From positions 512,294 through 576,293 of the forward strand of contig JADJPE010000005.1 in NCBI GenBank assembly GCA_016713425.1: 64,000 bases of DNA. The letters run 5' to 3'. A program made the translations under genes and the position numbers. Within the stretch, counting starts at the first letter, position 1, and the number at the start of each line of letters is the position of its first letter. Origin of the DNA: Deltaproteobacteria bacterium. GTDB taxonomy: Bacteria; Myxococcota; Kuafuiibacteriia; Kuafuiibacteriales; Kuafuiibacteriaceae. A model generated the notes under the pieces. It was not told the DNA's origin. It ran no database searches and saw only the letters and a list, made by a program, of their open reading frames with translations. This document shows, one piece after another, positions 1-64,000 of this stretch.

Positions 1-1136
1 AGTTGTTGGCGTTGTCTGACTGGCTGAGCGAACAAGAGGTGACACATGTCGCGATGGAGGCGACGGGCGTCTACTGGAAGCCGGTTTGGCACATCCTCGA
101 GGAGTCGTTCGAGCTCGTCCTCGCGAACGCCGCCCATATCAAGAACGTTCCCGGGCGCAAGACCGACGTGAACGACGCGATGTGGATCTCGGATTTGCTC
201 GCACATGGTCTGATCCGAGGCAGCTTCGTTCCGGAGGCATCCATCCATGAGCTACGCGCGCTCACGCGAACGCGCAAGCAGCTCGTCCGTGAGAAAGCCC
301 AGCACATGCAGCGGATTCAGAAGACGCTCGAGGATGCGAACATCAAGCTCGCATCGGTGATCACGGACATTCTCGGAATGACGGGACGCGGGATCCTCGA
401 AGCTCTCATCCGCGGCGAGACCGATCCTGAGAAGCTGGTCGACCGCAGGCGTGGTCGTCTCAAGGCCACGCGAGCTGAGCTCGTCGAAGCCCTGCGCGGT
501 CGCGTCACTCGGAATCATCGCTTTCTTCTCGAGCTTCACTTGAACCAGATCGACGCCCTCGACAAGTCGATCGAGAGCGTGGAGAAGGAGGTCGGCGAGC
601 TGCTGGAGCCCTTTCGAGCTGCCGCCGAGCTCCTGAAGACGATCCCAGGCGTCAGCGATACCGTCGCCGATGTGATCATCGCGGAGATCGGGGTCGACAT
701 GTTGCGCTTTCCAACTGCAGGGCATCTCGTTTCCTGGGCAGGTCTCTGCCCTGGCAATGATGAGAGCGCCGGCAAACGTCGCTCCACTCGCGTTCGAAAA
801 GGATCTCCGTGGCTCAAGACAACGTTGGTCCAAGCGGCATGGGCGGGATCCCGTACGCGCGGAACGTACCTGCGTACACAGTTCCTGCGCCTCAAGACTC
901 GCCGCGGTCCTAAGAAGGCCATCATGGCGGTCGCCGCATCGATGCTGACCGCCATCTATTACATGCTCCGAGACTCCGTCCCCTACCGCGATCTTGGCCC
1001 CGACTACTTCGACCGCATGGACACGACCAAGGTGACCACCCGCCTGGTTCGCAGGCTCGAGAGCCTCGGGTTCCATGTCGAGCTCAAGGAGGCATCCTAA
1101 GCGAAAACGATCGTCATCAGCCGTGGTTTCGTTCTA
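1..1136 (+). mobile_element. IS110-family insertion sequence, left part cut by the window edge; right end abuts a truncated IS91-like copy
   Basis: Carries the IS110-type transposase ORF 3..1100. Homology of the flanking IS91-like copy to its paralog (6354 onward) begins abruptly at 1137, which places the IS110 right end at about 1136. Confidence 0.7.
3..1100 (+). CDS. IS110-family transposase (5' partial)
   Basis: 365-aa ORF open to the window start. It has a DEDD-type N-terminal segment (VAMEATGVYWKPV, DVNDAMWISDL) and a Transposase_20-like C-terminal segment (LKTIPGVSDTVADVIIAEIG...FPTAGHLVSWAGLCPGNDESAGKR). Confidence 0.9.
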   Translation: MLALSDWLSEQEVTHVAMEATGVYWKPVWHILEESFELVLANAAHIKNVPGRKTDVNDAMWISDLLAHGLIRGSFVPEASIHELRALTRTRKQLVREKAQHMQRIQKTLEDANIKLASVITDILGMTGRGILEALIRGETDPEKLVDRRRGRLKATRAELVEALRGRVTRNHRFLLELHLNQIDALDKSIESVEKEVGELLEPFRAAAELLKTIPGVSDTVADVIIAEIGVDMLRFPTAGHLVSWAGLCPGNDESAGKRRSTRVRKGSPWLKTTLVQAAWAGSRTRGTYLRTQFLRLKTRRGPKKAIMAVAASMLTAIYYMLRDSVPYRDLGPDYFDRMDTTKVTTRLVRRLESLGFHVELKEAS

Positions 1137-2062
1137 GGGGCGGGCGATTTGTCCGAGCTGCGGTGCACGACGGATGCAGGAGACGGCGGCCCATCTCGTC
1201 GATGACGTGCTGCCCGATGTCGCGCTGCGGCAATACGTGCTGAGCCCGCCGTTCGAACTGCGCGGTCTTCTCGCGTGCAAACGAGAAGTCTTGGCGAAGA
1301 TGGTGAACTTTTTCGTTGGGGCGATCTTTGAGCAACTGAACTTCGCATGACCGATGATGGCCGAGTTCGGCTGACGCTTCGTCGTCCAGCGAAGAACGGC
1401 CAGGGTGCGATCGTTCTATCACCGGTTCAGTTTCTGAGGCGCCTCGCGTGGCTCGTTCCTCCCCCGGCGCAGCATCAGGTTCGCTATGCGGGAGTTCTGG
1501 CCTCGGCCTCGAAAGTGCGGCGCGCGATTGTCCCAAGGCCCGCACCGGTTCTTCAGCTCGCCTTCCCGATCGAGAACATGAGGCCTCGGGTTCAGAAACA
1601 TCGCATGTCGTGGGCCAAACTGTTGGCCCGCGTCTATTCGATTGATGGAGAGCGCTGCTTGAGCTGTGGCGGCCCACTTAGGCCGATCGGTGCGGTGACT
1701 GAATCGAGTCACGTCGCGCAGACTCTCGGTCGGATGCGACGGCAGCGATGCGCTCGAGATCCCCCTCAGCTCGCCCTCGATCTCGATCGACTCTACAAAC
1801 CAACCCAAGGTCCCACGCTCCGGGCCTCGGCGCTTCTTGTCCGCGCGGTCGCACTGCTCGTCCGCTGGGGGAGAGGTACGTCTGAACGCTGCGCGCAGGC
1901 TACGGAACTCAACGGCAGTCCCGTCTTGTGGCGTTCCAAACCGGCCAGACTGCGCGCAACATGTGACTCGTCGCACACCTGCGTCGGTTCTCCGACTGCT
2001 CCGGGCATGGTATCGACGACGCATAGTGAGTCGAAGCCGATTGATTGCCCTATCGGCCAGCC
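1137..2062 (+). pseudogene. IS91/ISCR-family (Y2 rolling-circle transposase) element, copy 1: 5'-truncated by IS110 and internally deleted
   Basis: By eye, 1137..1339 matches 6354..6556 and 1340..2011 matches 7040..7710. The roughly 0.48 kb between these in copy 2 is missing, with the junction at a shared short microhomology. A 20-nt insertion follows, and 2032..2059 then matches 7711..7720 plus 11590..11607. ORF 1347..2099 holds the C-terminal IS91-type segment (GRVRLTLRRPAKNG...SIDGERCLSCGG). Confidence 0.8.
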
Positions 2063-2065
2063 TGA

Positions 2066-4714
2066 TTGGAGATGCGAACCTGCACTCTGGGGCCTGTAAG
2101 CCCCCTCTGGGGATGGAGCCTCAAGGATCCGGAGGATCGGAGCACCGGACGGGTCGCATGGGCCGATAGTCGAGGGATGCGTCTCTCGCGCCCGACTGAG
2201 GCTCCTAATGCACGGCATTCGCGTCGTTCTGGTCCAGCGCTCGCTGCGGAGGTTGAGGCACGTCGAGCCTTGGGCACCCAGCCTCGCGAGGCCACCGACG
2301 GATTCGTTCGGCTTCCGGGCGGGGACCTCTACCCGGCCGTGAGCCGCGGCCAGCACCTCGCCGAACTCAAGGGGGCCTTGAGGGCCCGGAGGGCTTCTCG
2401 GGTCGTGCGCGCGAGCTTGGGCGCTGCGCGTCGAAGGCATGTCGTCGTCGTTGGCGCCGGACCAACGGGTCTCGTGGCTGCAATTCAAGCGTATATGCGC
2501 GGGCACTCCGTCACGCTGGTCGAGCAGCGAACCGAGCCTCAAGCACCACCCCAGACGCTCAATCTGAGAACCGAAGTGCGCGCCGCGCTTGCGCAGATTC
2601 ATCCCGACCTTTTTCGTGAGGTCTGGGCGGTCGCGACGCTCATGCGGTGGGCGGAGGTTGTTCAGGACGGCCAAGACACTCAGGTCGCAAGCTCGAATCC
2701 TTTGGAACTTCTGTTCAATCATTACTCCGTAGCGCAGGATTCACTGCCCGCGGTCCGGAGGACCCGACCAAGATCGCCAGAGGAGATGGCCGCCCGAGCG
2801 CTGGCCCCGGAGCGTCGGGGAGGAAATGCGTTCAGCGCGGATACGGCACCGCCGCTCTCGGAGGGCATCGAGTACGCACCGGCGCGTCACGCCGCTTCGC
2901 AAAGCACCTGGCAGGTTGCGGCCTATGATCTTGTCCGCGTTTTGTGGCGCTTCATCGAACGACTCGAGAAGGAAGACGAAGCTCATGGCGAGCGACGGCT
3001 CGAGATGCTTAGGGGCTGGCAAGTGACCGCACTTCCTGTTGCGGAAGAGGGCGAGGCTCGGCGGCGAGTGGTGATAGAGCCATCCAACGCGAGTGGAGAG
3101 GCGAGCGCGGCTGGGCGAGAAAGAAGGGATCTCGGCGTACCGGACGACATCCTCCTCGCCGATGGGGCGAACTCAAAGCTCGTTTCCATGGTTGGGAGCG
3201 GGTTCACGGACGTTGGACCCAACACGCGCTTCGTCGCGGGACTCATAGACCGCTTCGCGCTCGTGGTCGCAGGAAACGGAAGTGGCGTGGTCCGACGCGA
3301 GACGGAGGTCCACAAGGTCCCAGGCCATGGAGACCAGGTCCTTCGCCACATCGTGATGAGCCAAGCCCGCGGGCAGGATTCGCGAAACGTTTGGGCTTTA
3401 GTGGAAGTGCCGTCGGATCTTGATTTCGCAGATCCGGCGTCTGTTCAACGTTTCTTTGGAGAGGCACTCTCGGAGGATGACGCAACGAGGCAATACTTCG
3501 CGCTCAAGGTGCTTCCGCTCGTCAATCGCGAGCGCTCGGATCGTGGCCTCGAGCCCGAAGACCTCTTGGCTGGCGCGCTGCCTTACGGTCCACGGGCGTT
3601 TGTCGTTCAGTCTCGCATTGCGGGCCAACCCAACGCGGATGCTCAAAACGTCCATTGTATCGGCGATGCCAAAGGCTCTTCGCATTTCCTCGCAAGCCTC
3701 GGTGCTTCGACCGGCATGGGGCCTGATCAATTGGCTCTTCGGCTTTACTGGGATGCCTGTGCGAGAAAGGGCATCGGAGGAGACACCGCCCTCGAGGAGC
3801 TTGCGCTTGAACGACGGCTCTTCAACAATGTTCGGCATTGGCTGGACGTTGGCCTGAGCGAGTTCAACGGCGTGACGGCCGCAAACCTTGGGGCCGACGT
3901 TTCGAAGCGGACCGCCGCAACGAACGGAACGACGCGCGTCGCTCCAAATCACACGTCGGAAGTCTATCGCCCGGAGTACGACCCAAGCTTGAGTGGGCAT
4001 GTCGCCAGATCCGAGGGTGTTCAGCCGCGAGTCTTCGGGGCGAAGCGTCAGCACCCACAGCGCGTAGTTACGGCTCCGGCGGCAAGACGTCTTGACAGAG
4101 TTGAGGCGATGGTCGGCGCACAGCCAGGAACTGCGTGGAGTCTGATCCCGAGCGGACCCTTGGGGGGCCAATACGGATGCGGTCCCCTGAATCGCTACGT
4201 GCTGCGCGATCTCTTCTTTGATGAAACGCGTGGTTGCTGGACGATTCAAAGGCTCGATTCCAGCGGTGTGGTGGATCTCAGCGCGCCGGAGCGAATCATC
4301 ACTGAGTCCTATAGGACGATTTCGGTCAAGCTGGGTGAGGGTGTGGCCGTGGTGTTGTCCGCGGACGATCCTGAGCTGCGGCTGGGCGATGAGGATCCCC
4401 ACGCTGAACGAAGAAAAGAGCTCGCTCGACGACTGGCGCTTCCTGACCTCGATCCTGGTGCATGCCCATCCCCGAGCGTTTCGCTGAGCACGATCGGCCC
4501 CGTATCGAAGGACGAACGGGCGCGAACGATCCCGTTGTCAGGCATCCGGGATCTTGTGCTGGATAACTCGACCTGGGTCGTAACGCTCCGGAGCGGCGAG
4601 ATGCTCCGTTGTCAGGCGGTCAAGCTCGGGGCCGGTGGCCGGTCAGCCTTCCTTCCCAAGGAAGCACGAGCCTTCCGGTGTTCGAGCCCGACCACGCCAG
4701 TGGGCACCACTTGA
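2066..4714 (+). CDS. FAD-dependent monooxygenase-like flavoprotein with a long uncharacterised C-terminal region
   Basis: Rossmann fingerprint VVVVGAGPTGLVAAIQAYMRGHSVTLVEQR, DG motif (ILLADGANSKLVS) and GD motif (IGDAKGSSHFLASLGASTGM), as in PHBH-fold flavin monooxygenases. About 350 C-terminal residues carry no motif I recognise. The start is uncertain: ATG 2066, ATG 2177, or GTG 2405 just before the Rossmann fold. Confidence 0.6.
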   Translation: MEMRTCTLGPVSPLWGWSLKDPEDRSTGRVAWADSRGMRLSRPTEAPNARHSRRSGPALAAEVEARRALGTQPREATDGFVRLPGGDLYPAVSRGQHLAELKGALRARRASRVVRASLGAARRRHVVVVGAGPTGLVAAIQAYMRGHSVTLVEQRTEPQAPPQTLNLRTEVRAALAQIHPDLFREVWAVATLMRWAEVVQDGQDTQVASSNPLELLFNHYSVAQDSLPAVRRTRPRSPEEMAARALAPERRGGNAFSADTAPPLSEGIEYAPARHAASQSTWQVAAYDLVRVLWRFIERLEKEDEAHGERRLEMLRGWQVTALPVAEEGEARRRVVIEPSNASGEASAAGRERRDLGVPDDILLADGANSKLVSMVGSGFTDVGPNTRFVAGLIDRFALVVAGNGSGVVRRETEVHKVPGHGDQVLRHIVMSQARGQDSRNVWALVEVPSDLDFADPASVQRFFGEALSEDDATRQYFALKVLPLVNRERSDRGLEPEDLLAGALPYGPRAFVVQSRIAGQPNADAQNVHCIGDAKGSSHFLASLGASTGMGPDQLALRLYWDACARKGIGGDTALEELALERRLFNNVRHWLDVGLSEFNGVTAANLGADVSKRTAATNGTTRVAPNHTSEVYRPEYDPSLSGHVARSEGVQPRVFGAKRQHPQRVVTAPAARRLDRVEAMVGAQPGTAWSLIPSGPLGGQYGCGPLNRYVLRDLFFDETRGCWTIQRLDSSGVVDLSAPERIITESYRTISVKLGEGVAVVLSADDPELRLGDEDPHAERRKELARRLALPDLDPGACPSPSVSLSTIGPVSKDERARTIPLSGIRDLVLDNSTWVVTLRSGEMLRCQAVKLGAGGRSAFLPKEARAFRCSSPTTPVGTT

Positions 4715-4995
4715 GCGCGTAATGAGGCCGACGCTCGGGCAGGCTTCGTCGTAGCAACGAAGCTGTTCCATCGAGGGCACCTGACGGAACAGCTACGTAG
4801 CAATGTTCGTGGGACTTGCGGTCCAGTCGGCTGGTACGATCCGCCAATGGCCAAAGCGCCGGCGAAGCCGTGTCAGTCACCATTGTCGCCGAGCGCGGCT
4901 CGATCCCACGCCTTCTCGAGGGTCATCTCTTGGTTTCCGTAGACGACCCAGCAGTCGCCGCTGCACAGGCCGGCCATCTCCGCGAAGCGATCCGC

Positions 4996-5167
4996 CATCT
5001 TTCCTCCGAGCGGTCCCGTGACCCGGCGCCTCTTTCCCTCAGCCGGGTCCCCTGGGGAGAGTTCCCCGGCTTCCTCGGTACAGTGAGGCGCTCCGACTCC
5101 CGACCATCCCTCCCGCCGCGCTTCGTTTCCTTCGCTTGGCGGTACCTGCGTTGTGCTCGTCATTTGC
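4996..5167 (-). repeat. 172-nt orphan fragment of the outer group II intron (segment just 5' of, and including, the IEP start codon)
   Basis: Matches 11000..11172 with one mismatch and one 1-nt indel by eye. Homology starts exactly at the CAT (= ATG on the minus strand) and stops at tcatttgc. Confidence 0.75.
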
Positions 5168-5222
5168 AGCCGGGAAAGATTCATCCCCTGAGCCTGGCGG
5201 CCCGGGAGGTCGCGACGCTCAG

Positions 5223-5459
5223 TCAGAGTGGAAAATTGCGGGGCAGGAGGTCGATGACGTCCTTCTCGATGACGCCTCGCGCGAGAATGGGCATGACGGT
5301 GGCGAGATACTCGACGGGGTCGATCAAGCTCCAGAGCGTGGCCCTTGGACCGACCCGATGGCCGGAGGCCCGCGAGCCCGTTCTTTCTGTATGCGTAGTA
5401 CCAGGCCTCGAGCGTCGATACGCTTGGGCATCACCGGTATATCGTACCGAGTGCATCAA
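5223..5459 (-). pseudogene. Possible IS66-family transposase C-terminal remnant
   Basis: The ORF tail ...LIDPVEYLATVMPILARGVIEKDVIDLLPRNF resembles the conserved IS66 transposase C-terminal tail (DP..YL...I..LLP.NW). No transposase body is left upstream. Confidence 0.3.
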
Positions 5460-6102
5460 CGGGCCTCACGCTGAGATGGAAGGAACGGAGCGGAGACCCA
5501 TCGGGCGGGTTCGGGGTGTCTCATCCGCGTTGACAGGTTCCGGAAGCGGCGCCAACGACAGCGATCCTCGCCGCACCCGATCATGTAACCAAGCCGGCGG
5601 GTGCCTCGCTCGGGCCGACGTCGTCCGCACAACCACCGTCCAAGGCCGGGCCCGTTGCACCCACAAGGCCTGTCGACGCCGCGCCCACCTCGCCGTCCGC
5701 CCCGCCGCGTCATTCCTCCTAGGTCGTTGGGATCGGCAAGCGCCCACAAGAGCAACCCGGCGACGAGTCCGGCTTCACGCCCGGGGGCGCCGACCCAGCG
5801 GAGCGCCGCGAACGAAGTCCCGGCGCGGGACGCCCGCATCCGGGAGACAGAAAGAGAGAAGCCGCGGCCCTGCGTGATTCCTCCCGCTCACCGGTGCCGA
5901 GCACTTCCGCAACCCGGACGATGACCTACGCGGCGGCATCGAGCTCGTTGGGGACGAAACCACGCTTGCGAGTCGCAGCCAACGTGGGCATGAGCTTGTC
6001 CGTCAGCGCAGCGAGGAAGTCCGAAATTCGACGAAGACACGAACAAACGAGCGCCATTGCCGAGGCCTTCCGTGACGGCATGAAACGAGCTCATGGCGCG
6101 TT

Positions 6103-7720
6103 GTGTGCGCGCAAGCGGTTTCGGAATACAAACCACGAAAACCGGAGTCGGGAATCCTGCATCGCCTCGTCTCGACCCACTTTGACGAGTTTGTCGAAAG
6201 TTTTGAGGACCCAGATTCCCCCGAGTCCGGGTTGCCGACATTTGTCCGCAAAGAGTTTGAACGATTCCTCGACTGCGGGATCTTGGAACGCGGGTTCGTC
6301 CTTCTTTTCTGCGACCGATGCCAGCGTGAGCATGCTGTGGCCTTTTCGTGCAAGGGGCGGGCGATTTGTCCGAGCTGCGGTGCACGACGGATGCAGGAGA
6401 CGGCGGCCCATCTCGTCGATGACGTGCTGCCCGATGTCGCGCTGCGGCAATACGTGCTGAGCCCGCCGTTCGAACTGCGCGGTCTTCTCGCGTGCAAACG
6501 AGAAGTCTTGGCGAAGATGGTGAACTTTTTCGTTGGGGCGATCTTTGAGCAACTGACCGACTGGGCTCGATGTCAGGGTCTCACAGGACCGAAATGCGGC
6601 GCAGTCACCTTCATTCAGCGATTCACGAAGACCCTGAACATCTCACCCCATCTTCATGTGCTCGTTCTCGACGGAGTCTTTGCGAACGAAGAAGAGGGTC
6701 CCCGTTTCGTCGAATGCCCAGCCCCAACGAATCGAGACCTTCTTTCGTTGGCCCAAAGGGTCTTCAAGAAGATGGAGAAATTTCTCGCGAAGAGCGGATA
6801 TCTCCGAAGCGAGTCGGACGCTCTTGAGGAAGCATCGCTGACACCCGTGGAGCGCTGGTATGTGCGGGCCTCGCGGAGCCATCGATGCTGTCGCCAAGTC
6901 GCATCGTGGACGTCAAGTCCACGGCGATCGAGTGTGGTGGATTCAGTGTTCATGCTCAGGTTCGTGTTGCCCAAGGCGATCGACGAGGACGAGAAAGGCT
7001 CTGCCTATATGCGGCCCGTCCGCCTTTCGCCGAAGGTCAACTTCGCATGACCGATGATGGCCGAGTTCGGCTGACGCTTCGTCGTCCAGCGAAGAACGGC
7101 CAGGGTGCGATCGTTCTATCACCGGTTCAGTTTCTGAGGCGCCTCGCGTGGCTCGTTCCTCCCCGGCGCAGCATCAGGTTCGCTATGCGGGAGTTCTGGC
7201 CTCGGCCTCGAAAGTGCGGCGCGCGATTGTCCCAAGGCCCGCACCGGTTCTTCAGCTCGCCTTCCCGATCGAGAACATGAGGCCTCGGGTTCAGAAACAT
7301 CGCATGTCGTGGGCCAAACTGTTGGCCCGCGTCTATTCGATTGATGGAGAGCGCTGCTTGAGCTGTGGCGGCCCACTTAGGCCGATCGGTGCGGTGACTG
7401 AATCGAGTCACGTCGCGCAGACTCTCGGTCGGATGCGACGGCAGCGATGCGCTCGAGATCCCCTCAGCTCGCCCTCGATCTCTGATCGACTCTACAAACC
7501 AACCCAAGGTCCCACGCTCCGGGCCTCGGCGCTTCTTGTCCGCGCGGTCGCACTGCTCGTCCGCTGGGGGAGAGGTACGTCTGAACGCTGCGCGCAGGCT
7601 ACGGAACTCAATGGCAGTCCCGTCTTGTGCCGTTCCAAACCGGTCAGACTGCGCGCAACATGTGACGCATCGCACACCCGCGTCGGTTCTCCGACTGCTC
7701 CGGGCATGGTCGAAGCCGAT
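6103..7720 (+). pseudogene. IS91/ISCR-family element, copy 2; Y2 transposase split over three frames
   Basis: ORF 6103..7050 has zinc-ribbon and Y2 features (FCDRCQREHAVAFSCKGRAICPSCGARRM, HLHVLVLDGVF). It continues in a second frame (6885..7280: GFSVHAQVRVAQGDRRGRERLCLYAARPPFAEGQL) and a third (7148..: HQVRYAGVLASASKVR...SIDGERCLSCGG). The second shift lies in a C4 run (7161..7164) that is C5 in copy 1 (1461..1465). Confidence 0.85.
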
Positions 7721-7760
7721 GTCGGGTGGCCTCGGGAGGTCTCCCTCCCGAGGCTCCCAC

Positions 7761-7794
7761 GGATCCGGACGTGCAGATTTCCCGCATCCGGCTC
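7761..7794 (-). ncRNA. Domain V-like helix of the outer intron
   Basis: The minus strand reads GAGCCGGAUGCGGGAAAUCUGCACGUCCGGAUCC, with an AGC triad, an AC bulge and a GAAA-containing loop. One mismatch in the lower stem is consistent with decay. Confidence 0.6.
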
Positions 7795-7865
7795 TTCGGC
7801 TCACGGATTCGCTGCACGACGATAGACGCTGTGTACGACACGTGGCTTGGCGAGGGGGTACCGCT

Positions 7866-8345
7866 TCAAGAGCTCCTGGAAACGTTCCCAAGGCATATGG
7901 GCGCGCTGCGAGCGACGGTTGAGCCATCTCTGCCAGTGCCGACGGGTCCCTCGATCAGCTGCGCGAGCGCTCGGAAGTTACCGGTGATCCCGTAATATCC
8001 GTAGTGCCCCCGAAGCTTCAGATTCAGACCCTTTTGCTGCTCCGACAGCGGGATGTGCCGGTTCTTCCGGCACCACAGCCCGATCGCTAGCAGCGCTCGG
8101 CGAAGGCGGCTCGCAGCCGTCTTGCGCTTCACGACCCAATAGCCTTGGCGCGACCTCCCCCAGTAATGAGTGAAGCCGAGCAGGTCGAACGTCCCCGCCC
8201 TCTCCCGGTGATCGCCGCGCGGGGCCGTCGAAACGGCACCATCCGCGTCTTCTCCGGGTGGAGCAGCAGACCATATCTCCCGAATCGCTTCGGGAGCACG
8301 GCCATCACTTCGCTGCGCGTCCGTGTCCTTCTCGAGCACGATCAC
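7866..8345 (-). pseudogene. Outer intron-encoded protein, C-terminal thumb/maturase part (frameshifted)
   Basis: FDLLGFTHYWGRSRQGYWVVKRKTAASRL...LRGHYGYYGITGNFRAL in one frame, PKRFGRYGLLLHPEKTRMVPF in another. This is typical group II IEP X-domain sequence. Confidence 0.8.
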
Positions 8346-8386
8346 TCGGTGAGTCGCCCGCGGAGTCTCACCCGCGGGCGCTCGCA

Positions 8387-8420
8387 GAACCGTACGTGAG
8401 CCTCTCGACTCATACGGCTC
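8387..8420 (-). ncRNA. Canonical group II intron domain V (inner intron)
   Basis: The minus strand reads GAGCCGUAUGAGUCGAGAGGCUCACGUACGGUUC. The 34 nt include the AGC triad, a G-U pair, a 2-nt AC bulge and a GAGA (GNRA) tetraloop, and all helix positions pair. Confidence 0.85.
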
Positions 8421-8423
8421 CCA

Positions 8424-9738
8424 TCATGCAACCGGTGACCTGAGGCCCAATTTCCAGTGCTCAAAGAGCTGGGGTTCTCGCCGAGCGATCTGCCCCAGCC
8501 AATGAATTGCCCTGGTGTGATGCCTTCGCAGTCGTTTGTATTTCCGCTTCGCCCAGAGCACCAAGTCGTACTCGAGTTGGCGGAGCGACGGGTACAGCAT
8601 CGAGCGATAGAATGCGCCGTAGTAGTTGATCCAGCCCCGCACCGTTGCATTGAACATGTGCGCGAGGTCGTTCAACGTCTTGTCGCTGCGCTTGCCGATG
8701 TGCCAGCTTCGTATCTCTGCACGGATCGCCTTGGCCGCCTTATCGCTGATCGCGGGGCTGAAGTTTACAAACGTCTTGCCCCCAGCGGTTCTTCGAAAGA
8801 CGAGGCCGAAACGTATATCCCAGGAAGTCGAACCGTTCGGGCTCGTGATGGCCACGACGGTCTTCGTCCTTGCAGTATACGATTTTGGTTTTCTCCGGGT
8901 GCAGCTCAAGACCGCAAGCTCGCAGCCGCTCACGTATCGACTCCAGCACCCGCTGGGCCTCTGCAAAACTTCTGCAGTGCGCCAGCAGATCGTCGGCGTA
9001 CCTTTCGAACGGCACGTCGGCGTAATGCCGTCTCATCCAATCGTCGAACGCGTGATGCATGAAGATGTTGGCGATCAACGGGCTGACCACACCGCCTTGA
9101 GGAGTTCCTTTGCCTCGCGCTTGCAGCCCATCCGCTGTTTGCAGCGGAGCCTTGAGCCACCGCTCGATGTAAAGAAGAACCCACTTCTCGTCGGTGTGAT
9201 GCCGCACCGCCTTCATCGTCAGCTCATGGTCGAGATTGTCAAAGAAGGCGCGGACGTCGATGTCTATGACCCAGTTATACTTCCAGCACCGCTGCCGCGC
9301 TGTCGCCAACGCTTGGTGGGCTGATTTACCAGGTCGATAGCCATACGAGTCGGGGTGGAACTTAGGTTCCACGACCGGCTCAAGCTGCATCTTCACCACG
9401 GTCTGGGCGACTCGATCCGCCACGGTGGGAATTCCCAACAACCGGGTCTTTCCATTCGCCTTGGGGATCTCGACTGCCTTAACCGCGGGAGGGAAGTAGC
9501 TGCCCGAGCTCATCCGGTTCCAGATGCGATACAGATTGTCTTTGAGCTTGCTCTCGAACGCTTCTAACGTCTCGTCATCTATGCCCGCTGCTCCTTTGTT
9601 CGCCTTCACTCGAAGGTAGGCTTCATACACCTGCTGTTTGGAAATTCGATACGGTTTTGCCTGACCCGCAAGCTCCTCCCGTTGCCGGTTGACCTGCGTG
9701 CTCGGCTGCATGACTCGGCCCCTTCGCTCCGGTCGCAT
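8424..9738 (-). pseudogene. Inner intron-encoded reverse transcriptase/maturase, interrupted by a single frameshift
   Basis: RT blocks in 8740..9738 (GIPTVADRVAQTVV, YGYRPGKSAHQA, DIDVRAFFDNLDH, GTPQGGVVSPLIANIFM, RYADDLLAHC). The maturase region is in 8424..8966 (FVNFSPAISDKA, WINYYGAFYRS). One extra base in a homopolymer (plus-strand C5 at 8779..8783) separates the frames. No HNH domain is evident. The shift could be a sequencing error. Confidence 0.85.
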
Positions 9739-10174
9739 TACCGACCTTCCTCGCTACTACGAGCCGATCCGTCCCTCGCCCATGCCTTGGTACTCGGCGC
9801 CTCGTGGGTCTGCCACTTGGCGTTCTCCCTTCGCATCACGAGCGAGGTTCCCACGTTCCGTGCAAGAACCTGTTGCAGCTTCACGCCACCTCTATGCCGG
9901 ACGCCGTCTGGGTCGGTAGGCAGGTGTCCCCCAGACTCATCCCGGGCCAACGACTCCGTCCCGGTTTCGACGTCGTCTATACGCTTTCGACAGTTCATCG
10001 GTGGTTCAGTCTTTCGTCTCTCTGCAACCCACATGACGTGGTCTTGGCCACGCCTTTTCCGCGACGCTCACGACCAGGGCCGTTGTGCCCTCGCCGCTCG
10101 CGGTTGTTTGGAGCCTCCGCCTGCACGGCGGCTCCGAGGGGCCCACCCTCATTTCTTGCACAGCACAGCTGCAT

Positions 10175-11002
10175 CTAGGCGGCCATCACGGCCTCCCTTC
10201 TGCGCCTTCGTGGCGCACCGTCGTCGGCATAGCGGATCAGGCAGGCCTCGCCTGCCAGACGCGGCTTCACCTCCGACTCGAACCAGCGATCGAGCACCTC
10301 GTGGAGGAACACGTTCGCGAGCAGCGGTGAGATCACCCTCCCTGGGGCGTGCCTTCGTTCGGATGCATGACCGCACCGCCTTCGAGCACGCCCGCTTTCA
10401 GCCACTTGTCGATCGCACGGCGGATGACTCCGTCGCGCACCCGCTGGTCGAGAAAGCTCCGCAGATGAACGTGACTCATCGAGTCAAAGAAGCTCTTGAT
10501 GTCAGAGCTCGATAACTACGCCACCACCCATCTTCGTCAGGACGTCCCTCAGTCGTTCGAGCGCCTGATGCGCCGACCGGTCTGGTCGGAAACCATACGA
10601 GCAATCCAAAAAGTCCTGCTCGTAAACGGCCTCCAAGACCATCACCACCGCGCGCTGGAGGATCTTGTCTTCCAACGTCGGGATGCCGATCGGGCGCAGC
10701 TTCGTCCCGTCGCCCTTGGGGATGTACACGCGCCGGACGGGAGGCGCTCGGTACGTCCCCGACTTGAAGCGGTCAAGCAGCGATTGGAGGTTCGACTCCA
10801 GGCTCGCCGCGTATCCCGCCGCCGTCTGACCGTCCACGCCGACCGCGCCGTCCTTGCGCGTCCTCCGATACGCTTCGCGCAGGAGGTCCACATCGATGAG
10901 GTGGGCGAGCGTCGTCATCACCATCTGCGGCGCTTGCCTCGCCAGTTTCGCTGTCCGCTCGAGTTTCGTTGTGACGCTGATTGGACTCGATGTTCCTGGC
11001 AT
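10175..11002 (-). pseudogene. Outer intron-encoded reverse transcriptase, N-terminal part up to the YADD motif (frameshifted)
   Basis: ORF 10502..11002 ([42 protein letters not shown]) plus 10175..10405 ([19 protein letters not shown]...LIRYADD). At least two 1-nt frameshifts are needed to join these pieces. The coding sequence is cut directly after RYADD by the inner intron. Confidence 0.85.
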
Positions 11003-11589
11003 CTTTCCTCCGAGCGGTCCCGTGACCCGGCGCCTCTTTCCCTCAGCCGGGTCCCCTGGGGAGAGTTCCCCGGCTTCCTCGGTACAGTGAGGCGCTCCGA
11101 CTCCCGACCATCCCCTCCCGCCGCGCTTCGTTTCCTTCGCTTGGCGGTACCTGCGTGGTGCTCGTCATTTGCTCCCGCGGGCCCGAGCACTGGCGCCCCG
11201 CGAGCCTGGACCCCTTGTTCCGACGGTCCGAGCCGGGTCGAAGCAGGAGACGGTCGGGCCTCCCAGGTTCCTGGGGATCCCATTTCCATGCGTATGCCGT
11301 GCTCTCAGACCCCGGCGGGACCTCGGCGCCTCGCCCAAACGGCGCTCCGGTGTCGCCGCCGTGCCAAACAACGCCGACGGCTCCCGCGACCCATAGATTT
11401 CGAGGCTCAATCACACAGCCTTCGCACTCCCTGTGTACGCTTCGCAGCCGAGGTCGCCCTCCGGCCACGCAACACTCGGTTCCGGTGGGTGGCTAGCCCT
11501 TGCCGGGCGGGGCTCCTCCCCGCTGGGGTCCGACGAGAAGTTTCAGCCTGTCATCTGCATCCCCTTCTCCCAGGCTTCGCCTGGCGCAC

Positions 11590-11612
11590 TGATTGCCGTA
11601 TCGGCCCGCGGC
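11590..11612 (+). other. Displaced right-end tail of IS91-like copy 2, separated from the element body by the intron insertion
   Basis: tgattgccgtatcggcc (11590..) matches tgattgccctatcggcc (2042..), which directly follows cgaagccgat in the uninterrupted copy 1. Together with 7715..7720 it forms a gccgat/atcggc hairpin. Confidence 0.7.
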
Positions 11613-11654
11613 TGGGGTGACGAGGCTCCGAGCTCATGTCGATCGTGGGGCGAC

Positions 11655-13649
11655 TCAGGTGTGCCGGGTGTCGAAGCGGACGTTCTGTCCTTTTCGAATC
11701 AGCTGGATGTAGTGGTCGAGACTGTGGTCGTCGAAGCTCGTCGACAGCCCCCAGCGCATCTCATCTTGATCGGAAGTATCGACCGTCGCGACGCCGCCAT
11801 CGCCTTCCCCGCTCCGACCTCGCTTCGGCGGAACGATACGACCACGCGTATCGATCCGTACTTCCAAGGGCAAATTCTCAAGGAAAGGCGGTATCCGCGG
11901 CACGATGTCTTGGCCGTTGACGAATCGGAACAACACGGCACCACGCCCGGCGAGCTCGCGTTCCATGGCCTGACAGAAGGTGACGTCCCCCACGGCAGGT
12001 TGACCGAACGTATAGAGATTGTGGAGGCGGAGGCCTTCGCACCAATCCTGGGACGCGCCTTGAGCCAGCATCAGTCGACCCGCGAACAGCACCGCAAGCG
12101 CACCACCGAGGCTGTGTCCGGTGACCATGACGGTTGGTGCCGGCAAATGCTGGCGCTTGGCTTTGCGGCGAAAGTGATCGATCGAGGCCTCGAGGGTGGG
12201 CGCAATCGAACGGAGCTGCTCGGCAAAGCCTCCATGAACATCGCCACCACCGTAGGCCGAACCGTCCGTGAGCCAGAAGGCGGCGTTGCTGAGGACGTCG
12301 CGCCACGTCGAGGTTCCTCGAAAGGCGACCACGATCGTGTTCCGCGACCCATCGTAAGCAACGAGCGCTTGCGCGTCGGTTGCCTTCGATTCCACGAAGC
12401 GTACCGGCGAGTCGTTCACATCCACGGTCTCCGCGCAGTGGTCGCCGGCTTCGACCAACGACGAGGTTACGGCGCGGCCAAACCAAGCGCGCAAGTAGGC
12501 CTCGATTTGCGGCGGATCGAGGTAGACCAAGTCTGAAACCTCGGCCAAAAAAAGGGCGTTCCGTGGGCTGTAGTCAGCCACGTCAGGCTCATAGGCAACC
12601 CTCGTCACCGGCAGGGCGCCGGCGGGGTCGCCATGGGCAGCTGGACTAAGAAGAAGGCGCGCCTGGAGCGAAGGCACGACAATGCAAGGAACATCTTGGA
12701 TGTTCATCTCGGCCACGACGGGTCGAGCGATGCCACGCGCCAGGAGTCGTTCTCGGCAAGCGTCGGCCACGCCCTCGCCCTTCGTCCGAACGAGGTTGAC
12801 GACGCCACGCATCTCGAGCGCGGCCGTAACGGGTAGAGTCACCGCATTGGTGGGTCTACCGTCGATGTCGACGCGGCGAACGAACGAAAATCCGGGGGGA
12901 ACCTTCGTGCCCTCGGCAAGCTTCTGAGCCACGGCCGCGAGGGGCGAAACGGCATCCATCATCAGGGCAGCATCCTCAGGCTTCACCGAGATCGAGGTCC
13001 GCTCGGTATCCCAGAACACACCCCGAGCGTGAGTTCGAACGTCCGGGTTCGGAACGCCCAGCGTTCGAAGCCGAGCCTCGACGTCGTCTCCAACCCGCGC
13101 CCACGCAAATTCGGGGAGCAGCGCTCGAAAACCGGGTGCGGGCATGACAAAGCGAGGTTCACCCGCTTCGCCCGTCTCAAAGAAGCGGTGCCCATCGGCC
13201 GGCCAGAAGCGGCGGGCCATGCGCGCGTACGAGAGCGGGAATCCTAGCTCGTCCCAGGAGAGCCCTTCCTTATAGGCGTGAAGCTCGGCCTGAAGACCGC
13301 GCACATCCTTCGCGAGCGGGTCCAGGCCCAAACCGGCGGCATCCGCAGATCCAGGCGCAGATCCGACCGCAGATCCGACCGTATCCTGCTCAGCACGGAG
13401 CAACGCGTCGATATCCACCTTCGGAAGCGCATCGAAGACGATGGGCGCGGCCGCGCGGACGTCTTCCATCAACCCTTCGTCGTTGCGGCGCCGAATGAGA
13501 TCCCGCAACGTCGACGCGATGTTCTCTTCGCCCAGGGCGCCCTTTCGTCCCCATTCGAGGTCTATGGCGCGCTGAAGCAATGCACAAAGTGCCGGATCGC
13601 CTTGGCGCCTCGCCTCCACGTAATGTCCCGGACCCTGCCCCGAGACCAC
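11655..13649 (-). CDS. Class-3 lipase domain protein with a long unknown N-terminal region
   Basis: 664-aa ORF with the nucleophile elbow VTGHSLGGALAVLFAG in the C-terminal third. About 430 N-terminal residues have no recognisable motif. Confidence 0.75.
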   Translation of the reverse strand: MVSGQGPGHYVEARRQGDPALCALLQRAIDLEWGRKGALGEENIASTLRDLIRRRNDEGLMEDVRAAAPIVFDALPKVDIDALLRAEQDTVGSAVGSAPGSADAAGLGLDPLAKDVRGLQAELHAYKEGLSWDELGFPLSYARMARRFWPADGHRFFETGEAGEPRFVMPAPGFRALLPEFAWARVGDDVEARLRTLGVPNPDVRTHARGVFWDTERTSISVKPEDAALMMDAVSPLAAVAQKLAEGTKVPPGFSFVRRVDIDGRPTNAVTLPVTAALEMRGVVNLVRTKGEGVADACRERLLARGIARPVVAEMNIQDVPCIVVPSLQARLLLSPAAHGDPAGALPVTRVAYEPDVADYSPRNALFLAEVSDLVYLDPPQIEAYLRAWFGRAVTSSLVEAGDHCAETVDVNDSPVRFVESKATDAQALVAYDGSRNTIVVAFRGTSTWRDVLSNAAFWLTDGSAYGGGDVHGGFAEQLRSIAPTLEASIDHFRRKAKRQHLPAPTVMVTGHSLGGALAVLFAGRLMLAQGASQDWCEGLRLHNLYTFGQPAVGDVTFCQAMERELAGRGAVLFRFVNGQDIVPRIPPFLENLPLEVRIDTRGRIVPPKRGRSGEGDGGVATVDTSDQDEMRWGLSTSFDDHSLDHYIQLIRKGQNVRFDTRHT

Positions 13650-13763
13650 TCAGTGGAAGAGCGGACTTGGGCAATGCGTCCGTCCAGAATATCGGTCAGA
13701 CGCAGCACGCGTTGTCTCTTGTTTGCCTCCCAGATTTCACGAGTTCATCACTTCGTCGCCTCA

Positions 13764-14537
13764 TCACTTCCGCTCTTCACAACACCCAGAGAACATTTGG
13801 TCCGCAAGTCGAAGATGAACCGAGATGGGAAAGGCGCGATCTGCGGCATCGTCGGTGCATCGTCCCGACCGCTCGAAGAACGCAACCCCGATCTGAGGGG
13901 CCACATTCGTCGAGTCCTTCTGGAGTCGAGCGTCCTTCGAGGCTCCGGAGCCCGACGACTCGACGGTCATCAAGGAAATGGACCATGCATTCGACCGATT
14001 GGCCGACTCGATCCGCTGACCACAGCGGTACGCCGTCTTGTCGCCGAGCTCATCGAACACACAGCGCTGGCCCTCCGACGCGAGATCGAGGCCGAGATCG
14101 AGCCTCCAGTGAGGCTCGGTCCCATGGCAGCGGAGTCCTGGTAGCCCCTCCGACGAAACTGCGCCTTCAACCTCATCCGGCGCTAGGTACCGTCTCGCGA
14201 CCCAGCCCTTCACGCGTCGATATTCGACGAACGCCCAGTTGTCGTCTCCCTTGTCCACTTTGCGCCGGGTCGCCCTGAGCTCTCGAATTCCCGTCGCATC
14301 CGGAGGTATCGAACCCACCACGCGCGCCTTGGCGCTCGGCCCAGCTCTCATCTTGAGCACATCATCCGAGCGCACGCCTTGCACTCTGAGGGTGATCGCG
14401 CCCGTGGGATCCTCCGCGTGCGCCGCAGAAAGGGCGGTCAGGAGCCCGGCCACCACCGAGACAACCCCGATCGCTCGCCCCATCGCTCGCCCCATCGCGC
14501 TGCCCATCTTTCGCGTTCGGATCGTCGTTCGTACCAT
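13764..14537 (-). CDS. Secreted SH3b-domain protein with a Cys-containing C-terminal domain
   Basis: Signal peptide (VVSVVAGLLTALSAAHA), SH3-like segment (LKMRAGPSAKARVVGSIP...WAFVEYRRVKGWVARRYL), then GTEPHWRLDL... with several Cys residues. Confidence 0.6.
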   Translation of the reverse strand: MVRTTIRTRKMGSAMGRAMGRAIGVVSVVAGLLTALSAAHAEDPTGAITLRVQGVRSDDVLKMRAGPSAKARVVGSIPPDATGIRELRATRRKVDKGDDNWAFVEYRRVKGWVARRYLAPDEVEGAVSSEGLPGLRCHGTEPHWRLDLGLDLASEGQRCVFDELGDKTAYRCGQRIESANRSNAWSISLMTVESSGSGASKDARLQKDSTNVAPQIGVAFFERSGRCTDDAADRAFPISVHLRLADQMFSGCCEERK

Positions 14538-14666
14538 CGTTCGTCCACCCTACCGACAGTCGCCCACCGCGCAAACCCATCCGGGCGCACCATCGACCCG
14601 CTGAGTGCCGATAACCAGCACAACGCGGGGGTCCGAGGGCTCTCCGCGGTGAGAGGGACGACGACG

Positions 14667-16829
14667 ATGCCATGGTTTCGAGGCCGCACCGGACCGGTGA
14701 TTGAGGCGCCTACTCGGCACCGAACAATAGGGGACCCGGCGCGGGCGCCTGCCCCGCCCACCGTGACCGAGCCCTCAACACCACTCGGGCCCGGTGCACC
14801 CGGAACCCGTGCTCGGGCCCTTTTGGACCGTTGCTTTCCAGGTGGGCACGTCGGCGAACGCTACGCTGCTCGGATGGAGCAACCGACCGTACCGAATCTC
14901 AGGGCCTCGGTCGGGCGCAACGGAGGGGGCCGTACGACTGAGGCCGAGGCAGCGGCCAAGGCAGCGACCCCCGGACCGTTGTCGAGCACCGAAGCGGGAG
15001 AAGTCCCGAGCTCACTCCAGGGCCTGCGCAATGCGAGAGACGAGATCGCTCGGTTGGCCGCGGAACGACGCCGCGGCGGCGATTCGATTCCGAGCGAAGC
15101 GCGTCCGGTTGACCGCGCGGACGCGGAATCGACGCCATCCTCCGAATCCGACCCGCTCGAGGCCATAGTCCAGCGCGCACTGGCCGACGAAGGCCGGCCC
15201 TTCCCCGACGACGTCCTCGATGCGCTCCGCGACGCGTTGCGTCACGATATGGCCAACATTCCGGCGGAAACCAGCGACCAGGGTCGAGCGACTGCGCTGG
15301 CACGGCTCGAGGACGACGCGCGGGCCTTCCTCGAAATCTCAAGGCCTCGCGAGCCGATGGGTGTGCAAGGCGTCATGGCCAAGACCATTGAGGAGGCTCG
15401 CAAAGGAAGTACGTCCGAAGCGCTGGAACCCGCCCTTCACCCGATCATCGAGGCGATGATCGCGGCGAACGCCCTCACGCCCGAGCGTGCGGCCGACGCG
15501 CGCAACGTCGTCCTCCCGACGCTTGCGCGGTGGGTCCGTGAACGAGCGAGGTCAGGAGACAACTCGGAGCCGGCGGAGCAGGCGGCCGAACTCGTGAAAA
15601 AGCTCGGCGTGTATGTCACTTCGCGCTACCCGAGTCATGACTCGCAGCCAGCGCCCGCGCCGACCCGTGTTCAGAAGACATTCGGAGGCGCTCAGGCCCA
15701 AATCGAGTCGAAGATCGAACTGTGCCTCGAGCAGCAAGCGCGCATCCGCGCAAGCTCGAGGTCCACCGGATTTCTTGTTGCCCAGCATGCGTCCACGCTG
15801 GAATCGCTCATCGAGCACGTCGAGGCGCAACAGCATTTCGCGCTCACTTCGACCACCCGACATCTGGTCCGCGACCTGTTCGGACGCCTGCTCGCGACGG
15901 TGAACGCGAGCAGACAGTCGTGGACGACGACGGAGGACCTCGCCGACACACTTCGTGACTTGACGTGCATTGCGCGCGCGATCGACGTCGAGGTGACGCG
16001 CCTTCGGGCCGAGGAGCAAAAAACGCCTCAGCCCGCATGGGGCGACGAAGCGCTCATACGGAGCTTGCTCGGCCGCACGCTCGAAGAGGACGCCAGACGA
16101 GGTCGGTTGAGTGCTTCGACCGATGCTCGAGCTCAAGAACCACTCTTAAAGGACCTTCGAGAGATCGTGGCCCGCTGCGCCAGAGAAGTGCGAGAACACG
16201 AACGGTCCGGGCTCCTGATCGCTCGGCCGCGCCCCGCACGGATGAGCCTAGGTCTAGACGCAGTGCTGAGCGATATCGCCGCGGCCGCAAGCTGGATCCG
16301 CCAAGCACGACAGCGATCTCGGGAGGCAGTCCAGCCCACTGAGGTCGAAAAGATCATCACGCTCGCGGAGCTGAACGTCAGCGGTATGGCAGACGGACCC
16401 GAGAAACTCCCCGATGATGTTCGGTCGGCGCTCACGGAGTTCGTCTCCCGCGAACATCGGAGGCTCAGCCTTACTCAAGATGAGGAAGCGAAGGCCGCCA
16501 TCCGAAGAAAAATCGCGCTGACAGCGCAGACGGCCGTCGAGCTTCACAGAGCCGTCAGGGCGAAAAAGCGAAACGCGGGGTTCGCGAGCGAGCCACGTCT
16601 GAATCGTCTCGTCGCCGCAGCGCAAAGCCAGATGGATTTCGGAGTCACTGAGCAGGTGCACGCGAAGATCGTGAACGCCCTCGGGCGCCTGGTCGAGCAC
16701 ATAGCACGCAATTCGGCCAGCGAGGAACAGGGACGCGACATCGTGGCGACTGCGGCGCGATTCGCGGAACAATGCTCGTCCGCCTCGCAATCATCGAGCG
16801 CCCGACGCGACCCAACAACGGCCGTCTGA
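14667..16829 (+). CDS. Hypothetical Ala/Arg/Glu-rich helical protein
   Basis: Long ORF 14379..16829. The start is moved to ATG 14667 to avoid overlap with the convergent gene. No motif recognised. Confidence 0.5.
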   Translation: MPWFRGRTGPVIEAPTRHRTIGDPARAPAPPTVTEPSTPLGPGAPGTRARALLDRCFPGGHVGERYAARMEQPTVPNLRASVGRNGGGRTTEAEAAAKAATPGPLSSTEAGEVPSSLQGLRNARDEIARLAAERRRGGDSIPSEARPVDRADAESTPSSESDPLEAIVQRALADEGRPFPDDVLDALRDALRHDMANIPAETSDQGRATALARLEDDARAFLEISRPREPMGVQGVMAKTIEEARKGSTSEALEPALHPIIEAMIAANALTPERAADARNVVLPTLARWVRERARSGDNSEPAEQAAELVKKLGVYVTSRYPSHDSQPAPAPTRVQKTFGGAQAQIESKIELCLEQQARIRASSRSTGFLVAQHASTLESLIEHVEAQQHFALTSTTRHLVRDLFGRLLATVNASRQSWTTTEDLADTLRDLTCIARAIDVEVTRLRAEEQKTPQPAWGDEALIRSLLGRTLEEDARRGRLSASTDARAQEPLLKDLREIVARCAREVREHERSGLLIARPRPARMSLGLDAVLSDIAAAASWIRQARQRSREAVQPTEVEKIITLAELNVSGMADGPEKLPDDVRSALTEFVSREHRRLSLTQDEEAKAAIRRKIALTAQTAVELHRAVRAKKRNAGFASEPRLNRLVAAAQSQMDFGVTEQVHAKIVNALGRLVEHIARNSASEEQGRDIVATAARFAEQCSSASQSSSARRDPTTAV

Positions 16830-16834
16830 TAGCG

Positions 16835-19198
16835 CTACGACGGCTTCCGAGAGCGCCGGCGCGCCCAGACACAGAGCGCAAACACCGCGAGGCACTGAAG
16901 ACCACCGGAACGCGCCGTGGTGGACTCGTCATCCCCATGCTCACGCGCGTGCACGGCGCGACACGAACATTCGCCGACGACACCGTCGGAACGACCGCCA
17001 CCGGCTGCGACCATGCCATCGGCATCTACGGCGCCTCGAGCATCGGCCAGCATTCCTGCGTCATCATCACCAGAACCGTCGACCGCCGAAGCATCACCTT
17101 CCGCGTCGCGGCTCGAAACGCCGCCGTCTTCCTGCGCTGGCGTCGCATCGCGATCGCTCTGACCGCCATCGTTCAAAGACCCATCGACCGCGCCATCATC
17201 CGCGCTCGCATCACCAACACCCGCATCATCAACGCCCGCATCCGGTCCGTTTTGCGTCGCGACCTCCAGAACGAAGAGCCCGTCAGCGCCCGTGCCAAGG
17301 TACAAGGGATTCGTTCCCGCGCCGAGCGCAAGACGTTCTGCAGAGACGTTGGGAAGGTTGTATGTTTCATCCACCCAGAACGCGCCGTGATCGAACGAGC
17401 GAAAGACCCCGGATGAAGTGGCGGCCCAAACCGTGGTCGTCGATTCGTCGACGACGAGGCGTCGAATAGAACCCGGGACACCTCCGCCGGGCAGCCAAGT
17501 GGCACCGTCATCCGTCGTCGTATAGAGGCCGCTGTCGCCGATGAAGCCAAGATACGCGCGGCGAGGCGGCCCCGCTTCGATCGCGACCGAGCCGGGAATC
17601 AGATCCCCTGGCAACCCATTCTCGATCCGCGAAAACGAGTCGCCGCCATTCGAGGAGAACAGCATCGTATCGTTCTCCCAGCCCCCGCCCGCCGACGCAA
17701 AGACGATGTCGGCGTCATTCGGATCTACGGCCAACGACTGTACGCATCGATCGGCGGTCTCTCCCGCCAGCGCTGTCCAGTTCTCGGCGCCATCGTCGCT
17801 TCGAAAAACGCCGTACCCACAGGCGGCCACGAAGACGGTCGCTGGTCGAGCCGACGCAACCACGACGAGTTGCACCCCGGACTCCGGCAGCCCGCTGTTC
17901 TTCGCGCTCCATTGGGCACCCCCGTCCGTCGTCTTCATGAGCACGCCGCCGGCGATCGCATAGGCGGTGTCGGTATTCACAGGGTCGAACGCCAGTGCCG
18001 CAACAGCACCGTCGAGACCAAGCGGACGCCAAGTCGCGCCTCCGTCCTCACTTCGCTGTCCGTCGGCGCTCGTTCCGATCCACACCGTGTCCTCGACATC
18101 CGGTCTAATCGTGATCGCCTGAATTCGGGCCGACGACATTCCCGCCGCACTCGGCATCCAATGATCGCCCCCGTCGTCGCTTCGATACACGGCCCGCCCC
18201 ATCGTCCCGACGAAGATCCGCTGCGGCGCTACGGAGGTCACGGTCATCGACGCAATCGACGAGGCCGTGAGTCCGTTCGACACGTCCTCCCAAGCATCGC
18301 CGCCATTGTTCGATCGATAAACACTCGATGCGATCGAGGCGAAAATGCGCCCCGGCGTCGCCGGATCGATCACCAGAGTGTGCACGAGGCCTTCCGGTGG
18401 TCCACTCGGTAGGCCGGTCGGGTGCGGCGCCCAGAGATCACCGCCGTTCGTCGAAAGGTGAAGTCCGAGCCCGGTTCCGACCCAAAGCACCCCGTCCGTG
18501 TCGGGATCGAACGCCAACGTCTCGATCAAGCTGCTGGCGAGCCCCTCCGAAGCATCAGCGAACAAGAGGCCTCGATCGTTGCTTCTGAAGACACCCCCGC
18601 CGCAGCATCCGGTACCCACGAAGACCTGGGTTGCATCATGCGGACTGAACGCAATGGTCCGCACGCTGGCCTCTTGCACGGGAAGTGCGACCGAAGACCA
18701 ATCGGTGCCTCCGTTCTCCGTCCGCTGGAGCATCGTATTCTCACCGATGCGTGAGACGTTGCTCCCAACGATGATGATCGACGCGTTGCTGGGATCGATC
18801 CCCACCGCCGATATGCCGGCCTCCGGTCCGGTTAGGTTCGTGGGGACGACCGACCACGAAGCTGCGTTGTCCGTTGAACGAAATAGACCTGCATCCGTCC
18901 CCGCATACAACGTCAACGGATCGGTCGCGGCGGCCGCCAGCGCGTGCACGTAGTACCCATCAAGGCCGTTGTTCGCACGCCGCCACGTCGCACCCCCGTC
19001 TTCGCTCAGATAGACACCCGCCTGCGTGAGGCCGGCGAAGATTCGAGTCGGCTCGGTCGGATCGACGACCATCGCCGTCACATCGCCGCCATCAGGCCCA
19101 AGCGGGACCCAGTGGGGCGACTGCGCCAAGGCTTCGACCGTCGCGCAGAGGGCGGCGAGACCGAGAGCTACGAATAATCCCGAAGCGCGGCGCTGCAT
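16835..19198 (-). CDS. Secreted BNR/Asp-box repeat (sortilin/VPS10- or GH74-like) protein with a MYXO-CTERM-like tail
   Basis: Signal peptide. About twelve Asp-box-like motifs are present (SEDGGATW, STDNAASW, TENGGTDW, STNGGDLW, SNNGGDAW, SDDGGDHW, TTDGGAQW, SDDGAENW, TTDDGATW and others). An acidic linker follows, then GECSC...LQCLAVFALCVWARRRSRK at the C-terminus. Confidence 0.75.
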   Translation of the reverse strand: MQRRASGLFVALGLAALCATVEALAQSPHWVPLGPDGGDVTAMVVDPTEPTRIFAGLTQAGVYLSEDGGATWRRANNGLDGYYVHALAAAATDPLTLYAGTDAGLFRSTDNAASWSVVPTNLTGPEAGISAVGIDPSNASIIIVGSNVSRIGENTMLQRTENGGTDWSSVALPVQEASVRTIAFSPHDATQVFVGTGCCGGGVFRSNDRGLLFADASEGLASSLIETLAFDPDTDGVLWVGTGLGLHLSTNGGDLWAPHPTGLPSGPPEGLVHTLVIDPATPGRIFASIASSVYRSNNGGDAWEDVSNGLTASSIASMTVTSVAPQRIFVGTMGRAVYRSDDGGDHWMPSAAGMSSARIQAITIRPDVEDTVWIGTSADGQRSEDGGATWRPLGLDGAVAALAFDPVNTDTAYAIAGGVLMKTTDGGAQWSAKNSGLPESGVQLVVVASARPATVFVAACGYGVFRSDDGAENWTALAGETADRCVQSLAVDPNDADIVFASAGGGWENDTMLFSSNGGDSFSRIENGLPGDLIPGSVAIEAGPPRRAYLGFIGDSGLYTTTDDGATWLPGGGVPGSIRRLVVDESTTTVWAATSSGVFRSFDHGAFWVDETYNLPNVSAERLALGAGTNPLYLGTGADGLFVLEVATQNGPDAGVDDAGVGDASADDGAVDGSLNDGGQSDRDATPAQEDGGVSSRDAEGDASAVDGSGDDDAGMLADARGAVDADGMVAAGGGRSDGVVGECSCRAVHAREHGDDESTTARSGGLQCLAVFALCVWARRRSRKPS

Positions 19199-19210
19199 AC
19201 TGAATCTCCT

Positions 19211-20116
19211 CTAGCCGGAAGGGCGTGCACGGCGTCGCATCAGGCCCTCTTGAGTGGTGCTGGCCACCAGCGTTCCGTCCCGCGAAAAGACGGAGCCGCG
19301 CACGAAGCCGCGCGTCCCGTACGCCGACGCGCTGTGCATGACGTGAAGCAACCAATCGTCCATGCGAAACGGGCGATGAAACCACATGCAGTGATCAAGG
19401 CTCGCGACCTGGAGGTCAGGGTCGGTCCACATGACGCCATACGGTCGAAGGGCGGTAGCCACGAAGCTGAAGTCCGAGCAATAAGCCAAGATCGCACGAT
19501 GGAGCGCAGGATCCTCGGGCAGCACCCCGGTCGTCCTCATCCAGATCGCATGGTCGACGCCCTTGGTTTCTGGCCGAAGCACATCAACCGGATCGACCGG
19601 GCGAAGCTCCACCGGCCGCTCCGACACGGCCAACACGTGCATGGGCTCTGGGAGCTCGGCGATGTTTTTGAGCCAAAGCCGACGTTCGTCGATGAGCCCA
19701 TCAGGGCCGGCGATCGATGGCATCGGATCCTGGTGTTCGAAGGGTGCCGGCTCGTCGGCCTGAAATGAACATGCGCACTGAAAGATGACTTCGCCCGCCT
19801 GACGCGCAATGACGCGGCGGGTGCTGAAGCTGCGTCCGTCCCGCACGCGTTCGACGACGTACTCGATCGACGGCTTCATGCGCCCGAGACGCAGAAAGTA
19901 GGCTTGCAGCGAGTGCGGAAGACGTGAGCGTTCCCGCCGCTCGCTCGACGAAGCAACCGGGAGCGTCTCGGCGGCCGCGAACAGAGCCTGACCCAGCACT
20001 TGCCCGCCGAACACCTGACCCCATCCAAAATCGATGCTCTCGCCCAAGAAAACGTCGTTGCCCTGGGGCTCGAGCGAGAGAACTCGCACAAAGTCGCGGA
20101 GGACATCTTGGCTCAT
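19211..20116 (-). CDS. tesB: Acyl-CoA thioesterase II
   Basis: 301 aa with the double-hotdog TesB pattern (LEPQGNDVFLGES...GQVFGGQVLGQAL; ASLDHCMWFHRPF). ATGA overlap with the upstream gene. Confidence 0.8.
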   Translation of the reverse strand: MSQDVLRDFVRVLSLEPQGNDVFLGESIDFGWGQVFGGQVLGQALFAAAETLPVASSSERRERSRLPHSLQAYFLRLGRMKPSIEYVVERVRDGRSFSTRRVIARQAGEVIFQCACSFQADEPAPFEHQDPMPSIAGPDGLIDERRLWLKNIAELPEPMHVLAVSERPVELRPVDPVDVLRPETKGVDHAIWMRTTGVLPEDPALHRAILAYCSDFSFVATALRPYGVMWTDPDLQVASLDHCMWFHRPFRMDDWLLHVMHSASAYGTRGFVRGSVFSRDGTLVASTTQEGLMRRRARPSG

Positions 20117-20820
20117 AGGCCGCTCGGCTCCGGGCGGCTCAGTGGCAAATGTTTAACCGCGACGCGGTATTCAACCGTCAGCGAGACCCTCACCTGCTTC
20201 TTATGGCCAAGCTCCATGCCAAGTTCGAGCTTGCGACTTCGTCGAAGCGAGAGGCTCCCCTCCATCAAAGGCGCCGCCTGAGGATAGCTGTCCGCCCCTG
20301 GCAGCGCGCTTGCCTCGATCAGGCGATGCACGCCGAGTATATGCGTGCCCAGCGCCGCCGCGGCGGCTTCCGCTTTGGCGTTGGCCATCGCGATGCCACG
20401 CGCAAGCCATACCGCCTGACGTTCCGCCGTATCCGGATATCGCCACTCGAGTTCAGAAAGTCGTGTATTCTTTGCCTCCGTCACAACCCCCAACGCGTCC
20501 GGCAAGCCCTCGAGATCTCGGCAGCGAATGCGAAGCCGATACGTGGCCGACGAGGATCGTCCCAGAATCCCACTCGTGACTTCCGCTTGGATGCTGTCCA
20601 GCGAGATGTCTTCGCCACGAATCGGGATCGGACACTCACCAAGCGCCTCAACGAGCTTGGTCACTTCCCGGGCTTTCTGAAATACGGCGCGCCCGGTCAG
20701 CAAGGACGACCCCTGGACATCGACCAAGACATCGGCCTCATTGGCCGCGAGCTCCTCTTCGTAGAGCGCAGAGACGACCAACAAGCCGAACGGCGGAGAT
20801 GGCGTAGCTGAGGAATCCAC
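20113..20820 (-). CDS. SIMPL/DUF541-like protein
   Basis: 235 aa. Its length and layout resemble the 26-kDa periplasmic immunogenic protein / SIMPL family. The assignment rests on overall resemblance only. Confidence 0.45.
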   Translation of the reverse strand: MDSSATPSPPFGLLVVSALYEEELAANEADVLVDVQGSSLLTGRAVFQKAREVTKLVEALGECPIPIRGEDISLDSIQAEVTSGILGRSSSATYRLRIRCRDLEGLPDALGVVTEAKNTRLSELEWRYPDTAERQAVWLARGIAMANAKAEAAAAALGTHILGVHRLIEASALPGADSYPQAAPLMEGSLSLRRSRKLELGMELGHKKQVRVSLTVEYRVAVKHLPLSRPEPSGL

Positions 20821-20869
20821 GCCTCGATTGGACTCCGAGCGTCATCGATTGGCAACCGCCGCCGACCGC

Positions 20870-22054
20870 CTATTTGGGCTCCGATGGCCGCGTCGTTGGC
20901 TCGGTTGGCGAATCCGTCGGACGACCAAACAAACGAATGGCGTTCTCTGCATAGACCTTCGAAAGCACCTCGCTCGGAAGATCGATGCCGTAGATTGGCC
21001 AGTTTCCCTGGATCGGCGTTGGGCTAGGAAGCGTGTCCGAGGTCTCGAGCCACGCATAGTGCGTTCGGAAGAACGCCCCAACCTCTTCGCGTCGGTTGGG
21101 CGTCTTTCCGTACGACCCGAGCATCAAGAACCCGTATCGAGAGACGCCAAGGTCAGTGCCAAAGAGGATTCGATCCTGATAGTTCACAAAGAGCGCACGC
21201 AAACGCTTCGCATCGTGCCGCCCGAGCTCAGGCACGCGCGCTGCGATGTCGACGAAGAGGTTCGGATGTCGCCGCAGAAGCTCGCCGACTCTGAATGGAT
21301 CCTCCGCGTGGTTTCCGAAATGGACGCCAACGAACGTCGTCCTGGGATGGCCCGAAACAAGGTTTTCGAACTGCCGGGTCAACGCCTCGAACGACGGCAC
21401 CGGCGCAAAGTGGTATGACCATCCGGGATGCGCTTCGAGCTCATCGTGGCGCTCGTTGTGTGCATCATCGGGGCGCCAGAACGCCACCGGGTCCGCGGTG
21501 TGGATCACGACCGGCAGCCCGAGCTCGCCTGCGGCTTCCCAAATGGGCGACAACCAAGGATCGTCGACGGCCAACAGGTGGCCGTCCGGGCCCATCACGG
21601 ACAAACCAAGCGCCTTCTCGACTTTGAGCGCCCGCGCACCCCGAGTCTTGGCGACCCTGAGCAATTTGACTGCAAGTTCCGGAAATGTTTCACGAATCCT
21701 CGCCTGTCCCCACGGAAGATTGCAGGCCACGATGAAACGCCCCGTCTGTTCAGCCACCGCGATCTGACGCTCGAGGCCACCGCCTGGCCACCCGCCTGAC
21801 AAGTTGAGCCCAAACGCAATACCCACTTCGTCAAAGATGTCGATCGCACGCGTGGCCTCGGACGGCCCAACATGGACATGCGCGTCGACAACGTACCGCC
21901 TCCGCACCCGAGACGCCGAGGAGACGCCAGCCTCAGCCTCAGCCTCAGCCTCAGCCTGGGCCTCATCACTCGCCGAAGTCGCGGTTCGCCCGGTCCCCGG
22001 TGGACACCCCGCCAGCCCCAGAAGCGGCAGCAACAATATGAACCGGCGGGACAA
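20870..22054 (-). CDS. Amidohydrolase-family lipoprotein (TIM-barrel metal hydrolase)
   Basis: Lipobox (LLPLLGLAGC), HxH metal motif (VVDAHVHVGP) and Amidohydro_2-like body. An (AE)n insert is encoded by a hexanucleotide repeat. Confidence 0.65.
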   Translation of the reverse strand: MSRRFILLLPLLGLAGCPPGTGRTATSASDEAQAEAEAEAEAGVSSASRVRRRYVVDAHVHVGPSEATRAIDIFDEVGIAFGLNLSGGWPGGGLERQIAVAEQTGRFIVACNLPWGQARIRETFPELAVKLLRVAKTRGARALKVEKALGLSVMGPDGHLLAVDDPWLSPIWEAAGELGLPVVIHTADPVAFWRPDDAHNERHDELEAHPGWSYHFAPVPSFEALTRQFENLVSGHPRTTFVGVHFGNHAEDPFRVGELLRRHPNLFVDIAARVPELGRHDAKRLRALFVNYQDRILFGTDLGVSRYGFLMLGSYGKTPNRREEVGAFFRTHYAWLETSDTLPSPTPIQGNWPIYGIDLPSEVLSKVYAENAIRLFGRPTDSPTEPTTRPSEPK

Positions 22055-22126
22055 CTTGGGAGCCCCTATACGACACTCCGTGATTTCTTGCGATGCCCCG
22101 ACCGCGCGATTGATTGCGCTGGGGTC

Positions 22127-23374
22127 TCAGGCGCCTGACGCTGGCTTCGCCCACAGGTTACGCCCGTAGCGCTCCTGTTCGTCCATACGACACGACCAGA
22201 CCAGTTCATCATTCCAAACGGTGATGTCGGGACATGCATCGCACATGTTCATCCGCCCGTCGGCCAGCATGTCGATCGGCTGGATGATCAGCACCGACTG
22301 GAAGTAGAGCGGCTTCATCAGCGCGCTGAGTGGTGCGGTGAGGCTCCGTTTCAAGAACGACTTCGCGATGGTGCGTAGCCCAGAATCGAACGGCGCCAAG
22401 AGCAGGGCTGGCTTCGCCGCCCGATTCGCACGCGCCGGCGCATACGCCAGATACTTGTCGGTTACCAGATGGTGCGCGGTCTGCACCAGCTCCTGAAACT
22501 TGGGCCCAACATAGCCGAGCGTTTGACCGGGGCGACCCACGCGCCCGGTCAAGAGCCACTTGAAGCTCGACGCATCTTCGGTGCCATTGAGATAGGCCGA
22601 AGGCGCAAAATCAGGGAAGCGCTCGCGGATCTTCGCAACCACCTCGCGCGCCGACAGGTGTTGGCGTTTGTTCTTTTCAATATCGAGGTTGTACACCGTG
22701 CTCGACTTCGGCTGGCCCTCGTCGCCAAGAAGCTGCACCGGTTCCGCCCCATTGAAGTACTCGTATGCCGAGGTTCGCACGTCACGGTACAAAATGAAGA
22801 CCATCGTATGGACCGTATCCATGTGGTCTTCCGCCCACTGAACGAGCGCCGGGACATCCCCGAGCGTGTCCGGATAGACCGTTGCGTTGAACGAACATCC
22901 GACGTCGATCGACTTCGCCATGGAGGCAAGCTCCTCGCGCAAGGCACAAAGCTCTAGCTCGGACTTGCCCTTCCACTTGCCGGGGCGCCCCTGCTTGCTA
23001 TCAACATGGAACGTGAAGCCGGCGAGCCCAGCATCCTTCATCTCGTGGAGAAGCGCCTTCGTGAGCGCGTGTCCGTTCGTATTCACGACCGGCTTGACTC
23101 CACGCTTCTTCGCCTCGCGAATCGTCGGAAGGAGATGGGGATAAAGAAGCGGGTCTCCGCCAGCGATCGACAGCGCATCACTTTTTCGGTAGCGACCGAA
23201 GACATCGAGGTCATGCAACGTATCTTCGAACGGTTTGTGCTGAACTCGATTCTCTCGATAGCACCCGTCGCAGGACAGGTTGCACTGTGCCGTCGGCTCT
23301 AGCCAGGAGATCCCGTTGTCGCAGAGATTCCAGGGCAGGCGATAGAGTTCCAGATGGTTCAATGAAGTTTCCAT
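22127..23374 (-). CDS. Radical SAM enzyme with a Cys-rich C-terminal extension
   Basis: CxxxCxxC motif (AQCNLSCDGCY), GGDPLLYP, and C-terminal NMCDACPD...WSCRMDE. The start is set at ATG 23374, with GAGGAG just upstream. The ORF-track extension to 23608 overlaps the upstream gene. Confidence 0.8.
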   Translation of the reverse strand: METSLNHLELYRLPWNLCDNGISWLEPTAQCNLSCDGCYRENRVQHKPFEDTLHDLDVFGRYRKSDALSIAGGDPLLYPHLLPTIREAKKRGVKPVVNTNGHALTKALLHEMKDAGLAGFTFHVDSKQGRPGKWKGKSELELCALREELASMAKSIDVGCSFNATVYPDTLGDVPALVQWAEDHMDTVHTMVFILYRDVRTSAYEYFNGAEPVQLLGDEGQPKSSTVYNLDIEKNKRQHLSAREVVAKIRERFPDFAPSAYLNGTEDASSFKWLLTGRVGRPGQTLGYVGPKFQELVQTAHHLVTDKYLAYAPARANRAAKPALLLAPFDSGLRTIAKSFLKRSLTAPLSALMKPLYFQSVLIIQPIDMLADGRMNMCDACPDITVWNDELVWSCRMDEQERYGRNLWAKPASGA

Positions 23375-23409
23375 GATTCTCCTCAACGCACGCAAGCCCT
23401 CGACTTGCG

Positions 23410-24708
23410 CTAAAACTGGATCGTGCGCTCCGCATCCGACAAGGTCGATAGGCTCATGCGTTCGCGGTAGAACTCGGTCCACAGCCGCATGTATCCTTCG
23501 TGGAGCTGCTCCGGCGTCATCTTCGCCGGTCGGAAGACGACGTTCGCGTCGTTGTACTTCGACCAATCCTGAGTCAGAATTCGGTCTTCCTTCAACAAGC
23601 GATGCCACGATGGTGTTCCTGGATAGGGCGTAAAAACCGCGAACTCCGCCTTTCGGATCTTGGTTCGGTTTGCGAACTCGAGCATACGGTCGACCGTTCC
23701 AAGATCGTCCTGGTCACCGCCGAGAAGAAACGAAGTGTATGGCTCGATGCCCATGTCCCACGCTTTGGCGATCGAGTCTTCAGCCTTCTGAAGGGACACG
23801 GGATCATCTCCCGTGAACGCACGCATCGAGATGGGGTCGAAGCCGCCCACGAGGTAGAACATGTTGACGCCGGCCGCTTTGGCTCGCTCGAAGAAAGCCG
23901 GCTTGGTGCTCAAGATCATGGGCATGCTGATGCCCACGTAACTGATCAGCGCATCCCCCGGTCGTTCGGCCAAGTAGTCGAACAAGCTCCCCATCAGACG
24001 CCGGCCGCTGCTTCCCGGGAACCAAGCGGTATCCTCGGTGAGGCAGGCTCGCTTGCCCGCCTTCGAGAGCTGCTCCATCTGGCCCACCACGTGAGAGACC
24101 GAGAACAACCGAAGGTTGCGTGTCATTGAGTACGGGAGCACACAGGCCTGACAAGACAGCGCACAACCGCGCGAGATCTGCACAGGATAATCATCGGGCG
24201 GAAGCGTGGGCGATTCGTTCTCGAGATAGACACGCACGTCCGGGAGCGGCAGGTTCTCGAGATCGAGGTTCGGTTCGGCACGATACAGAGGCTTGAGTCG
24301 CTTGTGTTCGACAAAGTCGCGGAGCAGCTCAAGCCATACGCCTTCGCCCTCGCCAACCACGACGGCGTCGACGTGGGGCTCGACGACCTCGGGCATCATC
24401 GTCGGAAAGATGCCGCCCGCCACGACCGCTCGGCCCTCGGCGCGAAAATAGTCAGCCAACTCAAGCCCACGTCGCGCCGCCGGCGTGAAGAAAGACAGCG
24501 CCACAATGTCTGCGTCGGTCGGCCGATCGGCGGCGACAACGCGATCGTCCCGAAACTCCACGGTCCAATCTTTGGGCGTCATGGCGGCAATCGCCGCGAT
24601 GCCGAGCGATGGTGACCCAAGGTACTCCTTCATGGGGACGACTTCCCGAAGCCCTGGATTGCTCTCGGCGTGACGCTGAAAACGTGGATAAACGAATAGG
24701 ATCTTCAT
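23410..24708 (-). CDS. B12-binding-domain (class B) radical SAM enzyme
   Basis: N-terminal Rossmann-like cobalamin-domain pattern (KILFVYP...IVALSFFTPAARRGLELADYF...VVAGGIFPT) followed by a radical SAM core (ISRGCALSCQAC). ATGA overlap with the ACAD gene. Confidence 0.8.
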   Translation of the reverse strand: MKILFVYPRFQRHAESNPGLREVVPMKEYLGSPSLGIAAIAAMTPKDWTVEFRDDRVVAADRPTDADIVALSFFTPAARRGLELADYFRAEGRAVVAGGIFPTMMPEVVEPHVDAVVVGEGEGVWLELLRDFVEHKRLKPLYRAEPNLDLENLPLPDVRVYLENESPTLPPDDYPVQISRGCALSCQACVLPYSMTRNLRLFSVSHVVGQMEQLSKAGKRACLTEDTAWFPGSSGRRLMGSLFDYLAERPGDALISYVGISMPMILSTKPAFFERAKAAGVNMFYLVGGFDPISMRAFTGDDPVSLQKAEDSIAKAWDMGIEPYTSFLLGGDQDDLGTVDRMLEFANRTKIRKAEFAVFTPYPGTPSWHRLLKEDRILTQDWSKYNDANVVFRPAKMTPEQLHEGYMRLWTEFYRERMSLSTLSDAERTIQF

Positions 24709-26294
24709 CCGACAACCTCGGCGTAGACCGATCCTGCGATCGTTCGAACGCCTTCAAGGGGAGGACACGGTTCGAGGTGCATCTTCGCCTCAACCTGTGC
24801 GCCATCCAGAAAAAACTGAGCCAACGAATGCGCAGAATCAGACCCCTCAGCGATCGCTCGGGCGACGGCCGCATCGCACGCGTCGCGCAGGACGACCAAG
24901 CGCCCAAGCGCGTGGATGTCGAGGTGTCGGCGCAGAAGGCGTAGGCCATGCGCGGCCTTCAAAGCTTCGAGTTTCTCGCGGACCCGGCGGTGAAACGCGT
25001 TCGCCTGCTGAGCCAAAGCGCCGCGCGGCGAGGCGTCCTCGACGAAGTCCGGACGCGTATCGGGCTGAGCGATCTCGATCGTCCCGGCGTGAACCAGCAA
25101 GACATCGTTTGCGCCCTCGAAAATGCGTGTAATTCGGGCGTCGCGGAGGAGCATGGGCATCGGCGTCTCCTCGATGAAGCCCGAGCCCCCATGAAGCTGA
25201 AGCGCCATATCGACGACGGTCCAGTCGCTCTCGCTGGCGAAAACCTTGGCGGAGATCGAGCGTCGAAGAAGTCGATCCGGGTCGTCGGCGACCAGTCCAA
25301 CCGCCGAAACCAACGCTTCCATGGAAAAGCAGAGTGCCGCCATCTTCGCGACTTGGGCCTTGACCACGTCGAGCTCCGCGAGACGCTTTCCAAACTGGAC
25401 ACGCGCGGTGACGTATTCGACCGCGCTCATGAGCGCGGTCCGCGCCGCCCCCGTGCAGCCAGCGGCCATCGCGGTGCGCCCCCAAGCCAACACATGCTCG
25501 AGGTGACTCATACCCTTGCCCGGCTCACCGATCACGCGCGACATCGGCACGCGCACGTCGTCGAAGTAAAGCGGAACCGTCGAGGATCCGCGAAGGCCGA
25601 GCTTCGACTCCTCGGGGCCCACGTCGACGCCCTTGTCTTCGCGTTCGAGAAGCAGAAGGCTGTGTCCGCGCCGCGCACCGCCAAGCGACGGCGTCGACGC
25701 CGTGATCGTCACGACGCTCGCGAGTCCGCCGTTCGTCACGTAGATCTTGTCGCCACGCACGATGAGCGCATTTGCCTCGGCCAGCTCGTTCGTCGCGGTC
25801 GCGGTCGCCGTCTCCGTGGCCATCTCCGTCGCCGTGGCCGTCGCCGTCGCGGTCGTCCGAATGGCCGAGAGATCGCTTCCCGCGGCCGGTTCGGTCGTCG
25901 CAAACGCAGCGATCTTCGAGCCCGCAGCGAGGTCGGGCAGGTATCGCTCTCGAAGTGCCGCGGAACCAAACGCAACGAGCGGCCTGGTCCCTAGCCCGAG
26001 ATGAAGCCCCACCGTGGTCGCAAGCGAGCGATCCCAGCGCGCCAACGCAGCGATGGCGGTGCAGACGCCGGACAAGCTAAACCCGGCGCCCCCATGCTCT
26101 TCGGGAATCGACAGACCGAACAGACCGAGCACCGCCGCTTCGCGCAGCAGCTCGCGCGGAATCCGGTGCTCGCGGTCAATCGCTTTCGCATCGATGCGCT
26201 CACGTCCGAAGCGATCGATGTTTTGGGTCAAAGACCTGAGGACGTCGGGCTCGTCCGTGTTGGTTCCTGCGAATATCGTTGCTTGTGTGATCAC
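24705..26294 (-). CDS. Acyl-CoA (or acyl-ACP) dehydrogenase
   Basis: ACAD hallmarks (FATTEPAAGSD, IYVTNGG, GGSGFIEETPMPMLLRDARITRIFEGANDV). It contains a TATATATATEMATETATATAT insert. Confidence 0.85.
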   Translation of the reverse strand: MITQATIFAGTNTDEPDVLRSLTQNIDRFGRERIDAKAIDREHRIPRELLREAAVLGLFGLSIPEEHGGAGFSLSGVCTAIAALARWDRSLATTVGLHLGLGTRPLVAFGSAALRERYLPDLAAGSKIAAFATTEPAAGSDLSAIRTTATATATATEMATETATATATNELAEANALIVRGDKIYVTNGGLASVVTITASTPSLGGARRGHSLLLLEREDKGVDVGPEESKLGLRGSSTVPLYFDDVRVPMSRVIGEPGKGMSHLEHVLAWGRTAMAAGCTGAARTALMSAVEYVTARVQFGKRLAELDVVKAQVAKMAALCFSMEALVSAVGLVADDPDRLLRRSISAKVFASESDWTVVDMALQLHGGSGFIEETPMPMLLRDARITRIFEGANDVLLVHAGTIEIAQPDTRPDFVEDASPRGALAQQANAFHRRVREKLEALKAAHGLRLLRRHLDIHALGRLVVLRDACDAAVARAIAEGSDSAHSLAQFFLDGAQVEAKMHLEPCPPLEGVRTIAGSVYAEVVG

Positions 26295-26333
26295 GCAAAC
26301 GCCCCTTGTCGACGAGCGAAGTATGCCGTTCGC

Positions 26334-26591
26334 TCAGGCTGCGAGGAGCCGTTTCTTCGCCATTTCCATCACCCCGTCAACGGTGGTGATCGCCATCGCC
26401 TCTTCCATCTCGACTTCCAAGTCGAACTCTTCCGCGAGGGCGGAAAGGAGCTCCATCGAGGCCACCGAATCCATGCCCAAATCTTCGCGCAGACGATCGG
26501 TGGGTTTGATGTCGGCGAGGCGCACGAGAGACAGCTCGGCGATGACGCGAAGGATCTTTTCGTCAAGGTTGTGTGATTGATTCGCTTCCAT
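26334..26591 (-). CDS. Acyl carrier protein
   Basis: 85 aa with the phosphopantetheine attachment motif DLGMDSVASMEL. Confidence 0.85.
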   Translation of the reverse strand: MEANQSHNLDEKILRVIAELSLVRLADIKPTDRLREDLGMDSVASMELLSALAEEFDLEVEMEEAMAITTVDGVMEMAKKRLLAA

Positions 26592-27597
26592 GTTCGGTAC
26601 TCCAATAACCGGGCTGTTCGGGGATCAACCGCATTCGTCGCGCCCAGTCGTCGAATGCATCCAGGGTCTCGGTCCACGATCGAAAGCGCGCGCCCAAGGC
26701 CTGCGTCGCCAAACTCGCATCCACAGGCGCGCCGTGCACGATGAGGTCGACGATTTCGCGGGAAACCGCCGGACGACCACCGCACTCTGCCGCACGCGAC
26801 TCCTCCGAAAAAGCCAGCGCCTTGGCTTCGTCGGCGCGAAGCGGTGCCGAAGGTGGCGCGACACCGTATCGCTTGGCGAGTGATTCGAGCATCGGATGAA
26901 CCTGTCGATTGTGTGCCGCCATCAAGACGCGCTTCGGGACAGAGGTCGTCGAGAGCGCCATTTTGGCAACGAGCTGCCCGACGTCGCGCGCGTCGACGAT
27001 GTTCACGATGCCGTCTGGATGCGGTGGATTCACGCCTCGCGCGATCCCAACGACGAGCGCGGACGTGCCCACTCGAAGATCCCAGGGGCCGATGCACGCC
27101 CCGGGGCACGCGATCACGACCTCGAGGCGCTGCTCCGCCAACGCGATGGATTCCATTGTCCATTTGAGGTCGTGATACAGCCCGAATCCAGGCACGCTCG
27201 CGAAGCCATCGGCCTCGGTCGAGGCCGAACCGTCGGCGCGCGGCGCGATCGTCGCGGTGCTCGAAACATAGACCACCCGTTCCACCCCGCTCGCGGCAGC
27301 GGCGTCGAGGACGTTCTCGAGCTGCGTCCGGCCGATGCGGATCGCGCCCTCGTAATCGAGCGAGAGTCGCGGATAATACCCGGCGGCATGAACGACGGTC
27401 TTGGTATCGCGCATCGCTTCGCGAAGTGTTTCTGGCTGCTCGAGGTCGGCAACGACCATGGGCAGCTTCCGAGAGCGCAAAGGAATGACGTTGCTGCGCA
27501 CGCGACGTCCACAGCGGGGCGTCGACCCGGCCGCAACGAGGGCGTCGACGATGTTGAGCCCCAGGAAGCCGCCGGCACCTAGCACGAGCGTGCTCAT
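26563..27597 (-). CDS. NAD-dependent epimerase/dehydratase-family SDR (3-beta-HSD-like or reductase)
   Basis: LVLGAGGFLGLNIV glycine motif and YHDLK catalytic Y-x3-K. The start ATG 27597 overlaps the FAAL stop (ATGA). Confidence 0.75.
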   Translation of the reverse strand: MSTLVLGAGGFLGLNIVDALVAAGSTPRCGRRVRSNVIPLRSRKLPMVVADLEQPETLREAMRDTKTVVHAAGYYPRLSLDYEGAIRIGRTQLENVLDAAAASGVERVVYVSSTATIAPRADGSASTEADGFASVPGFGLYHDLKWTMESIALAEQRLEVVIACPGACIGPWDLRVGTSALVVGIARGVNPPHPDGIVNIVDARDVGQLVAKMALSTTSVPKRVLMAAHNRQVHPMLESLAKRYGVAPPSAPLRADEAKALAFSEESRAAECGGRPAVSREIVDLIVHGAPVDASLATQALGARFRSWTETLDAFDDWARRMRLIPEQPGYWSTEHGSESITQP

Positions 27598-29387
27598 CGA
27601 AGATCCTTCAATTTCTCGGCGCACGCACGGCGCCGAAGCTTCCCACTCGTCGTCCGCGGGATGCTCCCGGCCGCGACGAACAAGATATGCTCCGCACGCA
27701 CCGCGAGGCTCTCGGTGAGCCGACCTCGAGTTCGCTTCTGCAACTCTTCTTGCTCGGCCTGCGACTCGATGCGGCGTTCGATGACGATCGCCAGATCTTC
27801 AGTGCCTCGGTCGGGTTGGATGATGGAGACGGCGGCCACCTGATTGAGCGGCACGCCGATCGCCTCGGCGACCACATTCTCGATCTCGTACGGGTGGAAC
27901 TTCTGTCCGCCCTTGATGATGAGCTCTTTCTCCCGCCCCGTAACGTAGAGCTGGTCGTTTGCGATCACGCCGAGATCGCCGGTCGCGAGCCAGCCGTCGA
28001 CGAGGACGCGCGACGTGGCCAATGGGTCGCGATAGTAGCCGCTCAAGAGCGACGGGCTCCGGACCCAGATTTCGCCCTCTTCGCCCTCGAGACATATTCG
28101 GCCATTCGAAGACCGAACTTCCACGACCGTATCGACCAAAGGTCGCCCGACCGATGGAACGGCGCGGCCGCCCCACACGAGATCTTCCGTCGCCGAATCT
28201 TCCGTCGTCGAATCTTGCGTCGCCGAATGTGCCGTCACCGAATGTACGCTGGCGGCTCGTGGCGTCGGAAACGCAACGCCGAGAGTATTCTCGGCCAAGC
28301 CATAGACGGGCAGCACGGTCCCGCGCCTGAGCTTCGCGTCCGCGAAGCGAGTCTCGAACGCGTCGATCGTAGTGCGATGAACGGGCTCGGAGCCATTGAG
28401 CGCAACGCGGAGAGTGCTGAGGTCGAGGCCATCGAGATTGCGCACGCGCCGGGTGACCGTATCGTATCCGAAGTTGGGTGCCACGGTTATGGTGGCGCCT
28501 ACGTGCGAAATGAGTTCAAGCCATCGCTTCGGGTGGAGCAAGAACTCGGACGGGGTCATGAGGTGAAGCGGAAATCGGTAGGCGAGCGAGGTGAAGAGCG
28601 CACCGACGAGCCCCATGTCGTGGAAGAGCGGCAACCAGGACACGCCGACATCTTCCGATGTGAGGTTGAGGCCACGACCCATGGCAAGCGTCGATGCAAG
28701 CGCAGCTCGGTGGGAGATAACCGCCCCCCGAGGACTTCCGGTCGATCCCGAGGTAAATTGGATGAACGCTGGAGCCTCACCATCGCTCGAGGCGATGGCC
28801 TCGTCGGCGAGGACGTCGGGCCGCGGCATCGTCGCCATGGAGGGCTCGAGAGGCTTCGTCAAGACCGCCGGGAACCACGCGCCCGCAGCCTGCGCGCGAT
28901 CGGTGGTCACGACGGCCGCCGGGGTGGCAACGTCGAGGAGTGGTCGAAGGTCGGCGATCTTCTTCTCTAGGTTATCGAAGAAGAACGGCCAGGCGATCGG
29001 CACCGGTGTGGCCCGCAAGAACTGCGCCCCCAAGAATGCGCCGACGAAATCGCTCCCGTTGGGCAAGAAGATCACCACCCGGTCTTCGGGGCGTACGCCG
29101 CGTTCGTGAAGGGCCATGGCCCAACGAAGCGCCAGGTCGAAGATCTCCTTGGGGCTCCAGGCGATTCCGTTCTTGCCTTCGTAGACCGTCAGCCAGGGGG
29201 CGGAGGCCTCTCGCTCGGCGTCGTCGACATCTACGCTGGCCTCGACGCCGGTATCGACGCGCAGGCGGTGTAGAAGCACACCCGCCAACGTCGGCGAAGC
29301 GCTGGTCACCGACGAGGAGGACGTCGGCCCGCACAGAACACTCGGACGGCGCTGCCGTTCGCTCGAAGCCTCGATGTCGGCGCCCAT
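27594..29387 (-). CDS. Fatty acyl-AMP ligase / AMP-dependent synthetase
   Basis: Adenylation core motifs (FIQFTSGSTGSPRGAVISH, GDLG, IPRTTSGKLRR). It is a stand-alone adenylating enzyme encoded next to an ACP gene. The FAAL-specific insertion was not checked. Confidence 0.75.
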   Translation of the reverse strand: MGADIEASSERQRRPSVLCGPTSSSSVTSASPTLAGVLLHRLRVDTGVEASVDVDDAEREASAPWLTVYEGKNGIAWSPKEIFDLALRWAMALHERGVRPEDRVVIFLPNGSDFVGAFLGAQFLRATPVPIAWPFFFDNLEKKIADLRPLLDVATPAAVVTTDRAQAAGAWFPAVLTKPLEPSMATMPRPDVLADEAIASSDGEAPAFIQFTSGSTGSPRGAVISHRAALASTLAMGRGLNLTSEDVGVSWLPLFHDMGLVGALFTSLAYRFPLHLMTPSEFLLHPKRWLELISHVGATITVAPNFGYDTVTRRVRNLDGLDLSTLRVALNGSEPVHRTTIDAFETRFADAKLRRGTVLPVYGLAENTLGVAFPTPRAASVHSVTAHSATQDSTTEDSATEDLVWGGRAVPSVGRPLVDTVVEVRSSNGRICLEGEEGEIWVRSPSLLSGYYRDPLATSRVLVDGWLATGDLGVIANDQLYVTGREKELIIKGGQKFHPYEIENVVAEAIGVPLNQVAAVSIIQPDRGTEDLAIVIERRIESQAEQEELQKRTRGRLTESLAVRAEHILFVAAGSIPRTTSGKLRRRACAEKLKDLR

Positions 29388-29458
29388 GGCAGGGGTGGGA
29401 TATCAGATACTTTCGACCGAAGATTTGTCGAAAGGCAAAGTTGGGCGGGTTCGGTCAA

Positions 29459-31585
29459 ATGAAACCCCAAAGCATCCTACCAGTCAGTCCAAAGCGATGT
29501 GCGGCTCCGCACTGGGGGCCGGAGGACGGGGCTGGGCGCGAATATCCTGGCTTTCACTTTATCCGAGCGAACGCTTATGAGATTCAAGCGGACGTGAAGG
29601 CCTGGACGAGCCGTGACTCGGCTGAACTCTACAACACCGTCGCTTGGAGCAAGGGCTACTTCGACGTCAACGCGCAAGGCAACGTCATGCTCACCTCGAA
29701 CGCGACGGGGGGCGGCGAAATCGACATCAAGCGGGTTGTGGACGACCTGGTTCGACGCGGCCTTTCGATGCCGCTGCTGCTTCGCTTCTCGGACATTTTG
29801 GAGCGGCAGGTTGAACTCATCAACCACACGTTCCAGGAGAAGATCGAGGAGTATGGCTACAAGGGACGCTATCACCTGGTCATGCCGATCAAGGTGAATC
29901 AGCAACGTCATGTCGTCGAAGAGCTCACCGAGTTTGGGCGACCGCACGGCCTTGGGCTGGAGGCCGGGAGCAAGCCGGAGCTCTTGATCGCGCTCGCGCT
30001 TCTCGATCAGCCTGACGGTCTCATCGTCTGCAATGGGTACAAGGACGAGGCCTACATCGAGACGGCGCTCCTGGCACAGCGACTCGGTCGAAAGCCGCTG
30101 ATCATCATGGACCGTCTGGATGAACTCGACCTCATCATCAAGACCTCTCAGCGTCTCGGGCTGCCCCCGAACATCGGCGTGCGAAGCAAGCTCTCCACGA
30201 AGGGGAGCGGCCGATGGGCCGAATCGGGTGGTGACCGCTCCAAGTTCGGTCTTACGGCGGGCGAGCTCGTCCACGTGGTCGAGACCCTCGAACGGGAATC
30301 GATGCTGGATCGTCTCATGTGTCTGCATTTTCACATCGGGTCGCAAGTCACGGCCATTCGCGCGATCAAAGAGGCGCTCGGCGAGGCGGTCCGGATCTTC
30401 GCCGACCTCTACAAGATGGGCGCCCCGCTTCAGTACCTCGACGTGGGCGGAGGCCTGGCCGTCGACTACGATGGCTCGCGAACGAACTTCCACGCCTCGA
30501 AGAATTACAGCCTCGAAGAGTACGCGGCCGACATCGTCTACCATGTGGGCAGCGCACTCGATGAACAGGGGGTTCCTCACCCCACGATCATCTCGGAGTC
30601 AGGCCGGGCGTTGGTGGCGCACCAAGCCGTCTTGGTGTTCAACGTCCTCGGGCAGACGACTCAGCGAGTCGACCCTTCGGGCCCGAAGGCCTCGACGAGC
30701 GACGATCATCAGATCATCGAAGACATGCGCGAGATCCTCGCGACGGTGAACCGCAAGAACTATCAGGAAGCGTATCACGACGCACTTCAGCTCAAGGAAG
30801 ACGCGCTGTCGCTCTATCGGCACGGAATCCTCGATCTTCGGGGTCGCGCCCTTGTCGAGGAGCTGTTCTGGTCCACGGCGAACAAGATCTGGCGAATCGC
30901 GAAGGAGCTCGACTACGTCCCGGAGGACCTCGACGGCCTCGAGAAGCAGCTCTGCGATACCTACTACTGCAACTTCTCGGTCTTTCAGAGCGTTCCCGAT
31001 TCGTGGGCCGTGAAGCACTTGTTCCCAGTGATGCCGATCCACCGCCTCAACGAGCAGCCGACGCGACGCGGGATCATCGCCGACCTAACGTGCGACAGCG
31101 ACGGCAAGATGGATCAGTTCATCGACCTGCACGACGTGAAGCCGACCTTGGAGCTCCATCCCCTGAAGGAAGGCGAACCGTACTTCCTTGGCGTCTTTTT
31201 GGTGGGCGCCTACCAAGAGATCTTGGGCGATCTTCACAACCTCTTCGGTGACGTGAACGCCGTGCATATCCGCCTCGACAAGAAATCCGGCGGCTACTCG
31301 GTCAAGAACGTCGTCGAGGGCGACCGCGTCAAGGACGTCCTATCTTACGTGAGTTACGATCAACGCTCGCTGATGGAGCAGCTGCGAGCGTCGATCGAAC
31401 GCGCGCTCACGCGTGGCACGATGACCTTCGAAGAGAGCGCGGCGTTGGTGCGAAACTTCGAGGCCGGGATGTCCGGCTACACCTATCTCGAGGTCCCCGG
31501 GCTCGCAGAGACCCTTCTCAGCTCCGTCCTGCCTTCGCCGGCCCTCAAGTTGCTGCAGCGCAGCGACCAAGCCTCCGAAGGTTGA
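29459..31585 (+). CDS. speA: Biosynthetic arginine decarboxylase
   Basis: LLRFSDILERQV, PIKVNQQRHVVEEL (PLP-Lys region), GLEAGSKPEL, HFHIGSQ, YLDVGGGLAVDYDG and CDSDG. The start is either ATG 29459 or GTG 29594. The ORF-track extension back to 28940 is antisense to the FAAL gene. Confidence 0.9.
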   Translation: MKPQSILPVSPKRCAAPHWGPEDGAGREYPGFHFIRANAYEIQADVKAWTSRDSAELYNTVAWSKGYFDVNAQGNVMLTSNATGGGEIDIKRVVDDLVRRGLSMPLLLRFSDILERQVELINHTFQEKIEEYGYKGRYHLVMPIKVNQQRHVVEELTEFGRPHGLGLEAGSKPELLIALALLDQPDGLIVCNGYKDEAYIETALLAQRLGRKPLIIMDRLDELDLIIKTSQRLGLPPNIGVRSKLSTKGSGRWAESGGDRSKFGLTAGELVHVVETLERESMLDRLMCLHFHIGSQVTAIRAIKEALGEAVRIFADLYKMGAPLQYLDVGGGLAVDYDGSRTNFHASKNYSLEEYAADIVYHVGSALDEQGVPHPTIISESGRALVAHQAVLVFNVLGQTTQRVDPSGPKASTSDDHQIIEDMREILATVNRKNYQEAYHDALQLKEDALSLYRHGILDLRGRALVEELFWSTANKIWRIAKELDYVPEDLDGLEKQLCDTYYCNFSVFQSVPDSWAVKHLFPVMPIHRLNEQPTRRGIIADLTCDSDGKMDQFIDLHDVKPTLELHPLKEGEPYFLGVFLVGAYQEILGDLHNLFGDVNAVHIRLDKKSGGYSVKNVVEGDRVKDVLSYVSYDQRSLMEQLRASIERALTRGTMTFEESAALVRNFEAGMSGYTYLEVPGLAETLLSSVLPSPALKLLQRSDQASEG

Positions 31586-31679
31586 TTCCAGAGTCCGCGA
31601 TCCCTCGTCCGAGATCCTCGTCCGATGTCCGTCATCGCGAGCGCCGCGGGCGCAGTCCCTTCGGCTCGCCGGGCACCTA

Positions 31680-31851
31680 AGGGCCCGATCAGCAATCAGG
31701 TGTGCAATTCTCGCTGAGGAATCGTCGCGTCAGGTGGCGGCACGAGGAGGCGAGCATATCGAGAACATGCGACCGACGAGCGCGAAGCGGTGCTGACATC
31801 TGGCGCGACGAGAACCAGCGAGAATGCGCAACTTGTTGCTGATCGGGCCCT
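31680..31851. repeat. About 170-nt long imperfect inverted repeat (extended hairpin) between the convergent speA and pcnB genes
   Basis: 31680..31695 pairs perfectly with 31836..31851 (16 bp). Pairing continues inward (31698..31716 with 31816..31833; 31723..31736 with 31797..31810), with a few G-U pairs and bulges. The right arm overlaps the pcnB stop codon. Confidence 0.7.
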
Positions 31852-33856
31852 AGCGGCGCCGTCTTGGACGGCGCGGCGCCCGTCGGCGCGCTTCCGGCAC
31901 GCCGACCGTGTCCGCGGGCCCCGGCAAAGAAGTCTGGGCCCTATCAAGTCGGCCCTTCCAAAGCTCCAGGTCGTTCCCCGGCAGACCGAGCGCATGGACG
32001 CGAACCTCGTAGAACTTCAGCGCATCCGGGAAGAATCCGCGCTTCATCAGGGCCGCCGGCGTCGCTCGACTCCTGCGACGCGAGCCGGGACCAGCCTGGG
32101 GCTCACCAAAGAACTTCTGCGCCATGAACACCTGTCGAAGCTGCTCGGTGAGCTTGCGGGTGAGCGAGATCCGCTGACCAATCGCAATGATGAAGTCGGT
32201 CACCAGCCGATGTCTGCTTCCCTTCGCCCCACCCCCCGGCGCCAGCGCGCCTGAAGCTCCGGGCGTGCCGGCATCGGCAGCATCGGCTTCGAGGTCCTCG
32301 ATCGGTGCGGCCATCAGGGCGGCCAGAGCCACCGTGTCCGAGACGGAATCCCGCCGCACCATTTCGTCGAGCGCGCGCAGGTAGCCGTAAAGCCTCACGT
32401 GGCGCGCCTCGGCGGGCGCTTCGGTAGGGCCGAGGTAGGCCTGGAGTTCGGGAAGCAAGACATTCAGAAGACCTGTCTCTTCCAAGAGAGCAACCGTCTT
32501 CTCAGAATGACCAATGCGAAGAAGGCGGAGCGTCTCCTCAAGAATGCGCGGAGCCGAGCAGCGCGAAATCTCATCTCGGTGGCGAACCATCGCCGCGGCG
32601 AGGCTCGGGTCGAGATGCAAAGACGTCTTGGCGACAAAACGGATCGCACGAAGAATTCGAACCGGATCTTCTCGGAGGCGAATCTCGGGATCACCGATCA
32701 TCCGAAGACATCTTGTCTTGAGATCGGCCAGCCCACCGACGTGGTCGATGATCTCCCCTGAGACGACATCGAAGAAGAGACCGTTGATGGTGAAGTCGCG
32801 GCGAAGTGCGTCCTCCTCCTCTGTCCCGAAGATATTGTCCCTCCGAATCAATAGGTCGGCGCCTTCTTCGGATGAGCTGTCGTCATGATTCGTCATCGCC
32901 CGGAACGTGCTCACCTCAATGATCTTTCCATCGCGAAAATAGAGATGAACAAGGCGGAAGCGACGACCAATGATACGGCTGTTCCGAAAGATCCGCCGGA
33001 TCTCCTCAGGGTTCGCGTCGGTTGCGATGTCGAAATCCTTCGGTGTGAGCTCAAGCAGCAGGTCGCGAACACAACCACCCACGAGATACGCTTTGAAACC
33101 CGCGCTCCGAAGTCGCCGCACCGCTTGCAGCGCGTGGGGGTCGATCAGATCGAGCGGAATCGCCGGCGATTCGGGCACGGGCAACGAAGCAATGTCTTGA
33201 TTTCTTACTCGCCGCGACCTTGAACCTGAACCTGAACTCGAACCTGAACTCGGTTCCGAGCTCGACCCTCGACGCTTCGAAGTTTGCTTCCGACCACGGG
33301 CCAGCTCTCCATCGTCCGCACTCACGCCCGACCTCCCATTCGAGGCCGAAGCTCGAGTCGAGGCTGCGGCGTCCTGGGAGCCCGAAGCTCGATTCAAGGT
33401 CGAAGTTCCATTCGAGCCCGAGGCTCCATTCGATTCAGTTGGTCGACGCGCACGCACGCTCGCCCCCATGGGCTCCCGATCGCTCGAAGAGGAACGCGAC
33501 CCGGGCGCCATGCCGCGACGCTCGCTTGCACTCGGAGCAAGGCTCGATGTGGGCCTCGATCCCGACGCCTGCTCACGCGCCACACCGTCACCCCTCGAGC
33601 TGGAATGCCCGGCTGCACGGCGCCGAAAGCCGTGGTCCGCGAGGTCGCGGACTTCGCGAATGACCCGCAACGTCTCGATCAACCAAGGCATAGACCGGAA
33701 ACCCGTCGTCACGAAAACCGCCGAAAGACCATCGAGCGCCGCCACCCACGCCCGAGCCCGGCCCCAGAGGTCGTCAAACACAACGATCAGCTTCGGGGGC
33801 CACCTTTTTGGGGGCGCCTGCGGTATAGCAGGATGCGGCCAAGCCGCCCACCCCAA
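31850..33856 (-). CDS. pcnB: Poly(A) polymerase I-type nucleotidyltransferase with a Ser/Gly/Arg-rich N-terminal extension
   Basis: YLVGGCVRDLLL..PKDFDIAT, RIIGRRFRLVHLYF, and the downstream RNA-binding helical region. The first ~250 aa are low complexity, so the start is uncertain. Confidence 0.8.
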   Translation of the reverse strand: MGWAAWPHPAIPQAPPKRWPPKLIVVFDDLWGRARAWVAALDGLSAVFVTTGFRSMPWLIETLRVIREVRDLADHGFRRRAAGHSSSRGDGVAREQASGSRPTSSLAPSASERRGMAPGSRSSSSDREPMGASVRARRPTESNGASGSNGTSTLNRASGSQDAAASTRASASNGRSGVSADDGELARGRKQTSKRRGSSSEPSSGSSSGSGSRSRRVRNQDIASLPVPESPAIPLDLIDPHALQAVRRLRSAGFKAYLVGGCVRDLLLELTPKDFDIATDANPEEIRRIFRNSRIIGRRFRLVHLYFRDGKIIEVSTFRAMTNHDDSSSEEGADLLIRRDNIFGTEEEDALRRDFTINGLFFDVVSGEIIDHVGGLADLKTRCLRMIGDPEIRLREDPVRILRAIRFVAKTSLHLDPSLAAAMVRHRDEISRCSAPRILEETLRLLRIGHSEKTVALLEETGLLNVLLPELQAYLGPTEAPAEARHVRLYGYLRALDEMVRRDSVSDTVALAALMAAPIEDLEADAADAGTPGASGALAPGGGAKGSRHRLVTDFIIAIGQRISLTRKLTEQLRQVFMAQKFFGEPQAGPGSRRRSRATPAALMKRGFFPDALKFYEVRVHALGLPGNDLELWKGRLDRAQTSLPGPADTVGVPEARRRAPRRPRRRR

Positions 33857-33961
33857 AAAGCACTTGCGAGACTTCCTGCTCTCCCGCCGCCTCGGCCGAG
33901 CGGGCCGTCACGTGCTTGGCAACTGAACGCGAGAAATCGGCACGGCCGATAAACGGCAGCT

Positions 33962-34084
33962 TTAGCGCTTCGCGGCTTTCTGCTTCTTCAGCTCGGCGAT
34001 CCGCGCATTGCGACGGTCCATCCGATGCTTGAACTGGACCCGACGCTTGTTCCTCACCCGGATTTGCTTGCTCTTTGATCTCAC
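33962..34084 (-). CDS. Candidate 40-aa highly basic small protein (not in the ORF track)
   Basis: GTG start preceded by GAGGA with 7-nt spacing. It translates to (M)RSKSKQIRVRNKRRVQFKHRMDRRNARIAELKKQKAAKR. 32 of 40 codons end in G/C, as in real genes of this window. It lies just upstream of pcnB on the same strand. Confidence 0.4.
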   Translation of the reverse strand: MRSKSKQIRVRNKRRVQFKHRMDRRNARIAELKKQKAAKR

Positions 34085-34245
34085 GCTCTCGTCCTCAATC
34101 TCTCCGCGGGTCCGGATCAGGTCAGGACCAGCACCCGGTACGCTTGCCTCGAATGTGGCCAGCGCGCCAAGGGAATTCTTAAGGGGCGGACGGTCGCAAA
34201 CGCAGTCGCACAGCGCAGGGTGCCCAAAGAAAAGAGCCCGTGGCG

Positions 34246-35352
34246 CTAGGCTTCGGCTCGCGGCCGGCGACGCTCGGCGATGCGGTCCAGCATCGCTTCC
34301 AATTGGTCGATGCGGGCCCTTCGAAGCGCTGCCCCTTCGCCCGAACTGGTCGAGGGTTGGGGATCGACCCCACGCGCCAAAGCGGGCGCCGGCTGGGACA
34401 GCGCCGGGGCCGCAGCCGGAGTCAGGGTCGCGGGCTCCAAGGGCGCCCGCCGCGAAGGCGGCACGGACGTGGCGGTGGATGCTGGAGCCGGGACCGGGAC
34501 CCGCGCCACGGGCGGCGGGGCCGAGGCCTGCGCCGCGGGGGACGCAGCCCGCGCGGGAGAAGGCGTCGGTGCGGGCACCGGCGCCGGCGCGGCCGGGGCC
34601 TGTGCCGCGGGGGACGCAGCCCGCGCGGGAGACGGAGTCGATGCGGGCACCGGCGCCGGCGCGGCGGGTCGAGGTGGCGGGGCGGCGGGCCGCGCCGCAT
34701 GCGTCGACGGTTTCTCGGCGGGCGGCGAATGCGGTGGAGCAGGTCGCGGCGCGGGTCGTGCCGTCGGCGACGAAGTTGGTGAGGCGCTCACATGTGCCGG
34801 CGCGGCCTTCGCAGGCGCCGCCGCGGCTGGGGCAGCGCGAGGCGGTGGTGCCGCGGCAACAGACGTCACGGCCGCGGGCGGCGCAGAAGCCGCCGCCGTC
34901 CGCGGTGGCCGCAAGGCGGGCGCCGCTGCCGGTGGCACGGCCGGTGCCGGTGCTGGTGCCGGTGCCGGTGATGGTGATGGTGGTGCAATTCGGGTCTGGA
35001 CCGAAGGTGCAGGTTTGGCCTGGACGCGGCGCGCAACCTCGAGCGCAATATCCCTGAGCCTTCGATTGTCGGGATCTCGCGCCAGCGCAACCCTGAGGAG
35101 CTGGAGGCCGTCTCCGAGGTTTCCGCGCTGAATCTGGGCATGGGCGTACCGAAGGGGATCGACCCGAATCGCGGCCTGCGCCACCTCACGCTGTCGAATG
35201 AGGATGTCGAGCCAGCCAATTCTCTGGGCGAGGCCTGGATCAGCAGGCGAAAGCTCGGCCATGTGGCGAAGCGAGGCCAAGGCGGCCCGGAGGTCGCCCG
35301 ACTTCAGTTGCTGGAGCGCTTGCTGTTCGAGGCGCGACGACTCAGCATTCAC
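34246..35352 (-). CDS. TPR-like N-terminal domain protein with a Pro/Ala-rich repetitive region
   Basis: A sensible helical N-terminus (LQQLKSGDLRAALASLRHMAELSPADPGLAQRIGW...) and C-terminus (RIDQLEAMLDRIAERR), with PA-rich repeats in the middle that include a 72-nt tandem duplication (34525..34668). Confidence 0.6.
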   Translation of the reverse strand: MNAESSRLEQQALQQLKSGDLRAALASLRHMAELSPADPGLAQRIGWLDILIRQREVAQAAIRVDPLRYAHAQIQRGNLGDGLQLLRVALARDPDNRRLRDIALEVARRVQAKPAPSVQTRIAPPSPSPAPAPAPAPAVPPAAAPALRPPRTAAASAPPAAVTSVAAAPPPRAAPAAAAPAKAAPAHVSASPTSSPTARPAPRPAPPHSPPAEKPSTHAARPAAPPPRPAAPAPVPASTPSPARAASPAAQAPAAPAPVPAPTPSPARAASPAAQASAPPPVARVPVPAPASTATSVPPSRRAPLEPATLTPAAAPALSQPAPALARGVDPQPSTSSGEGAALRRARIDQLEAMLDRIAERRRPRAEA

Positions 35353-35371
35353 GGTTCCCTAGCAGATACGT

Positions 35372-36568
35372 TCAACCGGCCTTCAACACAAGGGTCGTCA
35401 GGTAGTTCCCGCGCTCGTCGGGATGGGGACGGACGAAAGATCGCGGCTCTGGATGATCCCACGGTGGCAAGCCCATTTGCGTCACGAGCTCGACGCCCCG
35501 TCCAACACGCGTGGCGGCCGCCTGTATCGCACCTAGGAGGCGGACCTGCGACCAGGCACGCGCATGGATCGAGACCACCAGCAGTCCATCCAGAACCAGG
35601 GCCGCCAGTGCGTTCTCGAGCATTCCGTCGAGATCGCGATCGAGCGCAAAAGTCGAGGCGGCGGCGGAATGACCAAGAACCGGCGGGTCGAGGACGATCA
35701 ATCCATATCTTTGCGTCGACCGTGCGAGCCGGGCCAGGTGCCTTGGCACATCGTCGTCGAACCATCGATGCGCATCCGCGCAAACACCGCTCGCCTCCAT
35801 GTTGGCGCGACCGCGTCGCAAAGCCTTTCTCGAAACGTCCACGCTTGTGACCCGGCGCGCGCCGCCAAGCGCTGCTTGCACCGAAAACGCACAGGTGTAG
35901 GCGAACAAATTCAGGACATCACGACCATCGGCGTGATCACGGACAAAGCGCCGCGCGTCGCGTTGGTCCAGGAACAATCCTGTTTGAAGCCCCTCGTTGA
36001 GCGTGCAGTGAAACGTCGCGCCATCCTCTCGCACCTCGACCGGCAGCTCGAGTGCCCCGGCGACCTCTGGTCGGTCCGGCTGGTCCGGTCGGTCTGGTCG
36101 GTCTGGTCCGCCTCTTCGCGTGGGCCGTGCCGAGCGCTCGGCATCGCCGCGGTCCGTCCCTGCCCACGCGATGACACTCGAGTCGCTCCGGGTGACGGGC
36201 TTCCGAAGGATCTTTCGGATCATGGCCCGCGGACGAACCCGGCGATGAAGCGCTTCGATCCACGGCCCGACGCTGTCCTCCATCGCCGGCCGAATCCACA
36301 GCACGAGGTCGTTTCCGTATTGGTCGACCGCCAATCCAGGCGGGGCGTCATCGCCAGATCCGTTGAGGAGCCGAAACGCCTCAACCCTCGACGGGTGGGG
36401 ACGCCGGCGCTCGATCGCGCGCTCCAAGATCTCCATCGCATCGGCCCGATGCTCGTTTCCAATACCCTTCTTCACCTTGAGCCACCGATCAACGAACCGA
36501 AGGCGGGCTATTATCGCACCGAACACCTGAGGCCAAGACCGCAGCGTCCCGCTTCGCCACCTCGCCAA
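35372..36568 (-). CDS. RlmI/RlmK-like class I SAM-dependent RNA methyltransferase
   Basis: VLNLFAYTCAFSVQAALGGARRVTSVDVS and LIVLDPP motifs, with a PUA-like N-terminal half. It carries an RPDRPDQPDRPE insert. Confidence 0.7.
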   Translation of the reverse strand: MARWRSGTLRSWPQVFGAIIARLRFVDRWLKVKKGIGNEHRADAMEILERAIERRRPHPSRVEAFRLLNGSGDDAPPGLAVDQYGNDLVLWIRPAMEDSVGPWIEALHRRVRPRAMIRKILRKPVTRSDSSVIAWAGTDRGDAERSARPTRRGGPDRPDRPDQPDRPEVAGALELPVEVREDGATFHCTLNEGLQTGLFLDQRDARRFVRDHADGRDVLNLFAYTCAFSVQAALGGARRVTSVDVSRKALRRGRANMEASGVCADAHRWFDDDVPRHLARLARSTQRYGLIVLDPPVLGHSAAASTFALDRDLDGMLENALAALVLDGLLVVSIHARAWSQVRLLGAIQAAATRVGRGVELVTQMGLPPWDHPEPRSFVRPHPDERGNYLTTLVLKAG

Positions 36569-36633
36569 CGCGCCGCAGCAGCCGCAGCAGCCGCGACGAG
36601 AAGGCGCAACCTTCGGCGCGGCGATCCGACAAT

Positions 36634-37029
36634 CTAAGTATCATGGCGAACGGTGGGGGCCCATGGAACGCGGCGGCACCTGCACAGCGGCCCGTAGCCC
36701 TCCTGCCGACCGGCAAGGAAGATGCGCGCGCCGCTGCGCTTCGGAGTAGGGAGCTCGCCGTCGATGAGCGCCATCGAGAGCGTCTGCTCGAGCGGCGCGC
36801 GCTCCATCAAGCAGCGCAGGCGTCGGATCACGAGCAGTCTCTCTTCGAGCACGAGGCGCGGCATGCCAACCACCTTCGTCGAGACGATGAGCGCGCACGA
36901 CAGCTCAACGCGCGCAACCAGCCGCCTCCGAGCTTCGGCGACCAACGGTTGCGCGGCGAGGCGCAGTCCGACCGCACAAGATCGTCGGCAGGCCCTAGGA
37001 CGGCCGAGATCCTGGGAACCGGAGGCCAC
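36634..37029 (-). CDS. Hypothetical protein
   Basis: Third-position G/C is clearly higher in this minus frame (about 18 of 20 codons in two sampled stretches) than in the overlapping plus-strand ORFs. No motif recognised and the start is uncertain. Confidence 0.4.
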   Translation of the reverse strand: MASGSQDLGRPRACRRSCAVGLRLAAQPLVAEARRRLVARVELSCALIVSTKVVGMPRLVLEERLLVIRRLRCLMERAPLEQTLSMALIDGELPTPKRSGARIFLAGRQEGYGPLCRCRRVPWAPTVRHDT

Positions 37030-37090
37030 CGAGGCCCGCTCGCTCGTCTCGTTGCCCCCAAGACGGCGTCAGCGAAGGCGGACGCACACC

Positions 37091-37156
37091 CGCAGTCGCA
37101 GTCGCAGTCGCAGTCGCAGTCGCAGTCGCAGTCGCAGTCGCAGTCGCAGTCGCAGT
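37091..37156. repeat. Perfect hexanucleotide microsatellite (CGCAGT)x11
   Basis: Counted directly as 66 nt. It lies between genes 36634..37029 and 37412..38014, in a region where no reading frame shows convincing codon bias. Confidence 0.95.
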
Positions 37157-37411
37157 CGCGGTCGCGAGCAAGCAGCAAGCCGGAGGCGGGTTCGAAGGCG
37201 AATCCGCGAACAACGGGTGAGTCACCGGGCGCAACGAAACGAGCCGCGCTCAAGCGAACCGTTCGGCGCACAGACTCCGACGACGAGATCGAGTGCGAAG
37301 CGGCGGTCACGATCGACTGACCCAATCCCACCATCGAAAACCGCGCCTCAGACCACCTCCGGCGGGAGATTCGTTGCGAAAATCGAACAGCGATCACCCA
37401 GCGGGCGCCGG

Positions 37412-38014
37412 TCACTCCAGCAGGGCTTCGGTCTCCCTTCGCGCATCGAGCAGACGCCCGAGCTCGTCTTCTAGGCCCACCAGTTCGCAGTCGAGGCGCC
37501 CCTTCGAGTCTTCAAGGCCGATGACCTCGACGCGAAGCACCAAGCGAAGCACCGCTTCTCGAGCGCGGCGCACATCCTCCTCGACCCTTGCCTTCGCTTC
37601 GCCGATCTCCGAGAGCCGAACATCGACGAGCGCGGTCTCGGACGCGCCGAGCCCACGCCTCATCTGTTGAAGCCGAGTGGCCGCGCTCCGGAGACGGTCG
37701 ATCTCTCTTTGGCGTCCGACCATCGCATGGCGGAGGCGGTCAACGGACGCTTGGTAGCCACGCCTTCGATGCGGTTCCTTCACAAGTCGGTCGATCTGTC
37801 GCCCGAGACTCGAAAGCGCAGCGTCCCCATCAAGAGCTGCGTGGGTCTTGTCTTGGGCAAGACACGCCGGGACATAGGCCGGCCAGAACAGAATCCCAAC
37901 GATGCGCACGACGGGCGACTCCGAAATTCGTCGCTGTGAAACGAGCCACGCAATCGCGACGATCCCGGCGACGAGATAGAGAGCGCCCGTAAAGACGAGG
38001 TTCATATCAGCCAC
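37412..38014 (-). CDS. Membrane-anchored coiled-coil protein
   Basis: N-terminal TM helices (LVFTGALYLVAGIVAIAWLV, VVRIVGILFWPAYV) followed by Arg/Glu-rich heptad-like sequence. The start is GTG 38014 or ATG 38005. Confidence 0.6.
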   Translation of the reverse strand: MADMNLVFTGALYLVAGIVAIAWLVSQRRISESPVVRIVGILFWPAYVPACLAQDKTHAALDGDAALSSLGRQIDRLVKEPHRRRGYQASVDRLRHAMVGRQREIDRLRSAATRLQQMRRGLGASETALVDVRLSEIGEAKARVEEDVRRAREAVLRLVLRVEVIGLEDSKGRLDCELVGLEDELGRLLDARRETEALLE

Positions 38015-38897
38015 CTAGACCGACGCTTTGCGCCTGTTCCAGGACCTCTGGTTGCCCATTGCACACCGATGACGCCGATGGCGCCGGTAGGTCGACGGCC
38101 TCTGACCCCTGGATGCGCTCTGGGCGCGCGCCGCCCCGTCCCGCGAGCCGGAGAATCACGTCTTCGGCGGTGCGCCGATTAGAGCCCGTGAACCACTCGA
38201 GCCGAGCCTGAAAGAGCGTCGGATGCGTCGGGTTCATATAGGGTCTGAGCGCCCACGCACTCTGTCCGAGGAGCGCAACGGTGAGCACGACCGCGACCGC
38301 CGTGAGCCGCCACGTGAACCATCGCCGCGGCGCACGAGCACGGACGACGATCGAGCCGAGGACCGAGGCCGCAAGGAAAGCGATCGCAAGCGCACCGTCG
38401 GCATCCGCGTGGCCGCGTCTCAGCAGCAGGAAGGGCCCGACCGCGACCGACGCGAACACCCCCACCAGGGCAAAGTGAGCGGCGATGACAGAGACCAGAT
38501 CCCCAAAGCGAGCCTCGACGTCAAACAGGCGTTTGAGAGCGTAGATCGGTGCCAAAGACAGAACGAACGTCGCCAAGAAGACACCCGCAATCTTGAGTGC
38601 AATCCAAAGACGCCAAGCAACGCTCACGTCGGAGGTTATCCATACGCCGAAGAAAGCGAGACCCGAAAGCGCCAGCAAGAGATCCGTCGTGAGCGTTCGG
38701 ATCGAATCGTTCTCAGGGACGATCCCAACATCGCGATCGACACCGGCATCAGCATGGAGACCGGCGTCGGCATCGACACGGGTATCGGCGTCACGAGATG
38801 GAGGCCGGCCTCCGGACATTGACGTTCTGAACGCGGACGAAGGGACCGCGCCCGAAGGGCGCAGCAGCTCAACCAAACGTGCGATCACGGCTTTCAT
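38007..38897 (-). CDS. Polytopic membrane protein
   Basis: At least five hydrophobic segments. Its ATG directly follows the stop of the upstream gene (TAG-ATG). Confidence 0.6.
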   Translation of the reverse strand: MKAVIARLVELLRPSGAVPSSAFRTSMSGGRPPSRDADTRVDADAGLHADAGVDRDVGIVPENDSIRTLTTDLLLALSGLAFFGVWITSDVSVAWRLWIALKIAGVFLATFVLSLAPIYALKRLFDVEARFGDLVSVIAAHFALVGVFASVAVGPFLLLRRGHADADGALAIAFLAASVLGSIVVRARAPRRWFTWRLTAVAVVLTVALLGQSAWALRPYMNPTHPTLFQARLEWFTGSNRRTAEDVILRLAGRGGARPERIQGSEAVDLPAPSASSVCNGQPEVLEQAQSVGLGG

Positions 38898-39488
38898 CTA
38901 GAGCCTCCCCTCGATGCCCGACGCGAGCCACTCGACCATTGCGTACGTTTCGGTAAGCAACAGCGAAGCGAGCCACGCGTACGACAGGAGCCGGCCCTTG
39001 GTACCCGAAATGCTCCGCCCCAGGCGGACGAGCAAAGGAGCCCAAAAGGCCAAGGCTCCAAATCCCAATGAAAACAACGGAAAGACCGGCGTCGGAGTCG
39101 GCGACGTCACGAGGTAGAACCAGACGACCGGTGCGAATCCGGCGACCGACAATGCGGCGTCCGCGAGCGCTCGCGAGAGCAGCGAGAGTTCGGCCACGAC
39201 GTCGCGCCCGATCAGAACGACTCGAAGAACCAAATATGCGGGGACGGTCAGGAACAAGGGCTTCAAGATCGCGACAACGTACCCCCCAGGATCGAGCCAA
39301 TCGCGGGCGAAGCCATAGCGAACCACGTTGACGACGAGCGCGAAAACGCCGACCCCAAGAACCGCGAGAAGCGGCGCCATCCACAAGGTCTGCGAACCTT
39401 GTTGCGACACGACATCCGATGACTTCGATATGGCCGGTGAGCGGCTCGGCATTCGGGCGGAGAAACGAACAGAGGCATTCATTCGCAA
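38898..39488 (-). CDS. Polytopic membrane protein
   Basis: Several hydrophobic segments (LWMAPLLAVLGVGVFALVV, FAPVVWFYLV, FSLGFGALAFWAPLLV). It is the first gene of a three-gene membrane set. Confidence 0.55.
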   Translation of the reverse strand: MRMNASVRFSARMPSRSPAISKSSDVVSQQGSQTLWMAPLLAVLGVGVFALVVNVVRYGFARDWLDPGGYVVAILKPLFLTVPAYLVLRVVLIGRDVVAELSLLSRALADAALSVAGFAPVVWFYLVTSPTPTPVFPLFSLGFGALAFWAPLLVRLGRSISGTKGRLLSYAWLASLLLTETYAMVEWLASGIEGRL

Positions 39489-39685
39489 GCGAACAATGAG
39501 AAATGCGTGCCAAGCGCCAATGGGCGGATTTGAGCTCGACGCCGGTGCAACGCGCGCGTTGCACTGAGAACACAGCTTTGCACCTCGAACGCACCGGCAC
39601 CGTCGACCGACGGACGCCGGGGCGGGAGAAGGTATCCATAAGTGCTGGCCAGATCTACCCCGCTCAGCCTAGGGTCCCGCGGAGC

Positions 39686-41662
39686 ATGAGTCAGACGAAG
39701 TGCCTCCTTTCGTTCACATCCGTGGTGCTGATGGCAGCCACGACCTCGACGGGATGCCCGCGTTCGCACCGTCCTGCAGACGCCCGCGCGAGCACCCCGA
39801 ACGTCGCACCGACGGTCCATCCGGAGGGCGCCCAAGCAAAGACATCAGCGACCTTCGGGACCGCCGCGTCGCAAGAAGCCTCCGCGCTCGCAAAAATGAG
39901 CCGAGCAGAACGCGATTCCCCCCCAACCGCGACCGAGGCCGACGCGTTCATCGCACAGACCAACGTAGACCTCAAAGAGCTATGGACGAACGCAGCGCGC
40001 GCGGAATGGGTCAAGAGCACGTACATCACCGATGACACCGAGATCTTGGCCGCCCAGGCCAACGAGAAGGTCATGGCGTACATGTCGAGAGCCAACCGCG
40101 AGGCCGTACGCTTCGATGGCGTCGAGACATCGGTCGACACCCGACGACAGCTCCAGCTCCTCAAGCTCGCGCAAAGCCTTCCTGCCCCGGCCGACCCCGC
40201 AAAGCGCAAACGTTTGGCGGAGATCGCGGCCAAGCTCGAGGGGCTGTACGGGAAAGGAAAGTTCTGCAAACAGACGCCCAAGGGCGAGTCGTGCCGCGAC
40301 CTCGAGTCACTGTCTGCGGTCCTCTCGAAGAGCCATGATTACGACGAGCTCCTCGAGGCTTGGCAGGGATGGCGCACCATCTCACCGCCGATGCGGCCCC
40401 TCTTCAAGGAGTACGTGGCGCTCGCCAACGAAGGCGCACAGGAGATCGGGTTCAAGAATCTCGGCGAGATGTGGATGTCAGGCTACGACATGTCGCCGGC
40501 CGAGTTCGCGGAGACGACTTCGAAGCTCTGGACTCAGGTCAGCCCGCTTTACGAAGCGCTCCACTGCAACGTCCGCGCAAAGCTCGCGCGCACCTACGGT
40601 GCCGAGCGCGTCCCTCCTCAGGGCCCAATTCCCGCACATCTGCTTGGAAACATGTGGGCCCAGGAATGGGCCTACATCTACCCGCTCGTCCGGCCCTACA
40701 AGGTTGCGGGCGACATCGACGTCACCCGCGCCCTCAAGAAGAAGCGCAAGAGCGAGCTCGATCTCGTTCGCCTCGGCGAGAAGTTCTTCACGTCGTTGGG
40801 TCTCGATCCGCTGCCCGACACCTTCTGGACGCGCTCGATGTTCGTGAAACCGACAGACCGCGACGTCGTCTGCCACGCGAGTGCCTGGGACGTCACGTAT
40901 GGCAACGATCTCCGGATCAAGATGTGCATCAAGGTCGATCAAGAAGACCTCATCACGATCCATCACGAGCTCGGCCACAACTACTACTTCATGTACTACC
41001 ACGACAAACCGGTGCTCTATCAAAACGGTGCCAACGACGGCTTCCATGAGGCGATCGGCGATATGCTCGCGCTGTCCGTCACGCCGGGCTACTTGAAGAG
41101 TGTCGGCATCCTAGACAGCGTCCCACGCGACACACCCGAGGCGTTGATCAATCGGCAATACAAGGACGCCTTGGAGAAGGTCGCGTTCTTGCCCTTTGGC
41201 AAGCTGATCGACGAGTGGCGGTGGAAAGTCTTCTCGGGCGAGATCAGCCCCGAGAACTACAACCAGGCATGGTGGAACCTGCGCGAGAAGTATCAAGGCG
41301 TCGCGCCGCCCGTCGAGCGCAGCGAAAGCGACTTCGATCCCGGCGCCAAATACCACGTGCCCGCGAACGTGCCGTACACGCGCTACTTCCTGGCCCGCAT
41401 TCTGCAGTTTCAGTTTCACCGAGCCCTCTGCCGGATTGCCGGACACGAGGGGCCGCTCCACACCTGCTCCATCTACGGGAACCAAGAGGTCGGCAAGAAA
41501 CTCGAGGCCATGTTGGCCATGGGGTCGAGCAAGCCTTGGCCCGACGCACTCGAAGCGCTGACCGGAGAACGGGCCATGGATGCCTCGGCGATGATCGAAT
41601 ACTTCGAGCCCTTGATGAAATGGCTCGGCGAACAGAACAAAGGTCTAAGCTGCGGATGGTAA
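39686..41662 (+). CDS. Peptidyl-dipeptidase A (M2 family, angiotensin-converting-enzyme-like) lipoprotein
   Basis: Gluzincin site HHELGHNYYF plus HEAIGD, with M2-type flanking sequence. Lipoprotein-like signal (LMAATTSTGC) from ATG 39686. Confidence 0.85.
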   Translation: MSQTKCLLSFTSVVLMAATTSTGCPRSHRPADARASTPNVAPTVHPEGAQAKTSATFGTAASQEASALAKMSRAERDSPPTATEADAFIAQTNVDLKELWTNAARAEWVKSTYITDDTEILAAQANEKVMAYMSRANREAVRFDGVETSVDTRRQLQLLKLAQSLPAPADPAKRKRLAEIAAKLEGLYGKGKFCKQTPKGESCRDLESLSAVLSKSHDYDELLEAWQGWRTISPPMRPLFKEYVALANEGAQEIGFKNLGEMWMSGYDMSPAEFAETTSKLWTQVSPLYEALHCNVRAKLARTYGAERVPPQGPIPAHLLGNMWAQEWAYIYPLVRPYKVAGDIDVTRALKKKRKSELDLVRLGEKFFTSLGLDPLPDTFWTRSMFVKPTDRDVVCHASAWDVTYGNDLRIKMCIKVDQEDLITIHHELGHNYYFMYYHDKPVLYQNGANDGFHEAIGDMLALSVTPGYLKSVGILDSVPRDTPEALINRQYKDALEKVAFLPFGKLIDEWRWKVFSGEISPENYNQAWWNLREKYQGVAPPVERSESDFDPGAKYHVPANVPYTRYFLARILQFQFHRALCRIAGHEGPLHTCSIYGNQEVGKKLEAMLAMGSSKPWPDALEALTGERAMDASAMIEYFEPLMKWLGEQNKGLSCGW

Positions 41663-41827
41663 AGCGGAATTGGATTCAAGCCGAAGCGACAGGCAGGATC
41701 GACGTGTCACTCGGGCGGGTTAACCTGTCGGGGGGACCGATAATCTAGAGATAGCCTCCAGCCAGGCGTCCATGCCAGACTGGGAACTCTTGGGCGCGAT
41801 CGGCGGCGCTCGCGCGTTGGAGGAACG

Positions 41828-42286
41828 ATGATGCCGGAGAGTCTCAGCACAGCTTTTTGGATTGGGGCGACCCTGGTCGCGTTTCTCTACACCGCGCTTC
41901 TGAGGCTCGCGGTGCGCGTGTCGGCGAAGGAGGCGGACAACGGGTGGGACAATGCGATCGGGTATTCGGTGGTCACGATCCTGCTGGCTTTCTTGGCGGG
42001 CTGGATCCTCGAGTCTCGGAATATCCTCCTGATCTTGCTCATCGTGCCCACCCACGTCCTCATCCAGACCCTCGCGATTCGGGTGATTTATGAGGTCCGC
42101 TACCTGCGGGCACTCCTCATCGGCGCATGCCATGCACTGATGGCGAGCCTCGTGATCGGAGGCCTGGCAACCGTCGCAGGCTTCATTGCAGCGCTCATCC
42201 TCAAGAAGCGCATCATCGCCGATCCCATCTACTTCATTAGGCTGCTGCTTCGCTTGCTCGGGATCGAGCTACCCTTCGCGGACTGA
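41828..42286 (+). CDS. Small integral membrane protein
   Basis: 152 aa with four hydrophobic helices. It lies between the M2 and M1 peptidase genes. Confidence 0.55.
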   Translation: MMPESLSTAFWIGATLVAFLYTALLRLAVRVSAKEADNGWDNAIGYSVVTILLAFLAGWILESRNILLILLIVPTHVLIQTLAIRVIYEVRYLRALLIGACHALMASLVIGGLATVAGFIAALILKKRIIADPIYFIRLLLRLLGIELPFAD

Positions 42287-42342
42287 GACTTGGTTTTTCA
42301 CTAGGGACCCTGGCGCGCGTAGGGTAGTCTCCGGTCCCGCCG

Positions 42343-44985
42343 ATGGATTCTCGCCCGTATCGCCTCCCCCGCAACGTCTGGCCCAAACGGTACGCGATCG
42401 ACATCGATGCTCATCCTCTCCGGGCCGCCTTCTCGGGGCGGGTTCAGATTGACCTCGACGTGACCGAGGTGACGAACCGGATCGAACTCCACGCGCGGGA
42501 CCTCACCTTGGTCGACCCCGAGCTCTCTCAGGATGGACGCCCGATCCCCACCCTCATCAAGCCGGGTGATCACGCGGAAGTCGTCGTCTTCGAGACCGAA
42601 GGTCCGCTCGAGATCGGACCTGCGCGGCTCGACGTCGCGTTCAAGGGGCGGCCCAACGCGAGTATGCACGGCCTCTATGTCGCACAAGACGGAAAAGACC
42701 GCGCCGTCTGCACGCAATGCGAAGCAACCGATGCACGCGCCATCTTTCCCTGCTTCGACGAACCCGAGTTCAAAGCGCAATTTGAATGGAAGATCCGCAC
42801 CGGGCGTGAAGTCACGGCACTCGCCAACGGAGCCCTACTTCACTCTGAAGCCTCCGGTTCGCAACGCACGTGGCTCTTCGAGGCGACCCCCCCCATCTCA
42901 AGCTACCTCGTCGCGTTCGTCGTCGGCGACTTCGAGTCAACCGATCCATCCGAGGTCAATGGTGTCAAACTCCGCGTTTTCGGACTTCGAGGGAAGAAGG
43001 ATCAAGCCAAGTTCGCGCATGCGTTCACCGAGAAGCTGTTCCCTTGGTTCGAAGCGTATTTTGACGTCCCCTACCCCTACGGGAAGTACGACCAAGTCGC
43101 CGTGCCCGGGTTCGATGCCGGTGCGATGGAGAACGTCGGACTCGTCCTCTTTCGCCAGAACCTCCTCTTGATGGACCCAAGATCTGCGTCATGGCACCAA
43201 GAGAAACTCATCGCCAAGGTCATTGCGCACGAACTCGCGCACATGTGGTTTGGCAACCTGGTCACCATGAAATGGTGGGACGACCTCTGGCTCAACGAAG
43301 CATTCGCCGAGTGGTTCGCGCACAAGGCAACCCACGCCATGGAGCCGAGCTACGAGGTCTGGAACGACTTCCAGTCGGACAAGAACCGGGCGCTCTCCGA
43401 TGATGCCCTCCCGACGACCCACGCCATCTGGGCAACCGTCGACACACCATCGCAGGCGCTCGAGATGTTCGACGTCATCACGTACCAAAAGGGCTGTGCT
43501 GTCATGCGCATGCTCGAGTCCTTCGTGGGCGACGAAGCCTTTCGTCATGGCATACGCACATACATGAAGGCGTTCTCAGGTTCGAACGCGAGCGGCAGCG
43601 ATCTTTGGTCGCATCTAGGCCGAGCGTCGGAGCAGCCGGTCGGCGAGCTCATGCGGAGCTGGATCGAACAGCCAGGCTTTCCTATCGTTTCGTACGATCG
43701 CCTCGATGTTCCGGACCGTGAGGCTCCAGACGCACCAGAAGCACCAGAAGCACCAGAAGCACCAGAAGCTCCAAACGCCGAAACGACCCTTTGCTTCAAA
43801 CAGAGGCGTTTCTTCTCGAACCCGAGGACGGCCGCTTTGCCCAACGAGCAAACATGGAACGTCCCGGTCGTCATTCGATTCGAAGACGATGAGGGCGAAA
43901 AACGCCATGCCTTCATCCTCGATGCAGAGGAAGGTCGAACAACACTCCCGCACGTGGGCGCCGTTCGCTGGTGCTACGCGAACGCCAACGAAATCGGGTT
44001 CTATCGACAAAACCCATCGCCCACGCTTCGCCAACAGATCATAACCCACTGCGTGCGCGCGCTCGCGCCGGTCGAGCAGGTGGGATTCATCGAGGACCAA
44101 TGGTCATTGGTGCGAAACGCAACGGGCAACATCACCGCCTTCCTCTCGGTGATCGAGGGCTTTGCGACGAGCGAAGACCATAACGTGCTGCGCGCCGTCG
44201 CCGAGCGACTCGGAACACTCCGGCTCATTCTCGAGGACTCGGGCAACGAACGCGCGCTCGACGCCCTCAGACAGCGCATCGGAGGCTGGTTCAGGCCCCA
44301 CGCGGAGCGTCTCGGCCTCGGTCCAAGCGTCCGCCCCGAAGAAACGCAGAATCAGCGCCAGGGGCGCGCCATCGCCATTCACGCCCTCGGCGCCATGGCC
44401 GAGGCTCCGGACATCGTCGATGCTTGTACGCGCTTCGCCGCCCAGGAGCGCATCGATCCCACCGCGATCGATCCCAACTTGGCGAGCGTCGTGCTCGCGG
44501 TGGCTGCGCGCTTCGGCGACGGCACCCAATACGATGCGTGGGTCGCAACCTATGGCGCCCGAGTCGCGAGCGGCGCGCCTCCGCAGGACGCCCTTCGATA
44601 CCTCCACACCTTCTCAGCATTCCGTGGCGAGGCCCTCGTCCGGCGAACGCTCACGCTGATCGAAGACGGGACGGTCCCGCAGGAGGCCATCGGCGCCGTG
44701 CTCGGCCAACTCCTCGGCGCCCGACACAGCCAAGAACTCACATGGTCACATCTGAAGCATCGGTGGGCGACCCTCTCCAACCGCGTGGGCGACATGGGCG
44801 TCTCGCGGGTCGTCGAATCATTGGGCGCCCTCAAACCCTCGCAGAGGCAAGATCTTGAAGACTTCTTCGCGGCCAATCCACCCCGCGGCGCCGAGCGTGC
44901 CCTTGCGCGTGCGATCGAGAAGATCGAACAAATCGCCGAGCTGTCGGCGCGGGTGACCCCGGAGCTCGTCGCGCTGCTCTCGTGA
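42343..44985 (+). CDS. pepN: Aminopeptidase N (M1 family)
   Basis: GAMEN motif (FDAGAMENVG) and HELAHMWFGNLVTMKWWDDLWLNEAF zinc site, with an ERAP1-like C-terminal domain. An APEAPEAPEAPEAP insert is encoded by a 9-nt repeat. Confidence 0.9.
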   Translation: MDSRPYRLPRNVWPKRYAIDIDAHPLRAAFSGRVQIDLDVTEVTNRIELHARDLTLVDPELSQDGRPIPTLIKPGDHAEVVVFETEGPLEIGPARLDVAFKGRPNASMHGLYVAQDGKDRAVCTQCEATDARAIFPCFDEPEFKAQFEWKIRTGREVTALANGALLHSEASGSQRTWLFEATPPISSYLVAFVVGDFESTDPSEVNGVKLRVFGLRGKKDQAKFAHAFTEKLFPWFEAYFDVPYPYGKYDQVAVPGFDAGAMENVGLVLFRQNLLLMDPRSASWHQEKLIAKVIAHELAHMWFGNLVTMKWWDDLWLNEAFAEWFAHKATHAMEPSYEVWNDFQSDKNRALSDDALPTTHAIWATVDTPSQALEMFDVITYQKGCAVMRMLESFVGDEAFRHGIRTYMKAFSGSNASGSDLWSHLGRASEQPVGELMRSWIEQPGFPIVSYDRLDVPDREAPDAPEAPEAPEAPEAPNAETTLCFKQRRFFSNPRTAALPNEQTWNVPVVIRFEDDEGEKRHAFILDAEEGRTTLPHVGAVRWCYANANEIGFYRQNPSPTLRQQIITHCVRALAPVEQVGFIEDQWSLVRNATGNITAFLSVIEGFATSEDHNVLRAVAERLGTLRLILEDSGNERALDALRQRIGGWFRPHAERLGLGPSVRPEETQNQRQGRAIAIHALGAMAEAPDIVDACTRFAAQERIDPTAIDPNLASVVLAVAARFGDGTQYDAWVATYGARVASGAPPQDALRYLHTFSAFRGEALVRRTLTLIEDGTVPQEAIGAVLGQLLGARHSQELTWSHLKHRWATLSNRVGDMGVSRVVESLGALKPSQRQDLEDFFAANPPRGAERALARAIEKIEQIAELSARVTPELVALLS

Positions 44986-45086
44986 GCCCGGTATTCGCAC
45001 CCGGTCCGAGACAGCGAATACTGATTGCCCGGCGTCGATCCGGAGCGACCTGCCGACGAGCTTGAGTGCACCGAGAGAGGTTCGCG

Positions 45087-45179
45087 GACGACGAAGCCGA
45101 CGACGAAGCCGACGACGAGCGCGATCCGGCGCGAGCAATCCGGCGCGAGCGATCCGGCGCGAGCGATCCGGCGCGAGCG
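45087..45179. repeat. Intergenic tandem repeats: (GACGACGAAGCC) about x2.8, then a 14-nt unit ATCCGGCGCGAGCR x4
   Basis: Read directly at 45087..45120 and 45124..45179, between pepN and the response-regulator gene. Confidence 0.9.
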
Positions 45180-45324
45180 GGCGTCGTTCGCGCCACGCGT
45201 CCAAACGTAGGCATCTCTCCCACCTGGGCAGCTCACCCGCGGACTCCGGGATGATCGAGCATGTGGTTCCGTTCGTCGTACGGGCCAGGTAGGATCGCAC
45301 GCACGACGCTTCGAGTGTTGGGCC

Positions 45325-46872
45325 ATGACCGACCTGCTCATCGTAGACAACGACTTGGAATCCGCGCATGCGATTCGCGAGATGGCGAAGCGGCTTGGAC
45401 ACAAGGCCGTGGTTGCACAGAGCGCACAGCACGCGCTCAGCTTCGTTGAAGAGCGACGCTTCACCATCGTGCTCATCGACCGCACGCTGCCGGACAACGG
45501 GTGCCACACACTGCTGACAAGTCTCCTGAACCGCGCTGGAGACACTCGCGCCATCGTGATGGGCAGCGCGATATCGGCCACCGATCACAAGTGGGCATTG
45601 AGCTTGGGCGCGATCGATACACTCACCAAGCCACTCCGGCCCGACGAGCTCCAAGCGGCGCTCCGAAAAGCGATCGATTCCGGGGAGGGCGTGCCAGCCC
45701 AGATCCACGGACTTTCCCTGACCGACATCATTCAGGCCTTCGGGATGGCCAAGCGAAGTGTCACGGTCAAAGCGGGTGCCAGCGGGCTCATCTACATGCG
45801 CAACGGCGAGATTATCCACGCGGTCGATGGGCCGCGCACTGGGGTGGATGCGCTCAAGAGCGTGCTCTTCAACAAGATCCCGTCGTTGGAGACGGGGCCG
45901 CTCGAGCCCTGCGAAGAGACGATCGAGCAAAGCCTGGACTCCTTGCTCCTCGATGTGATGGTCGAAAAGGACACGTCCTCTCGAGACCTCGGGCTCCTCG
46001 AGAAGGAAGGAGAAAGTCCTGCGCCCATGGACAACGACGAGATCGGGTTCGATCTCGTGGCCGACGATACAGACGGCGCGGGCCCTCCAGGGGGCGCGGA
46101 CCACGCAGGCGAGAGCACTTCCGAAGATGCCACATTCGAAGACGCCACATGCGAAAACGCGGACGACACGACCCCACCGCGCGCAAGCGGTCACGTCGAT
46201 AACGCCCGGGACTTCGCCTTTGCGTTCGATGATGCAACCGTTCCGCACACCTCGACCGCCGAGCTCGGTTCCACCGAGGTATCCCCCGCGAAACGCCCCG
46301 CATGGGTTCCGATCGCGGTGGCCACCGCCGCCCTAGCCATCGCCGCGAGTCTGGGCCTTGGCTTCTTGCTTCTGCGATCGTCGGAGCCAGCGCACCCGAC
46401 CATCGAGCCAAGCCTCGCAACGCGGCCGTCCCCCGCAACACCGCCTCGGCGCGCAACGCGCGCAATGCCGCCCGAACCCACGACGCCGCCAACACGCCCG
46501 GCGCCAACCACCGCCGCAGGAGAGACCACCCCTCTAGGAGAGGCCACCGCTCTAGGAGAGACCACAACCGGCGAGGCATCGGATCCGACGACAAAGACCG
46601 AAGACGAGCCGTCCGCCCTAGGCAACCAGGAAGACGAGCGCCACGCGCACGCGAACACCCAGCCGAGCGCGCAACCAAACGCCCAGCCGAGCGGACCGCC
46701 GAACACACCGCCGAACACACAGCCGAACACACAGCCGAACGCGCAGCCGAGCAACGGCGACGCGCCTCGTCGACGAACGAAACGACGCGTTGGGGCGCGC
46801 ACTCGCCCGCCCGCGCAGCCGTCGACGCCCTCGTCCGTGCGGTCAAAGCTCAAGTCGAATCCATACGATTGA
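45325..46872 (+). CDS. Response-regulator receiver + DUF4388-like domain protein with a TM segment and a Pro/Thr/Gln-rich tail
   Basis: REC domain (LLIVDND..., TIVLIDRTLPD, TKPLRP), then a DUF4388-like segment (GLSLTDIIQAFGMAKRSVTVKAG..GLIYMRNGEIIHA). A hydrophobic helix follows (WVPIAVATAALAIAASLGLGFLLL), then NTQPNAQP-type repeats. Confidence 0.7.
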   Translation: MTDLLIVDNDLESAHAIREMAKRLGHKAVVAQSAQHALSFVEERRFTIVLIDRTLPDNGCHTLLTSLLNRAGDTRAIVMGSAISATDHKWALSLGAIDTLTKPLRPDELQAALRKAIDSGEGVPAQIHGLSLTDIIQAFGMAKRSVTVKAGASGLIYMRNGEIIHAVDGPRTGVDALKSVLFNKIPSLETGPLEPCEETIEQSLDSLLLDVMVEKDTSSRDLGLLEKEGESPAPMDNDEIGFDLVADDTDGAGPPGGADHAGESTSEDATFEDATCENADDTTPPRASGHVDNARDFAFAFDDATVPHTSTAELGSTEVSPAKRPAWVPIAVATAALAIAASLGLGFLLLRSSEPAHPTIEPSLATRPSPATPPRRATRAMPPEPTTPPTRPAPTTAAGETTPLGEATALGETTTGEASDPTTKTEDEPSALGNQEDERHAHANTQPSAQPNAQPSGPPNTPPNTQPNTQPNAQPSNGDAPRRRTKRRVGARTRPPAQPSTPSSVRSKLKSNPYD

Positions 46873-46900
46873 TCGCGCCGGGTCTTGCGTACGCGTTTGG

Positions 46901-47686
46901 TTGCGTCCAAGAAGTGTCCAAGTGCTGAGCGGAATCGTTGCCGTGGTATCGTCCGTCGTCGTCTCATCGTTCGCAGCAGACGCAACGAGGACATCGACAA
47001 CGGGCAACGTCTTCCGCAACGAGGCAAGTGCCACGACGTCCCCGTGGAGGCTCGAGCTTTCGGCGGGCACTCAGTTCCCCGCCGATGTGGATGTTCGCGC
47101 AACGCTCGAAGGACCTCATCGACTCCTTGGATCGTTGTCGGTGGGGCTCTTGCCGTCCGCGTTCGTCGACGTGCTCAACGAGGTCCTTGTCAGCGCGAAA
47201 GCTTATGACCAGAGCACAGCGGATCTCATTCAAACCGCGCTCAAAGATTCCTTGGTTGTTCGGATGAGAGTTGGCTGGAGACCATTCGAAGACCATGGCT
47301 TCTACTTCATGGGAGGCTACGGCTTCGCGGCGCTTGGAGGCGGCGTGAACGGCATCGAGCTCTTGGCCCTGGCCTCCGGAAAACCGGCTCCGTCGAATGC
47401 CGAGGCACGTTTCGCGACGGCATCGATGGACGCCCTAGTGCATCAGCTCGACGTCGAGATTGGATGGACGTGGCTTCTCTGGGAGCGGCTCTTCGTCCAA
47501 GCGTCGCTCGGTGGATTCGTCACGCTGTCGTCGAACACGACAGTCACCCCCGACGGGTCGAGTGCCCAAGTCAACGCGGCACTCGCGCCTCTTGCCGCCT
47601 CAGGCGAGGCCTACCTGAACGACACGATTCAGACGTATGTGCACAGTCCCATCTTGGGCGTGAGACTCGGATGGATAGTCTTCTGA
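46901..47686 (+). CDS. Putative outer-membrane beta-barrel protein
   Basis: Signal-like N-terminus from TTG 46901 (RPRSVQVLSGIVAVVSSVVVSSFA), alternating-hydrophobicity strands and a C-terminal ...LGVRLGWIVF. The start is uncertain. Confidence 0.5.
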   Translation: MRPRSVQVLSGIVAVVSSVVVSSFAADATRTSTTGNVFRNEASATTSPWRLELSAGTQFPADVDVRATLEGPHRLLGSLSVGLLPSAFVDVLNEVLVSAKAYDQSTADLIQTALKDSLVVRMRVGWRPFEDHGFYFMGGYGFAALGGGVNGIELLALASGKPAPSNAEARFATASMDALVHQLDVEIGWTWLLWERLFVQASLGGFVTLSSNTTVTPDGSSAQVNAALAPLAASGEAYLNDTIQTYVHSPILGVRLGWIVF

Positions 47687-47720
47687 GCCGAACGAGGGCG
47701 CCGCGGACTTTCTCCACAGG

Positions 47721-49568
47721 CTACGGAACGCAGCACGACGACGGCATCTCGAACGGAACGCAAGCGGGCGCTCCGTTCGCATCCAAGCTCTGAATGCGAC
47801 GATCGCCCCCCAGATCGCCCCCTAGATCGAACCACGCGCAGAGCGGAAGCCCGCACAGGTGGCGGACGGAATCACAGCACGAAGCCGGAACGGCTGTCGA
47901 TTGGACTTCACGTACTGTTGCCATGAACGGGTCAAACGCCTGCTCGCAGGCGAGGCTTGCCGAGGCCTTTTCTTCTGCGGGCATCGCGAGATCACCTGCC
48001 ACGACGAATCGCCCTGCATCGCCCTGCCCGTCGATCGGCCGTGCCGCACCCGCACCCGCACCCGCACCCGCACCCGCACCCGCACCCGCACCCGCACCCG
48101 CACCCGCACCGTCATCGGCTCCCGTTGTCTCTCCGCGCGTGACAAGCTGCGGAACCGCGTAAGGATTGTACGCGACATCGGGCGCGCCCATTTCGTTTGG
48201 AATGCGCCAGAACTGGCCGGAAACCTGGCCTCCGGACAACAACAGGCCGGTTGGAGAGACGGTCGACGATACCGAGACCGGCATAGCGCCCGCGAGTCCG
48301 TGCGAGACATAGACATCGTAGCGTCCCGCCGGAAGTTCTGCGCAGACGACGGGTCCTGCCTCATAGGTTTGGGCGATGTTTCCGGGCGCCGCGTACGGAA
48401 TGAGACACGACGGATCGGTCGTACTAAGCCGCACGATGGCGACGGGCGGGATGGCGAGATCGACGCTGAATGCCGACGCGACACCCGCGGGAACAACGGG
48501 GTGCGCAACGAAGAATACGTCGGGCACGCCCACGGCCTTTTCGCTCAAGGTCTGGGCGCGCTGAAAGAGGACGACCGGCTGCACCCATGGCACTTGGTAG
48601 GTCGGGCCAAGTATCGGGTGGAGGTCGGGCGTGCCATCTCCGTCCATGTCAACAGCGCGGAAGTAGAATGCGCGCGTCACTGGGTTGCTCACCCAGTCGA
48701 GTCCCACCTTTTCAAGCACCGGTCCGTAGGGCGCGCTGCCCAGATCCGGCAACAGAAGTCGAGTGCGCGTCATGGCCAAGAGCCCACCCGCCAAACCCGC
48801 GACATCGGCGGCCAGCGGAAAGCTCGCCAAGCTCGAGAGCGCCATTCGGTCTCCATTCAACTCAGCGATCGGTGGCTCGGTCGTCACCGGCAACGCGAGC
48901 GTCACGGTGATGCCTCGAACCCGCTGCCCATTGGGGAACTTCGCCAAAGGACCCACCGAAATGATTGCGGGTGTCGCCGCCTCGAGAGATCCGGTGAACG
49001 CCCCTCCAAGCAGATCGCCTCGCGTCGCGCTCTGGCGCACGCCGTACAATGGATTCAGGTTTGCGTCGTCGTCCCAAACGCCGACGATGCGATAGTGGGC
49101 CGGGCTTTCCGCATCGCTTCCGTTGAGATGAACTCCGGGCCACACGAATGAAGTGCTGCGGGTGAGGATGCGGTCATCGTCCTCGCCCGTCCGACAGTCC
49201 GTAGGTCGGTTGAAGAGATCCTCGCCGTGGATCAACAACATCGAAGCGGGCAGCCCACTGCCGGTCGGCGGTGGCGGATCTGCTAGAGAGAAGAGGCTCA
49301 GGAGTGCTCGTCCTTTCACCTCGTTGCTTGCGTCGCAGACAGGTGGCGGTCCGATGTAGTTCAGCGTTCCTTCGATGCTCGCGCGTGGGTCCGGCGCCCG
49401 CCCGCCTTCGGCAACCGTCTTCTCCTTGGTGGGCTCACAGCCTCCGGCGAATGGACCCATCCCGAGAAGAATGACCATGGCCGTCCCGAACCCAAGGCTC
49501 GAGGACTTGAAGGTGGAGGCCGCAAAGCCGCTCATTTGACTCATCGATTGTCGAACCATTGTATCCAT
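47721..49568 (-). CDS. Lipoprotein encoded downstream of the TonB-dependent receptor
   Basis: Lipobox (LLGMGPFAGGC) when started at ATG 49568. No catalytic motif recognised. It contains a (GA)11 tract. Confidence 0.6.
   Translation of the reverse strand: MDTMVRQSMSQMSGFAASTFKSSSLGFGTAMVILLGMGPFAGGCEPTKEKTVAEGGRAPDPRASIEGTLNYIGPPPVCDASNEVKGRALLSLFSLADPPPPTGSGLPASMLLIHGEDLFNRPTDCRTGEDDDRILTRSTSFVWPGVHLNGSDAESPAHYRIVGVWDDDANLNPLYGVRQSATRGDLLGGAFTGSLEAATPAIISVGPLAKFPNGQRVRGITVTLALPVTTEPPIAELNGDRMALSSLASFPLAADVAGLAGGLLAMTRTRLLLPDLGSAPYGPVLEKVGLDWVSNPVTRAFYFRAVDMDGDGTPDLHPILGPTYQVPWVQPVVLFQRAQTLSEKAVGVPDVFFVAHPVVPAGVASAFSVDLAIPPVAIVRLSTTDPSCLIPYAAPGNIAQTYEAGPVVCAELPAGRYDVYVSHGLAGAMPVSVSSTVSPTGLLLSGGQVSGQFWRIPNEMGAPDVAYNPYAVPQLVTRGETTGADDGAGAGAGAGAGAGAGAGAGAGAARPIDGQGDAGRFVVAGDLAMPAEEKASASLACEQAFDPFMATVREVQSTAVPASCCDSVRHLCGLPLCAWFDLGGDLGGDRRIQSLDANGAPACVPFEMPSSCCVP
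48045..48110. repeat. Perfect hexanucleotide microsatellite (CGCACC)x11 inside the lipoprotein CDS
   Basis: Counted directly as 66 nt. It encodes GAGAGA... on the minus strand. Confidence 0.95.
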
Positions 49569-49627
49569 CCTGTGAGCTGAAGCTTGAGTGGGAGCTGAAG
49601 CTTGAGTCGGAGCTAAACGGACGCGCC

Positions 49628-52570
49628 TCAAAGCTTGAGCGCCAGCGATCCGAGCACCCGAGCCCCGAGACGCTGCCCGTACGGATGCTGACGGTGTTCG
49701 TTGTTCGTAACGTTATAGCCCGTCACGGCCACCTCGGCTTGGTCCTCCAAGAACGAGTACGAAACGCGCGCATTGGCCAGGTAGTACGCTGGCACTTCCC
49801 GCGTCTCGGCCGAACCGTCTGCCGTGAGCTCCGTCCAAAGCTGCCGACTCGCGAAGTGCACGTCGGCGGACAAGGCAAGACCCATGTCGAACCGATAGCG
49901 CGCACCCAAGTTCAGCTTGTGAACGCTCGTGCGCTCATCGAACTTGTACTCGCTCACCTGGCCCGCACCGGTCATGATCTTCTCCAGCGCATAGTTTGCG
50001 TACACGTCGAGACCTTGGATCGGATAGATTCGAGTCGAAAGCTCGGTTCCCAGGGCATGATAGGCAGTGTCCTGATTGCGGTAGGGCGCGAATCCTTGCG
50101 AAAACACGCCGAGAAACGGGTCGAACTCCGCCGTCGCACCGGAGGCGATATCGGCGACCGTTGGGTTCTCGGAAGGATCGGGACTCGGAATCGGCGCGAG
50201 GTCGGTCACGTGATTGTAATATCCGACAACCTCGAAATCGAAGGAACTCGAGGCGAAATTCGCATAGGAAAGCTCCACCGACAGGATCGACTCTGGGTTG
50301 AGGTTATTGCCCCCAAGCTCGGCCCCTTGCGTCGTTCCGGTTACCGCCGGCGTTGCGCCCGGGATTTCAAGATTCGCACCCACGTTCACGTAGCTCTCGA
50401 GAAAGCTCGGCGTTCGGAACGCCGACCCGGCCGCAAGGCGCACGGCAGACTCCGCGGAGGGACGGTAGATCAGCGCGCCGCGGGGCGAGATCGGCGGCTT
50501 CGACAAAAGTGGGTGGAAATCGGCCCGGATGCTTCCCTGAAAGCTCAGCGCGCCCGTGAGACGCAAGTTATCCTGCATAAACACCGCAAAATGGTCTTCG
50601 GCGTGGTCGCGGTCGAGATAGTTCCATCCGACCTGCTTCCTGCGATACGCACCGCCAATTTGGAAGTTGTGGGGAACCAGGAAATCGAATCGCTTCGAGA
50701 AGATGCCCTCGACGTCGAGCGTGTTCGTCGTTGCATCGAAAAGGTACGGGTTCTCTCCGAGACGTACATACTGAGGTCCGCCGCTGGCATCGAAATGATG
50801 GTAGAAGACGCGAAGAAGGCCGTGCTTCGAGTCGAGCTGCGCCGACGCAAAGGCGTTGAGATTGAGATCCATCCCGAAGTCACGAAGACCGCTCGTCGCC
50901 TGCCACTCAACCCGTCCGTGGGACGCGCCACCTCGTACAACCAGGCCGAGCTCAGGGGCCAAACGATAGGCAAGCGCACTGTTCGCGCGAACGACCCGCC
51001 ATGATTGGTCCTGTGCCTTGAAATTACGTGCGATATCGACGCGCTGATCCGAGACTTCCTGGGAGAATCGAAGCGCGTTGTCGAGGCCCGCCGCGAAACG
51101 GTATGCAAGCCGTCCTGCCTGTCCGCTCGTCGAGGCATGCTCGTGAAGCCACTCGTGACTTCCGGCGCTCGCGAAGACCTCGACACCTGGGTCCTCGCCA
51201 GGTCGTCGAGTGATGATGTTGACGACGCCTGAGAAAGCATCGGCACCATAGAGCGCCGACGCCGGACCGCGGATGATCTCGATCCGCTCGATATCCTCAG
51301 GACCTATGGTCAAGCTATGCCAAAATGTTGTGCCGAGCATGTCCGTGTACACGGATCGTCCATCGACGAGCACAAGAAGTCGGTTCGAGAGACGCTGATT
51401 GAATCCACGAAGACTCACGTTGAGATCCGAAGGCGAAGCCGTCATCACGTCCGCGCCTGGGACGCGACGAAGCAACTCCGGAATGCTCGACAGCCCACTG
51501 GAACGGATCTCTTCTCGCGTAATGATATGGGTCGCGCTCGGCGCATCGAGGGGCGACTGCACGTAGCGCGACGCCGACACGAGCTGGGCGTCGTACACGT
51601 TGTCCTCGAGCGTAGGTCCGGCGTTGGCAACAGTGGAAGTTCCCGCACCACTCGCCGCCTGCTGCGGGCGCTCGACTTGGGTCGCGGCCGCCATCCCCGA
51701 GGGTGGAGGCGACGCTCCGATCGATCCTTCTCGTGAACCCTCTCGTGAATCCTCTCGTGAACCCTCTAAAGCCTTCGAAGCGCTCGTAGCGCCATCCTCA
51801 TCCTCACGGCCCTGCCCGACGGGTCGAGCGCCGGATCGAGCGCCGGATCGAACGCCAATCCGGGCGCCATTCCCAACCTCGGCTGGCGCGTTATCATCCA
51901 ATCTCGGCGCTCGTTTCCCCCTCGCGTCTTCCGCCTCCGCTTCACGCGCGCGCGCCAACCGGGCCTGCTCAAGACGCTGGATGTCGAGCTCCAGCTTCGA
52001 GAGATCGCGCGCTGCACTGCGGAGAGATGCGCTGTCCGTGGTCCTCGCCAACGACTCGAGCAAAACACGCGACCTTCCGATTGGGCTCAAGTCGATCATC
52101 GAAAGCGGAAGCAAGTTCGACGCCCCACCCGGCGCGGAACCGTTTGGCGAAGTTCCGTCCGAAGCCGCATCGAGGACATCGACGGGCGCGATCAGCGAAG
52201 GGAGCTTCTCGCGAAGAGATGCAACCAACGCCTCCACGCGTTCCGCGTCCTCGGGCGAGCTGGCCAGATACTGCTGGAAGTAGTCGATGGCCTCGCTCAC
52301 CATGCCTTGCTCTGCGTAGAGCTGCGCGATGTTGAACAAGACGTTCGCGTGCGGGAGCGCAGCTTGCGCCTGCTTGAGCTCGTCGATCGCCTGAAGTGGT
52401 TGGCCGACATCGACCAGTCTCATCGCTTCCCTGAAGTGTCGCCGAGCTTCCGTCCGACGGTCGGCTCTCGCCTCGGGCGGACCGAGCACGACGAATGCCC
52501 CTACAATCAGCAGCCAAGCAGCGACCAAAGGAAGCGGAGCGAGCTTGAACGCACGATATCGTCGCGACAC
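49628..52570 (-). CDS. TonB-dependent receptor with an N-terminal TPR-like extension
   Basis: Plug region (ITREEIRSSGLSSIPELLRRVPGADV, IERIEIIRGPASALYGADAFSGVVNIITR) and a long beta-barrel. These are preceded by about 300 aa of TPR-like helices plus low-complexity sequence. Confidence 0.85.
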   Translation of the reverse strand: MSRRYRAFKLAPLPLVAAWLLIVGAFVVLGPPEARADRRTEARRHFREAMRLVDVGQPLQAIDELKQAQAALPHANVLFNIAQLYAEQGMVSEAIDYFQQYLASSPEDAERVEALVASLREKLPSLIAPVDVLDAASDGTSPNGSAPGGASNLLPLSMIDLSPIGRSRVLLESLARTTDSASLRSAARDLSKLELDIQRLEQARLARAREAEAEDARGKRAPRLDDNAPAEVGNGARIGVRSGARSGARPVGQGREDEDGATSASKALEGSREDSREGSREGSIGASPPPSGMAAATQVERPQQAASGAGTSTVANAGPTLEDNVYDAQLVSASRYVQSPLDAPSATHIITREEIRSSGLSSIPELLRRVPGADVMTASPSDLNVSLRGFNQRLSNRLLVLVDGRSVYTDMLGTTFWHSLTIGPEDIERIEIIRGPASALYGADAFSGVVNIITRRPGEDPGVEVFASAGSHEWLHEHASTSGQAGRLAYRFAAGLDNALRFSQEVSDQRVDIARNFKAQDQSWRVVRANSALAYRLAPELGLVVRGGASHGRVEWQATSGLRDFGMDLNLNAFASAQLDSKHGLLRVFYHHFDASGGPQYVRLGENPYLFDATTNTLDVEGIFSKRFDFLVPHNFQIGGAYRRKQVGWNYLDRDHAEDHFAVFMQDNLRLTGALSFQGSIRADFHPLLSKPPISPRGALIYRPSAESAVRLAAGSAFRTPSFLESYVNVGANLEIPGATPAVTGTTQGAELGGNNLNPESILSVELSYANFASSSFDFEVVGYYNHVTDLAPIPSPDPSENPTVADIASGATAEFDPFLGVFSQGFAPYRNQDTAYHALGTELSTRIYPIQGLDVYANYALEKIMTGAGQVSEYKFDERTSVHKLNLGARYRFDMGLALSADVHFASRQLWTELTADGSAETREVPAYYLANARVSYSFLEDQAEVAVTGYNVTNNEHRQHPYGQRLGARVLGSLALKL

Positions 52571-52973
52571 GACTCCTCCTTAGTCGATATTGGACGCCCA
52601 TCCAATTGCCGACACTGGGCTCGGGAGCAGACCTCGACCGTAGGGGGGGGACAAAGGTGGGAGAAGGTCGGAGGATGATGTGATCCGGGTGCTTGGTATC
52701 TATCGAATGGAGACATGCCGCGTGTCGCTCGAGTGCGCGCTGATTGATCCTCAAATGCGCGGTGTGTGGGTGGGCCTCGGTCGCCCCGAGATCCGAGTCC
52801 AAGCCCGACGAGTCGAAGGCGCTGGCGCAGAAATCATGCGCCCGGTCTGCGGAGTCCGCGCAAGAAAACCTCCTCCCAACAGTCCGTTGCCCGCAACCCA
52901 GACCGAGAACCTTCGATAAACCTGAGTCTGGATCGAAGGGCAACCGCGGTCCCGACAGAAAGGGAAGCATCAC

Positions 52974-53366
52974 ATGCAAGTCATAGCGGATCGAAACGCT
53001 GCCGTGGGCTACGTCGGGTCGCACTCGAATCACGGACACACGCCCAGCGAGCGCATTTCACTGCAAGTCACGGTCGACCCATCGTCGCTCCGCGCACGCC
53101 TCGGGGACGGATTCGATCGCGTGGAGCACGTCTATGGGCGCGTGCCACGCTACGAAGCTGGAGGCGTCAAATACGAAAAGGTCGAAGTACCTTTTCACAC
53201 CAACCGAACCGGAGCAGACGAGTACGCCTGCTTTCTCCCAGAAACCGCTGACGTTCGCGCCATTCGCCAGGAAGGCGTGTCATTCTTCCTCGAGACCAAA
53301 GGCCATGTCGAGCTCCAGAATTGGGGTGACAACGTGTTCCCGCGCGGCGCCTTCGGCCCCTACTAA
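52974..53366 (+). CDS. Hypothetical small protein
   Basis: 130-aa ORF with third-position G/C of about 15 in 20 sampled codons. No motif recognised. Confidence 0.4.
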   Translation: MQVIADRNAAVGYVGSHSNHGHTPSERISLQVTVDPSSLRARLGDGFDRVEHVYGRVPRYEAGGVKYEKVEVPFHTNRTGADEYACFLPETADVRAIRQEGVSFFLETKGHVELQNWGDNVFPRGAFGPY

Positions 53367-53556
53367 AACAGAGGCGCTCGGGTTGTAGATCATGTGGACG
53401 TAGGCTCGTCCGTGAGGCGGCCCCACCGTGGGACAGCCGTAGGATAGGGAGAGCACCGAACAGCGCACCGGTCAGAACGACCGCCCCACCCCTCGGGCGG
53501 CATGAATATCGTCCGAATCCTCGCGAGCCACGCCGCTTGAGGGTACCTTCTTCGGC

Positions 53557-55800
53557 GTGGGAGCGTCGCACAGCCTAGACCAGACCGTCGGGATACGAAA
53601 CCGAAGGCGCCCAAGGAGGCGAAACCTCGCGATCGCCATCTCGGCGACATTCTCAGCTTCTCGGCTCTTGCTCCCCGAAGGCGATGCCACGGCCGCCGAG
53701 CGCCCGACACCAGAGAACCCGGCCCTCGCGCTCCTGAAGCAAGAGACCAACGCAACGACGGAAGCCTTGTCGAGGACGCAGGCTGCCCTGAATGGGGGCA
53801 AGTTCGAATACGCTCTCAATAGCCTACCGGCCATTGAGGCGCCCGGATCCGGTGCCGGGGACAGTGACCTGCTCTCGCCGTATGTTGGCTACCTGAAGGC
53901 TGAAGCCCTGACGGGGCTGGGACGACACGACGAGGCCCTCGCCCTCCTCACACCTTCACTCGCCGCGAAGGGCTGCCGGGACGGCTGGGAGGATCCGGTG
54001 TACGCGCTCCGCGAAGCCCTGCGCGCAGAACTAACGGCCAAGAAGGATCCGAAGGAGGCGGCCACCATCCTTCGGGCGCTGCTTCCGACCGCACCGCGCC
54101 TTCTACAAGCGATCGACTGGTTGAAGAAGGCTCGAGCAAACGATGAGGCAAGACAGGTCGAAGTTCTTCTCCTGACCTCGCTCCCCGAAACCAAGGAGGC
54201 AAAGAAGGTCGCCGAGCAACTCGGAGAAGGGGCCCTGAAGCAAGCGCTCGGAACGGAAGCCCAGCGTCTCGCGCGCATTCGAGCACTCTTGGCGGCCCAC
54301 GAGAACGAACGAGCCAACCAGGAAGCCAACCAGCTCCTCGAAGAGACGAAAGCGCGACCCACCGTGTGCGAGCTCCAGTACATCAGCGGCAAGGCGCTCA
54401 GGAAGCTCCGCCAATACACAGCATCAATCAAAGCACTCAAGAAGGCGCGCGTCGTCTGCGCGTCCGTCTCGCCAGACATCCAGGCCCGCGCCACTCTGCT
54501 TGAGATCAATGTTCGCGCGATTCGCGGACAAGAAAGGCCCATCGAGCAGCTGATCGCGGCGTTCACGAAGCAGCAACCTCGCCACTCGTACCTCGACGAC
54601 GCCCTTGTCTTCCTCGCCGAAGTGAAGGCAGCCCGCGGCAAGCACGCTCAAGCCGAGACGATCTACCGCCAAGTCCTCAATGAATATCCCTTCGGTGACC
54701 AGGCTTTGATGGCCGCGTGGCGACTCGCGTTCGCCGCAATCAAGAAGAACGATCCGGGCACGGCCCGCCCGTTCCTCGAGAAGATCGCGAAGAGCGACGC
54801 CGCGCCCACAATGGAGGGCTCGCGCGCTCGCTATTGGCTCGCCCGACTGCTCGAAAAGGAGGCGCCCGAGGTCTCTGCATCTTATTTCCGCGAAACGGTC
54901 CTCGATCTCTCCTTCTATAGCTGGCTCGCACTCGCACACACCGCAAGGAAGCGCCCGGACCTTTCCAAGTCGCTCCAGCGCGAGCTCCTCGAGCGCCTCG
55001 ACCCGAAGGGAGCACTCCACATCGAACTTCCCTCCGCCATCGTGCGCTCAAACGCGGAACGGCTTGGATTCAAGCTGTTTGCCGCGGGACGACCCGACAT
55101 CGCAGAGGCGGCCATGCGGCAGCTTGATTGCCCAGGTTTGTCGCCGAAAGAAGCGCTCGCGCTCGCGTTCTCGCTCGACGCGATCGATGCGCATGCATCG
55201 GCGCAAGCCATCCTGCGCGCCCGTTCATCGACGATGCTCAAGAGCATCTCGCCCGAAACGCTTCCGGTCTGGTACGCCGCCTACTCGCGCCCCTACTTCC
55301 CTTTGGTCGAGAAGGCAGCCAAGGCCGAAGAGATCGAGCCTCTCCTCTTTCTTGCCCTCGTGCGTGAAGAAAGTACGTTCGATCCGGAGATCGTAAGCTG
55401 GGCGGGAGCGGTCGGCCTCGGACAACTCATGCCCGCGACGGCCGTCGGCGCCTTTAGCTCCGTCTTCCGAGGTCGCCTGGACCCGAGCCGTCTAACCGAC
55501 CCTGAGCTCAACCTCCGCCTCGGCGCACGCGTTCTGGCCGATGGACTTAGGACCTTTGAGGGCGTGGAGGCACTCGGGCTCGGTGCCTACAACGCGGGTG
55601 CCTCCGCCGTGCGTCGTTGGCTCGGACCCAAGCCTGTACGCTTCGAACGATGGGTCGAAGAGGTCTCAGTCAAACAGACTCGACGATACATCAAGCGCGT
55701 CACCGAAACATGGGGCATCTATCGGCTGCTTTACGACAAGGACGAGCCATTCATAGCGCTTCCGGCGGTCATCCCGGCCAGCGGCAAAGGGAAGCGCTGA
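53557..55800 (+). CDS. Soluble lytic murein transglycosylase (Slt70-like)
   Basis: C-terminal SLT domain (LVREESTFDPEIVSWAGAVGLGQLMP, AYNAGASAVRRW) after a long superhelical repeat region. Confidence 0.85.
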   Translation: MGASHSLDQTVGIRNRRRPRRRNLAIAISATFSASRLLLPEGDATAAERPTPENPALALLKQETNATTEALSRTQAALNGGKFEYALNSLPAIEAPGSGAGDSDLLSPYVGYLKAEALTGLGRHDEALALLTPSLAAKGCRDGWEDPVYALREALRAELTAKKDPKEAATILRALLPTAPRLLQAIDWLKKARANDEARQVEVLLLTSLPETKEAKKVAEQLGEGALKQALGTEAQRLARIRALLAAHENERANQEANQLLEETKARPTVCELQYISGKALRKLRQYTASIKALKKARVVCASVSPDIQARATLLEINVRAIRGQERPIEQLIAAFTKQQPRHSYLDDALVFLAEVKAARGKHAQAETIYRQVLNEYPFGDQALMAAWRLAFAAIKKNDPGTARPFLEKIAKSDAAPTMEGSRARYWLARLLEKEAPEVSASYFRETVLDLSFYSWLALAHTARKRPDLSKSLQRELLERLDPKGALHIELPSAIVRSNAERLGFKLFAAGRPDIAEAAMRQLDCPGLSPKEALALAFSLDAIDAHASAQAILRARSSTMLKSISPETLPVWYAAYSRPYFPLVEKAAKAEEIEPLLFLALVREESTFDPEIVSWAGAVGLGQLMPATAVGAFSSVFRGRLDPSRLTDPELNLRLGARVLADGLRTFEGVEALGLGAYNAGASAVRRWLGPKPVRFERWVEEVSVKQTRRYIKRVTETWGIYRLLYDKDEPFIALPAVIPASGKGKR

Positions 55801-55826
55801 GAAAGAGTGAAGCCGGGCTCAAGCCC

Positions 55827-55978
55827 CTCGTTCCAAAGATCATGGAGAGAGACACCGATGTCGATGGCGTCGAGGATGGTCTCGAGCGGGACTCGGCCGG
55901 TGGCGTCGTTGTACCGGTAAGGATTGTTGAGGCCGTAGGCGAAGCGGTTGAATCCATCGGGCTTTGTAGCATCGACCT
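55827..55978 (-). pseudogene. Vestigial third mini-Rhs cassette (152-nt piece of the RHS-core region)
   Basis: Matches 57582..57733 and 60298..60449 with a few mismatches. It encodes ...KPDGFNRFAYGLNNPYRYNDATGRVP.ETILDAIDIGVSLHDLWNE and abuts the slt stop codon. Confidence 0.8.
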
Positions 55979-56546
55979 GACTCCGGCGCGTGCTCCTGCG
56001 AACGCGCCGTGCGTCGGAGCCGGGTCACCGGCCCTCCGCTACACCGGTACCTATCGAGGAGAGACGAGGATCTCCCACGTTACAGGGTCGTCTTCTTCGT
56101 GCGTGCCATATTCGAACACCCCGCCGGATACGCCGTCCCCTCGACCCGCGTTGCCTGGTCGCGACTGGCTACTCCTGACCCGGAAATGCCGCCGTCATCT
56201 CTCCGCCGACCGCACCTCCCGCTGCAGGCGAGCCCACTCGTCCCCAGTCCTTCACTTCTCCGTGCTGCAAGTGGTGCGTTGGGGCTTTGGGCAGCCCCCT
56301 CCCGACGCTTGTCCTCGCGCTTCCTGCGATGGGAAGTAAAGTATCGCCGCCGCCGTCGAGGCCGATCATCGCGAAACACATCCCCGACCGAGGGCGCGAT
56401 GAGTTCATGCTCGCGCAGACCCATGCCGAGGGCAGCACGTGGTCTCTGAGACCAGCTCGATGCTCGCCGGTGACCTTGAGCAGGGTCCTCTGCTCGCGTT
56501 CGTTCAAGGCCCGTGGGGTGCGTGCCTCGTCGGCGTAGTTCGCCAT
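55979..56546 (-). pseudogene. Tyrosine recombinase remnant (diverged, frameshifted, 3'-truncated)
   Basis: It starts [38 protein letters not shown], then continues in another frame ([26 protein letters not shown]). It is a paralog of 58177..58788. Confidence 0.65.
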
Positions 56547-56591
56547 CGTCTGGGATGAAGGCGTGCCCCACGGCATATGGCAGGGTTGGAG

Positions 56592-57194
56592 TCAGCGCTT
56601 GCGCTTCTTGAGGCGGCGAAGGATGACCTGGATCTCCTTCTTCAGCTCGGGGTCGGTGCCGAGCTCCATCAGAGCTGCCCGCGTACGCGGGTCTTCAGAG
56701 CGCCCAAGAGCACTGAGCAGCAAGATGCGGCTCGGGCCATGCCGCTCGTCACGCACAAGCCCGAGCATCTCATCGATGACCTCATCGTCGGCGACAACCG
56801 AGATGGCAACGGCGAGTCCGTCCTTGGCGTCCCGCTCGCCTTCGTTTCGGTAGAGTCGGGTCAGCACGTCCCACGCGAACTTCGACTCCGGGACGGCCAA
56901 TGCCCGGGCGATGCCTTCGCGCACACGGCTTGGGTAGGAGCGTTGCAGATGGTCCACCAAGATGGGCAGGGCATCGGGGTACGGCGCGGACGTGTTCACG
57001 AGGTCCCAGGCCGAATCGACCTCGAAGCCCGCAGCCCTGAGTTCCTCGACCAATGGAGCCTCTGCACGTTGCCATTCGGCTGCACGTGCCTGTCGTTCGG
57101 CCTCTTCCCGCGCCCGCTTCGCGACAAACTCCGGGTCGGAGTTCAGCCTGGCCATCAACTCCGCTGCGCTCACAGGCTTCTTCTTGTTGCTCAT
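56592..57194 (-). CDS. Putative immunity protein (HEAT/ARM-like repeats) for the REase-type toxin
   Basis: 200-aa helical-repeat protein whose ATG overlaps the toxin stop (ATGA at 57191..57194). Confidence 0.65.
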   Translation of the reverse strand: MSNKKKPVSAAELMARLNSDPEFVAKRAREEAERQARAAEWQRAEAPLVEELRAAGFEVDSAWDLVNTSAPYPDALPILVDHLQRSYPSRVREGIARALAVPESKFAWDVLTRLYRNEGERDAKDGLAVAISVVADDEVIDEMLGLVRDERHGPSRILLLSALGRSEDPRTRAALMELGTDPELKKEIQVILRRLKKRKR

Positions 57195-58177
57195 GGGATG
57201 AACCTCAAGTTGATGGTTCCCTGCGGAACTGCTTCTTGGAGAGCCCCGCTGAGCGTCGTATTTGGGCGCACGTACAGATCGAACCTGCGCCCCCTCTGTT
57301 GGGCAAAGTCTGCGAAGTCGCGGAGCTGCCGCGAGAAGCTCAGCGATTTGACGTTCTTGACCTCACTCAGGACCGTGTTCGTCAACCCGTCCGGGATTCG
57401 ATTGCGACCGTTGACGAGGATCTTGGCGTTGTCGCCGATATTGTAGGCGGCCGGCACGGCACTCTCACCGGCCTGGCCGACGCGGACTACCTGAGCACCT
57501 CCCCTTGCGGCGTCTGCGGCCCGATCGCCTGCGCGGACGGCGCCGATCGACCAAGCCAGGAAGAGCCCGTTCGACCAGGACGGCTCGTTCCAAAGATCAT
57601 GGAGAGAGACACCGATGTCGATGGCGTCGAGGATGGTCTCGACCGGGACTCGGCCGGTGGCGTCGTTGTAGCGGTAAGGATTGTTGAGGCCGTAGGCGAA
57701 GCGGTTGAATCCATCGGGCTTTGTAACATCGACCTCGAGAAGCGAAGCCGGGTCCTGGCTGAGGAAGCGACCGTACCTCGGGTCGTAGAAGCGCTCGCCC
57801 AGCTCATAGAGTCCAGTGGGCTCGAGCGGGCGGTCGAGGAACTTCGAATGCCCGCTCGCCGACGCCGAACCGTCGACGTCACCGAACGGACGCGGCGAGT
57901 CGCGCCAGACGACCTGACCGTCGCGGTTCGTGACGGCGAGGATCGCGCCGTGCGCATCGTGGTGAAAGAACCGAACGTCTTCCGTTGATTGCTGGGCGAA
58001 GGCGGAGGACGTCGCGGCCGGAATGACCGCCGTCCACGACAGCAACAGCGCGAGACTCGACGCAAGGAATCGGCTTGCTTCGCCCTTCAAGCTCTTCGCA
58101 CTTCGCATGGCTTTCAGATCGCTCACGCCTTTCAGAACTCTAGGTTCCTTCGGAACCCGCAGTGTGTCTTGGCTCAT
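57191..58177 (-). CDS. Mini-Rhs toxin 2: signal-like N-terminus + RHS-core region + restriction-endonuclease-fold C-terminal toxin
   Basis: FLASSLALLLSWTAVIPAATSSAFA, then FYDPRYGRFLSQDP...NRFAYGLNNPYRYNDATG. The C-terminus is NGRNRIPDGLTNTVLSEVKNVKSLSFSRQLRDFADFAQQRGRRFDLYVRP (Tox-REase-like D...E.K pattern). An alternative start is ATG 58108. Confidence 0.75.
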   Translation of the reverse strand: MSQDTLRVPKEPRVLKGVSDLKAMRSAKSLKGEASRFLASSLALLLSWTAVIPAATSSAFAQQSTEDVRFFHHDAHGAILAVTNRDGQVVWRDSPRPFGDVDGSASASGHSKFLDRPLEPTGLYELGERFYDPRYGRFLSQDPASLLEVDVTKPDGFNRFAYGLNNPYRYNDATGRVPVETILDAIDIGVSLHDLWNEPSWSNGLFLAWSIGAVRAGDRAADAARGGAQVVRVGQAGESAVPAAYNIGDNAKILVNGRNRIPDGLTNTVLSEVKNVKSLSFSRQLRDFADFAQQRGRRFDLYVRPNTTLSGALQEAVPQGTINLRFIP

Positions 58178-58195
58178 TACCTTGCTTTGCCTCGG
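57536..58195 (-). repeat. Constant region of the mini-Rhs cassettes (copy A)
   Basis: Near-identical by eye to 60253..60910. It runs from about 20 nt upstream of the first ATG to the WSIGAV codons. Confidence 0.85.
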
Positions 58196-58788
58196 CAGTC
58201 TCGTCTCATCACGCTGCGCTGCGCTGCGTAGACCATGGGTCGTCACGAGACTTCGATGCCGGGCAAAGCGCTGCGTGAGGCGGATGTTCTTGGTGAGCGC
58301 GTAGAGGTTTGTCACCGCCGAGGGGCGAAAACATATGGAAGGTCACGCGGCGCTCGAATCCGGCCCCGTCCTGCCACACGGTGACGCCGTGGCGGACCTG
58401 CCGCAGCGACAGGCGACGGCCCAGGCGGCTGACGAAGAGCGGGCCTTCATCGTCGAGGCATTCGCACTCGCGGGCCTTCCACTGGTGGAATCGGCGGAGC
58501 TTGCCGCGCAGGGACTCGCTGACCAGGACCTCCTGCGTACCGCCCGTTCGCTGTGCCCCTTTGAACACGCTCAGCAGCAGCCTGCGTCTGGGCCGACCGT
58601 CCCGAAACGCATCCCCGACCGAGAGCCCTGATGAGCTCGTGCTCGCGCAGGCCCGTGCCGAGGGCCGTGGCGTACAGCACATGATCGCGACAGCCCGCTC
58701 GGTGCTCGCCGGTGACCTTGAGCAGGGCTCTCTGCTCGCGTTCGGTCAAGGTCCGTGGGGTGCGTGTCGAGTCGGCGTAGTTCGCCAT
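58177..58788 (-). pseudogene. Catalytic-domain-only tyrosine recombinase, split over three or more frames
   Basis: The pieces read [53 protein letters not shown], then [22 protein letters not shown]...LSLRQVRHGVTVWQDGAGFERRVTFHMF, then VTNLYALTKNIRLTQRFARHRSLVTT. The Arg / H-x-x-R / Tyr-region order fits the integrase family. A TAA in the last frame overlaps the toxin ATG (TAATG, 58175..58179). Confidence 0.7.
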
Positions 58789-58864
58789 CCTTGGGCATGA
58801 GGAAGGCGTGCGCCGTTGCCGAATGCAAGCCGATGTGCCAAGGACGACGCTCTGTTATCGTCAG

Positions 58865-59464
58865 ATGATGGAGGCGCACGGAAATCCGAAGCTCAGCAAG
58901 TTCATGAGCTTCGTTCTTCGGCACAGGCCCGACGCCATCGGATTGGCGCTCGATCAACAGGGATGGGCGTCGATCGACGAGCTGGTCCTCAAGAGCAATG
59001 CCGCCGGCCACAGCTTCAGTCGCGACGACTTGATCCACGTGGTCAACACCAGCGAGAAGCGGCGCTTCACGCTTTCAGCCGATGGCCACAGAATTCGCGC
59101 CGCACAGGGGCACTCCGTCACCATCGACCTCGGCTTGTCGAAGCAGGAGCCTCCCACAGACCTCTATCACGGGACTGCGCGGCGCTTTCTGCGGTCGATT
59201 CTGTCAGATGGGCTGAGTCCGCAGGCCCGCCAACAGGTTCACCTCTCGGTCGATGCAGCCACCGCGAAGATCGTCGGCCAGCGCCACGGCGATCCAGTTG
59301 TCCTCACGGTGGATGCACATCGCATGCATGCTGCCGGCTTCCAGTTCTACGTCGCCGACAACGGCGTATGGCTGGCCGATCACGTGCCAGCTGAGTTCAT
59401 GGGCGTATCGTCCAGCGACGCGGATTCCGCTACAACCTCTAGGCATCCAAAGCCATCGAGGTAG
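58865..59464 (+). CDS. kptA: RNA 2'-phosphotransferase (Tpt1/KptA family)
   Basis: KLSKFMSFVLRHRPDAIGLALDQQGWASIDELV, FTLSADGHRIRAAQGHS, LYHGTARRFLRSILSDGL, VHLS and VVLTVDA are the conserved Tpt1 blocks. Its 3' tail overlaps the convergent immunity ORF by about 85 nt. Confidence 0.85.
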   Translation: MMEAHGNPKLSKFMSFVLRHRPDAIGLALDQQGWASIDELVLKSNAAGHSFSRDDLIHVVNTSEKRRFTLSADGHRIRAAQGHSVTIDLGLSKQEPPTDLYHGTARRFLRSILSDGLSPQARQQVHLSVDAATAKIVGQRHGDPVVLTVDAHRMHAAGFQFYVADNGVWLADHVPAEFMGVSSSDADSATTSRHPKPSR

Positions 59465-59778
59465 ACGATGAAGTGGCGCATCGTCCAGTGATCACGCCAT
59501 TCAGGAACCGCATCCTTGCGCAGCTCTTCAACCCACTCCGAAGGCTTGACCTCGCAGACTGTGTCGTAGGCGTCCTTGACGTGCCATGAGGTGCAGTACG
59601 TTTCCTCCCGCTTGCGAAACGCTCGCGGCTTGTTGAAGAGCAGGCCCACCTGCCGCTCGCGACCATCATCATCGCACACCAAGGAAACAAGAAGTCCTCG
59701 GTCTGCGTCGACCAGTGTCGGACCGCGCATTGCGGCAGTGGAAGGGCATGGCAGCATCAAGAGCGGTAGCTTTTCCAT
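59380..59778 (-). CDS. Putative immunity protein for mini-Rhs toxin 1
   Basis: 132 aa starting at ATG 59778, which shares one base with the toxin stop (TGATG). No motif recognised. Confidence 0.6.
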   Translation of the reverse strand: MEKLPLLMLPCPSTAAMRGPTLVDADRGLLVSLVCDDDGRERQVGLLFNKPRAFRKREETYCTSWHVKDAYDTVCEVKPSEWVEELRKDAVPEWRDHWTMRHFIVYLDGFGCLEVVAESASLDDTPMNSAGT

Positions 59779-60896
59779 CACATCCCCCCCGAGCGCCGTA
59801 CGGTCGCTGCGCCCGCACTGGTCAGCCCATTGCGCTGCAGCTGGCCTGTGAGCATGTTCTCGAACACCTCCTGGCCTGTTCGATTGACCGCGTTCCACGC
59901 CGACCGCGGAATACCGGCCGCCTCGAGGGCCTGTGCAGAGCGAGTGTTCAGGATGAGCGTATTGCCGTCGCGCACGATGTAGTTGATGGGCACTTCGGAT
60001 GGACTCATGGCACCCGCGCGAAGAGCCGCCGCTACGTCATCGACGCTTCTGCCAGCAAATGCCCCGCCTCGGCTGAACATGGACCCGAACGTCTTCTGCG
60101 CGAAGTTTGCGCCTTCGAGCGCAGTCCCCCTTGCGGCATCTGCGACGTGGTCGCCTACGCGGACGGCGTCGGTAACATCGCTTGCGGTGTCGACGTGCTT
60201 TCCGGCTTTGGCGACGCGTCGCACCCAGGCGCCTGGAATATAGGGAAGGAGGACGGCGCCGATCGACCAAGCCAGGAAGAGCCCGTTCGACCAGGACGGC
60301 TCGTTCCAGAGATCATGGAGAGAGACACCGATGTCGATGGCGTCGAGGATGGTCTCGACCGGGACTCGGCCGGTGGCGTCGTTGTAGCGGTAAGGATTGT
60401 TGAGGCCGTAGGCGAAGCGGTTGAATCCATCGGGCTTTGTAACATCGACCTCGAGAAGCGAAGCCGGGTCTTGGCTGAGGAAGCGACCGTACCTCGGGTC
60501 GTAGAAGCGCTCGCCCAGCTCATAGAGTCCAGTGGGCTCGAGCGGGCGGTCGAGGAACTTCGAATGCCCGCTCGCCGACGCCGAACCGTCGACGTCACCG
60601 AACGGACGCGGCGAGTCGCGCCAGACGACCTGACCGTCGCGGTTCGTGACGGCGAGGATCGCGCCGTGCGCATCGTGGTGAAAGAACCGAACGTCTTCCG
60701 TTGATTGCTGGGCGAAGGCGGAGGACGTCGCGGCCGGAATGACCGCCGTCCACGACAGCAAGAGCGCGAGGCTCGACGCAAGGAATCGTCTTGCTTCGCC
60801 CTTCAAGCTCTTCGCACTTCGCATGGCTTTCAGATCGCTCACGCCTTTCAGAACTCTAGGATCCTTCGGAACCCGCACTGTGTCTTGCCTCATCAC
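59778..60896 (-). CDS. Mini-Rhs toxin 1: signal-like N-terminus + RHS-core region + unclassified C-terminal toxin domain
   Basis: The N-terminal ~220 aa are almost identical to toxin 2. After WSIGAV it diverges into ...GANFAQKTFGSMFSRGGAFAGRSVDDVAAALRAGAMSPSEVPINYIVRDGNTLILNTRSAQALEAAGIPRSAWNAVNRTG... An alternative start is ATG 60824. Confidence 0.75.
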   Translation of the reverse strand: MMRQDTVRVPKDPRVLKGVSDLKAMRSAKSLKGEARRFLASSLALLLSWTAVIPAATSSAFAQQSTEDVRFFHHDAHGAILAVTNRDGQVVWRDSPRPFGDVDGSASASGHSKFLDRPLEPTGLYELGERFYDPRYGRFLSQDPASLLEVDVTKPDGFNRFAYGLNNPYRYNDATGRVPVETILDAIDIGVSLHDLWNEPSWSNGLFLAWSIGAVLLPYIPGAWVRRVAKAGKHVDTASDVTDAVRVGDHVADAARGTALEGANFAQKTFGSMFSRGGAFAGRSVDDVAAALRAGAMSPSEVPINYIVRDGNTLILNTRSAQALEAAGIPRSAWNAVNRTGQEVFENMLTGQLQRNGLTSAGAATVRRSGGM

Positions 60897-60910
60897 GTTG
60901 CTTTGCCTCG
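60253..60910 (-). repeat. Constant region of the mini-Rhs cassettes (copy B)
   Basis: Near-identical by eye to 57536..58195. Confidence 0.85.
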
Positions 60911-60957
60911 TTGTGTTGCGCTGCGTCGCGTCTTGTCTTGCCGAGTCCGCTGATCCG

Positions 60958-63900
60958 CTACTCGTTGAGCCATATCTGAAGCGCCACGTGATCCTGTTCT
61001 CCCTGAATGTAGCCTGAGGCGATCAGGTCGAGGTCGCCATCCCCGTCGATGTCGGCCAACGACGCATCGCTCGGAAGATCCGCTTGTACCTCGACCCAGG
61101 ATCCGCGCGAAGGACTCGGTTCGTTGAGTCGGTTCTCAAAGACAAACGATCCGACCACCGCGTCGAGGTCTCCGTCGCCATCCAAATCCCCGAGACTCGC
61201 GATACCGGCACGAACCGGTATGTTCCCTTGCATCAGTGTCCCTTCCCCAGACGGATTGCGGGCCTGATTCACAAGGACGCCGAGGTATGTGTGTGAACCA
61301 CGCGTCTCTGGGAAGACGAAGTCAAGGAGTCCGTCACCGTTGACGTCGCCGCTTTCGGCCCCCGGCGATAGTGGGCTGGAGGCGCGCGCCGCGACGAAGG
61401 CAAAAGGTTCGTCGTTACGCAGCCACTCGCGTCGACCGCCTCCCCACACATCCAAGTCGCCATCGCGATCCCAGTCGGCCAAGAGAACCGTTTCCCCGAA
61501 CGTCGACTCCGCGAGTCTAAGGATGTGGCCGAGATGGCCTCGGCCGTCCTCGTTCACCATCCCGTAGACCCCATCACTAAACGACCATACCGCATCGAGG
61601 TCGCCGTCTTGGTCGAGATCGCCCAGCGTCCAATCCGTCATGCCTCGGCCGCCGTTCGGTGGAAGCGCGACGCTCGAACCGGAGGGTGTGAAGTGGCCGG
61701 ATCCGTCGTTGGTGAGGACCATGGGTCCAGTATCGCGTCTCCAGATGAGTGCGTCGAGATCACCATCCATGTCAAGGTCTCCGAGCCGAGCGAACGCCCC
61801 GCATGGCCGGGCGACCGGCTCGAGAACGCTCTCAAAGACCGCGTCGATCGGCGGCTCAGGGGGCGGGCCAGAGTCCGAGCCGGATGCCGGGTGGGAGGCA
61901 ACCTGGAAGCCGCCTTCGTTCCGCCAGACTCGAACGTCGCACTGCACGGCGCCCAACATTAAGATGTCGACGTCGCCATCGCCATCGAGATCGCCGAGCA
62001 CCCTCTTGCCTCTCGATATGCGCCACGAACGCCGTGCCCTGGCGAAGCCGCGAACGTTAGCGGTACCACCAACCCCACTGGCGCTGCCAGAACCACCGGC
62101 ACCGCTAAGACCACTGGCGCCATCGGCGGCCGCTCGGAACTCGAAGACTTGGGGTGTGATCGACGCACCGTCCTCGGCGTATCGGATTCCAGACGTCAGG
62201 CTCACGCTGACGCGCTCACCGGCCTTCATCAAATACGTTGGTCGAAAGTGCGCCTCGCGACCCACGACCGAATAGTCTCCTTCGAGTCGACCGGTGAGCG
62301 CACCGTGCACGACGAAGGTGTCTGAATTCACGGACGTCGGATCGAGGTGCGCTCCGAATCGATGCACGATCTCGCCATCACGCGGGAACGCGTTCGTGTT
62401 TCGGATGCCTGCATCGAGCGTCGCGCGGACGCCGACTTGATAGGCACGTGTGCCCAGGCAAAGATGAAACGCCGTTGACCACGCGCCCGGCGCACCGCCT
62501 CGAAGCGACACCGGAACCTCGATCGACCCGTTCGCGGGGATCGTGACGGGGAAGGTTGCATCGACCGTCACCCCGAGCACGTTGCCTGGCGAAGTAGCCA
62601 ACGTGACGGCATCGGATGAACGGTTAGATATCCGAAGGACGCGCGTGTTCTCGATCCCAACCTCCACGGCGCCGAGATCGATCACGGACGGCTCGATGTG
62701 CACCGGGTCGAGGTTGATCTCCGCGATCCTTCGACCCATCGCGACAACGTATTCCTTCAGCATCATGCCCGACTCGGTGCTTTCGGCGATCCGCTGGCCG
62801 TATTGGTCGTAGTGGTAAAGGATGGTCTCTTCGCCGCCGCACGGCGTGCTCGCCGTCGTGCGCCCGCGGCGCCCAAGGCCGTCGTAGGCATAGTCATATG
62901 TATTCGCGCGACGCGGGCTCACCGCATCGGAGGCCTGGGTCAGTCGTCCCTCGCGGTCGTATCGGAAGGTCCGCCCGACCTGCATCCATTGAGGTTGTCC
63001 GAGGTCGCCGACTCTCGTCTCCGAGATTGCGGCGCCGCCTTCCGTATAGCTGATCAACTCACCGGTGCCTCCTCCTGCTCCTGCTCCGACTCCGCCGACA
63101 CCGCTCCGAATGCTTGAGAGCATGCCACCGGGGCGCGTGTACTCATACGTCGTCTCGGCACCGTTCGTTCGCATGAATGTCCGGTCGCCCGCCTTGTTGT
63201 ACCCGTACTCGAGGAGACCCCAGGGCCCCTCGGCGCGTTCGAGGCGATCGCGCGCATCGTACGTGAATCGCTTCGAGTTGCTTGGCGTGAGCGTGTCGTC
63301 CACGCGCTCGAGGTTGCCGACCGCGTCGTGTTCGTAGTCGAGCGATGCGATCTCGCCGGACCCGATCGCACTCGACCACACGGAGAGGCGATCAGGCCGA
63401 CGTCGTTCGTCGAGCGTCAAGACGCTTTCGGCGCCATTCGCATAAACGATGCGGCGTGGCTGACCGAGCGCATGGTACTCGACGAGGTCGAGGTATCCAT
63501 CGACGCCCACGAGCCGATTGGCGCTGTCATATCGAGACCGCACGATGCGCCCCGAAGGATACGTGACTTCGATCGGGTTGCCTCGGTCGTCGTATCGATA
63601 TCGGGTCACGTACTCGACGCCACCCGTCGTCAGCGTCTCCGTCTCTATGCGGCCCGAAGGGGTGTACGTGAAGGCACGTTCCCCAACGCGGTCCGCCATC
63701 GAGACCATCTGATCGGCCAGCGCATCGTACGCGTATGTGGCATGGACCCCCTCGGAACCGTGATCGACGGCCGTTCTTCGGCCCATGGCGTCGAGCGCGT
63801 AGGTCGCCACGAAGGGTCGACTTCGTTCGGGCGTTGCGTCGGTGCACAAGCCTCGGGCATCGCGACATCGAAGCCTCCCCAAGCCATCGTACCCGAACCC

Positions 63901-63999
63901 GCGACGACCCGTTTCCGGTGATGTTTCCGAGGCGACTTGTTTCTGTGCGTTGTAGCGAATCTGACGCGTGCGGCCGCCCACTCGGATCGTCTCGAGCAG
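60958..63999 (-). CDS. Large YD/Rhs-repeat protein ending in Ig-like and seven FG-GAP/VCBS repeats (5' partial, open to the window end)
   Basis: YD repeats (YDGLGRL, RYRYDDRGNPIEVTYPSGR, FTYDARDRLERA, FRYDREGRL, YDYAYDGLGRR, YHYDQYGQRIAE) are followed by Ig-like segments. Then come GDLDGDGDVD, GDLDMDGDLD, GDLDQDGDLD, ADWDRDGDLD, GDVNGDGLLD, GDLDGDGDLD and ADIDGDGDLD. There is no stop between 63981 and the window edge. Confidence 0.85.
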   Translation of the reverse strand: MLETIRVGGRTRQIRYNAQKQVASETSPETGRRGFGYDGLGRLRCRDARGLCTDATPERSRPFVATYALDAMGRRTAVDHGSEGVHATYAYDALADQMVSMADRVGERAFTYTPSGRIETETLTTGGVEYVTRYRYDDRGNPIEVTYPSGRIVRSRYDSANRLVGVDGYLDLVEYHALGQPRRIVYANGAESVLTLDERRRPDRLSVWSSAIGSGEIASLDYEHDAVGNLERVDDTLTPSNSKRFTYDARDRLERAEGPWGLLEYGYNKAGDRTFMRTNGAETTYEYTRPGGMLSSIRSGVGGVGAGAGGGTGELISYTEGGAAISETRVGDLGQPQWMQVGRTFRYDREGRLTQASDAVSPRRANTYDYAYDGLGRRGRTTASTPCGGEETILYHYDQYGQRIAESTESGMMLKEYVVAMGRRIAEINLDPVHIEPSVIDLGAVEVGIENTRVLRISNRSSDAVTLATSPGNVLGVTVDATFPVTIPANGSIEVPVSLRGGAPGAWSTAFHLCLGTRAYQVGVRATLDAGIRNTNAFPRDGEIVHRFGAHLDPTSVNSDTFVVHGALTGRLEGDYSVVGREAHFRPTYLMKAGERVSVSLTSGIRYAEDGASITPQVFEFRAAADGASGLSGAGGSGSASGVGGTANVRGFARARRSWRISRGKRVLGDLDGDGDVDILMLGAVQCDVRVWRNEGGFQVASHPASGSDSGPPPEPPIDAVFESVLEPVARPCGAFARLGDLDMDGDLDALIWRRDTGPMVLTNDGSGHFTPSGSSVALPPNGGRGMTDWTLGDLDQDGDLDAVWSFSDGVYGMVNEDGRGHLGHILRLAESTFGETVLLADWDRDGDLDVWGGGRREWLRNDEPFAFVAARASSPLSPGAESGDVNGDGLLDFVFPETRGSHTYLGVLVNQARNPSGEGTLMQGNIPVRAGIASLGDLDGDGDLDAVVGSFVFENRLNEPSPSRGSWVEVQADLPSDASLADIDGDGDLDLIASGYIQGEQDHVALQIWLNE

Positions 64000-64000
64000 T

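Follow-up and report, generated by a model that had tools for sequence, protein, structure and literature searches.

By analogy, the logic of the operon described here appears closest to that of four systems: the mycobactin genes MbtL/MbtM/MbtN, the myxobacterial ether-lipid enzyme ElbD (cited in PMC11868695), the clorobiocin enzymes CloN4/N5/N3/N6 and the ladderane hypothesis. In mycobactin biosynthesis and in lipopeptide tail cassettes, a FAAL-type ligase, a dedicated acyl carrier protein (ACP) and an ACAD yield a 2-enoyl-ACP, and the MbtL/M/N cassette lies apart from its NRPS genes. ElbD and the carboxylic-acid-reductase A-T-R proteins activate an acid, tether it to a carrier and release it reductively with NAD(P)H as a fatty aldehyde or alcohol. 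To form the 5-methylpyrrole-2-carboxyl unit of clorobiocin and coumermycin, CloN4-CloN5-CloN3-CloN6 convert carrier-bound proline into a pyrrolyl group that is C-methylated by a B12 radical SAM enzyme (PMC11218499). The anammox ladderane pathway, which is proposed and itself unproven, employs amxACP, a desaturase and a B12 radical SAM enzyme of TIGR04072 (PMC13459092).

The six-gene minus-strand set at 22127-29387 of the window (the whole 64,000-nt stretch of DNA that was analysed) is a real, tightly packed operon. Like MbtL/MbtM/MbtN, it combines a ligase with a dedicated ACP and a dehydrogenase of the ACAD family; unlike that cassette, it has no acyltransferase or NRPS partner and adds a B12-domain radical SAM enzyme and an SDR, and its ACAD is no MbtN orthologue (47 bits against the model cut-off of 700). 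With the CloN system it shares an adenylating enzyme, a carrier protein, an ACAD and a B12-type radical SAM enzyme in one cluster. However, CloN acts on proline through an NRPS-type A domain and a PCP, lacks an SDR and uses acyltransferases to deliver the product to a sugar, whereas the operon has a FAAL-like ligase, a VLCAD-like ACAD and an integral reductase. The likeness to ElbD and A-T-R proteins is one of logic, within the same phylum: the operon encodes discrete proteins, its SDR belongs to the CCR/DFR-HpnA branch and not to the NAD_binding_4 thioester-reductase branch, and both an ACAD and a radical SAM domain are missing from ElbD. As in the ladderane proposal, desaturation of a chain on a dedicated ACP would precede its modification by a radical SAM enzyme with a B12 domain, but the ladderane desaturase is phytoene-desaturase-like, and the B12-domain enzyme of the operon falls outside TIGR04072 (39 bits; cut-off 360).

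No published description of this gene set was found in the searchable literature, nor does a review from 2026 on radical SAM enzymes that modify lipids list it. This agrees with the sequence-only reading, which did not recognise a described pathway, but the enzyme pairing has a precedent in CloN4/N5/N3/N6 acting on proline (PMC11218499).

Operon organization and selection

The features of the locus are as follows.

22127..23374, minus strand: second radical SAM protein (rSAM2), 415 aa from ATG 23374, GDGT-MAS/Tes-like fold (PF04055, 44.3 bits)
23410..24708, minus strand: B12-binding-domain radical SAM protein (B12-rSAM), class B architecture, unnamed subfamily, 432 aa (PF02310, 41.4 bits; cut-off 32.1)
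24705..26294, minus strand: VLCAD/ACAD9-type ACAD family flavoprotein with C-terminal extension, 529 aa (three ACAD domains)
26334..26591, minus strand: dedicated ACP, 85 aa (PF00550, 46.4 bits)
26563..27597, minus strand: extended SDR, CCR/DFR (aldehyde-reductase / flavonoid-reductase), HpnA-like (Epimerase, 3Beta_HSD and NAD_binding_10 matches)
27594..29387, minus strand: FAAL-like acyl-adenylate / acyl-ACP ligase, 597 aa, longest ORF (PF00501, 189 bits)
29388..29560: presumed promoter region in the intergenic space that separates the operon from speA, a divergently transcribed gene for arginine decarboxylase

All six ORFs were found on the minus strand where the sequence-only reading had placed them, its overlaps and gaps were exact, and domain searches agreed with its gene families throughout. 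Every junction is legible in the sequence: one ATGA (27594-27597) is common to the FAAL stop and the SDR start, another (24705-24708) to the ACAD stop and the B12-rSAM start, the SDR stop (26563) and the ACP ATG (26591) overlap by 29 nt, and gaps of 39 and 35 nt separate ACP from ACAD and B12-rSAM from rSAM2, respectively. Relative to L090, a relative that is ~85% identical, dN/dS was 0.006-0.12 across the six genes, and purifying selection is strong on all of them. The ACP was the most constrained (dN/dS 0.006; 99% identical), and B12-rSAM had a value of 0.032. The presumed promoter region is also conserved with L090 (93% over 156 nt); searches revealed neither a sigma-70-like site nor a riboswitch in it. 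Nor were a cobalamin riboswitch or B12 genes found near the operon, which counts against the pathway proposed below.

The four downstream genes carry the domains that had been proposed (Amidohydro_2, SIMPL, TesB-like and a BNR/Sortilin-type propeller), but no model matched the MYXO-CTERM feature claimed for the last. Because they were linked to the module in 0/46 loci, and because synteny with L090 ends precisely at the rSAM2 stop codon, these genes lie outside the unit.

Conserved core in Myxococcota

The comparison set comprised 80 species-level Myxococcota MAG loci, and every carrier of the module was an uncultured MAG. The fixed core of the unit is SDR-ACP-ACAD-B12-domain radical SAM: the SDR was present in 60/61 loci, the ACP in 65/67 and the ACAD in 71/73, with the B12-rSAM gene next to that of the ACAD in every case, including the Polyangiales-type order ACP-B12-ACAD. 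The ligase was encoded in 43 of 56 loci (about 77%), and rSAM2, a facultative neighbour and not a core gene, adjoined the module in 10 of 48. The six genes that had been read as one unit thus form a tight operon here, but the conserved unit is smaller. Across the Myxococcota, B12-rSAM was 60-70% identical.

The ACP is flanked by two sub-modules, ligase-SDR and ACAD-B12-rSAM. The ligase-SDR ATGA overlap occurred in about 20 loci, and the two genes were fused in two lineages (L006/L007 and L055), in which the products resemble A-R proteins. Dozens of independent genomes have the same gene order and ATGA couplings; given this and the low dN/dS values, the arrangement is not due to chance.

In Polyangiales-type variants, an alpha/beta-hydrolase and a KS lie beside the module, and some variants include a DAO-type flavoprotein; both kinds of addition hint at chemistry more complex than that proposed below. 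A hydratase and a thiolase were both absent from the conserved core, and the KS recurred in the Polyangiales-type variant only. The alpha/beta-hydrolase, condensing enzyme, AMP-ligase and extended SDR of this variant, whose genes are neighbours, belong to the OleB, OleA, OleC and OleD families of olefin / beta-lactone biosynthesis. However, its condensing enzyme is FabF-like and not a thiolase as in Ole, the SDR scored 35.5 bits against the OleD model cut-off of 580, and the Ole pathway has no ACP, ACAD or radical SAM enzyme.

The neighbourhood data bear on the possibility that the operon provides an altered acyl chain for an acceptor whose genes lie elsewhere (such as a lipopeptide, a siderophore, a lipid A-like molecule or an amino lipid), with exit by acyl transfer instead of reduction. 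A ligase-ACP-ACAD trio, known from lipopeptide lipid-tail biosynthesis as the sequence-only reading pointed out, is the hallmark of such cassettes, and the families are confirmed; the KS and alpha/beta-hydrolase of the Polyangiales-type variants fit as well. Nevertheless, no acyltransferase, NRPS or PKS recurred within 10 kb in about 80 genomes, and the large window ORFs that were scanned include none either, as had been claimed for NRPS and PKS. Moreover, the ACAD is unrelated to known acyl-ACP dehydrogenases such as MbtN, and the near-universal SDR would be left without a role. We consider a distant acceptor distinctly unlikely.

Ligase, carrier protein and dehydrogenase

The best NCBIfam match of the ligase was a fatty acyl-AMP ligase subfamily (357.6 bits, below the 600 cut-off), and its best solved relatives were FAALs (3PBK with 235 bits, then 7R7E, 3KXW and FadD32/23/28), whereas the CoA ligase FadD13 reached about 114 bits. 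The motifs SGSTG213, YGLAE362, TGD469 and SGK581 were found; the N-terminal ~70 aa are poorly conserved. The proposed check for a FAAL-specific insertion came out negative: the A5-to-TGD spacing is 107 aa in the window against a median of 87 aa in orthologues, and the extra residues are a lineage-specific tandem repeat (15-nt units at 28182-28243, within the insertion after YGLAE), not a family feature. Exclusion of CoA is therefore not supported by the ligase sequence.

The carrier, with the motif LGMDSV (DS at residue 41, Ser at residue 42), scored best against FAS-type ACP models. The best solved relatives of the ACAD were ACAD9 (235.7 bits) and VLCAD (about 223 bits), with a prolyl-ACP dehydrogenase at 125 bits. 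IFEG, the catalytic-Glu context, is located at residue 392, and a lineage-specific (Ala-Thr)n insert corresponds to a period-6 repeat at 25791-25855. The enzyme is presumed to be an acyl-ACP 2,3-dehydrogenase, an ACP specificity that rests on its context.

An amino or small acid might replace the fatty acid as substrate, as in CloN4/N5/N3/N6, with which the operon shares all four enzyme families; the ACAD also had sub-threshold matches to the prolyl-carrier-protein dehydrogenases RedW (177 bits) and PigA (165 bits). Such a substrate is highly improbable, considering that fatty acyl-AMP ligases are by far the closest relatives of the ligase, that the ACAD is closest to very-long-chain enzymes, C-terminal extension included, and that the carrier prefers FAS-type models.

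The SDR as a probable reductase

The SDR contains the motifs GAGGFLG (residue 7) and YHDLK (residue 141) and matched HpnA TIGR03466 with 141.7 bits, below the 367.65 cut-off. Basic residues after strand beta-2, including R41, are invariant in the family, which suggests NADPH as cofactor and hence reduction; the protein is probably an NADPH-dependent reductase. Its family profile retrieved two uncharacterised proteins, followed by the cinnamoyl-CoA reductases 4R1S (94.9 bits), 5TQM and 4R1U (PDB), enzymes that convert alpha,beta-unsaturated thioesters to aldehydes. The NWYCY motif, which we take to be the CCR signature, is absent. Kavalactone reductase, an enone reductase, is as close a relative, DFR and ketoreductases are also near, and the SDR could alternatively be a keto- or enoyl-reductase. 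Of the two roles originally offered, reduction or epimerisation, the former is favoured: reductive off-loading is more likely than an epimerase role, given the translational coupling or fusion to the ligase and the kinship with cinnamoyl-CoA reductases, the closest of the characterised relatives.

The direction of this step also bears on a catabolic or salvage function, in which unusual fatty acids (e.g., prey-derived or branched) would undergo activation, dehydrogenation, radical rearrangement and 3-hydroxyacyl oxidation in a modified beta-oxidation. The ligase, VLCAD-like ACAD and SDR are beta-oxidation families too, CoA ligation would be possible without a conserved FAAL insertion, and a TesB thioesterase and a class 3 lipase lie nearby in the window. 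However, no linkage of TesB and the lipase to the module was found in other genomes, hydratase and thiolase are outside the conserved core, the nearly invariant ACP is the most conserved gene, and the probable use of NADPH points to reduction. A catabolic role thus seems quite improbable.

Radical SAM enzymes

B12-rSAM showed further matches to Radical_SAM (CxxxCxxC core) and DUF4070, and C182, C186 and C189 are invariant. None of the NCBIfam models came near its cut-off (best TIGR04013, 63.7 vs 251). The best fold match of its AF2 model (pLDDT 86.5) was AprD4 (TM 0.73-0.75), followed by MgmA, TsrM, CysS and TokK. The fold matches thus include the class B enzymes CysS and TokK, whose crystal structures contain pantetheinylated substrates.

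The same operon could house a B12-rSAM that is not a methylase but an AprD4-like dehydratase or isomerase, a desaturase or a cyclase whose substrate is the chain on the ACP, with the SDR reducing the resulting carbonyl or alkene without chain release. AprD4, to our knowledge a diol dehydratase that does not use cobalamin, was the best match among solved structures in both sequence and fold, no NCBIfam methylase model was approached, and the SDR has kavalactone reductase, DFR and ketoreductases among its relatives; AprD3 acts after AprD4. Yet identity to AprD4 is just 17-18%, the other top folds are cobalamin-dependent methylases, two of them with pantetheinyl substrates, no gene of the operon would install the vicinal diol for an AprD4-type reaction, and the ligase-SDR fusion better fits a load/unload pair. 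We regard this alternative as possible but unlikely.

In rSAM2, the CxxxCxxC cysteines are C31, C35 and C38; C160, C378, C381 and C395 are invariant too and could form auxiliary metal sites. The only full-length fold match of its AF2 model (pLDDT 87.2) was the archaeal tetraether synthase GDGT-MAS, which couples lipid tails (7TOL; E 5.9e-13, 461 aligned columns, TMq 0.57), but sequence similarity to Tes is marginal (NF045702, 40 bits vs 450; 7TOL, 22 bits). Elsewhere, rSAM2 occurs alone or in other lipid operons. It is spread over the FCB group and the Myxococcota, much as has been reported for one clade of homologues of the bacterial membrane-spanning lipid synthase Mss (PMC13159169). Here it belongs to an ACP-based operon, whereas Tes, GDGT-MAS and Mss act alone.

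Proposed pathway

The direct data cover the families, motifs and folds of the proteins, the synteny, coupling and fusion of their genes, and purifying selection; from these we infer the whole route. A long-chain fatty acid would be adenylated by the FAAL-like ligase and loaded on the dedicated holo-ACP; in ligase-less genomes, another enzyme would acylate the ACP. The VLCAD-type flavoprotein would convert the tethered chain to a trans-2-enoyl thioester, and B12-rSAM would carry out a radical C-C modification of the pantetheine-bound chain near the thioester, most likely a cobalamin-mediated C-methylation at C2-C4 that precedes or follows desaturation, or alternatively a cyclisation or rearrangement. 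The CCR/DFR-like SDR would then reduce the thioester and free a modified fatty aldehyde or alcohol. Where encoded, rSAM2 may add an extra radical step at an unactivated carbon of the lipid tail.

With a probability of about 0.5, the operon thus represents a self-contained, carrier-protein-based acyl-chain tailoring system typical of uncultured Myxococcota, in which the released aldehyde or alcohol would become a membrane or signalling lipid.

Operon structure and selection

All six minus-strand genes assigned to 22127-29387 in the sequence-only reading are present as open reading frames, and every one of its family assignments was upheld by Pfam and NCBIfam, with none of the six proteins reaching the curated NCBIfam cut-off of any model. 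The junctions it had described were read off the sequence: ATGA overlaps at 27594 and 24705, a 29-nt overlap between the short-chain dehydrogenase/reductase (SDR) and acyl carrier protein (ACP) genes, and gaps of 39 and 35 nt.

Open reading frames of the operon, with dN/dS computed per gene against the relative L090
27594-29387, minus strand, ligase, dN/dS 0.12
26563-27597, minus strand, SDR, dN/dS 0.085
26334-26591, minus strand, ACP, dN/dS 0.006
24705-26294, minus strand, acyl-CoA dehydrogenase (ACAD), dN/dS 0.057
23410-24708, minus strand, B12-domain radical SAM enzyme (B12-rSAM), dN/dS 0.032
22127-23374, minus strand, second radical SAM enzyme (rSAM2), dN/dS 0.021

The relative L090, recovered from a public sequencing run (~85% nucleotide identity), carries the same six genes in identical order. 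Synteny between the window and L090 runs from the arginine decarboxylase gene speA, which lies upstream of the operon and is transcribed divergently, to the rSAM2 stop codon (22137 in the window) and is then lost. No strongly hydrophobic 19-residue window was found in any of the six proteins, and judged from their sequences all of them look soluble. Between 16500 and 29800, no promoter-like site was found and terminator-like sites showed no excess over shuffled sequence, both scans being uninformative. In an Rfam scan of the whole window, no riboswitch for cobalamin or another ligand preceded the operon; the matches were confined to group II intron domains elsewhere.

Distribution and conserved core

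More than 1,200 homologues of the B12-domain enzyme exist. In the best 120 clusters, identity to it is 61-70% (96% in one), and none of these 120 bears a functional name. When one genome per species was scanned with a profile, 124 relatives were obtained, of which the best 80 come nearly all from metagenome-assembled genomes (MAGs) that carry the labels Deltaproteobacteria, Myxococcota, Myxococcales, Archangium, Sandaracinaceae or Polyangiales; the exceptions are two records labelled Enterobacteriaceae and Klebsiella and a few with no label finer than Proteobacteria or Pseudomonadota. A second search seeded with a Sandaracinaceae copy again recovered MAGs only, and no named isolate with the module was found among the relatives examined. 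The system is so far restricted to uncultured Myxococcota, is unusually well conserved, and is widespread in both major classes of the phylum, with MAG names pointing to lake, groundwater and wastewater samples.

The ten proteins of the window (the six of the operon and those of four co-directional genes downstream) were searched by tblastn against the loci of the relatives, with assessable loci as the denominator. The ACAD was present in 71/73 loci, the ACP in 65/67, the SDR in 60/61, the ligase in 43/56 and rSAM2 in 10/48, and the gene-called contexts were consistent with these counts. Together, the counts and contexts define a fixed core, SDR-ACP-ACAD-B12-rSAM. The ligase is usual, yet dispensable in cis, and rSAM2 is an accessory gene at the first or last position of the operon. 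No conserved ligase substitute occurs in the 13 ligase-less loci; one of them, L047, has an unrelated radical SAM gene at that spot. The downstream genes, which had been noted as following the operon, encode an amidohydrolase, a SIMPL protein, a TesB thioesterase and a BNR/Sortilin-type propeller protein. Each was present in 0/46 loci, and synteny with L090 breaks before them; we dropped all four from the pathway as unrelated passengers. The propeller protein (16835-19198, minus strand) qualifies for the F510_1955 glycosylhydrolase family, at 207.9 against a cut-off of 175. Its Cys-containing hydrophobic-basic tail does resemble the MYXO-CTERM signal attributed to it earlier, although none of the NCBIfam MYXO-CTERM models gave a match at E <= 0.01.

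The ATGA overlap between ligase stop and SDR start recurs in ~20 loci, and the two genes form one fused ORF in L006/L007 and L055. The ACAD and B12-rSAM genes are neighbours in every case, including the Polyangiales-type variant with its reversed order of the two. Facultative neighbours include a FabF-like ketosynthase (KS) with an alpha/beta-hydrolase, a DAO-type flavoprotein, a PLP-dependent Beta_elim_lyase protein, and Crp- and LuxR-type regulators. No recurrent acyltransferase, NRPS or PKS neighbour was found within 10 kb in ~80 loci.

Two of these neighbourhoods deserve separate mention. In the Polyangiales-type variant, the order is KS - ligase - SDR - ACP - B12-rSAM - ACAD (L079, 4678-12845; also L080, L083, L086 and L088), with an alpha/beta-hydrolase gene ahead of the KS in L079, where the first four families recall OleB/OleA/OleC/OleD. 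In addition, a tryptophanase-sized Beta_elim_lyase PLP enzyme adjoins the module in six species-level loci (L077, at 3997-5388 and 11310-12668, L011, L023, L032, L074 and L087), and a shorter Beta_elim_lyase protein lies near rSAM2 in the Myxococcota locus L002.

The ligase

The ligase has the ANL adenylate-forming fold (PF00501, 189 bits), with the motifs SGSTG, YGLAE, TGD and SGK all in place. Its closest solved relatives are all fatty acyl-AMP ligases (FAALs): 3PBK, the E. coli FAAL, at 235 bits, and 7R7E, 3KXW and FadD32/23/28 at 136-228 bits, ahead of the CoA ligase FadD13 (~114 bits). The best NCBIfam matches were likewise FAAL subfamilies, under cut-off (357.6 vs 600).

The FAAL-specific insertion (~20 aa, A5-A7) is not conserved in the family. 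The spacing from YGLAE (A5) to TGD is 107 aa in the window protein and ~109 aa in EcFAAL, whereas its median is 87 aa (range 70-104) in 51 orthologues. In the alignment, the extra segment of the window ligase is missing from most orthologues; it is encoded by an in-frame 15-nt tandem repeat (28182-28243) located where the insertion would sit. Because the insertion is not a family trait, we call the enzyme FAAL-like. The ligase may transfer acyl-AMP to the ACP and not to CoA, to judge by its context next to an ACP gene that is itself present in 65/67 loci, not by its sequence.

The reductase

The SDR is an extended SDR with the motifs GAGGFLG (GxxGxxG) and YHDLK (YxxxK) and an invariant Arg after strand beta-2. 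Compared with characterised structures, the family profile scored 94.9 bits with 4R1S, 92.7 with 6NBR, 84.8 with 5TQM and 73.3 with dihydroflavonol reductase (DFR). The nearest characterised relatives are cinnamoyl-CoA reductases (CCRs); kavalactone reductase, anthocyanidin reductase and DFR come next, and these relatives together with the motifs place the protein in the CCR/DFR branch. The CCR signature is NWYCY; it is absent here, where the catalytic region reads LYHDLKW. CCRs convert alpha,beta-unsaturated thioesters into aldehydes, and this substrate class is exactly what the ACAD would yield.

Two other identities were considered. Assignment to HpnA was rejected at 141.7 vs 367.65 bits (TIGR03466), there being no hopanoid genes among the scanned ORFs of the window or among recurrent neighbours elsewhere, and the OleD model score was far under its cut-off. 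Of the two families named in the sequence-only reading, FAAL and SDR, the ligase is FAAL-like and lacks a conserved insertion, and the SDR, for which reduction or epimerisation of the product had been proposed, is most likely a releasing reductase.

The acyl-CoA dehydrogenase

The three domains of the ACAD fall inside residues 20-400 of 529, leaving a C-terminal extension of at least ~130 aa, and the catalytic Glu lies in the context IFEG at residue 392. These features identify a VLCAD/ACAD9-type enzyme, and the best solved relatives were ACAD9 (235.7 bits) and VLCAD (222.9 bits). The protein is not the acyl-ACP dehydrogenase MbtN (47.4 bits vs a cut-off of 700). A prolyl-carrier-protein dehydrogenase was also rejected, with scores of 177.5 vs 650 for RedW and 164.8 vs 500 for PigA, against ACAD9 and VLCAD as the top solved relatives. 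A period-6 in-frame tandem repeat (25791-25855) codes for an (Ala-Thr)n insert in the middle domain, and the ACAD of L090 is 20 residues shorter (509 vs 529 aa).

The B12-domain radical SAM enzyme

B12-rSAM combines an N-terminal B12-binding Rossmann domain (PF02310, 41.4 bits, over the 32.1 cut-off) with a CxxxCxxC radical SAM core, which is class B architecture, and its cluster cysteines C182, C186 and C189 are invariant. The best fold match of the predicted model (pLDDT 86.5) was AprD4, followed by the cobalamin-dependent methylases MgmA, TsrM, CysS and TokK; the matched CysS and TokK structure entries were solved with pantetheinylated substrates. To our knowledge, AprD4 has a B12-type domain and makes no use of cobalamin. 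Membership of known families was rejected by model score for the ladderane-type TIGR04072 (39.3 vs 360), HpnR (24.3 vs 650), HpnJ (24.9 vs 577.6), BchE (42.1 vs 481), MgmA (27.4 vs 360) and AprD4 (25.9 vs 500), and the score for the hopanoid family HpnH was also far under its cut-off.

The second radical SAM enzyme

The rSAM2 family comprises 3,934 matches, with identities over 50% in Myxococcota, Ignavibacteria, Kapaibacteria and Bacteroidota. Four invariant cysteines are present besides those of the radical SAM cluster. For the predicted model (pLDDT 87), the sole full-length structural match was the archaeal tetraether synthase GDGT-MAS (7TOL; E 5.9e-13, 461 aligned columns, TMq 0.57, identity 16%), later matches covering the radical SAM core only. 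At the sequence level, rSAM2 falls outside the Tes family (NF045702, 40.1 vs 450 bits), and phmmer aligned it with 7TOL over residues 24-156 only (22.3 bits). For the bacterial membrane-spanning lipid synthase Mss, family membership has been defined as >=30% identity with E <= 1e-50 to WP_129545148.1 / Tmari_0825 (PMC13159169).

Outside the module, rSAM2 occurs alone, before unrelated genes, or at the head of an operon of type II FAS/PKS-like character that includes an HMG-CoA synthase cassette. A conserved partner was rejected, as the ~500-aa genes that follow rSAM2 in L004, L005 and L008 are mutually unrelated and not in the window. In L002 (10001-21213; Myxococcota MAG GCA_046351175), and also in L003, a 66%-identical homologue heads the FAS/PKS-like operon. 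In L002 this operon contains a KS, two KRs, an AT, a FabA/ApeI-like dehydratase, an HMG-CoA synthase, two enoyl-CoA hydratases, an SDR and an ACP, and a class I/II aminotransferase gene converges on it; the L002/L003 operon looks like a beta-branched lipid pathway.

Comparison with known systems

No description of the full gene set was found in the searchable literature. A 2026 review of lipid-modifying radical SAM enzymes names only Tes, Mss, Gms, GrsA/B, Gmm, Cds, HpnH/J/P/R, Jaw5 and the ladderane enzymes (PMC13459092). The clorobiocin genes CloN4/N5/N3/N6 encode an adenylating enzyme, a carrier protein, an ACAD and a B12 radical SAM enzyme that work on proline (PMC11218499). The same four families are clustered in the operon studied here, but the clorobiocin parts are prolyl-specific, whereas the window ACAD is of another kind. 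MbtLMN shares the logic of ligase, ACP and ACAD; it differs in that no acyltransferase/NRPS partner of the window module was found among the scanned large ORFs or the recurrent neighbours, and in that the window ACAD is not an MbtN orthologue. The sequence of activation, tethering and reduction is found in ElbD and CAR, and the passage of an ACP-bound chain through desaturation to a B12 radical SAM enzyme in the unproven ladderane hypothesis. The operon is best seen as a variation on the acyl tailoring cassettes built around a carrier protein, and it does not amount to a system of a new kind.

Other features of the window

As had been noted, no NRPS or PKS was found among the large ORFs of the window that were scanned; outside the operon, the scanned ORFs are housekeeping, protease, toxin and mobile-element genes. 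Group II intron matches in Rfam lie on the minus strand (domain 5/6-type at 7721-7796 and 8348-8422; D1-D4 at 10032-10150 and 11300-11516), with a reverse-transcriptase ORF fragment at 10502-11002, within the span 7721-11516. This arrangement suggests one or two introns, possibly nested or tandem. An IS110-family transposase (DEDD_Tnp_IS110 and Transposase_20; 3-1100, plus strand) sits at the window edge. Two minus-strand genes lie close together and point to a polymorphic toxin locus: the product of one (57191-58315) has a Tox-REase-7 nuclease toxin domain at its C terminus, and the other (60958-63981) encodes a large RHS-repeat/FG-GAP protein. On the plus strand, 39503-41662 encodes a full-length angiotensin-converting-enzyme-like peptidase M2 (765 bits), with an M1 aminopeptidase after it (42343-44985).

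Proposed route and significance

The proposal of an uncharacterised acyl-chain tailoring pathway was largely right, and the operon was confirmed; its scope narrows to a core of four or five genes, with rSAM2 facultative and the downstream genes left out. The carrier would stand between a pair that loads and unloads it (ligase and SDR) and a pair that tailors the chain on it (ACAD and B12-rSAM). A long-chain fatty acid would be adenylated and loaded by the ligase and then 2,3-dehydrogenated by the ACAD. B12-rSAM, a putative cobalamin binder, would perform a radical C-C modification close to the thioester, most likely a cobalamin-mediated methylation, and NADPH-dependent reductive release by the SDR would give an aldehyde or alcohol. 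In some lineages, rSAM2 may add an extra radical step on the tail. We infer all four steps; the ACAD step is placed tentatively before the radical step, and the SDR may reduce a ketone or the enoyl bond instead of the thioester.

Few radical SAM enzymes modify inert lipid chains, and those characterised act nearly all on archaeal ethers or hopanoids (PMC13459092). The operon offers a compact, very well conserved bacterial case of a B12-domain radical SAM enzyme that seems to act on a carrier-held fatty acyl chain, an activity hypothesised for ladderanes and never demonstrated. Small as it is, with five or six soluble proteins, the operon is a realistic target for expression in a heterologous host and for reconstitution in vitro.

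The Tes-like neighbour ties the operon to the question of who makes branched membrane-spanning lipids. We consider it improbable that the module, together with the Tes-like rSAM2, gives uncultured low-oxygen Myxococcota a bacterial pathway for alkyl chains that are radical-modified, methyl-branched and perhaps coupled tail to tail (membrane-spanning). If this were true, the alkylation or cyclisation of an ACP-bound enoyl thioester by a B12 radical SAM enzyme would be a new reaction, and such Myxococcota would be overlooked producers of tetraether-type biomarker lipids, branched or 'overly branched'. Since the operon is widespread in MAGs yet absent from the named isolates examined, its product may be an abundant environmental lipid.

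Follow-up and report, generated by a model that had tools for sequence, protein, structure and literature searches.

The PilV/Rci shufflon joins a constant N-terminus to variable C-termini, a logic that the array described here resembles, and recombinases are carried by both the Gamma-Mobile-Trio and the Mycobacterium prophage elements. In Salmonella, for example, arrays of orphan rhs-CT/rhsI modules are found downstream of the main rhs gene (PMC3967940). The T6SS module Aux3 of V. cholerae consists of an effector/immunity module in a prophage-like element with an integrase and att sites, which in pandemic strains is truncated, or 'grounded' (PMC7721734).

In the present work, we analyze a stretch of 64,000 nucleotides of Myxococcota DNA (the window), in which each complete toxin/immunity gene is trailed by one remnant of a ca 205-aa, catalytic-domain-only tyrosine recombinase. 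With a probability of roughly 0.5 for the whole reading, we consider the region to be a decayed tandem array of three originally complete, Sec-exported mini-Rhs genes located 3' of a YD/FG-GAP gene, and the array to be a fossil one whose toxin cassettes each bear a recombinase tag, a variant among the polymorphic toxins that mobile elements carry. The features are as follows.

53557..55800, plus strand: slt, TPR and SLT lytic transglycosylase (PF01464, 6.4e-23)
55827..55978, minus: vestige of a third constant region (VDVTKPDGF...LWNE codons), truncated on both sides, matching copies 1 and 2 at 148-149 of 152 positions
55980..56345, minus: 366 unassigned nt separating the vestige from recombinase remnant 2 (similarity search)
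56346..56590, minus: tyrosine recombinase pseudogene 2, promoter-like leader (CCTGCCA) and the first ~68 codons, in which 10 nt are deleted (alignment to relatives)
56592..57194, minus: immunity ORF 2, HEAT_2 repeats (PF13646, 4.8e-07)
57191..58177, minus: mini-Rhs toxin 2 (ORF), constant copy 2, AARG and Tox-REase-7 C-terminus (PF15649, 1.4e-18)
57501..57511, minus: AARG junction 2, exact left breakpoint of cassette 2, where L113 homology begins
57535..58194, minus: constant-region copy 2, 660 nt, 650/660 identical to copy 1
58238..58829, minus: tyrosine recombinase pseudogene 1 with promoter-like leader, CTTGCA at ~58829 and ATG at 58788 (alignment to intact relatives)
58808..59464, plus: kptA/Tpt1 RNA 2'-phosphotransferase, intact (PF01885, 1.1e-48; NF002014, 2.7e-74)
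59380..59778, minus: immunity-like ORF 1, 132 aa, overlapping the toxin 1 stop
59778..60896, minus: mini-Rhs toxin 1, signal peptide, RHS-associated core, linker, AARG and CT1 (ORF, profile matches; P0121 100% identical)
60127..60137, minus: AARG junction 1, exact left breakpoint of cassette 1, where L105 homology begins
60251..60910, minus: constant-region copy 1, 660 nt, beginning 14 nt 5' of the GTG, 650/660 identical to copy 2
60958..64000, minus: 3' part of a large YD-repeat/Ig-like/FG-GAP gene (ORF; Pfam RHS_repeat, Big_5, FG-GAP_3)

Each unit runs from a constant region (signal peptide, RHS core and a linker finishing in AARG) through a variable toxin C-terminus and an immunity gene to a small tyrosine recombinase with its own promoter-like leader; unit 1 contains kptA in addition. 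The tandem toxin/immunity array of the original prediction is present, with two complete genes and the 152-nt vestige of a third. The vestige matches 60451-60300 and lies 27 nt from the stop of slt (55800), the housekeeping gene that bounds the array. At the other end, the YD-repeat gene has its stop at 60958 and a frame open to the window end, and the portion inside the window contains neither an RHS core nor a toxin of its own. The same YD-gene end, again followed by a mini-Rhs, is found in L090.

Toxin 1 has the predicted N-terminus, a Sec-type signal peptide, and the predicted RHS core (TIGR03696, E 8.5e-14), while PF03527 matches weakly, under its cut-off. CT1 has no Pfam family; its predicted fold is ParB/sulfiredoxin-like, according to a modeled structure (pLDDT 94.9) and fold matches. 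The immunity ORF expected to overlap toxin 1 does so at the toxin stop (TGATG). It also has no Pfam family, and its homologues lie directly 3' of CT1 in every case, with identities of 95% in L105 and L095, 89% in L133 and 60% in L130-132. Overlooked earlier was kptA, which sits between immunity 1 and recombinase 1 on the opposite strand, convergent with immunity 1; its start is probably an ATG near 58868. The gene accompanies CT1-type toxins also in L105, L095 and L130-L135, and belongs to cassette 1. Toxin 2 has, as anticipated, a different C-terminal domain, Tox-REase-7, and an immunity ORF overlapping by ATGA, whose suspected HEAT-like character is borne out by the HEAT_2 match. This immunity ORF is 90% identical in L113, where it also follows the C-terminus of toxin 2.

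The constant region had been called near-identical in the two toxins, and the identity is indeed 98.5%. Eight of the ten mismatches fall inside the first ~150 nt, a clustering at the 5' end that is the pattern of gene conversion. The switch to unrelated C-termini, on the other hand, does not come directly after WSIGAV as had been proposed; the shared sequence continues to the AARG motif (GCCGCAAGGGG), and toxin 2 has 28 fewer linker codons than toxin 1. The AARG codons invariably include the rare GCA AGG, which points to a constraint at the DNA level. Since the junction is present also in the recombinase-less toxin arrays L130, L089 and L090, it is a feature of the toxin family and not of the recombinase.

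Recombinase 1 had been described as a catalytic-domain-only tyrosine recombinase encoded by a single ORF (58177-58788). The first part holds, the repaired translation matching PF00589 with an E value of 1.6e-17, but the gene contains three +1 frameshifts, and the reading is restored only by deleting three single-base insertions (frames 0>1>2>0). There are in addition substitutions at two family-invariant positions (R141G and H155P), and homology to intact relatives does not extend beyond the codon of the catalytic Tyr (58238), so that ~17 conserved codons are missing from the 3' end. The TAATG overlap with toxin 2 is accordingly an accident of frame. Of the diverged second remnant (55979-56546), only 56346-56546 (~68 codons) is recombinase; 55980-56345 has similarity neither to the fetched loci nor to the rest of the window. 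Both copies are dead pseudogenes and cannot, as was suggested, be shuffling cassettes here at present; the array is now frozen, save for homologous exchange between the 660-nt repeats. Nor does a recombinase head the module of the next toxin. It closes the cassette before it at the 3' side, and RHS-core ORFs lie upstream of the recombinase and practically never downstream.

The CT1-immunity 1-kptA-recombinase and CT2-immunity 2-recombinase blocks recur elsewhere with 87-94% nucleotide identity (L105, L095, L113). L105 is a canonical Rhs with CT1 (89% aa), immunity 1 (95%) and kptA (96%), and its recombinase is intact; the nucleotide identity to 58386-60137 of the window is 94%. L113, a different scaffold, carries CT2 and immunity 2 followed by the remains of a recombinase, with 87% identity to 56373-57511. 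The breakpoints between scaffolds coincide exactly with GCCGCAAGGGG. An Imm1-family immunity gene with the recombinase is likewise found behind two different Rhs cores, with an intact MafB19-deaminase tip in L097/98 and an almost entirely lost one in L096. CT3 with its CPCC immunity gene occurs in a canonical Rhs with the recombinase (L114) and in a mini-Rhs without it (L090), with breakpoints at GCCGCAAGG and CCTTGCCA. Finally, the two ends of the 5.3-kb contig L092 overlap exactly over 119 bp, which makes it a circle or a tandem unit, and it may be the latter; it contains an RHS-core fragment, AARG, a CT, an immunity gene, the recombinase and cargo. The sequences show the block that starts at AARG and includes the recombinase to be a horizontally exchanged cassette, and such tip/antidote/recombinase blocks, borne by further toxin genes of environmental bacteria, look like a previously undescribed mobile unit.

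An exchange of this kind could also be passive, with the recombinase gene and its 3' flank as right homology arm and the Rhs core/constant region as left arm. A RecA-dependent double crossover would then swap the cassette between the arms, the catalysis by the recombinase being irrelevant. Classical Rhs/CdiA tip exchange is credited to homologous recombination (PMC3967940), and recombinase sequences beside different cassettes show 84-94% identity along 600 nt, with a ~260-nt conserved block downstream. Recombinase pseudogenes are moreover common, many subclade copies being frameshifted or cut off at differing points. We nevertheless find this route improbable, because the left homology between different scaffolds is the 11-mer only and the right homology between L090 and L114 only 8 nt, both too short for RecA-dependent exchange, and because the intact copies have dN/dS values of 0.14-0.24, about 0.15, which indicates purifying selection on the protein.

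The subclade that lies closest (79-93% identity, N-terminus MANYAD...) shows synteny with toxins: where the upstream sequence is readable, nearly all copies stand immediately behind the C-terminus/immunity pair of a polymorphic toxin. Pfam confirms the pairs Imm1 with MafB19 deaminase, CdiI_2 with RNase_A_bac and HEAT_2 with Tox-REase-7, and also the families SUKH-1, DUF2019 and CPCC upstream. A second subclade (60% identity) follows an Rhs-immunity pair as well, in a Haliangium MAG (L019). The synteny fails for the family as a whole: in 59/82 loci the recombinase belongs to a prophage-like element and adjoins its terminase gene, with TerL on one side and a TerS-like gene on the other, accompanied by portal, MuF and primase genes, and an RHS core is near in only 1/80 genome loci. 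These loci show that the family is native mainly to Myxococcota prophage-like elements and that one subclade is a constant 3' companion of toxin/immunity cassettes. Comparison of the sequences supports a real link to the cassettes, of which the recombinase is no random neighbor.

The same data could mean that the recombinase is a mere border gene of such an element, with which the cassettes move. The toxin C-terminus/immunity pairs would be cargo in an adjoining variable hotspot, or the element would insert beside toxin loci, and the window would hold the stumps of two elements with deleted interiors, without any site-specific recombination at the cassette level. Family members occur in IMG/VR viral contigs, a TerS-like gene lies downstream of the subclade copies L005, L093 and L099, and the far side of L019 carries phage genes. 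By reading of products, AbiE-like genes accompany other subclades (L006, L021, L030) and Abi_C/SLFN-like genes adjoin the MANYAD copy in L001. Precedents are Aux3 (PMC7721734) and the Mycobacterium prophage toxin cassettes (PMC8092301). We regard this explanation as unlikely, though the most serious of the alternatives. Apart from the recombinase remnants, the window has no phage genes; each downstream toxin copy has a full constant region, contrary to what simple prophage decay predicts; L090 retains CCTTGCCA, followed by neither recombinase nor phage; and in complete genomes the recombinase is inside the element, adjacent to TerL, and not at its border.

A further point against it is the left end of the recombinase unit. 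The unit begins at one and the same nucleotide, (C)CTTGCC, right behind an immunity gene and 38-45 nt ahead of the recombinase ATG, in ~17 unrelated upstream contexts, which are not fully independent since many metagenome loci stem from a few related sample series. The junction is a nucleotide-precise boundary, but its interpretation as the att-like site that had been envisaged is weakened. The window contains neither att-like repeats nor phage genes, and CCTTGCC-N17-..CATG is conserved family-wide, phage contexts included, so that CCTTGCC is probably the -35 box of the recombinase promoter, and a promoter boundary could mimic a precise unit end.

The precise insertion point beside this promoter, and the further orphan cassette behind CCTTGCCA in L090, would also suit a platform like an integron or a recombinase-associated rAID, in which an attI-like site would receive promoterless cassettes through the action of the recombinase, giving an array that this enzyme serves. 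In rAID systems, a tyrosine recombinase is paired with orphan immunity arrays (PMC12247911), and XerC/D recombinases lie beside polyimmunity loci (Zhang et al. 2012, PMC3482391). We consider such a capture architecture, which the original prediction suggested, very improbable. There is one recombinase per cassette and not one per array, located downstream of the cassette in the same orientation; NCBIfam integron-integrase models match weakly and partially; attC-like inverted repeats, or hairpins, were not found in the window; and the cassettes are full toxin genes with their own starts.

For the fossil cassette array, we propose the following scenario. The units would move as modules that bring their recombinase with them, perhaps in the form of circles such as L092 may be, and their mobilization is predicted to be by site-specific recombination, the recombinase joining or excising units at a putative short core that may overlap its own -35 box. 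Homologous recombination through the constant region would then enlarge and homogenize the arrays, and the recombinase would decay after a unit has become fixed.

Compared with the orphan rhs arrays (PMC3967940), the locus shares tandem tip/immunity modules with a common upstream core, which homologous recombination can rearrange. The label of orphan units does not fit, however, since the modules here, unlike classical orphans, are complete genes of ~330-370 aa that have a start codon and encode a Sec signal peptide, and that contain no more of an Rhs than its terminal RHS core. Recombinase genes lie between them, and the upstream YD gene differs from a main rhs gene in the part seen in the window. 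With Aux3 the locus shares a toxin/immunity pair tied to a phage-derived tyrosine recombinase, and the decay of recombination functions that fixes the module in the chromosome. Aux3, however, is a single element that has an RDF and whose att sites are defined, whereas here a ~205-aa catalytic-domain-only recombinase accompanies each cassette, with in-frame fusion at AARG to different scaffolds and tandem arrays.

The FimB/FimE invertases are similar in size and domain content (catalytic domain only), and NCBIfam invertase models match weakly over the full length but score far under their cut-offs; in contrast to these systems and the shufflon, the cassettes here are all co-oriented, and inverted alternative segments were not found. 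The Gamma-Mobile-Trio (10.1101/2023.03.28.534373) and the Mycobacterium prophage cassettes (PMC8092301) are likewise mobile elements with antibacterial toxin and defence cargo but large multi-gene ones, whereas the minimal repeated unit here is ~1.5-2.7 kb and continues the reading frame of a toxin scaffold already resident. In the rAIDs of Bacteroidales and the XerC/D polyimmunity loci, too, a tyrosine recombinase is linked to genes of interbacterial toxins and immunity, and motifs between the genes are conserved (PMC12247911, PMC3482391); a rAID has a single recombinase heading a toxin-less orphan immunity array, while in this Myxococcota locus every cassette comprises a toxin, its immunity gene and its own 3' recombinase.

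The array reads on the minus strand from the end of a large YD-repeat gene towards slt, and its features are listed below.

Features of the toxin array in the window.
60958 (gene end), open to the window end, minus strand: large YD-repeat/Ig-like/FG-GAP gene, upstream of toxin 1
60896-59778, minus strand: toxin 1, with a Sec-type signal peptide (...SSAFA/QQ) and an RHS-associated core
59778-59380, minus strand: immunity-like ORF 1 of 132 aa, overlapping the toxin 1 stop
58808-59464, plus strand: intact kptA/Tpt1 (PF01885 1e-48, NF002014 2.7e-74), convergent with immunity 1
58177-57191, minus strand: toxin 2 (Tox-REase-7 1.4e-18)
57194-56592, minus strand: HEAT-repeat immunity 2, after toxin 2
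55980-56345: stretch of 366 nt between recombinase remnant 2 and the vestige
55978-55827, minus strand: 152-nt vestige of a third toxin copy, stopping 27 nt from the slt stop

Both toxins are short (328-372 aa) and without YD repeats, which reside in the separate upstream gene. Their RHS core is above the TIGR03696 cut-off in each case (8.5e-14 and 6.3e-14), with a weak PF03527 match, and the canonical DPxGL self-cleavage motif is missing at the core end, which reads NNPYRYNDATGRVP. Canonical DPxGL motifs are found in L105, L097 and L114 (numbers with L denote homologous loci or contigs fetched from genomes and metagenomes). The two toxins have 660 nt in common (60910-60251 vs 58194-57535) with 10 mismatches, eight of which sit within the first ~150 nt, the pattern expected of recent gene conversion. 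The vestige matches each copy of this constant region with 97-98% identity. Such a repeat structure, with two 660-nt copies and a vestige, is far beyond chance. Before AARG, the four-residue motif at the junction of the constant and variable parts, toxin 2 differs from toxin 1 solely by 28 missing linker codons.

The variable C-terminus, or tip, is in both cases followed by an immunity gene, and the predicted pairs are Tox-REase-7 (CT2) with HEAT_2 and the toxin 1 tip (CT1), which is without Pfam family, with the conserved 132-aa ORF. Both pairs are kept together at other loci. The intact kptA gene was absent from the original prediction. Exact-sequence look-ups of toxin 2 and immunity 2 returned nothing on record, a similarity search with the 366-nt stretch gave no match to anything, and the species-representative genome set holds no close relative of the mini-Rhs constant region, the best matches there being 30-35% identical and from Gammaproteobacteria.

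The codon-position GC pattern is reversed in the two tips (59778-60249 and 57191-57533, minus strand), and their GC3 of 0.55 and 0.48, compared to 0.75-0.77 in the constant region and the neighbours, is consistent with a foreign origin. The YD protein (60958-64000, minus strand) ends in FG-GAP repeats and has no RHS core or toxin inside the window. Both in the window and at locus L090 (2-544), the YD/FG-GAP gene is followed by a signal-peptide mini-Rhs consisting of core and toxin only, and the two proteins may form a split Rhs system with shell and plug/toxin secreted separately. An Rfam scan of 52-64 kb gave no family, and the sole tRNA call in 45-64 kb, a 96-nt tRNA-Arg(CCG) from ARAGORN at 50359-50454 (minus strand), lies inside a 980-aa TonB-dependent receptor ORF and is probably a false positive.

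The recombinase of the array is a ~205-aa tyrosine recombinase with the catalytic domain only, and two remnants of it are present, remnant 1 between kptA and toxin 2 and remnant 2 after immunity 2. After repair of its frameshifts, copy 1 matches PF00589 (E 1.6e-17 over 13-189) and, in the catalytic half only, the XerA/XerC models (1e-17 to 1e-18); it has the size of FimB/FimE and is without the N-terminal DNA-binding domain. Three-frame translation and alignment to intact relatives, which conserve R48, H151, R154, H177 and Y186, show that the frame is restored only by deleting three single-base insertions, and that family-invariant columns carry the substitutions R141G and H155P. The homology ends exactly after the catalytic Tyr codon (58238), beyond which about 45 unrelated nt lead to the toxin 2 constant region. 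Copy 2 keeps ~68 codons, with a 10-nt deletion. Two of the three copy 1 frameshifts fall in short homopolymers; sequencing error as their origin is ruled out by the invariant-residue substitutions and the replaced 3′ end. Since the long neighbouring ORFs are intact, assembly noise is not the explanation, and both copies are real, dead pseudogenes.

A search of 5.8 billion proteins returned 607 homologues of this recombinase (~205 aa, mean column identity 69%), mostly from Myxococcota MAGs. The gene is divergent beside the terminase large subunit in 59 of the 82 loci with usable flanks, and a TerS-like gene lies ~350-700 nt downstream in 49 loci. Portal, MuF, nuclease and primase genes are found near family members as well, and the family occurs in IMG/VR viral contigs; cultured phage records contain no close homologue, the best one being 29% identical. 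At L003, L011, L040, L050, L061 and others (about 10001 ± 700), the recombinase is on the opposite strand between the TerS-like gene and TerL. The prophage-like elements also display a short inverted repeat (e.g. CCTTCC-N8-GGAAGC), varying by subfamily, between the −35-like and −10-like boxes of the recombinase, which may be an operator or binding site.

This phage home, together with the precedent of V. cholerae Aux3 (PMC7721734), speaks for the main rival explanation, namely that the toxin cassettes hitch-hike on prophage-like elements without any recombination at the cassette level. Against it, the phage packaging and structural genes that occur with relatives of the recombinase are missing from the window: none of the tblastn queries, among them TerL, TerS-like, portal and MuF, found a match there. 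Flanking direct repeats other than the constant region were not found in the window either.

When the window toxins were compared by tblastn with 84 recombinase loci, an RHS core was found near one only, L019 from a Haliangium MAG, with the order Rhs (650 aa), immunity gene, recombinase, IS200-like gene and phage genes. An Rhs link is therefore not a trait of the whole family, and on these loci alone the originally proposed association would fail. It emerged only after the closest subclade (N-terminus MANYAD..., up to 93% identity) was fetched from metagenomes, in the form of 27 loci. There the association of recombinase and toxin does hold, with a recognisable toxin and/or immunity gene in at least 11 of ~19 distinct upstream contexts and an RHS core in 6. 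Moreover, the recombinase lies next to the immunity gene, on its 3′ side, in every subclade case, and the unit is thus toxin tip, immunity gene, recombinase. This reverses the predicted phase, in which the recombinase headed the toxin and immunity genes; it belongs to the preceding cassette.

The same cassettes are found on other scaffolds. The Rhs of L105, canonical in its YD repeats and DPxGL core, carries CT1 (89% aa), immunity 1 (95%), kptA (96%) and an intact recombinase, with 94% nucleotide identity to window 58386-60137, and in L095 this CT1-immunity 1-kptA block comes together with a full-length recombinase. L113 has CT2, immunity 2 and a remnant of the recombinase, 87% identical and with a different N-terminal sequence ahead. 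One Imm1 immunity gene plus recombinase stands behind two different Rhs cores, in L096 and in L097/L098; a MafB19-type deaminase tip is intact in the latter, and the L096 Rhs ORF ends 12 codons past AARG. At L114, a canonical Rhs is followed by a third tip (CT3), a CPCC immunity gene and the recombinase; CT3 and the CPCC gene recur on the L090 mini-Rhs, which follows the YD/FG-GAP gene end also seen in the window. In L111, a recombinase remnant separates the two units of an array. The recombinase is immediately preceded by small immunity-like ORFs in L107, L115, L117, L109, L094 and L092, the named families among them being SUKH-1, CdiI_2 (with an RNase A CdiA-CT) and Gmx_para_CXXCG. A GH-E nuclease end of the L001-type lipoprotein was considered and was not confirmed by Pfam. 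The window is a fossil array of horizontally exchanged blocks consisting of AARG, tip, immunity gene, in some cases kptA, and recombinase, and every block is attached to a complete constant region.

Intact subclade genes beside different cassettes have dN/dS of 0.14-0.24, which indicates that the recombinase protein is selected for. This purifying selection, together with breakpoint homologies of just 8-11 nt, disfavours the option that the gene is a passive homology arm serving homologous exchange only. Many subclade copies are frameshifted or cut off, at varied positions; a truncation hotspot is ruled out, as remnants end at codons ~27, 55, 61, 68, 95, 102, 108 and 125. At L108 (~1090) and L109 (~1320), two remnants cut at different codons continue into one and the same sequence, AGGTGCCACCCAA(A/T)TGTCCG, probably the end of an insertion sequence.

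At the left end of the blocks, homology begins exactly at GCCGCAAGG(G/A)G, coding AARG, in the pairwise alignments of the window with L105 and L113 and of L090 with L114. This 11-mer lies at 60127-60137 and 57501-57511 in the window and at L090:1404, L105:1400 and L113:111, and is also found at the tip junctions of L089 (764), L096 (3509), L130 (1979 and 4605), L005/L093 and, with one mismatch, L092. Over different scaffolds and tips the junction is always spelled GC(C/G)GCAAGGGG, with the rare codons GCA and AGG, a uniformity that suggests a recombination motif at the DNA level for this toxin class. Since the 11-mer is also present in arrays without any recombinase, AARG is a demarcation motif of the toxin class, and can be likened functionally to VENN of CdiA.

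At the right end, an alignment of 26 recombinase 5′ flanks shows that homology sets in at one shared nucleotide, (C)CTTGCC, 38-45 nt ahead of the ATG, preceded by about 17 unrelated sequences and usually 5-30 nt from the immunity stop codon. As CCTTGCC-N17-..CATG is conserved family-wide, phage copies included, CCTTGCC is most simply read as the −35 box in the recombinase promoter. L090 retains CCTTGCCA after the CPCC immunity gene, followed by a HINT-type orphan module and no recombinase. We have also considered an att-like repeat pair, GCAAGG of the 11-mer being the reverse complement of CTTGCC at the other end; since only 6 bp match, and these imperfectly in the cassettes of the window, it counts as a lead and not a finding. 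Just 3′ of the recombinase stop, subclade members have a ~260-nt block in common (L001 4387-4650, L005 1538-1800, L092 1518-1790 and relatives), after which at least two variants diverge; both window copies have lost it. At L130, an inverted partial copy of the AARG junction and the first ~20 CT1 codons (3273-3387, minus strand, vs 1979-2090, plus strand) lies upstream of kptA, and the tip/immunity/kptA block is thereby flanked by inverted repeats.

In the most likely mechanism, the toxin units would move as recombinase-bearing modules, with the recombinase acting on a short core located at the promoter of its gene. Arrays would expand and become homogenised as their constant regions recombine homologously, and the recombinase would decay after a unit is fixed. 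A bolder reading, to which we assign a probability of only about one in four, is that each tip/immunity cassette is a self-mobilising mini-element. Its own ~205-aa recombinase would excise the unit as a small circle, which would re-insert at a 7-8-bp core (CCTTGCC) overlapping the recombinase promoter, and the AARG-coding 11-mer would permit in-frame docking on any compatible Rhs, mini-Rhs or lipoprotein scaffold. The free form would be represented by L092 (5.3 kb), a contig of 5406 bp whose exact 119-bp terminal overlap means a 5287-bp circle or else a tandem unit. Its contents are an RHS-core fragment, AARG, a toxin tip, an immunity gene and an intact recombinase, together with three features labelled from the translated products and not from scans, namely a DUF1016-like and a RelE-like gene and an IS remnant. 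The case for passive carriage on prophage-like elements is in turn weakened by the exact junctions and by the full constant region ahead of each downstream tip.

The CT1 domain (59781-60125, minus strand) is predicted to adopt a ParB/sulfiredoxin-like fold. Its structure model has a pLDDT of 94.9, and among PDB folds it matches the ParB N-domain and sulfiredoxin best, with probabilities of 0.93-0.97 and weak E-values and TM-scores. It bears an invariant N-T-R motif, which resembles that of the Tox-ParBL1 family (Zhang et al. 2012). A Tpt1/KptA gene is found after a CT1-type domain in three phyla, in Myxococcota, Chryseobacterium and Listeria (L105, L095, L130-L135), and a small ORF lies between the two everywhere except at the Chryseobacterium locus, where a 178-aa ORF is placed after kptA instead. 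KptA may be a repair-type immunity enzyme, in which case this linkage could point to a natural substrate of bacterial Tpt1.

Tip swapping in polymorphic toxins is usually attributed to homologous recombination with orphan cassettes. Here, the recurrence of the same tip, immunity and recombinase blocks on unrelated scaffolds with nucleotide-exact breakpoints, and a recombinase under purifying selection, point to a site-specific or element-borne route of toxin exchange. The bacteria concerned are social soil predators whose kin boundaries are set by such toxins, and testable sequences are available in GCCGCAAGGGG, CCTTGCC and the intact recombinase genes of L092 and L095.

Recombinases and toxin modules have been connected before. 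XerC/D genes were noted beside polyimmunity loci (Zhang et al. 2012, PMC3482391), a single recombinase accompanies the arrays of orphan immunity genes in rAID systems (PMC12247911), and Aux3 carries a toxin module (PMC7721734), as do Gamma-Mobile-Trio elements (10.1101/2023.03.28.534373) and Mycobacterium prophages (PMC8092301). Full-text literature searches found no account of Myxococcota in which every Rhs tip/immunity cassette is accompanied by a small recombinase. The likeness to an integron or a recombinase-associated immunity island, drawn in the original prediction, does not fit. In an integron, one integrase and attI serve the attC cassettes, whereas here each cassette has a recombinase remnant of its own, which lies on its 3′ side in the same orientation. 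Nor is the enzyme IntI-type, the integrase models TIGR02249 and NF011946 matching residues 140-192 only (E 3.5e-5 and 0.008, far below cut-offs), and a repeat search of the window revealed no attC-like inverted repeats where the cassettes end. An Aux3-like prophage module would have phage genes and flanking att repeats, neither of which was found in the window. In rAID, a single recombinase lies upstream of at least two co-oriented orphan immunity genes and toxins are absent (PMC12247911), whereas the toxins of the window are complete and the recombinases lie 3′ of each toxin/immunity pair. If the cassettes are indeed self-mobilising, they would constitute a cassette-level exchange system for interbacterial toxins in Myxococcota, distinct from both integrons and rAID.
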